Shown here: positions 1 through 27,136 of the stretch, in pieces
Layout of the letters: each line of letters begins with the position of its first letter
Position numbering within the stretch: the first letter of the stretch is position 1
Origin: Ignavibacteriaceae bacterium
GTDB lineage: Bacteria; Bacteroidota; Ignavibacteria; Ignavibacteriales; Ignavibacteriaceae
Assembly: GCA_025455085.1 (NCBI GenBank)
Contig: JALONF010000001.1
Coordinates: 1-27,136, forward strand
Reading direction: 5' to 3'
Length of the DNA stretch: 27,136 nucleotides
Translations under genes and position numbers: made by a program
The notes under the pieces: model-generated
Told to the model about the DNA's origin: nothing
Database searches by the model: none
Seen by the model: only the letters and a program-made list of their open reading frames with translations

Positions 1-1680
1 AAACGTTTTTAGTCGGGACATTAAAAAAGTACATGCCAAATATCCGTTCATCAAGTCTTCCGAAAAGATTCAGTGGTGTCATTTCATCCGAAATAATTGT
101 AGAGACCACAGATATAACTTTTGGCAATGGATTATCATCAAACAGCGACTCCTGCTCAATGAAATCATCAATTTTTAGCAGTGCTAAGGTTCCGGGAATT
201 TCAAGCTGCTTTGCTTTAATGAGGTCTGCGGTTAAGCGTTCTTTGAATGACGCAGCATTCAGCGCTCTTGTTTCAAAATCTACTGAAGTTAAGTTCTTTA
301 ATAATTTCTGAGTGGAATGTGTGTAGATGATATAAGCTAAAACGTTTAGTGATTTTTTGAGGAACTGAACATCATTGTTGCTGTAAGCATTTTTCTTCAA
401 GCTTTCAAAACAGATAACGCCATAAATCTGCTTGTTGTAGATCAGCGGAATAGCAACAAACGATCCATCAAATGATACATCTTCAGCACGTGAATATCTT
501 TTATAATTACCTGCTGAAGTATCGTCAATTTTAACAGGAATTCCGGAAACAATTGATTTGCCGACAAGAGTTCCGTTCAAATCAATTTGAAGATCAACAC
601 CGATGTATTTTAGTGCAGTAGTGTTATCAACCTTTTCAGTTTTGAATATTTTATCGATCGGATTGAAATAAATAAATGCAAAAGCATCCCACTTTATCAT
701 ATTTTTTAATGCTTCAGGAAGAGCATTTATCATTTCTTTTTCATCTTCAAATTCATTCTCAGGACCGAGGATTTTTAATAAACCTTCCAGCCTCTTCTGG
801 GAGATGGTATCAGAATATTTTTCCTCGAATATTCCTATGAGCATTGTAATCAAACGTATAAAACGACCGAGAGAATAGATAGTCTCAATCCCGAAAGCAT
901 CTTCGACCTTCGAATCGATTGCTATTATTGCAACCAGCTCATTATTGTAGAATACAGGAACACCAGCAAAACTTTTTATTCCCTGATTTGAATCATAATA
1001 TCTGATCACGTCGGCTTCGGCAGTGCGGGAAATATCAGTCAGTAGCTCAGGTTCACCGGTTTCGACTATCTTACTTAATACATCATCCTCAATATCAAAT
1101 TTTCTTTTCGTCAACTGATTTGAAGAGGAGATAAACTTCTCGATAATTAACTTTTCTTTTTTCTTATTATACCAGAAATAAATTGCTGAGTGTGCGTTGT
1201 AAAGCTCTGCCATAACCGTGAGCATTCTTTCGATAACAAATCCAAATTGTTCATCATGTCCTGTTCCGGGAGGCAAAGTCTCTTTTACAATTTCATCAAA
1301 ACGTTCTTTGAGATCGTGAGGCTTCAGTGTTGTTTTTGATACACCGTATTCAGGTCTGTAATTCTCGTCAGTTATGACATGTAATTCTCGTCAGTTATGA
1401 CATCTACTTTTTTATTCTTTGAAACTATTTTGAAGGATTCCTCAGTCTCTGAGTGGGGAGTAGAAACAGTTTCAGCAATATTGTCTTCCGCTTCTGAAAT
1501 TGAATAACCGCCTGAAAACCTGACCGAATCTCTGAGAAAGATTATAAATGCAACATAGATGACAAGGAGAGCAATAATTACAAGTCTTATTGTGAGGTCG
1601 TCACTAAAAAATAAGCCAGACGCAAGCACTGGTATAACCAGAAATATTAAGAGTCGTTTACGTTGTCTTTTATCAAGCAT
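1..1680 (-). pseudogene. Membrane-anchored GAF-GAF-degenerate GGDEF-like signalling protein, frameshifted by a 23-bp tandem duplication; 3' end lies beyond the window
   Basis: ATG at 1680 is followed by two hydrophobic segments (LLIFLVIPVLASGLFFS; LTIRLVIIALLVIYVAFIIFL), then TAA at 1372-1374. Removing one 23-bp copy gives ...VDVITDENYRPEYGVSKTT..., and by my manual translation the frame is open from there to base 1. It contains two GAF-like units (SFAGVPVFYNNELVAIIAIDS; SFVAIPLIYNKQIYGVICFES) and a GGDEF-fold start (SVDFETRALNAASF...LALLKIDDF...GRLDERIF). Domain calls are by motif recognition, not by HMM search. Confidence 0.75.
1357..1402. repeat. Perfect tandem duplication, 2 x 23 bp (tgtaattctcgtcagttatgaca)
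   Basis: Read directly: the copies at 1357-1379 and 1380-1402 are identical. Confidence 0.97.
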
Positions 1681-1699
1681 GTGACAGTTTCAATAGGAA

Positions 1700-1722
1700 A
1701 AATTTATTTGTGAAATAAATTT
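1700..1722. promoter_or_regulatory. AT-rich perfect inverted repeat upstream of the GAF/GGDEF-like gene; possible operator or hairpin
   Basis: aaatttattt-gtg-aaataaattt: 10-bp arms and a 3-nt spacer, in the 78-bp gap between the engB stop and the ATG at 1680. Confidence 0.3.
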
Positions 1723-1758
1723 AACAACTAATTGCTGAAAAATAACATTCAGATCAAT

Positions 1759-2343
1759 TTAAAAGAACAGTTCAGTGATTTTTTTTTGAATTGGCTTTTT
1801 CAATCTGCCGGTAATTGTAGAGTAAAGAAACAGATTCTTGCTCAGTTTAAGTTCAGGAAAAAAGGAATGGATTGTGCTAATTGCCTTATGAGTTGCTGAT
1901 TGATTCAGCTTATCTGCTTTGCTAAGTATGACTGAATAATCTTTGTGAGCATTTTTCAGCCAAAGATTCAATTGAACGTCCAGCTCAGTCGGTTCATATC
2001 TGGGATCAATTAAGTGAAATGCGTGATGAATGCTTGTTGATTCAAGAATATAGTTTGACACAAGCTTGCCCCATTTCTCTCTTTCCGCAAGACTGGTCTT
2101 TGCGTAGCCGAATCCAGGCAAATCGACAATAAAGAATTTGTCATCAGCCTTGTAGAAATTGATTGATCTTGTTTTACCGGGAGTAGAACTTGTTTTAGCA
2201 AGTCCTTTTCTGTTGGATATACTATTAATAAAAGAAGACTTCCCAACGTTTGACCTTCCGCATAAAATCAATTGAGGCAGGTCAGATTTTGGCAAGTCCT
2301 CAAGTTCAAATACGGATTTAAAAAACTGAATATCTTTAAACAT
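1759..2343 (-). CDS. engB: Ribosome biogenesis GTP-binding protein YihA/YsxC (EngB)
   Basis: G1 GRSNVGKSS, SSTPGKT, G3 DLPGFG, G4-like SKADK; 194 aa. Confidence 0.95.
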   Translation of the reverse strand: MFKDIQFFKSVFELEDLPKSDLPQLILCGRSNVGKSSFINSISNRKGLAKTSSTPGKTRSINFYKADDKFFIVDLPGFGYAKTSLAEREKWGKLVSNYILESTSIHHAFHLIDPRYEPTELDVQLNLWLKNAHKDYSVILSKADKLNQSATHKAISTIHSFFPELKLSKNLFLYSTITGRLKKPIQKKITELFF

Positions 2344-2350
2344 AATAATT

Positions 2351-2386
2351 AAAAAAAAAGAGTAACCGATATTTTCGATTACTCTT
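2351..2386 (-). terminator. Intrinsic (Rho-independent) terminator after rplQ
   Basis: Minus strand aagagtaatcg-aaaatat-cggttactctt forms an 11-bp stem with one G.U pair and runs into a 9-T tract; it lies just after the rplQ stop. Confidence 0.85.
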
Positions 2387-2408
2387 ATAATACAAAAAAT
2401 AAGTTAAA

Positions 2409-2900
2409 TTATTTTTTAGGAACTTCAGCGGCCTGCTCTTCAAGCATCTGATTTTCTTTTTCAGCTTTTACTTTAGCTTCCTTCTCTTTAGCTTTTGTTT
2501 CTCTTTTTTCCTTCTGCTGTTCGGCTCTTGCAGTTACAACTTCATTATAATCAACTAGTTCAAGTATAGCCATCTGTGCTGCATCACCTTCTCTATATCC
2601 CAGTTTTACAACTCGTGTGTAACCACCGGGTCTATCGCCAATCTTCGGAATAATATCAGAGAATAATTCTTTAACAACTTCTTTATCTTTTACAACCTCC
2701 ATCACCTGCTTCTTTGCGTTTAAATCGCCTTTACGTGCTTTAGTGACAAGTTTCTCTGCAAAACCTCTGGTTTCCTTCGCTTTAGCAAGAGTTGTTTTAA
2801 TTCTCTTATGTTTAAGAAGAGAAGTCATTAAAGAATTTAAAGTAGCCTTTCGATGGCTTGCTGTTCTTCCTAATTTTCTTCCCTTAACATTGTGTCTCAT
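2409..2900 (-). CDS. rplQ: 50S ribosomal protein L17 with a charged C-terminal extension
   Basis: [17 protein letters not shown]...[12 protein letters not shown]...[11 protein letters not shown]; directly downstream of rpoA. Confidence 0.98.
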
Positions 2901-2918
2901 CTGATTACCCTTATCGTT

Positions 2919-3914
2919 TTATTTAGGTTCTGCTTCAACTTTAATATACTTGTCTACATCCATTCCGAATTCTATTCCAAGATCCTCAACAATTTCCATA
3001 AGCTCTGCTAAAGATTTTCTTCCAAAGTTTCTAAACTTGAGCATCTCTGCTTCATCTTTTCTAACCAGGTCACCAAGTATTTTTATATTCGCTGCCTTAA
3101 GACAGTTATGAGATCTTACACTCAACTCAAGATCATCAACTGAAGTTGTAAGTATCTTTTTTATTCTTTCAAACTCAGTATCTTTCTCTGCAACCGGTTG
3201 TTCCTCTTCCTGTTCTATATCGAAATTTATGAACAGCTGAACGTGTTCCCTAAGAATTTTAGCTGCTTGAGTTAGTGAATCATCAGGAGTGATTGAACCA
3301 TCTGTTGAGATTTCCAGAGTAAGTTTTTCGAAATCATTTTTATCGCCGATTCTAACATTCTCAACTGTCATTTTAACATTTCTGATAGGCGTGAAAATAG
3401 AGTCAATAGGAATAACACCGATAGCCTGATCCGGAGATGAATTCTCCACAGCAGGTACGTATCCTGTGCCTTTACCAACTCTTAATTCAACATCAAATTT
3501 TGCACTTTTATTTAAAGTAGCGATATGAAGATCAGGATTTAAAATTTCTATTTCATTACTTGCCTTCTGGATATCAGCCGCGGTCCATTTTTTATCACCA
3601 TTAAAAGACAGATCAATCTTATTCGGTTTTTTCGAAAGTAATTTCATTCTGACCTGTTTAAGATTTAATACGATTTCGGAGACATCTTCAACTACACCCG
3701 GAATGGTTGTAAATTCGTGCAGGATACCGCTGAATTTAACTGAAGTGATTGCAGCTCCAGGCAAGGATGATAGAAGTACGCGCCTTAGTGAATTACCCAG
3801 GGTTACTCCGAATCCTCGTTCCAATGGTTGAAGAGTAAATTTTCCAAAAGTGTTTGAATAATTTGATTCATCCAGAACCACTGATTCAGGCATAATTAAA
3901 TGTGATGTATTCAT
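2919..3914 (-). CDS. rpoA: DNA-directed RNA polymerase subunit alpha
   Basis: LERGFGVTLGNSLRRVLLSS, HEFTTIPGVVEDV, alphaCTD LELSVRSHNCLK...RNFGRKSL. Confidence 0.99.
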   Translation of the reverse strand: MNTSHLIMPESVVLDESNYSNTFGKFTLQPLERGFGVTLGNSLRRVLLSSLPGAAITSVKFSGILHEFTTIPGVVEDVSEIVLNLKQVRMKLLSKKPNKIDLSFNGDKKWTAADIQKASNEIEILNPDLHIATLNKSAKFDVELRVGKGTGYVPAVENSSPDQAIGVIPIDSIFTPIRNVKMTVENVRIGDKNDFEKLTLEISTDGSITPDDSLTQAAKILREHVQLFINFDIEQEEEQPVAEKDTEFERIKKILTTSVDDLELSVRSHNCLKAANIKILGDLVRKDEAEMLKFRNFGRKSLAELMEIVEDLGIEFGMDVDKYIKVEAEPK

Positions 3915-3944
3915 TAAAAAATCCTCTAAAATTTCAAAAATTAA

Positions 3945-4571
3945 TTATTTAGAATAGAGCTCTACAACCAACTGTTCGTTGGCGTTTAGAGGAACATCTG
4001 CTCTTTCCGGAACCTGCAGAAATGTTCCGGTTAATGTTGCTTTATCTATTGTTAGCCAGGGATAAGCACTTTCCTTAACTCTTTTAAGCGAGTTATGAAT
4101 TGCATCCAGCTTCTTACTTTTTTCTTTTACTTTTACAATATCACCTTGAGAGACAAGGTATGACGGAACATCAACCAGTCTGTCATTTACCATAAAATGT
4201 CTATGCTTTATAAGTTGTCTTGCCTGACTTCTTGAAGCAGCAAAGCCCAGCCTGAAGATAACGTTGTCTAATCTTCTCTCAAGAATCTTTATCAGGTTTT
4301 CACCAGTAATACCTTTTTGCTTGATCGCTTTTTCAAAATAATTTCTGAATTGAGTTTCAAGTAATCCATACATTCTTTTGATTTTTTGTTTCTCTCTAAG
4401 CTGTACCCCGTATTCAGATACTTTTGATCTTCTGCTCAGTCCATGTTGACCGGGTGCATAATTACGGGATTCAATCGGGCACTTCTCAGTATAGCATTTC
4501 TGCCCTTTAAGAAAAAGCTTTTGCTTTTCTCTTCTGCATAATTTGCAAACTGAATCTGTGTATCTTGCCAT
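3945..4571 (-). CDS. rpsD: 30S ribosomal protein S4 (Cys-containing N-terminus)
   Basis: MARYTDSVCKLCRRE...KCYTEKC, LERRLDNVIFRLGF, ends LVVELYSK. Confidence 0.99.
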   Translation of the reverse strand: MARYTDSVCKLCRREKQKLFLKGQKCYTEKCPIESRNYAPGQHGLSRRSKVSEYGVQLREKQKIKRMYGLLETQFRNYFEKAIKQKGITGENLIKILERRLDNVIFRLGFAASRSQARQLIKHRHFMVNDRLVDVPSYLVSQGDIVKVKEKSKKLDAIHNSLKRVKESAYPWLTIDKATLTGTFLQVPERADVPLNANEQLVVELYSK

Positions 4572-4590
4572 TTAACGATAACTCCTTCTT

Positions 4591-4977
4591 TTAAACTCTT
4601 CTACGCTTTGGTGGTCTGCATCCGTTATGAGGTATCGGAGTCACATCTTTAATTGATGTTACTTCCAAACCTGCAGTATATAAAGATCTAATTGCCGCTT
4701 CTCTTCCAGAGCCGGGTCCTTTTACTCTGACTTCTACTTTTCTCAATCCGAGATCATAAGCTTCTTTGGCAGCAGCTTCTGCAGATACTTGTGCAGCAAA
4801 GGGTGTATTTTTTCGTGATCCTTTAAAACCATTCTTGCCTGCAGACGACCATGATAATGTGTTGCCATAAATATCCGTGATGGTGACAATTACATTATTG
4901 AATGTTGCTTTTATATGAGCAACGCCATTCAGGTCTACCTGTGTTCTCTTTTTAACTTTTTTTACTGACTTAGCCAA
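4591..4977 (-). CDS. rpsK: 30S ribosomal protein S11 (TTG start)
   Basis: [35 protein letters not shown]; GGAGG upstream of TTG. Confidence 0.99.
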
Positions 4978-5001
4978 TCAAAATCCTCCGATTAACAAAA
5001 A

Positions 5002-5385
5002 TTATTTCTTAGTTGGTGTTTTCTTCTTGCCGGCAACAGTTTTACGTTTGCCTTTCCTGGTTCTGGAATTAGTTCTTGTTCTCTGACCTCTAGCAGGGAG
5101 ACCTTTTCTGTGTCTTATTCCTCTATAAGCTCCGATATCCATTAATCTTTTAATATTCTGCTGAACTTCAGAACGAAGTGCTCCTTCAACTTTAAACTCA
5201 GCAGTGATAACCGCTCTTATCTGTGCTACATCTTCTTCAGTAAGATCGCCAACTTTTTTGTTGGGATCTATTTTTGCCTTCTCAAGAATATCTGAAGACG
5301 ATGTAGGTCCTATCCCATATATATATTGAAGACCGAATAAGACTTTTTTATTTTTAGGTAAATCAACACCTGATATACGTGCCAA
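5002..5385 (-). CDS. rpsM: 30S ribosomal protein S13 (TTG start)
   Basis: [36 protein letters not shown]; AAGGAG upstream. Confidence 0.99.
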
Positions 5386-5405
5386 TTAAAACTCCTTTAT
5401 TAATT

Positions 5406-5519
5406 TTAACCTTGTCTCTGCTTGTGCTTTGGATTAGAGCAAATAACTCTAACGACGCCCTTGCGTCTGATTATTTTGCACTTATCGCATATTTTTCTTA
5501 CTGATGATCTAACTTTCAT
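5406..5519 (-). CDS. rpmJ: 50S ribosomal protein L36, zinc-ribbon form (absent from ORF track)
   Basis: Manual translation [37 protein letters not shown] (37 aa), in the canonical infA-rpsM slot. Confidence 0.98.
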
Positions 5520-5529
5520 TTTATACCCA

Positions 5530-5748
5530 TTATTTATATCTGTAAGTTATTCTTCCCTTCGATAAATCGTAGGGAGACATTTCAACCGAAACTTTATCGC
5601 CAACAAGAATTTTAATAAAATGCATTCTCATCTTGCCTGAAATATGAGCAAGGATTTCATGACCATTATCCAGTTTTACCCTGAAAGTTGCGTTAGGTAA
5701 AGTTTCGGTAATAACGCCATCTATTTTTATTGGTCCTTGTTTAGCCAT
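5530..5748 (-). CDS. infA: Translation initiation factor IF-1
   Basis: [11 protein letters not shown]...[20 protein letters not shown]...[13 protein letters not shown]. The start is placed at ATG 5748, which overlaps the map stop (TAATG), rather than at 5754. Confidence 0.98.
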
Positions 5749-6509
5749 TAACAAACAGTTAAGATTTCCGGTGAATTATCCAATATTAAAATCGTATGCT
5801 CAAAATGAGCTGATGGAGAACCATCCGCCGTTATCACAGTCCAGCCATCCGGAGAAGTAATCACTTCATAACCACCAGTATTTACCATAGGCTCAATGGC
5901 AATCGTCATTCCTCTTTTCAATTTTGAGCCAGTTCCTCTTTTCCCAAAATTTGGAACTGCAGGATCTTCGTGAAGAAATTTACCAACACCGTGCCCACAA
6001 AGGTCTCTTACGATAGAAAATCCGTTCTGCTCAACATAATCCTGAACTGCTGCTGATATATCGTGGACTCTGTTTCCATTTTTGGCTTGCTCAATACCGA
6101 GTTGCAATGATTTTTCTGTTACTTCCATAAGCTTTTTCTTTTCATCAGAAATTTTTCCAACTGCAACGGTTATTGCTGCATCACCATAATAATTATTTTT
6201 AAGAACACCAACGTCGAGAGAAATTATATCTCCTTCTTCAAGTTTAACCTGACCGGGTATTCCGTGCACTACCGCATCGTTTATAGAAGTGCAAACCGAA
6301 CCCGGAAAACCAGGCAATCCTCCCTGCGAATATCCTTTGAAAGCAGGAATTGCACTGTTACTTCTTATATAATCTTCTGCTATTCTATCTAATTCAAATG
6401 TCGTAACACCAATTTTAACATTACTCTTAACTAAGCGAAGCGTCTCTGCAACTATCCTACAACTCTCTCTTATAAAATCAATTTCCTTTTGAGTCTTTAT
6501 ATATATCAC
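5748..6509 (-). CDS. map: Type I methionine aminopeptidase (GTG start)
   Basis: [28 protein letters not shown]...HEDP, AIEPM, SAHFEHT metal-ligand motifs. Confidence 0.98.
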
Positions 6510-6516
6510 AGACTAA

Positions 6517-7854
6517 CTAAGCTCTGCGTCCTTTGAATTTTCCGGACTTCATAAAACCATCGTAATGTCTCATCAATAAATGCGATTCAATTTGCTGAAG
6601 CGTATCCAGTGCTACACCAACGATAATGAGAAGACTGGTTCCACCAAAAAACTGTGCGAATTGGCCGGATACATCAAAACCTGAAACAAATGCCGGTAAA
6701 ATTGCAATGATAGCCAGGAAGATTGATCCGGGTAGAGTAATCTTTGTTAAAATATTATCAATGAACTCAGAAGTTTGCTTCCCGGGTCTTATACCTGGAA
6801 TAAATCCGCCCTGCTTTTTCATGTTATCAGCCACATCTTTTGGATTAAATGCTATAGCAGTATAAAAATATGTGAAGAACACAATCATCAAGGCATAGAT
6901 CACAGAATAAACCGGAGAATTATAAACAAAATAAGTAGATAAACTCTGCAAAAATTCATTATCAGGGAAAAATGATAATACAGTGTTAGGTATAAACATA
7001 ATTGACTGTGCAAAAATTATTGGCATTACTCCGGCTGTGTTTACCCGCAAAGGAATGTACTGAGTTACACCGCCATAAATTTTTCTCCCAACAACGCGTT
7101 TTGCATACTGAACCGGAATTCTCCTTGTGCCCTGAGTAACAAGCACAACACCAGCAATTATAAAGAACATGAATACTAAAATTATTATTTCGATGATAAT
7201 CGATCTCTGCCCAACGCTAATCAGTCTTATCTCATCAAAGATGGCGTGTGGGAATCTTGCAATGATTCCGATAAAAATTATCAAAGAAATTCCGTTGCCA
7301 ATACCTTTTTCGGTTATCTGTTCTCCCATCCACATCATAAAGATTGTTCCGGATGTAAGAATTATAATAGTCGTAAGAACCCATGCAAAACCGCTCACAG
7401 CCTCAGGAACAATTGGTAATCCCTGAACTTGAATATTCAATAGCCTGATTGTAACGCCCCATGCCTGCATTGCAGAAATCAAAACTGTACCGTAACGGGT
7501 AAGCTGCGTTATCTTCTTTCTGCCTTCTTCACCTTCCTGCTGCAGTTTCTGAAAATATGGAACAACAGCACCAAGGAGCTGAATAATAATTGAAGCCGAA
7601 ATGTAAGGCATTATTCCAAGTGCAAATATTGCTGCATTCGAGAAAGCACCTCCAACGAACATATCGTATAAACCAAAAAGGTTATCCGTGGTTGCATTTT
7701 TCATACTCTCTGTGAGCAGTGTAGTATCAACACCCGGAATCGTTATATGTGCACCTAAACGAACAAGAAAAAGCAGTGCCAGCGTATAGAAAATCCTCTG
7801 GCGGAGTTCGTGTATTTTAAAGATGTTCCGGAAAGTATCTGTAAGTCTCGACAT
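6517..7854 (-). CDS. secY: Preprotein translocase subunit SecY
   Basis: IFALGIMPYISASII, GIGNGISLIIF, RIPVQYA, GGFIPGIRPG, GGTSLLIIVGV; multiple hydrophobic segments. Confidence 0.99.
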   Translation of the reverse strand: MSRLTDTFRNIFKIHELRQRIFYTLALLFLVRLGAHITIPGVDTTLLTESMKNATTDNLFGLYDMFVGGAFSNAAIFALGIMPYISASIIIQLLGAVVPYFQKLQQEGEEGRKKITQLTRYGTVLISAMQAWGVTIRLLNIQVQGLPIVPEAVSGFAWVLTTIIILTSGTIFMMWMGEQITEKGIGNGISLIIFIGIIARFPHAIFDEIRLISVGQRSIIIEIIILVFMFFIIAGVVLVTQGTRRIPVQYAKRVVGRKIYGGVTQYIPLRVNTAGVMPIIFAQSIMFIPNTVLSFFPDNEFLQSLSTYFVYNSPVYSVIYALMIVFFTYFYTAIAFNPKDVADNMKKQGGFIPGIRPGKQTSEFIDNILTKITLPGSIFLAIIAILPAFVSGFDVSGQFAQFFGGTSLLIIVGVALDTLQQIESHLLMRHYDGFMKSGKFKGRRA

Positions 7855-7865
7855 TTAATACCGCA

Positions 7866-8321
7866 TTAAATTAACTTTATTGAACCGCCAGCCGATTCTA
7901 TTTTTTCTTTTGCACTTTTGCTGATTGCATTAACCTCAAGATTTATTTTTGCTTTTATTTCGCCTTTAGCTAAAATCTTTACCGGCTTTTTTATGCTGGA
8001 AATCAAGCCTAAGTTTTTTAATTCTTCAATATTTAAAACTTTATCACCCTTATTTTCATCAGCTATTCTTTGCAGAGCATTAAGATTTACAACCTGGTAA
8101 GTTTCCTTAAAAATATTTGTGAACCCGAATTTCGGAATTCTTCTTTGCAAAGGCATCTGACCACCTTCAAACCAGGATCTCTTTTTTGAACCTGAACGTG
8201 ATCGCTGACCATTCATTCCTCTGGTTGCCTGACCGCCGTGACCTGAGCCCTCGCCTCTGCCGACTCTCTTTCGTTTTTTTCTTGAGCCTTCAGCGTATTT
8301 TAGATTACTTAGAATATCCAT
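7866..8321 (-). CDS. rplO: 50S ribosomal protein L15
   Basis: RVGRGEGSGHG...FEGGQMPLQRRIPKFGF...SAKEKIESAGG. Confidence 0.99.
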   Translation of the reverse strand: MDILSNLKYAEGSRKKRKRVGRGEGSGHGGQATRGMNGQRSRSGSKKRSWFEGGQMPLQRRIPKFGFTNIFKETYQVVNLNALQRIADENKGDKVLNIEELKNLGLISSIKKPVKILAKGEIKAKINLEVNAISKSAKEKIESAGGSIKLI

Positions 8322-8333
8322 TGTATAATTTCC

Positions 8334-8519
8334 TTATTCTTTTACTTCTTCAACCTTAACAAGATGATTAACTTTTTTAATCATACCCCTTATTTGAGGA
8401 GTATCATTATGAAGTTTTTCCCAGTTAGGTCTGCCCAGACCCAGAGCTTCAATAATTTTTTTCTGTTTCTCTGGTCTGTCTATAATACTTTTAGTTTGTA
8501 TAATTTTTAACTTAGCCAT
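8334..8519 (-). CDS. rpmD: 50S ribosomal protein L30
   Basis: MAKLKIIQTKSII...ALGL...PQIRGMIKKVNHLVKVEE (61 aa). The start is corrected to ATG 8519, which has an AGAGGA upstream. Confidence 0.96.
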   Translation of the reverse strand: MAKLKIIQTKSIIDRPEKQKKIIEALGLGRPNWEKLHNDTPQIRGMIKKVNHLVKVEEVKE

Positions 8520-8529
8520 AAATCCTCTG

Positions 8530-9036
8530 TTAAGAAGCAAAAATTTCCTGAATAGTTTTTCCTCTTTTGTTCGCCATCGATTTAGCATCAACTTGCATCA
8601 GTAATCCATTCAAAGTCGCTTTAACCTGGTTATGAGGATTACTTGAACCAAGAGATTTTGTTAAGATATCCTGAACGCCAGCAGCTTCCAGAACAGCTCT
8701 TACACCGCCACCAGCGATAAGTCCGGTTCCTGGTGACGCTGGTTTTAATAACACTTTACCGGCACCAAACCTGCCGACGATTTCATGTGAAATTGTTCCT
8801 CTTCGAACGGAAACCTTCACAAGATTTTTCTTGGCATCATCAATTCCTTTGGATATTGCATCAGTAACTTCATTTGCTTTTCCAAGTCCAACACCAACGA
8901 TTCCGTTTCCATCACCAACCACAACGATTGCGTTAAAGCTAAAGCGTCGTCCGCCTTTTACAACTTTAGCAACACGATTAATGTGAACAACTTTTTCTTT
9001 TAATCCGTCTGTTTCAGTGGATTTAACTCTTTTCAA
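8530..9036 (-). CDS. rpsE: 30S ribosomal protein S5 (TTG start)
   Basis: [36 protein letters not shown]; AGGAGA at 9042-9047. Confidence 0.99.
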
Positions 9037-9073
9037 ATTGATCTCCTAAAATCTATCATTATTAAAATGGAAG

Positions 9074-9144
9074 CTGCCGGGAGAGGATTCGAACCTCTAC
9101 AGACGCCTCCAAAGGGCGTAGTCCTACCATTAGACGACCCGGCA
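9074..9144 (-). tRNA. tRNA-Gln, anticodon TTG (UUG); CCA not encoded
   Basis: Minus strand TGCCGGG TC GTCT AATGGTA GGAC T ACGCC CT-TTG-GA GGCGT CTGT AGAGG TTCGAAT CCTCT CCCGGCA G. Perfect 7-bp acceptor, 5-bp anticodon and 5-bp T stems, GG in the D-loop, and U1-A72 plus discriminator G as in bacterial tRNA-Gln. Confidence 0.97.
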
Positions 9145-9151
9145 ATAAACA

Positions 9152-9511
9152 TCAGAATTGAAGTCCTCCCTCGCGGGCACCATCGGCCAAAGCTTTAACT
9201 CTGCCGTGATATTTGAAACCACCCCTGTCGAACACAACATTCTTAATGTTTTTCTCCAACGCTTTTTTTGCAAGCATATTACCGATTAGCTTGCTCTTAT
9301 TGACTTTACCTTTAATTGACTTAACTTCAGCTTTTGCCTCTTTAGCTAAGCTTGAAATCGCAACTAAAGTATTTCCGGTTGAATCGTCTATAATTTGAGC
9401 ATAAATATTATCGAGACTTCTGTAAACTGAAAGACGAGGTCTTCCTGCTGTTCCAGAAATCTTTTTCCTAATTTTTATTTTTGCTCTACTTCTTGATGTT
9501 TTCTTTTTCAT
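9152..9511 (-). CDS. rplR: 50S ribosomal protein L18
   Basis: RPRLSVYRS...IYAQIIDD...[28 protein letters not shown]. Confidence 0.99.
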
Positions 9512-9532
9512 TACAAATAAAACTCCTAAAAA

Positions 9533-10072
9533 TTATGCCCCAGCAGTCTTACCGGCTTTGCGAATAATTCGTTCATCTGAATATTTTATTCCCTTACCTT
9601 TGTAAGGTTCAGGTTTCCTGAATGATCTGATTTTTGCAGCAACAAGTCCAACTAATTCCTTGTCGATACCTGAAATTATTATTTGGGTCGGAGCAGGAAC
9701 CTCAAGCTTTACATCATCAGGCGGAACAAAATATATAGGATGAGAGTAACCGATATTCAATAATAAATTTTTCCCTTTAAGTTCAGCTTTATAACCAACA
9801 CCAACAATTTCAAGACTCTTTTTATACGAATCGGTAACACCGATAATCATATTCTGAATCAATGCACGAGTTAGACCATGTAAAGACCTTGTTTCCTTTA
9901 AGTCATCAGGTCTGCTGAACTTTATTTCATTCTCAACAATTTCAGCCTTGATTGTAGGATGAATTGTTTTGTGAAGCTCGCCTTTAGGTCCTTTAACTTT
10001 TATTACCTGACCTTCCAAATTAATATTGACCCCTTTTGGAATCTCTACAGGTTTTTTACCAATTCTGGACAA
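9533..10072 (-). CDS. rplF: 50S ribosomal protein L6 (TTG start)
   Basis: MSRIGKKPV, VKGPKGEL, RKPEPYKGKGIKY. Confidence 0.99.
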   Translation of the reverse strand: MSRIGKKPVEIPKGVNINLEGQVIKVKGPKGELHKTIHPTIKAEIVENEIKFSRPDDLKETRSLHGLTRALIQNMIIGVTDSYKKSLEIVGVGYKAELKGKNLLLNIGYSHPIYFVPPDDVKLEVPAPTQIIISGIDKELVGLVAAKIRSFRKPEPYKGKGIKYSDERIIRKAGKTAGA

Positions 10073-10095
10073 TCTTTAATCTCCGACTTTAAATT

Positions 10096-10491
10096 TTACC
10101 ATATATAACAAATTACTTCGCCACCGATGAGTTGATTTCTTGCATCCTTATCGGTTAATAAACCTTTGGGAGTAGAAATAACTGCAGTGCCTAAACCATT
10201 TAAAACTTTTGGCAACTTATCAGCCCCTCTGTAAACACGTAAACCAGGTTTACTTATTCTCTTCAAGCCATTGATGGCTGATATTCCGTTCTTATATTTT
10301 AAAACAAGATTCAGTTTCTTCTGTTTATTGTCATCAATTATTTCGTAATCAACTATATAACCTAGGTTTTTAAGAATTTCTGACAAACCAATTTTAGTTC
10401 TGGATGCAGGAATTTCAACACGCACTTTTTTTGCTTTGGCAGCGTTTCTAATTCTTGTTAAATAATCTGCTATTGGGTCTGTAACTGGCAT
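10096..10491 (-). CDS. rpsH: 30S ribosomal protein S8
   Basis: [42 protein letters not shown]. Confidence 0.99.
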
Positions 10492-10506
10492 TTATACTTT
10501 CTCCGT

Positions 10507-10776
10507 TTACCAACTTGATTTTTTTACGCCTGGAATTTCGCCTTTCAGAGCCATTTCTCTGAATACTAATCTTGAAATTCCAAATTTTCTGTAATAACTT
10601 CTTGCTCTTCCCGTAAACATACATCGGTTCTTTAATCTGGTCATAGAAGAATCTCGAGGAAGTTTCTGAAGCTCTTCATAATCACCATTCGCTTTCAGCT
10701 CTGCACGCTGCTTCCTGTACTTTTCATAAAGCATGTGTCTTTTTGTTTCTCTTGCTATTAAACATGTACGAGCCAT
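10507..10776 (-). CDS. rpsN: 30S ribosomal protein S14, 89-aa form lacking the four-Cys zinc motif
   Basis: [51 protein letters not shown]. Confidence 0.97.
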
Positions 10777-10784
10777 TAAATCTC

Positions 10785-11438
10785 CTAAGCTGTTTTAATT
10801 TCTTTTTTAATGAAAGGCATTCCAAATAATTTCAATAATTCGTAAGCCTCTTTATCAGATTTAGCTGATGTTACTATTGTAATATCCATTCCAAGAACTT
10901 TGGTTATCTTATCAACATTTATCTCAGGAAAAATAATCTGTTCTCTAACACCCAGAGTATAATTTCCTCTTCCGTCAAAAGATTTGTCTGACAAGCCGCG
11001 AAAGTCTCTTACACGAGGCAGAGCAACATTTATAAGCCTATCAAGAAACTCATACATTCTTTCTTTTCGCAGAGTTACCATTGCACCGATGCTGAGACCT
11101 TCTCTTAATTTAAAGTTTGAAATTGCTTTCTTAGCTTTTCTAATACTTGCTTTCTGACCTGTTATTGATTCCAGTTCTCTAACAGCTTCCTCAAGAATTT
11201 TAGGTTCGGCAACTGCAGCTCCAACTCCCATATTCACCACAATTTTCTCGATTTTCGGAACTTGCATTACGTTATTATAGCCTAAGGTTTTCTTCAAACC
11301 GGGAATAACTTCAGCACGATAGTAATCAAAAAGTCTGCTCGGAATTTTAACATCCTTTTCGGTGGATGGTTTCCCAGCATCTTTCTTTGGTTTTTCTTTT
11401 TTCTCTTTTGATTCTTTTACTTGTTTTTTTTCTGCCAT
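10785..11438 (-). CDS. rplE: 50S ribosomal protein L5 with a Lys/Glu-rich N-terminal extension
   Basis: [42 protein letters not shown]. Confidence 0.98.
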
Positions 11439-11464
11439 CTGTCTAACAATAATTTAAATTCTGA

Positions 11465-11788
11465 CTAAATCATTTCTCCGCTTACTTTAGATACGCGGGC
11501 AATTTTCTTTTTACCTGTTTTCTCATCAAGGATAATTCTCGATCCAAGACGAGTTGGCTCATTGCTCTTGGGATCAAGTATCATCACATTAGAAGCATGT
11601 ATTGATGCTTCTTTTTCAAGAATTCCGCCCTGCGGACTTTTTCGGTTCGGTTTTGTATGCCGCTTCCTTAGATTTATACCTTCGACGATAACTCTATATT
11701 TCGCTGGGAATACTTTAAGTACTTTTCCGGTCTTACCTCGGTCATTACCGGAAATTACCATAACCATATCATTTTTTCTGATTTTCAT
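11465..11788 (-). CDS. rplX: 50S ribosomal protein L24
   Basis: MKIRKNDMVMVISGNDRGKTGKV, VEGIN, EASIHASNV. Confidence 0.98.
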   Translation of the reverse strand: MKIRKNDMVMVISGNDRGKTGKVLKVFPAKYRVIVEGINLRKRHTKPNRKSPQGGILEKEASIHASNVMILDPKSNEPTRLGSRIILDEKTGKKKIARVSKVSGEMI

Positions 11789-11798
11789 AATAAACCTT

Positions 11799-12167
11799 TT
11801 ACAATACTTCGGGTGCTAATGAAACGATTTTCATAAATTGTTTATCTCTCAACTCACGGGCAACAGGACCGAAGATACGTGTGCCACGCGGTTCGTTCTG
11901 AGGATTTATCAACACGGCTGCATTCTCATCAAACCGAATGTATGAACCATCTTTTCTTCTAACTTCTTTTTTAGTTCTCACAATAACTGCTCTGGATACT
12001 TCACCTTTTTTAACTGTTCCGTTCGGCATTGCAGTTTTAACACTAACTACGATCGTATCGCCAACCGTAGCATACCTTCTGCCGCTTCCGCCTAATACCC
12101 TGATGCATCTCACTTTCTTTGCACCGGAATTATCGGCCACGATCAGATTTGTTTCTTCCTGTATCAT
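11799..12167 (-). CDS. rplN: 50S ribosomal protein L14
   Basis: MIQEET...[35 protein letters not shown]. Confidence 0.99.
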
Positions 12168-12185
12168 TGCTCGTAATTCTCCTGC

Positions 12186-12443
12186 CTACTTGGCTTTTTC
12201 AATAATTTCGACTAAGCGCCATCTCTTGTTTAAGCTGAGTGGGCGTGTTTCCATAATTTTTACTTTATCACCAGGTTTACATTCTCTTTTTTCATCGTGA
12301 GCCATAAGCTTGGTAGTCTTCTTAAAGTATTTTTTATAAATAGGATGAGCAACCTTTCTTTCGATGGCAACGGTAATCGTTTTATCCATCTTATTACTAA
12401 CCACAACTCCAATCCTGGTTTTTCTTAATCCGCGTGCTTCCAT
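12186..12443 (-). CDS. rpsQ: 30S ribosomal protein S17
   Basis: [35 protein letters not shown]. Confidence 0.99.
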
Positions 12444-12446
12444 CTT

Positions 12447-12671
12447 TTAAGCTTTTGCTCCTTTCACAAAGGTACCTGCTGTTTGTAATTCTCTTTCCCG
12501 AAGAATTGTCCTCAACCTTGATATATCTCTTTTCACATTTTTTATCTTCGCTGTATTCGTCAATTGTTTCAACTGATGAGAGAACTTTAAGTCAACAAGA
12601 CTTTGCTCTTCATCTTTAATCCTCTGAATTATTTCTTCAGTTTTCATTTCTTTTATTTCGTGAATCTTCAT
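12447..12671 (-). CDS. rpmC: 50S ribosomal protein L29
   Basis: LVDLKF...QLTNTAKIKNVKRDISRLRTIL; canonical rplP-rpsQ slot. Confidence 0.95.
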   Translation of the reverse strand: MKIHEIKEMKTEEIIQRIKDEEQSLVDLKFSHQLKQLTNTAKIKNVKRDISRLRTILRERELQTAGTFVKGAKA

Positions 12672-12685
12672 CTCAAAATCCTTAG

Positions 12686-13102
12686 TTATTCAAAGTCTGG
12701 TCTTGAAACCACTTTAGTTTTAATTGGCAGCTTGTGAGAGCAAAGCTGAAGTGCCTCATTTGCCATTTCCCTGGTAACACCTGACACTTCAAACAGAATT
12801 CTCCCCGGTTTAACAACTGCAACCCAAAATTCTGGTGCGCCCTTTCCCTTACCCATTCTTGTCTCAAGAGGTTTTTTAGAAACGGGTTTGTCAGGAAAAA
12901 TTCTAATCCAAACACGACCGTCTCGTTTCATTTTTCTAGATAGAGCAACACGACACGCTTCAATCTGTCTGCTGGTAATCCATGCTGGTTCAAGAGATTT
13001 TAAACCAAAATCTCCAAACGCAACCGAACTACCTCGTTTCGCGTAGCCTTTTCTTCTACCTCTATGTGCTTTTCTAAATTTTACTCTTTTCGGCATTAAC
13101 AT
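12686..13102 (-). CDS. rplP: 50S ribosomal protein L16
   Basis: [32 protein letters not shown]. Confidence 0.99.
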
Positions 13103-13123
13103 AATGTTAGCTCCTGCTCAAAA

Positions 13124-13765
13124 TTATTCCATAGCTCTCTTGCCGAGTATTTCTCCACGGCAAATCCACACTTTAATTCCTATTGAGCCATAGATAGTTT
13201 CTGCTCTGCCATTTGCATAATCTATATCAGCTCTTAATGTGTGAAGCGGTATTCTACCATCTTTATATTGTTCAGTTCTTGCAATTTCAGCACCGCCCAA
13301 TCGCCCACCGCACTTAATTCTTATACCTTCGGCACCCATTCTCATCGAAGCTGTAATTGCCATCTTCATCGCTCTTCTGAAGGACACTCTTCCTTCAATC
13401 TGACTAGCGATATTTTCTGCAACCAGATAAGCATCAAGTTCCGGTCTTTTAATTTCTGAAATCTGAATCTTAACTTCTTTATTAGTTATCTGTCTTAATT
13501 CTTCTTCAAGCTGGGTTATTTCTTTACCGCTTTTTCCAATTACAACACCCGGTCTTGACGTATGAATATTTAATATTACATTCTTTGAAGTTCTGTCAAT
13601 TATTATTTTTGATATACCTGCTTTTTTCAATCTGTTTCTTACGTAGCTGCGAAGCTTTTCATCTTCTTTAAGTTTAGTTGCATAACTTTTGCTTTCGTAC
13701 CAGTTCGAGTTCCAACCTCTGATTAAACCTACTCTTAAACCAATCGGATTAGTTTTCTGTCCCAA
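13124..13765 (-). CDS. rpsC: 30S ribosomal protein S3 (TTG start)
   Basis: [42 protein letters not shown]. Confidence 0.99.
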
Positions 13766-13780
13766 AAATTTCTCCTTAAA

Positions 13781-14128
13781 TTATGCTTTTTTTGCTACTA
13801 TAATTGTTAAGTGACAGGATCTTTTCCTTATCCTGTATGCTCTGCCTTGCGGTGCAGGCGATATTCTTCTCAAAGTCGGACCAACATTGACGTACGCTTC
13901 TTTTACGAAAAGATCAGCGGGTTCAACTCTTACAGTTTCTTCTTTTGTATTAATAAGATTAGATACAGCAGACCTCAACGTTTTTTCCGCATCTTTAGAT
14001 GAATGCTTTGGAGAGAAGTGAAGAATCTCCAATGCTTTATCTACTGATTCACCTCTAATTAAATCAACCACCAATCTCATTTTTCTTGGTGATGAACCTA
14101 TAAATCTGTTTATTGCTCTTGCTTCCAT
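13781..14128 (-). CDS. rplV: 50S ribosomal protein L22
   Basis: SPRKMRLVVDLIRG, PQGRAYRIRKRSCHLTI. Confidence 0.99.
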   Translation of the reverse strand: MEARAINRFIGSSPRKMRLVVDLIRGESVDKALEILHFSPKHSSKDAEKTLRSAVSNLINTKEETVRVEPADLFVKEAYVNVGPTLRRISPAPQGRAYRIRKRSCHLTIIVAKKA

Positions 14129-14147
14129 CGTACTTAATCTTTCTTAA

Positions 14148-14435
14148 TTAACCGGCTTTAGCTGCTTTTTCTGCTTTAGTGCCAGGATGACCTCTGAATA
14201 TTCGAGTTGGTGAAAATTCTCCTAATTTATGTCCGACCATATTTTCTGTAATGAAAATCGGAATCATTTTGTTTCCATTATGAACTGCAATAGTATGACC
14301 AACAAAATCAGGTGTTATGATTGATGCACGTGACCAAGTCTTAACTATTTTCTTTTGATTAGCATTATTAAGCTGTTTGATTCTTTCAAGCAGTTTATAA
14401 TGTATAAAAGGTCCTTTTTTTACCGAACGAGGCAT
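14148..14435 (-). CDS. rpsS: 30S ribosomal protein S19
   Basis: [29 protein letters not shown]. Confidence 0.99.
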
Positions 14436-14444
14436 AAGCTAAAC

Positions 14445-15272
14445 CTAATTTTTCCTTCTTTTAATGATGTATTTATTAGATTGATTTTTTCTTTTACGAG
14501 TTTTCAATCCTTTAGATTTCTGTCCCCAAGGAGATACAGGATGACCACCGCCCGAAGTTTTACCTTCACCGCCACCCATCGGGTGATCAACAGGGTTCAT
14601 TGCAACTCCTCTGACGTATGAACGTCTTCCCAACCATCGTGTTCTTCCTGCTTTTCCAAGACTAATATTTTCGTGCTCTGAATTTCCTACCATTCCATAT
14701 GTAGCTAAACAATCAATATTTATAAGTCTTACTTCACCTGAAGGCATTTTTAGCTGAGCTAAGTTTCCTTCTTTTGCCATTAATTGAAGAGAACTGCCGG
14801 CACTTCTTCCAAGCTGACCACCTTTTCCAGGTTTAATTTCGACGTTATGAACAAAACTTCCCAATGGCATTTCTTTAAGCGGCAATGTATTACCAACTGA
14901 AATTTCACTTCCAGGTCCGGAAGAAATCGTATCTCCAACTTTCAAACCATTTGGAGCAATTATATATCTTTTTTCACCATCAGCGTAGTGAAGCAGTGCA
15001 ATTCTTGCTGATCTGTTCGGGTCATATTCAATTGAAAAAACTTTTGCGGCTATACCATGCTTATTTCTCTTGAAATCTATAATCCTGTATCTTCTTTTGT
15101 GACCGCCGCCAATATGCCTTGAAGTAATTCTGCCAAGATTATTTCTGCCGCCTGATTTCTTTAATGCAACAGTAAGAGATTTTTCAGGTACAGATTTAGT
15201 GATCTCATCAAAAGTATAATTACTTCTGAATCTTGTTCCCGGTGTTACTGGTTTTAATTTTTTAATTCCCAT
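14445..15272 (-). CDS. rplB: 50S ribosomal protein L2
   Basis: [39 protein letters not shown]. Confidence 0.99.
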
Positions 15273-15293
15273 TTACTTACCTGTTTCTAAAAG

Positions 15294-15587
15294 CTAAACT
15301 GCTTCGAATAGCTCAATTTTTTCCCCTTCTTTAAGGGTGATAATTGCTTTTTTATATTTTGCTGTTTTGCCTGTAAATCTTCCTTTTTTTCTGAACTGAG
15401 TTTTTGTTTTTCCAGGATGATTTATAGTCTTAACTTCTGTTACATGAACATTGAACTTTTCTTCAATCGCCTTAGCAATCTGAATTTTATTTGCTTTTGT
15501 GTTCACCAAAAATCCATACTTGCCTTTGTCAGCTGTAATGTTTGTCATCTTTTCTGTGATTAACGGGCTGATTAATATCTGATGCAT
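15294..15587 (-). CDS. rplW: 50S ribosomal protein L23
   Basis: PLITEK, ANKIQIAKAIE, KKAIITL. Confidence 0.98.
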   Translation of the reverse strand: MHQILISPLITEKMTNITADKGKYGFLVNTKANKIQIAKAIEEKFNVHVTEVKTINHPGKTKTQFRKKGRFTGKTAKYKKAIITLKEGEKIELFEAV

Positions 15588-15588
15588 T

Positions 15589-16239
15589 TTAGTTCACCGC
15601 CTTTTCTTCGTTATCACCGAAAGTATTGGCAATTGCTTCAACAGCAGTATGCTGAAGGACTAATATCTGATTGTTGAGAATATCATAAGTAGAAGCTTTG
15701 CTTGCCTCCATCACACTGACCTTATTAATATTTCTTCCGGATTTGTAAAGATTAGTGTCATTCTTACCTGTTAAAAGAAGAATCTTCTTTCCGTTTAGCT
15801 TTAACGCTTCCATCATTGATACAAAATCTTTAGTCTTCGGCTTATCAAATGAAAAATCTTCAACTACTATCAACTGCTCATCTTTTGCTTTGTAGCTAAG
15901 TGCAGATTTCCTTGCAAGCTGTCTAACTTTTTGTGGAAGCTTCTGTCTGTAATCTCTTGGACGGGGACCAAAAATAGTTCCGCCGCCAATCCATAATGGA
16001 GAACGAGTTGTTCCGGCTCTTGCGGTTCCTCTTCCTTTTTGTCTCCAGGGTTTCTTTCCGCCTCCGCTTACTTCTGATCTTTCTTTTGCTTTATGTGTTC
16101 CCTGCCTCTGATTTGCAAGGAATGCTTTTACAGAAAGATAGATTGCATGATCATTCGGCTGAATGCCGAAGATTTCATCATCAAGCTTTACTTTTTTACC
16201 CGAAGGTTTTCCGTCTATTTTTAATATCTCTAATGTCAT
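15589..16239 (-). CDS. rplD: 50S ribosomal protein L4
   Basis: RQGTHKAKERSEVSGGGKKPWRQKGRGTARAG, FGPRPR. Confidence 0.99.
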   Translation of the reverse strand: MTLEILKIDGKPSGKKVKLDDEIFGIQPNDHAIYLSVKAFLANQRQGTHKAKERSEVSGGGKKPWRQKGRGTARAGTTRSPLWIGGGTIFGPRPRDYRQKLPQKVRQLARKSALSYKAKDEQLIVVEDFSFDKPKTKDFVSMMEALKLNGKKILLLTGKNDTNLYKSGRNINKVSVMEASKASTYDILNNQILVLQHTAVEAIANTFGDNEEKAVN

Positions 16240-16271
16240 GATTATTCAGCTATTAATTCTTTTTTATAAGC

Positions 16272-16895
16272 CTATGGCTTAATCAATTCGACTATTGAAT
16301 TTATTGATCCCGGAACGGCACCTTTTACCAATATCAGATTATCCTCGGGAATAATTTTAATTACTTTAAGGTTACGAACTGTAACATTTTCAAAACCCAT
16401 TCTTCCAGCCATCCTTTGTCCCTTAAAAACTCTTGAGGGATAAGAACTTGCACCTATTGAACCGGGAGCTCTAAGTCTATCACTTTGACCGTGAGTCGTT
16501 CCACCGACACCGCCAAAATTGTGACGCCTCATTACACCCTGAAATCCTTTTCCTTTACTCTTTCCTCTAACTTTGATCAGTTCGCCTTCTTTGAAAAAAT
16601 CAACTTTTATATCGTCACCAACTTTAATGCTATCAACATCAAATCCCTTAAATTCTTTTACAGTTTTAAAAGGAGTCAGACTGTTTTTCTTGAACTGTCC
16701 TAAAACTGGCTTACTAACATGTTTTTCCTTCTTTTCTTCAAAGCCGATAGCTACAGCAGCATAACCGTCTTTTTCTTTTTTACGAAGAGAAACAACTTTA
16801 CAGGGCCCTGCCTGAATAACAGTAACCGTTACTAAATCTCCTTCAGCATTAAAGACGCTGGTCATTCCTATTTTTTTACCTAAAATTCCCGGCAT
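16272..16895 (-). CDS. rplC: 50S ribosomal protein L3
   Basis: GKKIGMT, GKGFQGVMRRH, PSRVFKGQRMAGRMG, VKGAVPG. Confidence 0.99.
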   Translation of the reverse strand: MPGILGKKIGMTSVFNAEGDLVTVTVIQAGPCKVVSLRKKEKDGYAAVAIGFEEKKEKHVSKPVLGQFKKNSLTPFKTVKEFKGFDVDSIKVGDDIKVDFFKEGELIKVRGKSKGKGFQGVMRRHNFGGVGGTTHGQSDRLRAPGSIGASSYPSRVFKGQRMAGRMGFENVTVRNLKVIKIIPEDNLILVKGAVPGSINSIVELIKP

Positions 16896-16913
16896 ATCAA
16901 ACTCGGTTTTAAA

Positions 16914-17222
16914 TTATAACTTAATTTCTATATCAACACCCGCCGGAATATCAAGCTTACTTAATGAATCGACGGTTTTATTATTTGAATTATGAATATC
17001 TATTATTCTCTTGTGTGCACGTGTTTCAAATTGCTCTCGTGATTTTTTATCAACGTGAGGAGATCTCAATACAGTGTATACAGTTTTACGTGTCGGAAGA
17101 GGAATTGGTCCTGAGACTACTGCGCCAGTACTTCTGACAGTTTTAATTATCTTCTCGGTTGACTTATCAATCAAAATATGATCATAAGATTTCAACTTAA
17201 TTCTTATTTTCTGACCAGCCAA
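16914..17222 (-). CDS. rpsJ: 30S ribosomal protein S10 (TTG start)
   Basis: [32 protein letters not shown]; AAGGAG upstream. Confidence 0.99.
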
Positions 17223-17250
17223 TTAGAAACTCCTTTTATTTAACACAATT

Positions 17251-17277
17251 GAAAAGGGAGATAAGGTCTCCCTTTTC
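17251..17277 (-). terminator. Perfect hairpin between tuf and rpsJ; weak terminator, attenuator or mRNA-stabilising stem
   Basis: gaaaagggaga-taagg-tctcccttttc: 11-bp perfect inverted repeat with a 5-nt loop. On the minus strand the GC core is followed by only TTTTCAATT. Confidence 0.6.
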
Positions 17278-17295
17278 TTAATAGAATATTTTTAA

Positions 17296-18504
17296 TTATT
17301 TATAAATCTTTGTTACAACGCCAGCACCAACGGTTCTGCCGCCTTCACGAATAGCGAATCTTAATCCTTCTTCCATAGCGATCTCAGAAATTAATTCAAT
17401 CTTTAGCTTAATATTATCACCTGGCATTACCATTTCCGTACCTTCAGGTAGACTAGCAACACCGGTTACGTCGGTAGTTCTGAAATAGAACTGTGGTCGG
17501 TAACCATTAAAGAATGGTGTATGTCTTCCGCCTTCATTCTTTGATAAGATGTAAACCGAACCATCAAATACTGTATGTGGTGTAATGGAACCGGTTTTTG
17601 CTAATACCATTCCTCTTTCAATTTCATTTTTATCAACACCTCTGAGCAATATTCCGGCGTTATCGCCAGCCATTGCTGAGTCAAGTTCTTTTCTGAACAT
17701 TTCGATACCGGTAACTACAGTCTTTTTGTGAATACCGAGCCCGATAAGTTCAACTTCTTCCTGAAGTTTTACTTCGCCTCTCTCCACTCTACCGGTAGCC
17801 ACTGTACCACGACCTGTAATAGAGAAAACGTCTTCTACAGGCATCAAGAATGGTTTCTTGGTTTCCCTTTCAGGTATTGGAATATATGAATCAACTGCAT
17901 CCATAAGATTCCAGATACACTCTAGAGCAGGATCTTCAACCTTTGAATCAGGATTTGATACAACCTCAAGAGCCTTTAAAGCTGAACCTCTGATAATAGG
18001 AATGTCTTTACCCGGAAATTCATAAGAGGTTAAAAGATCTCTCAATTCTTCTTCAACAAGGTCTAAAAGTTCAGGATCATCAACCATATCAACTTTATTC
18101 ATAAATACAACTATTTTTGGAACACCTACCTGTCTTGCAAGGAGAATATGCTCTCTGGTTTGAGGCATAGGTCCATCCGTAGCAGCAACAACCAGAATAG
18201 CACCATCCATTTGTGCAGCACCGGTAATCATGTTCTTTACATAGTCCGCGTGGCCAGGACAGTCTACGTGAGCGTAGTGTCTCTTTTCAGTTGAATATTC
18301 CACGTGGGCTGTTGCTATTGTAATGCCTCTTTCTCTTTCTTCAGGTGCATTATCAATACTATCGAATGTTCTAATCTCCGAAAGGCCCTTCTTGTTAAGA
18401 GCCATTGTGATGGCGGCAGTTAATGTGGTTTTACCATGATCTACGTGACCAATTGTTCCAACGTTAACGTGCGGCTTACTTCTGTCAAATTTTGCTTTTG
18501 CCAT
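17296..18504 (-). CDS. tuf: Elongation factor Tu
   Basis: [52 protein letters not shown]. Confidence 0.99.
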
Positions 18505-18553
18505 CGGTTTCTCCTTTTAATTTTGTTCCTTTTTTTTATTTATTCTTAATTAA

Positions 18554-20650
18554 TTATACTGCTGTTGATTTCTTGCCTAATGATTTCTCAGCAATCTCCT
18601 CAGCAATAGATTGAGGCACTTGCTGATAATGATCAAACTGCATAGTGTAAATTGCTCTGCCTTGTGTCATTGACCTTAGCACTGTCGCATATCCAAACAT
18701 TTCGGAAAGAGGGACAAACGCTTTTATTACCTGTGCATCTTTCCTTGCATTAAAACCTTCTATTTTTCCTCTTCGTGAATTCAGATCACCCATAACATCT
18801 CCCAAATAATCTTCAGGAGTAACCACCTCAACTGACATTATTGGTTCAAGCAAAATTGGTTTGGCTTTCTGAGATCCACTCTTGAAAGCCATCGAGCCGG
18901 CAACTTTAAATGATAATTCATCAGAATCAACATCGTGATATGAACCATCGTAAAGTTTTACCTTAATATCAACCACCGGGAAGCCCGCAACTACACCGTT
19001 TCTCATCGCTTCCTGAATTCCAGCTGATACTGGCTGAATGTATTCTTTAGGAATTGAACCGCCGACTATTGCATTTATGAATTCAAAACCTTTACCAGGT
19101 TCATTTGGTCCTAATTCAATTTCAACGTGTCCATACTTACCACGACCACCTGATTGCTTAATGAATTTGCCTTCAGCCTTAACATTATCGGTAATTGTCT
19201 CTCTATATGCAACCTGAGGTTTACCAATATTTGCTTCAACTTTGAATTCTCTCTTCATTCTGTCAACAAGAATCTCCAGATGAAGCTCACCCATTCCGCT
19301 TATTAAAGTTTGTCCTGTCTCCTGATCTACATTAACTCTGAATGTTGGATCCTCATCCGAGAGCTTTGAAAGAGAATCGGATAATTTATCCTGGTCCGCT
19401 TTAGTCTTCGGTTCAATTGCAATTTGTATAACTGGTTCAGGAAAAGTAATCTTTTCCAGTACAATCGGATCATCTTCAGAGCATAACGTATCACCCGTCC
19501 TCGTATGCTTCAAACCTACTACTGCAGCAATGTCACCTGCTTTAACTTCAGTGATATCTTCACGATGATTCGCATGCATTTGTAATAGTCTTCCAATTCG
19601 TTCTTTCTTCTGACTCACTGAATTATATACATATGATCCCGCTTTTAAGACTCCTGCATAAACACGAAAGAAACATAATTTACCAACATAAGGGTCGTTC
19701 ATTATTTTGAATGCAAGAGCAACAAATTTTTCTTTTTCATCAATTTTTCTTGTCACCATATCGTTAATACCAATATGATGAGCTTCAATTTCTTTAGTGT
19801 CTATTGGTGATGGAAGTAAATCAACTACATAATCCAGAAGTTTCTGAACTCCTTTATTCTTAAAAGCCGAGCCACATAGAACAGGAATTATCTTCGCTTC
19901 AATTGTTGCCTGTCGAAGCACTTGCAGAACTTCAGCAGGGCTAATTTCCTTGCCATCTAAATATTTTTCTAATAAAGTATCATCGACATCAGAAACGGCT
20001 TCGAGCATTTGAGTTCTGTACTTACTTGCTATTTCCATCAAATCTTGTGGAATTGGAATTTCATCAAATGTAGCACCAAAGGTTTCTTCGTGATACATCC
20101 TTGCATTAAAATGAATAAGATCAATAACTCCGGAAAACAAATCACCCTGACCAATAGGTAAATTAATCGGGATGGCATTTGCTTTCAATCTGTCTTTCAT
20201 CATCTGAACTGCATTATAAAAATCCGCACCAACTCTATCTACCTTATTTATGAATGCTATCCTTGGAACACCATATTTATCCGCCTGCCTCCACACTGTT
20301 TCAGATTGTGGTTCAACACCGCCAACAGCACAGAATAAAGCTACTGCGCCATCTAATACTCTTAATGATCTTTCAACTTCAACTGTAAAATCGACGTGAC
20401 CGGGTGTATCAATAATATTTATCTGATGATCATTCCAGAAACAAGTTGTTGCAGCACTCGTAATTGTAATTCCACGTTCTTTTTCCTGATCCATCCAGTC
20501 CATAACCGCCGCACCATCATGCACTTCGCCAAGTCGATGTAATTTACCGGTATAGAAAAGAATCCGCTCGGTCGTAGTGGTTTTACCCGCATCGATGTGC
20601 GCCATAATCCCAATGTTTCTTACACGTTCTATTTTAGTTCTTTGTGACAT
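18554..20650 (-). CDS. fusA: Elongation factor G
   Basis: [30 protein letters not shown]. The start is placed at ATG 20650 (MSQRTK); the track's GTG at 20674 lies inside rpsG. Confidence 0.99.
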
Positions 20651-20667
20651 AATATTGTTCGTAATTA

Positions 20668-21135
20668 CTACCACTTAAAGTGAGCAAAAGCTTTGTTTGC
20701 TTCCGCCATTTTATGCGTATCTTCTTTCTTTTTAACTGCAGAGCCTTCATTATTTGAAGCGGCAATAAGCTCTTGAGCAAGTTTTTGAGACATTGTTTTA
20801 TCTCCACGCTGACTTGAATATGTCTTTATCCATCTCATTGCCAATGCGTTTCTGCGTTCTGGTCTCACTTCGCTCGGTACTTGATAAGTAGCTCCACCAA
20901 CTCTTCTGCTTCTTACCTCAATTACAGGCTGAACATTTGACAGTGCCTGCTTAAAAACTTCCAGACCTGGTTTTTTTATTTTTTCTTCAATGATATCGAA
21001 CGCACCATAAACAATTTTTCTAGCCGCTGATTTTTTGCCATCATCCATCAAACAATTGATGAACTTTGAAACAATGATATCATTGAATTTGGGATCCGGT
21101 TTTATATATCTTTTTTCTGCTCTTCTTTTTCTCAT
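20668..21135 (-). CDS. rpsG: 30S ribosomal protein S7
   Basis: [33 protein letters not shown]. Confidence 0.99.
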
Positions 21136-21141
21136 ACGTCA

Positions 21142-21516
21142 TTACGATTTAGGTTTTTTAGCTCCATATTTAGATCTTCCTTTTTTTCTATCTTCAACAC
21201 CGCTTGTGTCCAGTGTGCCCCGGATTATGTGATATCTAACACCTGGCAAATCCTTAACACGACCACCTCTTATCAGAACAATTGAATGTTCCTGAAGATT
21301 GTGTCCCTCACCAGGAATGTAGGCAGTCACTTCCATATGGTTAGTTAGTCTTACCCTGGCAACTTTTCTAAGTGCAGAATTAGGCTTCTTAGGAGTAGTT
21401 GTGTATACTCTTGTGCACACACCACGCTTTTGTGGACAAGCACTTAGAGCCGGTGCTTTGTTTTTTGCTAATATCTGAACTCGTCCTTTTCTAACGAGTT
21501 GATTAATAGTTGGCAA
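21142..21516 (-). CDS. rpsL: 30S ribosomal protein S12 (TTG start)
   Basis: [32 protein letters not shown]; AGGAGA at 21522-21527. Confidence 0.99.
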
Positions 21517-21560
21517 TACTTTCTCCTAAGTTTAATTCATAATAAAAAATTCGGATTTCA

Positions 21561-21589
21561 AATATACTTCTTCATAACAATTAAGTCAA
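21561..21589 (-). promoter_or_regulatory. Sigma70-type promoter for the str (rpsL) operon
   Basis: Minus strand TTGACT (21589-21584), 17-nt spacer, TATATT (21566-21561), in the rpoC-rpsL gap. Confidence 0.7.
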
Positions 21590-21611
21590 GAAATTCAATC
21601 AGAACTTAATG

Positions 21612-24600
21612 TTATTCGATACTACTCTCTTCAGCCTTAAATTCTTCCTCTTTTACTTCACTTACTGTTACTTCTTCAGTCTTTAAAGATAGTACTCTAT
21701 ACTTTTTGAGTCCTGTTCCTGCTGGAATAAGATGACCCATCACAATATTCTCTTTAAGACCAACTAATCTGTCAATTTTTGCTTGAATTGCAGCATTAGC
21801 CAGAACTTTTGTAGTTTCCTGGAATGATGCAGCAGACAAGAAGCTTTCTGTTGATAGAGCAGCTTGAGTTATTCCCAAGAGAACATGCTCAAAAGTTGCA
21901 GGCATGGCATCCCTGACTTCCATAGTTTTTTTCTCTCGTTTTTTCAAATCTGCATTTATCTCTCTGGCTTTTGATTTTTGCAACAAGGTTCCATTCTTCA
22001 GTCGTGAATCACCCTTCTCTTCGATAACGATCATATTTGCCATTTTATTATTTTCTTCGACGAATTCAATTCGATCTACTAAATCTTCCTCAAGGAACTT
22101 TGTATCGCCGGGAGATACTACTCTTACCTTTTGCAGCATTTGTCTTACAATCACTTCTATATGCTTGTCATTAATTTTTACGCCCTGAAGACGGTAAACA
22201 TCTTGAATTTCATTAACAAGATATTCCTGAACCGAACTCGTTCCTTTTATTCTTAAAATATCATGCGGATTCATCGGACCGTCAGTGATTTTTTCACCAG
22301 CCGGAATATCATCACCTTCCTGAACGAGGATATGTTTTCCAAGCGGTACTGCATATTTCTTCTCATCTGAACCATCCTGGGCAAGAACAGAAATTTCTCT
22401 TGAACCTTTCTTTCTTCCACCAAACTTTACAATACCTTCAATATCAGATATGATAGCGGGATCCTGAGGACTTCTTGCTTCAAACAACTCCGTAACTCTT
22501 GGGAGACCACCTGTAATATCCCTCGACTTTGTAGTTTGCTTGGATATTTTAGCAAGAACAGTTCCTGCTGCTATTGATTCACCTTCTTCAACAGCAAGAT
22601 ACGACCTTGTTGGAAGGTTGAATGATTTTTTATCACCATTCTCTGCCACAATCACAATACTTGGTGTAAGAGTTTTATCCTTTGAATCAATTACTACCTT
22701 CTGAACGTGTCCTGTTTGTTCATCTGTAACCTGTTTTAATGTTGAGCCGTCAATAATATCCACGAAACCAACTTTGCCTGGTATGTCCGCTATGATCAAT
22801 GCGTTATATGGATCATGATGATAAAGAGGGGTATTCTTGTTTACCTTTTGTTCATCATCAACAGTAAGCTCAGCACCGTAAGGAACGTCATATTTTTTGA
22901 GCTGACGATTATTTTCATCATAGATACCTATAGCCCCTCGTCTTCCCGTTACAACCTTCACTTTTCTATCTGTCCCACCAAAAGGATCCTGGCTCATTTT
23001 TTCAACAAAGACTAATTTCTCAAACTTAACCGTACCTTCGATGTTAGTTTCAACCTGAGACTGAGTTGCAATTCTTGAAGAAGTACCGCCGAGATGGAAT
23101 GTTCTTAATGTAAGCTGTGTGCCTGGTTCACCGATTGATTGTGCGGCAACAATACCAACGGCTTCGCCAACTTCAACGAGTTTACTGGTTGTGAGATTAC
23201 GACCGTAACATTTTGCACATACACCTTTCTTGGCTTCGCACGTTAATACGGTTCTAATATAGACTTCATCAATATTAGCATCTTCAATTTTTTCGGCGAT
23301 GTCCTCGGTGATTATCTCGCCTGCTTCAATAATCAGTTCTTCAGTAATCGGATGATAAACATCTTCCTGAACGACTCTGCCAGTAATACGTTCACCTAAA
23401 GGTTCTCTTTCTTGCTCGACATCTTTCAGTGCCTTTACTTCGATACCGAGAATGGTTCCGCAATCTATTTCTGTGATAATAACATCTTGAGAAACGTCAA
23501 CCAATCTTCTCGTCAAATAACCCGCATCTGCAGTTTTGAGTGCCGTATCAGCTAATCCTTTTCTTGCACCGTGAGTAGAAATAAAATACTCGAGAACTGT
23601 TAATCCTTCTTTAAAGTTTGCTACTATGGGATTCTCAATAATTTCACCCGCTTGACCTGATAATGTTTTCTGTGGTTTCATCATCAAACCTCTCATACCT
23701 GCCAACTGTCTTACCTGTTCTTGTGAACCTCTTGCACCGGAGTCAACCATCATATGAAGAGAGTTAAATCCACCTTCGGCTCTCTTAATTTTTTCCATCA
23801 AAGCGCGTGATACGTCATTTGTAGTATGGGTCCAAACGTCAATTATTTTATTATATCTTTCGGCATCAGTAATAACACCCTGTTCGTGCTCGTTAAGAAT
23901 ACCATCAACTTTTTTATTTGCTTTTGCAATAAGATTTTCTTTTTCTTCCGGGACAACCATGTCTGCATAACTAACTGATAATCCACCTTCACTGGCAAAT
24001 TTGAATCCTAAATCTTTAAGATCATCTAAGAATTTTGCAGTGACTTTGTTACCAAGCTGGATGTACATTTTGCCAATAATTCCACCAAACACTTTTTTAA
24101 TAAGCAACTGGTTGATGTAACCCATTTCTTTTGGAAGAACTTGATTGAAGATTACTCTCCCGGTGGTTGTTTCAATGAAATTGTCTTCTATCTTAACTTT
24201 AATCTTAGCGTGCAGACCAACCTTCTTATTATCATAAGCTATTATAACTTCTTCAGGAGAGTAGAATAGCATGCCCTCGCCCTTATCACCTTCTTTTTGC
24301 TTTGTGAGGTAATAACAACCAAGTACTATATCCTGAGTTGGAACAACAATCGGGCTTCCATTCTGAGGAGATAATATATTATGACTGCTGAGCATTAATA
24401 AAGACGCTTCAAGCTGTGCTTCGTAAGAAAGCGGAACGTGAACCGCCATCTGATCACCATCGAAGTCAGCATTAAACGCGGTACACACCATTGGGTGCAA
24501 CTGGATAGCTTTTTCATCAATAAGTATTGGTTGAAAAGCCTGAATTCCTAATCTGTGAAGAGTTGGTGCACGGTTTAAGAGAACCGGATGAGCTTGAATT

Positions 24601-25877
24601 ATTTTTTCAAGGATGTCCCATATCATCGGATCTTTTCTGTCAACAACTTTTCTTGCGCTCTTTACGGTTTTGTTGTGTCCTCTTTCGATAAGCTTCCTTA
24701 TCAGGAAAGGTTTAAATAATTCAACTGCTATATCTTTTGGAAGACCGCATTGATGCAGCTTGAGTTCAGGACCAACAACAATAACGGAACGTGCAGAATA
24801 ATCGACTCTTTTTCCTAACAAATTCTGACGGAATCTTCCCTGCTTACCTTTGAGCATATCACTCAAAGATTTCAACGGACGATTGCTGTCACTTCTAACC
24901 GCACTTCCTCTTCGTGAATTATCAAAGAGAGCATCGACTGCCTCCTGAAGCATTCTCTTTTCATTTCGAAGAATTACTTCCGGAGCCTTAATGTCCATCA
25001 ATCTTTTCAGACGATTATTACGAATGATTACTCTTCTATACAAATCATTCAAATCGCTTGTTGCGAATCTTCCACCTTCAAGTGGAACAAGAGGTCTGAG
25101 TTCTGGTGGAATGACCGGGATATAACTTAGCACCATCCACTCAGGCTTGTTTTCAACTTTTATATTTTCAGCTTTAAACGCTTCAATTACTCTTAATCTT
25201 TTTAGGAGATCAGCCTTTTTCTGCTGCGAAGTCTCAACTTTAACCTGTTCACGAAGTTCTTCTGATAGCTTTTCTACATTTGTATTCCTGAGAATTGTTT
25301 TAACAGCATCGCCGCCGATTTTCGCAACAAACTTATCTGGATGAGTATCTTCAAATCTTTGATTTTCTGAGGGCAATGAGCTCATCACTTCAAAGTATTG
25401 ATCTTCAGAAATAAGATCGCCCTTTTTTAATCCAGTTGGTCCAGGGTTCAGAACAATATAAGATTCATAATAAATAACCTTTTCAAGTTCTTTAAGACTT
25501 AACCCAATGATGTTTCCAATCTTTGAAGGCTGTGATCTGAAAAACCAGATATGAACAACAGGTACTGCTAGACCAATGTGTCCCATTCTTTCACGACGCA
25601 CGCTCTTCTGTGTAACTTCAACTCCGCATCTATCGCAAATTATACCTTTGTATCTTATTCTTTTATACTTACCGCAAAAACATTCCCAATCGCGTGTGGG
25701 ACCAAATATTTTTTCACAGAACAAACCATCTTTTTCCGGACGGAATGATCTGTAATTAATTGTTTCAGGCTTAGTAACCTCTCCATACGATCTTGATAAA
25801 ATATCATCGGGACTTGCAAGACTAATCGTAATGCTGTCTATATCCATCATTGCATGTTCTTGGATTCTGAAAGCCAT
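21612..25877 (-). CDS. rpoC: DNA-directed RNA polymerase subunit beta'
   Basis: [19 protein letters not shown], catalytic [42 protein letters not shown]. Confidence 0.99.
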
Positions 25878-25921
25878 ATTTTATCTCCTAAGTTCTATTA
25901 AAATTCTTATTAATAAATGAA

Positions 25922-27136
25922 TTAATTTATCGTAACGTCGAGCCCTAATCCCTGCAGCTCTTTAATTAATACGTTAAATGACTCTGGTATATTGGGGTTC
26001 AGCAAATTGTCACCTTTAACAATAGCTTCATAAGCTTTAGCTCTTCCTGCAACATCATCACTCTTAATCGTCAATATTTCCTGCAAAGTATAAGCAGCGC
26101 CGTATCCTTCAAGTGCCCATACTTCCATTTCTCCGAAACGCTGACCGCCAAACTGAGCCTTTCCGCCAAGCGGCTGCTGAGTAATTAAAGAGTAGGGTCC
26201 AATGGAACGGGCATGAATCTTATCATCAACAAGATGACTTAGTTTCATCATGTAGATATATCCGCAGGTAACTTTCTGATGGAACTTTTCTCCTGATCGA
26301 CCATCATAAAGATCTGTTTTCGAACCTAATTCCATATTTGCTTTTCCAAGCCACTCTTCAACGTCCTCTACTTTGGCACCGTCAAAAATCGGAGTAGCGA
26401 ATTTCACCCCTAAAGTTTTTCCAACCCATCCAAGTGCAGTTTCATAAAGCTGTCCAAGATTCATTCTTGAAGGCACACCAAGTGGATTCAAAATAATATC
26501 CATTGGAGTACCATCAGGTAAGTAAGGCATATCTTCAACCGGGACAACTTTAGCAACAACACCTTTGTTGCCGTGTCTGCCTGCCATCTTATCACCAACC
26601 GAAACTTTTCTCTTCTTGGCTACATAAACTTTTGCTAGCTGAACAATTCCCGGAGGAAGTTCATCACCGCTGGCGATTTTAATTTTCTCGCGTTTATAGT
26701 CTTCACCTATTTCAGCTGTTTTGTCAAAATAATTTTTAAATAAAGTTTTTATGTGTTGATTAGTCTTTTTGCTATCAAACCAGTCAAGAGTGTAATCAAG
26801 CTTGGTTACATCTTCAATAGCAGAGAAAGTCGAATCTTTAATAGTTGTATTACCTCTAAGCGCAACTGATCCATCAAGATCTCTTATTCCGGTTGTTACT
26901 AATCCTTCACAAAGCTTGGTTAATTTTTCAACAAGCTTTGCATAATTTTCTTTTAAACGATGATTGTGTTCGTGCTCAAGAGAATCCAGCAGAGCTTTTT
27001 CCGATTTCTTTGAATCAGCATCTCTTTTCTTTCTGCTGAAAAGTCTGGTCTTGATAACGGTTCCCCTTAATCCCGGAGGAGCTTTCAATGAAGCATCTTT
27101 CACATCACCGGCTTTATCTCCGAATATTGCTCTGAG
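25922..27136 (-). CDS. rpoB: DNA-directed RNA polymerase subunit beta, C-terminal part (5' end outside window)
   Basis: The frame stays open to the right edge ([17 protein letters not shown]...); [42 protein letters not shown]. Confidence 0.99.

Follow-up and report, generated by a model that had tools for sequence, protein, structure and literature searches.

Co-transcription of a tRNA with an mRNA, followed by release of the tRNA by RNase P, is established in Escherichia coli (PMC2241853). There RNase P cuts the secG-leuU transcript at the 5' end of the tRNA, and the secG mRNA released in this way decays with a half-life of <30 s (PMC2241853). Four tRNAs precede tufB in its operon, thrU-tyrU-glyT-thrT-tufB, and the rpmG/secE-nusG part of the same conserved super-cluster harbors a tRNA-Trp (PMC8046335). 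In rRNA operons (16S-tRNA-23S), spacer tRNAs are released by RNase P together with 3' processing (PMC10250234). Such a tRNA lies within a long transcript encoding ribosome components, so that tRNA synthesis is tied to ribosome synthesis; this position within the transcript would be shared by the tRNA described below.

Here we analyze a 27,136-nt stretch of DNA (hereafter the window) from an Ignavibacteriaceae bacterium (GCA_025455085.1, contig JALONF010000001.1, positions 1 to 27,136) in which a tRNA-Gln(UUG) gene lies between rplR and rpsE. Few gene orders in prokaryotes are as conserved as that of the S10-spc-alpha cluster, in which the rplR cistron is ordinarily followed directly by rpsE. 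As in secG-leuU, the tRNA is located directly downstream of a protein-coding gene, in what would here be a shared transcript. However, leuU is the last gene of its transcript and is followed by a Rho-independent terminator, whereas the Ignavibacteria tRNA is internal and has no terminator, so that cleavage would in addition give a long mRNA on the downstream side its 5' end. The tRNAs of the tufB and tRNA-Trp cases are situated at operon edges, upstream of tufB or between operons, while the Ignavibacteria tRNA is inside the spc operon, between otherwise adjacent cistrons, and its identity is Gln. Spacer tRNAs differ in that their host transcript is rRNA, with no translation or ribosome traffic into the tRNA, whereas the host transcript in Ignavibacteria is an mRNA.

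The original prediction for this locus had described it as tRNA punctuation. Ojala et al. reportedly described in 1981, for mitochondria, that the mRNAs on either side of a tRNA acquire their ends when the tRNA is excised from the polycistronic transcript. Mitochondrial tRNA punctuation is also covered in PMC5474008. The mitochondrial tRNAs flank most genes and abut them directly, whereas the window has a single tRNA among ~36 genes (27 kb), followed by a 37-nt spacer that bears a Shine-Dalgarno (SD) sequence. For these reasons the arrangement is not punctuation of the mitochondrial type, and the label was overstated. The reading that we prefer is that a single functional, presumably essential tRNA-Gln(UUG) moved early into the rplR-rpsE junction, was kept there, and is co-transcribed and released by RNase P; we assign this reading as a whole a probability of roughly 0.72.

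Gene Layout at the rplR-rpsE Junction

The only tRNA that ARAGORN identified in the window lies on the minus strand at 9073-9144 and is a tRNA-Gln (anticodon ttg). The Rfam model RF00005 matched 9144->9074 over its full length (1-71) with a score of 61.3 bits against a gathering score of 29 (E 3.4e-11). The features of the cluster and of the junction are as follows.

2409..27136, minus strand: single-strand cluster rpoB (3' part)-rpoC-rpsL-rpsG-fusA-tuf-S10 operon-spc operon-alpha operon (rplQ), assigned with Pfam.
9152..9511, minus strand: rplR (ribosomal protein L18), 119 aa; Pfam PF00861, 148.3 bits, E 1.5e-43.
9145..9151, minus strand: 7-nt leader UGUUUAU from the rplR stop to tRNA position 1; predicted RNase P 5' leader.
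9074..9144, minus strand: tRNA-Gln(UUG), 71 nt, U1:A72, G73, no encoded CCA; from ARAGORN, Rfam and covariation.
9110..9112, minus strand: anticodon UUG, tRNA linear positions 33-35; ARAGORN places the anticodon at position 33.
9037..9073, minus strand: 37-nt AU-rich trailer, which is also the rpsE 5' leader; SD AGGAGA at 9047-9042, read from the sequence.
8530..9036, minus strand: rpsE (ribosomal protein S5), 168 aa; Pfam PF00333, 102.6 bits, and PF03719, 101 bits.

Read on the minus strand, rplR ends with TGA at 9154-9152 and rpsE begins with TTG at 9036-9034. The 115-nt gap between them is wholly explained by the 7 nt of leader, 71 nt of tRNA and 37 nt of trailer, and it is the largest gap from rpsJ to rplQ, the others ranging from -7 to 32 nt with the exception of a nominal -62 that stems from an uncertain rpmD start. 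To judge from this layout, 3' processing of the tRNA must fall within the trailer (9037..9073).

The Pfam assignments show the spc order rplN-rplX-rplE-rpsN-rpsH-rplF-rplR-rpsE-rpmD-rplO-secY to be intact save for the tRNA between rplR and rpsE, and after the tRNA the order is rpsE-rpmD-rplO-secY-map-infA-rpmJ-rpsM-rpsK-rpsD-rpoA-rplQ. Within the window, 23 protein genes lie upstream of the tRNA and 12 more cluster genes (rpsE to rplQ) lie downstream. The original prediction had placed a complete tRNA-Gln(UUG) at 9074-9144 between rplR and rpsE, on the strand of its flanking genes, with rplN to rplR on one side and rpsE to rpmJ plus the alpha cluster on the other. The coordinates proved exact by ARAGORN, Rfam and Pfam, the tRNA is on the minus strand as is the whole rpoB-to-rplQ cluster, and Pfam confirmed the operon composition.

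Some details of the neighboring reading frames were also recorded. The rplE ORF (10785-11438, minus strand) encodes 217 aa with a Pfam L5 domain starting only at residue 56, and either its true start is further downstream or L5 has an N-terminal extension of ~30 aa in this lineage. The longest rpmD (L30) ORF (8334-8591, minus strand) overlaps rpsE by 62 nt with a Pfam match from residue 28, and its real start is probably a downstream codon near 8520. Downstream of rplQ there are three further ORFs on the same strand (1372-1680, 1759-2343 and 2-1276), which comprise an MMR_HSR1-type small GTPase (194 aa), a 102-aa ORF for which no Pfam match was found, and a GAF-domain protein running off the window.

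Evidence for a Functional tRNA

Covariation was analyzed in 30 distinct copies of the tRNA from the same junction in relatives (630 cells, 21 pairs). Pairing on the cloverleaf was found in 99.8% of the 630 cells, and compensatory changes on both sides occurred in 12 of the 21 pairs. None of 500 shuffles equalled the observed pairing or covariation, and control structures slid by 1-3 columns paired in only 44-57% of cases. The T-T-T-G run formed by U33 and the anticodon (alignment columns 32-35) is invariant in the 30 copies, as are the T-loop and the discriminator G73 (alignment position 71). The anticodon loop is a 7-nt CUUUGGA, with U33 before the anticodon. The first pair is U1:A72 in 28 of the 30 copies and A1:U72 in the other two. 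U1:A72 and G73 are identity elements for E. coli GlnRS. The tRNA had been said to show no sign of decay, a view with which the pairing, the covariation and the invariant anticodon agree.

This assembly has 37 tRNAs by ARAGORN, including one tRNA-Gln(UUG), which is the operon copy, and one tRNA-Gln(CUG). Because the assembly is incomplete (447 contigs, 78% complete), we also typed all 45 Rfam tRNA matches of a closed, one-contig congener (G004), in which every anticodon is present once except CAU (three) and the sole tRNA-Gln(UUG) is again the spc-operon copy. Whether this is the only tRNA-Gln(UUG) of the genome, a question raised with the original prediction, can be answered with yes for both this assembly and the complete congener. 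The codon CAA accounts for 46% of Gln codons in 990 long ORFs and for 37% in the window's own genes and, since the operon tRNA is the sole cognate decoder of this heavily used codon, its gene is presumably essential. We are almost certain that it is functional and the only tRNA-Gln(UUG).

The second Gln isoacceptor (CUG) stayed in a conventional tRNA locus, while the UUG isoacceptor is in the spc operon. In this assembly tRNA-Gln(CUG) and tRNA-Glu(CUC) lie on one strand at C396:4433-5109 (L167:1434-2110), ~525 nt apart, and the same CUG/CUC pair is found in the closed congener (L149) with ~100 nt between its members.

Transcription Signals and RNA-Library Contigs

A consensus scan of the window found no terminator-like site near the tRNA. 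Promoter-like matches to a sigma-70-type consensus, which may not be the consensus of Ignavibacteria, numbered 15 in the window compared with 9.1 +/- 3.4 in shuffles, and were not significantly above them. Across 16 aligned genomes of the genus, identity is ~99% in the tRNA; the leader (5-7 nt) and the greater part of the trailer vary, with conservation confined to the SD and the start region. Third-position identity, slid across rplF, rplR and rpsE in the genus alignment, is 0.68-0.78 in the last 100 nt of rplR against a gene mean of 0.73, with no conserved block in that stretch. Over 76 loci the leader has a median length of 7 nt (range 3-102) and the trailer a median length of 42.5 nt (range 21-137). 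This tight packing is general over the 76 loci and argues against separate transcription units, with the proviso that the promoter consensus of Ignavibacteria may differ from that of sigma-70. The original prediction saw neither a promoter nor a terminator beside the tRNA, and none that is conserved emerged from the sigma-70-type scan, the genus alignment or the 76 trailers; nor was a promoter in rplR combined with a terminator after the tRNA conserved or found in the window.

A terminator-like hairpin plus T-run was detected in one of the 76 trailers, that of locus L038. In this 95-nt trailer a T-run comes after a GC-rich hairpin (-11.5 kcal/mol), and the two may form a terminator or attenuator specific to this lineage, dividing the operon at that point.

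The RNA data consisted of Logan contigs of wetland metatranscriptomes, which are unstranded, have a depth of ~3 and may include carried-over genomic DNA. One contig of 170 nt (X2 record 4) covers 9030-9199 without mismatches, at a depth of ~3 and with DNA carry-over possible, and runs from 48 nt of rplR through the leader, the complete tRNA and the trailer to the start codon of rpsE. A contig from a relative (X3 record 12) corresponds to 9089-9146 and bridges rplR to the tRNA, its flank translating as AREAGLKF*, the C-terminus of L18, and another from a relative (X3 record 11) comprises the 3' part of the tRNA and 60 nt of that relative's trailer. Unprocessed precursors would be expected to yield bridging contigs of this kind, and so could any genomic DNA present in the libraries. 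Neither transcript ends nor joints were called from these contigs. The original prediction that the tRNA is co-transcribed is given slight weight by three short contigs that bridge junctions, at a depth of ~3 and with the possibility of DNA carry-over. Overall, we consider it likely that the tRNA is co-transcribed with the ribosomal-protein genes.

Distribution and Age of the Arrangement

The original prediction called for a comparison of the rplR-rpsE gap across related genomes, and the tRNA proved to be widespread there. In the organism's own order (four families), tRNA-Gln(UUG) is present between rplR and rpsE, on the same strand, in all 29 complete loci. Among 80 public loci found with S5, the tRNA is present in 52, with gaps of 99-309 nt, and absent from 28, with gaps of 18-70 nt, the latter including Bacteroidia, Cytophagales, KSB1 and Calditrichia; the closest of these loci belong to Ignavibacteriaceae, Ignavibacteriales and Melioribacteraceae metagenome-assembled genomes (MAGs). 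The class was sampled with 151 genomes of the GTDB class, in 149 of which rpsE was located, and 56 of the 149 have a tRNA match directly upstream of rpsE. These positive genomes represent 12 families (f1, f3, f4, f5, f7, f11, f13, f16, f18, f25, f26 and f27), to which the order sample adds a thirteenth (f2), while 14 families are negative (f6, f8, f9, f10, f12, f14, f15, f17 and f19-f24). ARAGORN found no tRNA in 20 junctions fetched from the 14 negative families, where the rplR-rpsE gap is 16-59 nt, which speaks against a divergent tRNA missed by BLAST in these junctions.

In a phylum sample of 251 genomes, the in-class loci were in the operon in 24 of 24 cases, and the 17 close tRNA-Gln(UUG) matches from nine families of other classes all had no L18 or S5 within ~1.2-1.5 kb. 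Among the genomes of the rest of the phylum that were checked, none was found to have this tRNA beside rplR or rpsE. A stand-alone tRNA-Gln(UUG) is present ~0.7 Mb from rpsE in one outgroup of the class (G154).

We also placed the two states on a maximum-likelihood tree of L6+L18+S5 (95 rows). At least three state changes are needed on this tree, of which the well-supported branches force only one. The Ignavibacteriales clade is positive throughout (58 of 58), and its sister group has 12 positive and six negative members, the negatives forming one clade (SH-aLRT 96). The simplest history to read from these sequences would be one relocation into the junction in an early ancestor with loss of the original copy, followed later by one loss of the operon copy. 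The placement is an old trait of a large Ignavibacteria branch and is not peculiar to this genome.

One operon copy stands apart from the others. The tRNA-Gln(UUG) at L054:1391-1461, from an Ignavibacteria MAG, has A1:U72 and acceptor, D, anticodon and T stems that make it strongly different from the other copies, while its tree neighbors by ribosomal proteins (L028 and L024) have the standard tRNA sequence. This looks like a swap of the resident tRNA for another tRNA-Gln allele at the same site.

Alternative Explanations

The survey bears directly on whether the arrangement is a recent insertion, the footprint of a mobile element or an assembly or binning artefact of this MAG. A fragmented assembly (447 contigs, 78% complete) makes such an origin conceivable, but the same order and strand recur in >100 independent genomes, including the closed genomes G004, G082 and G352, and we reject it as having practically no chance of being correct. 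It is also highly improbable that the element acts mainly as a tRNA-shaped signal for mRNA processing or stability, rather than as the cell's decoding tRNA-Gln. Its position inside an mRNA operon would suit such a role, as would the very short leader, which would overlap the footprint of a ribosome terminating on rplR. Nevertheless, a complete genome with a full set of 45 tRNAs has no other tRNA-Gln(UUG), and CAA makes up 46% of Gln codons in the 990 long ORFs; there is no variation in the anticodon, T-loop or G73, 28 of 30 copies retain U1:A72 and the stems show covariation; and genomes that have no operon copy have a close homologue elsewhere.

A more serious competitor, which we still regard as unlikely for all of its forms taken jointly, is that the tRNA and/or the rpsE-to-rplQ block have promoters of their own. 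That of the tRNA would lie in its leader or at the 3' end of rplR, and that of rpsE in the trailer or the 3' part of the tRNA; the junction would then mark where transcription units meet rather than where RNA is processed. The AU-rich trailer has the sequence TTTTTATAATGAAAG in several congeners, where a perfect TATAAT lies ~22-27 nt ahead of the start codon and could be a weak rpsE promoter. However, there is no -35 match 16-18 nt from this TATAAT, and the hexamer is absent from the window (TTTTAATAATGATAG) and from the more distant congeners L017-L019. The sigma-70 scan also gave two weak promoter-like sites on the minus strand that would fit this explanation, 9426->9398 (9/12 match, in rplR) and 9705->9678, but the former sits in a conserved L18 peptide motif where the hexamers vary at synonymous third positions, and we rejected it as a conserved promoter. 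One tRNA per transcript may be an undersupply if each mRNA is translated many times, which would favor an extra promoter, and on general reasoning a high demand for the tRNA could favor extra transcription. Against these considerations, no block of synonymous conservation is present at the 3' end of rplR, many lineages have leaders (3-7 nt) and trailers (down to 21 nt) without space for signals, and RNA-library contigs cross both junctions.

Proposed Mechanism and Processing Machinery

According to our preferred reading, of co-transcription and release by RNase P, RNA polymerase transcribing the ribosomal-protein cluster would read straight through the tRNA, and the nascent tRNA would fold and be cut by RNase P at 9145/9144, a cut that the E. 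coli secG-leuU case leads one to expect. This would leave an upstream mRNA that extends 7 nt past the rplR stop codon and has no protective 3' structure. Cleavage within the AU-rich trailer, or its trimming, would release the 3' end of the tRNA, to which a nucleotidyltransferase would add CCA, and the rpsE-to-rplQ mRNA would have a 5' end made by processing, ~25 nt ahead of the SD. A ribosome in the course of terminating on rplR would sit over the first few acceptor-stem nucleotides, and translation and tRNA folding would as a consequence compete with each other. The original prediction had proposed the RNase P cut, separate stabilities for the halves of the operon and a tie between tRNA-Gln supply and ribosome synthesis; the cut is inferred from the analogy, it may alter how stable or how strongly expressed one half is relative to the other, and tRNA-Gln supply may be coupled to ribosome synthesis.

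The genome encodes much of the machinery that such processing would use. A bacterial RNase P RNA of type A scores 305 bits, and a PF01743 nucleotidyltransferase of the CCA-adding type scores 93.8 bits; a CCA-adding enzyme is needed because most tRNAs of this assembly, including the operon tRNA-Gln(UUG), have no encoded CCA. The window's whole genus lacks an encoded CCA at the operon tRNA, where G73 is followed by CUUCC (window 9071-9073 being CUU), and CCA is encoded in 15 of the 76 operon copies (e.g., L020, L023, L024 and L026). Since CCA is encoded in some lineages and absent in others, the route of 3' maturation must differ between them.

RNase Z was considered as the 3' enzyme, and this assembly and the complete congener have only sub-threshold matches to it. 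No match to the RNase Z equivalog (TIGR02651) in either genome exceeded the NCBIfam cut-off of 292.95, the best scores being 72.8 in this assembly and 103.6 in the congener. The sub-threshold matches have a metallo-beta-lactamase fold and are situated at G000:C90:7-240 (minus strand, cut by the contig end) in this assembly and at 579794-580216 and 3718966-3719727 of G004:C1 in the congener.

If co-transcription is correct, which we judged likely, the locus is nothing out of the ordinary among tRNAs that share a transcript with protein genes, a kind of mechanism that is already established. A selected regulatory role for the split of the operon is doubtful. The same doubt applies to the stronger proposal that the embedded tRNA is an obligatory RNase P break point, after which the two halves would differ in lifetime or output, and that selection has kept this kinetic link.

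Significance

The tRNA between rplR and rpsE is not mentioned in the I. album and M. roseus genome papers, and full-text searches of the freely available literature returned no description of it. The placement is real, functional and old, and it is apparently undescribed. As a clean and rare genomic change, present in 13 Ignavibacteria families and not found in 14 others, the insertion can serve as a taxonomic marker.

Should the tRNA be an obligatory break point after all, the rplN-to-rplR half of the operon would lose its 3' structure and the rpsE-to-rplQ half would gain a processed 5' end, and a ribosome at the rplR stop, 7 nt upstream, would gate both the folding of the tRNA and the access of RNase P. 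Translation of ribosomal proteins, supply of tRNA-Gln and mRNA decay would then be kinetically linked across a large branch of the Ignavibacteria. The cultured members of the class, Ignavibacterium album and Melioribacter roseus, would, if they carry the tRNA, offer a natural test system for how the excision of a tRNA from the middle of an mRNA bears on the stability and the stoichiometric expression of the flanking ribosomal-protein genes.
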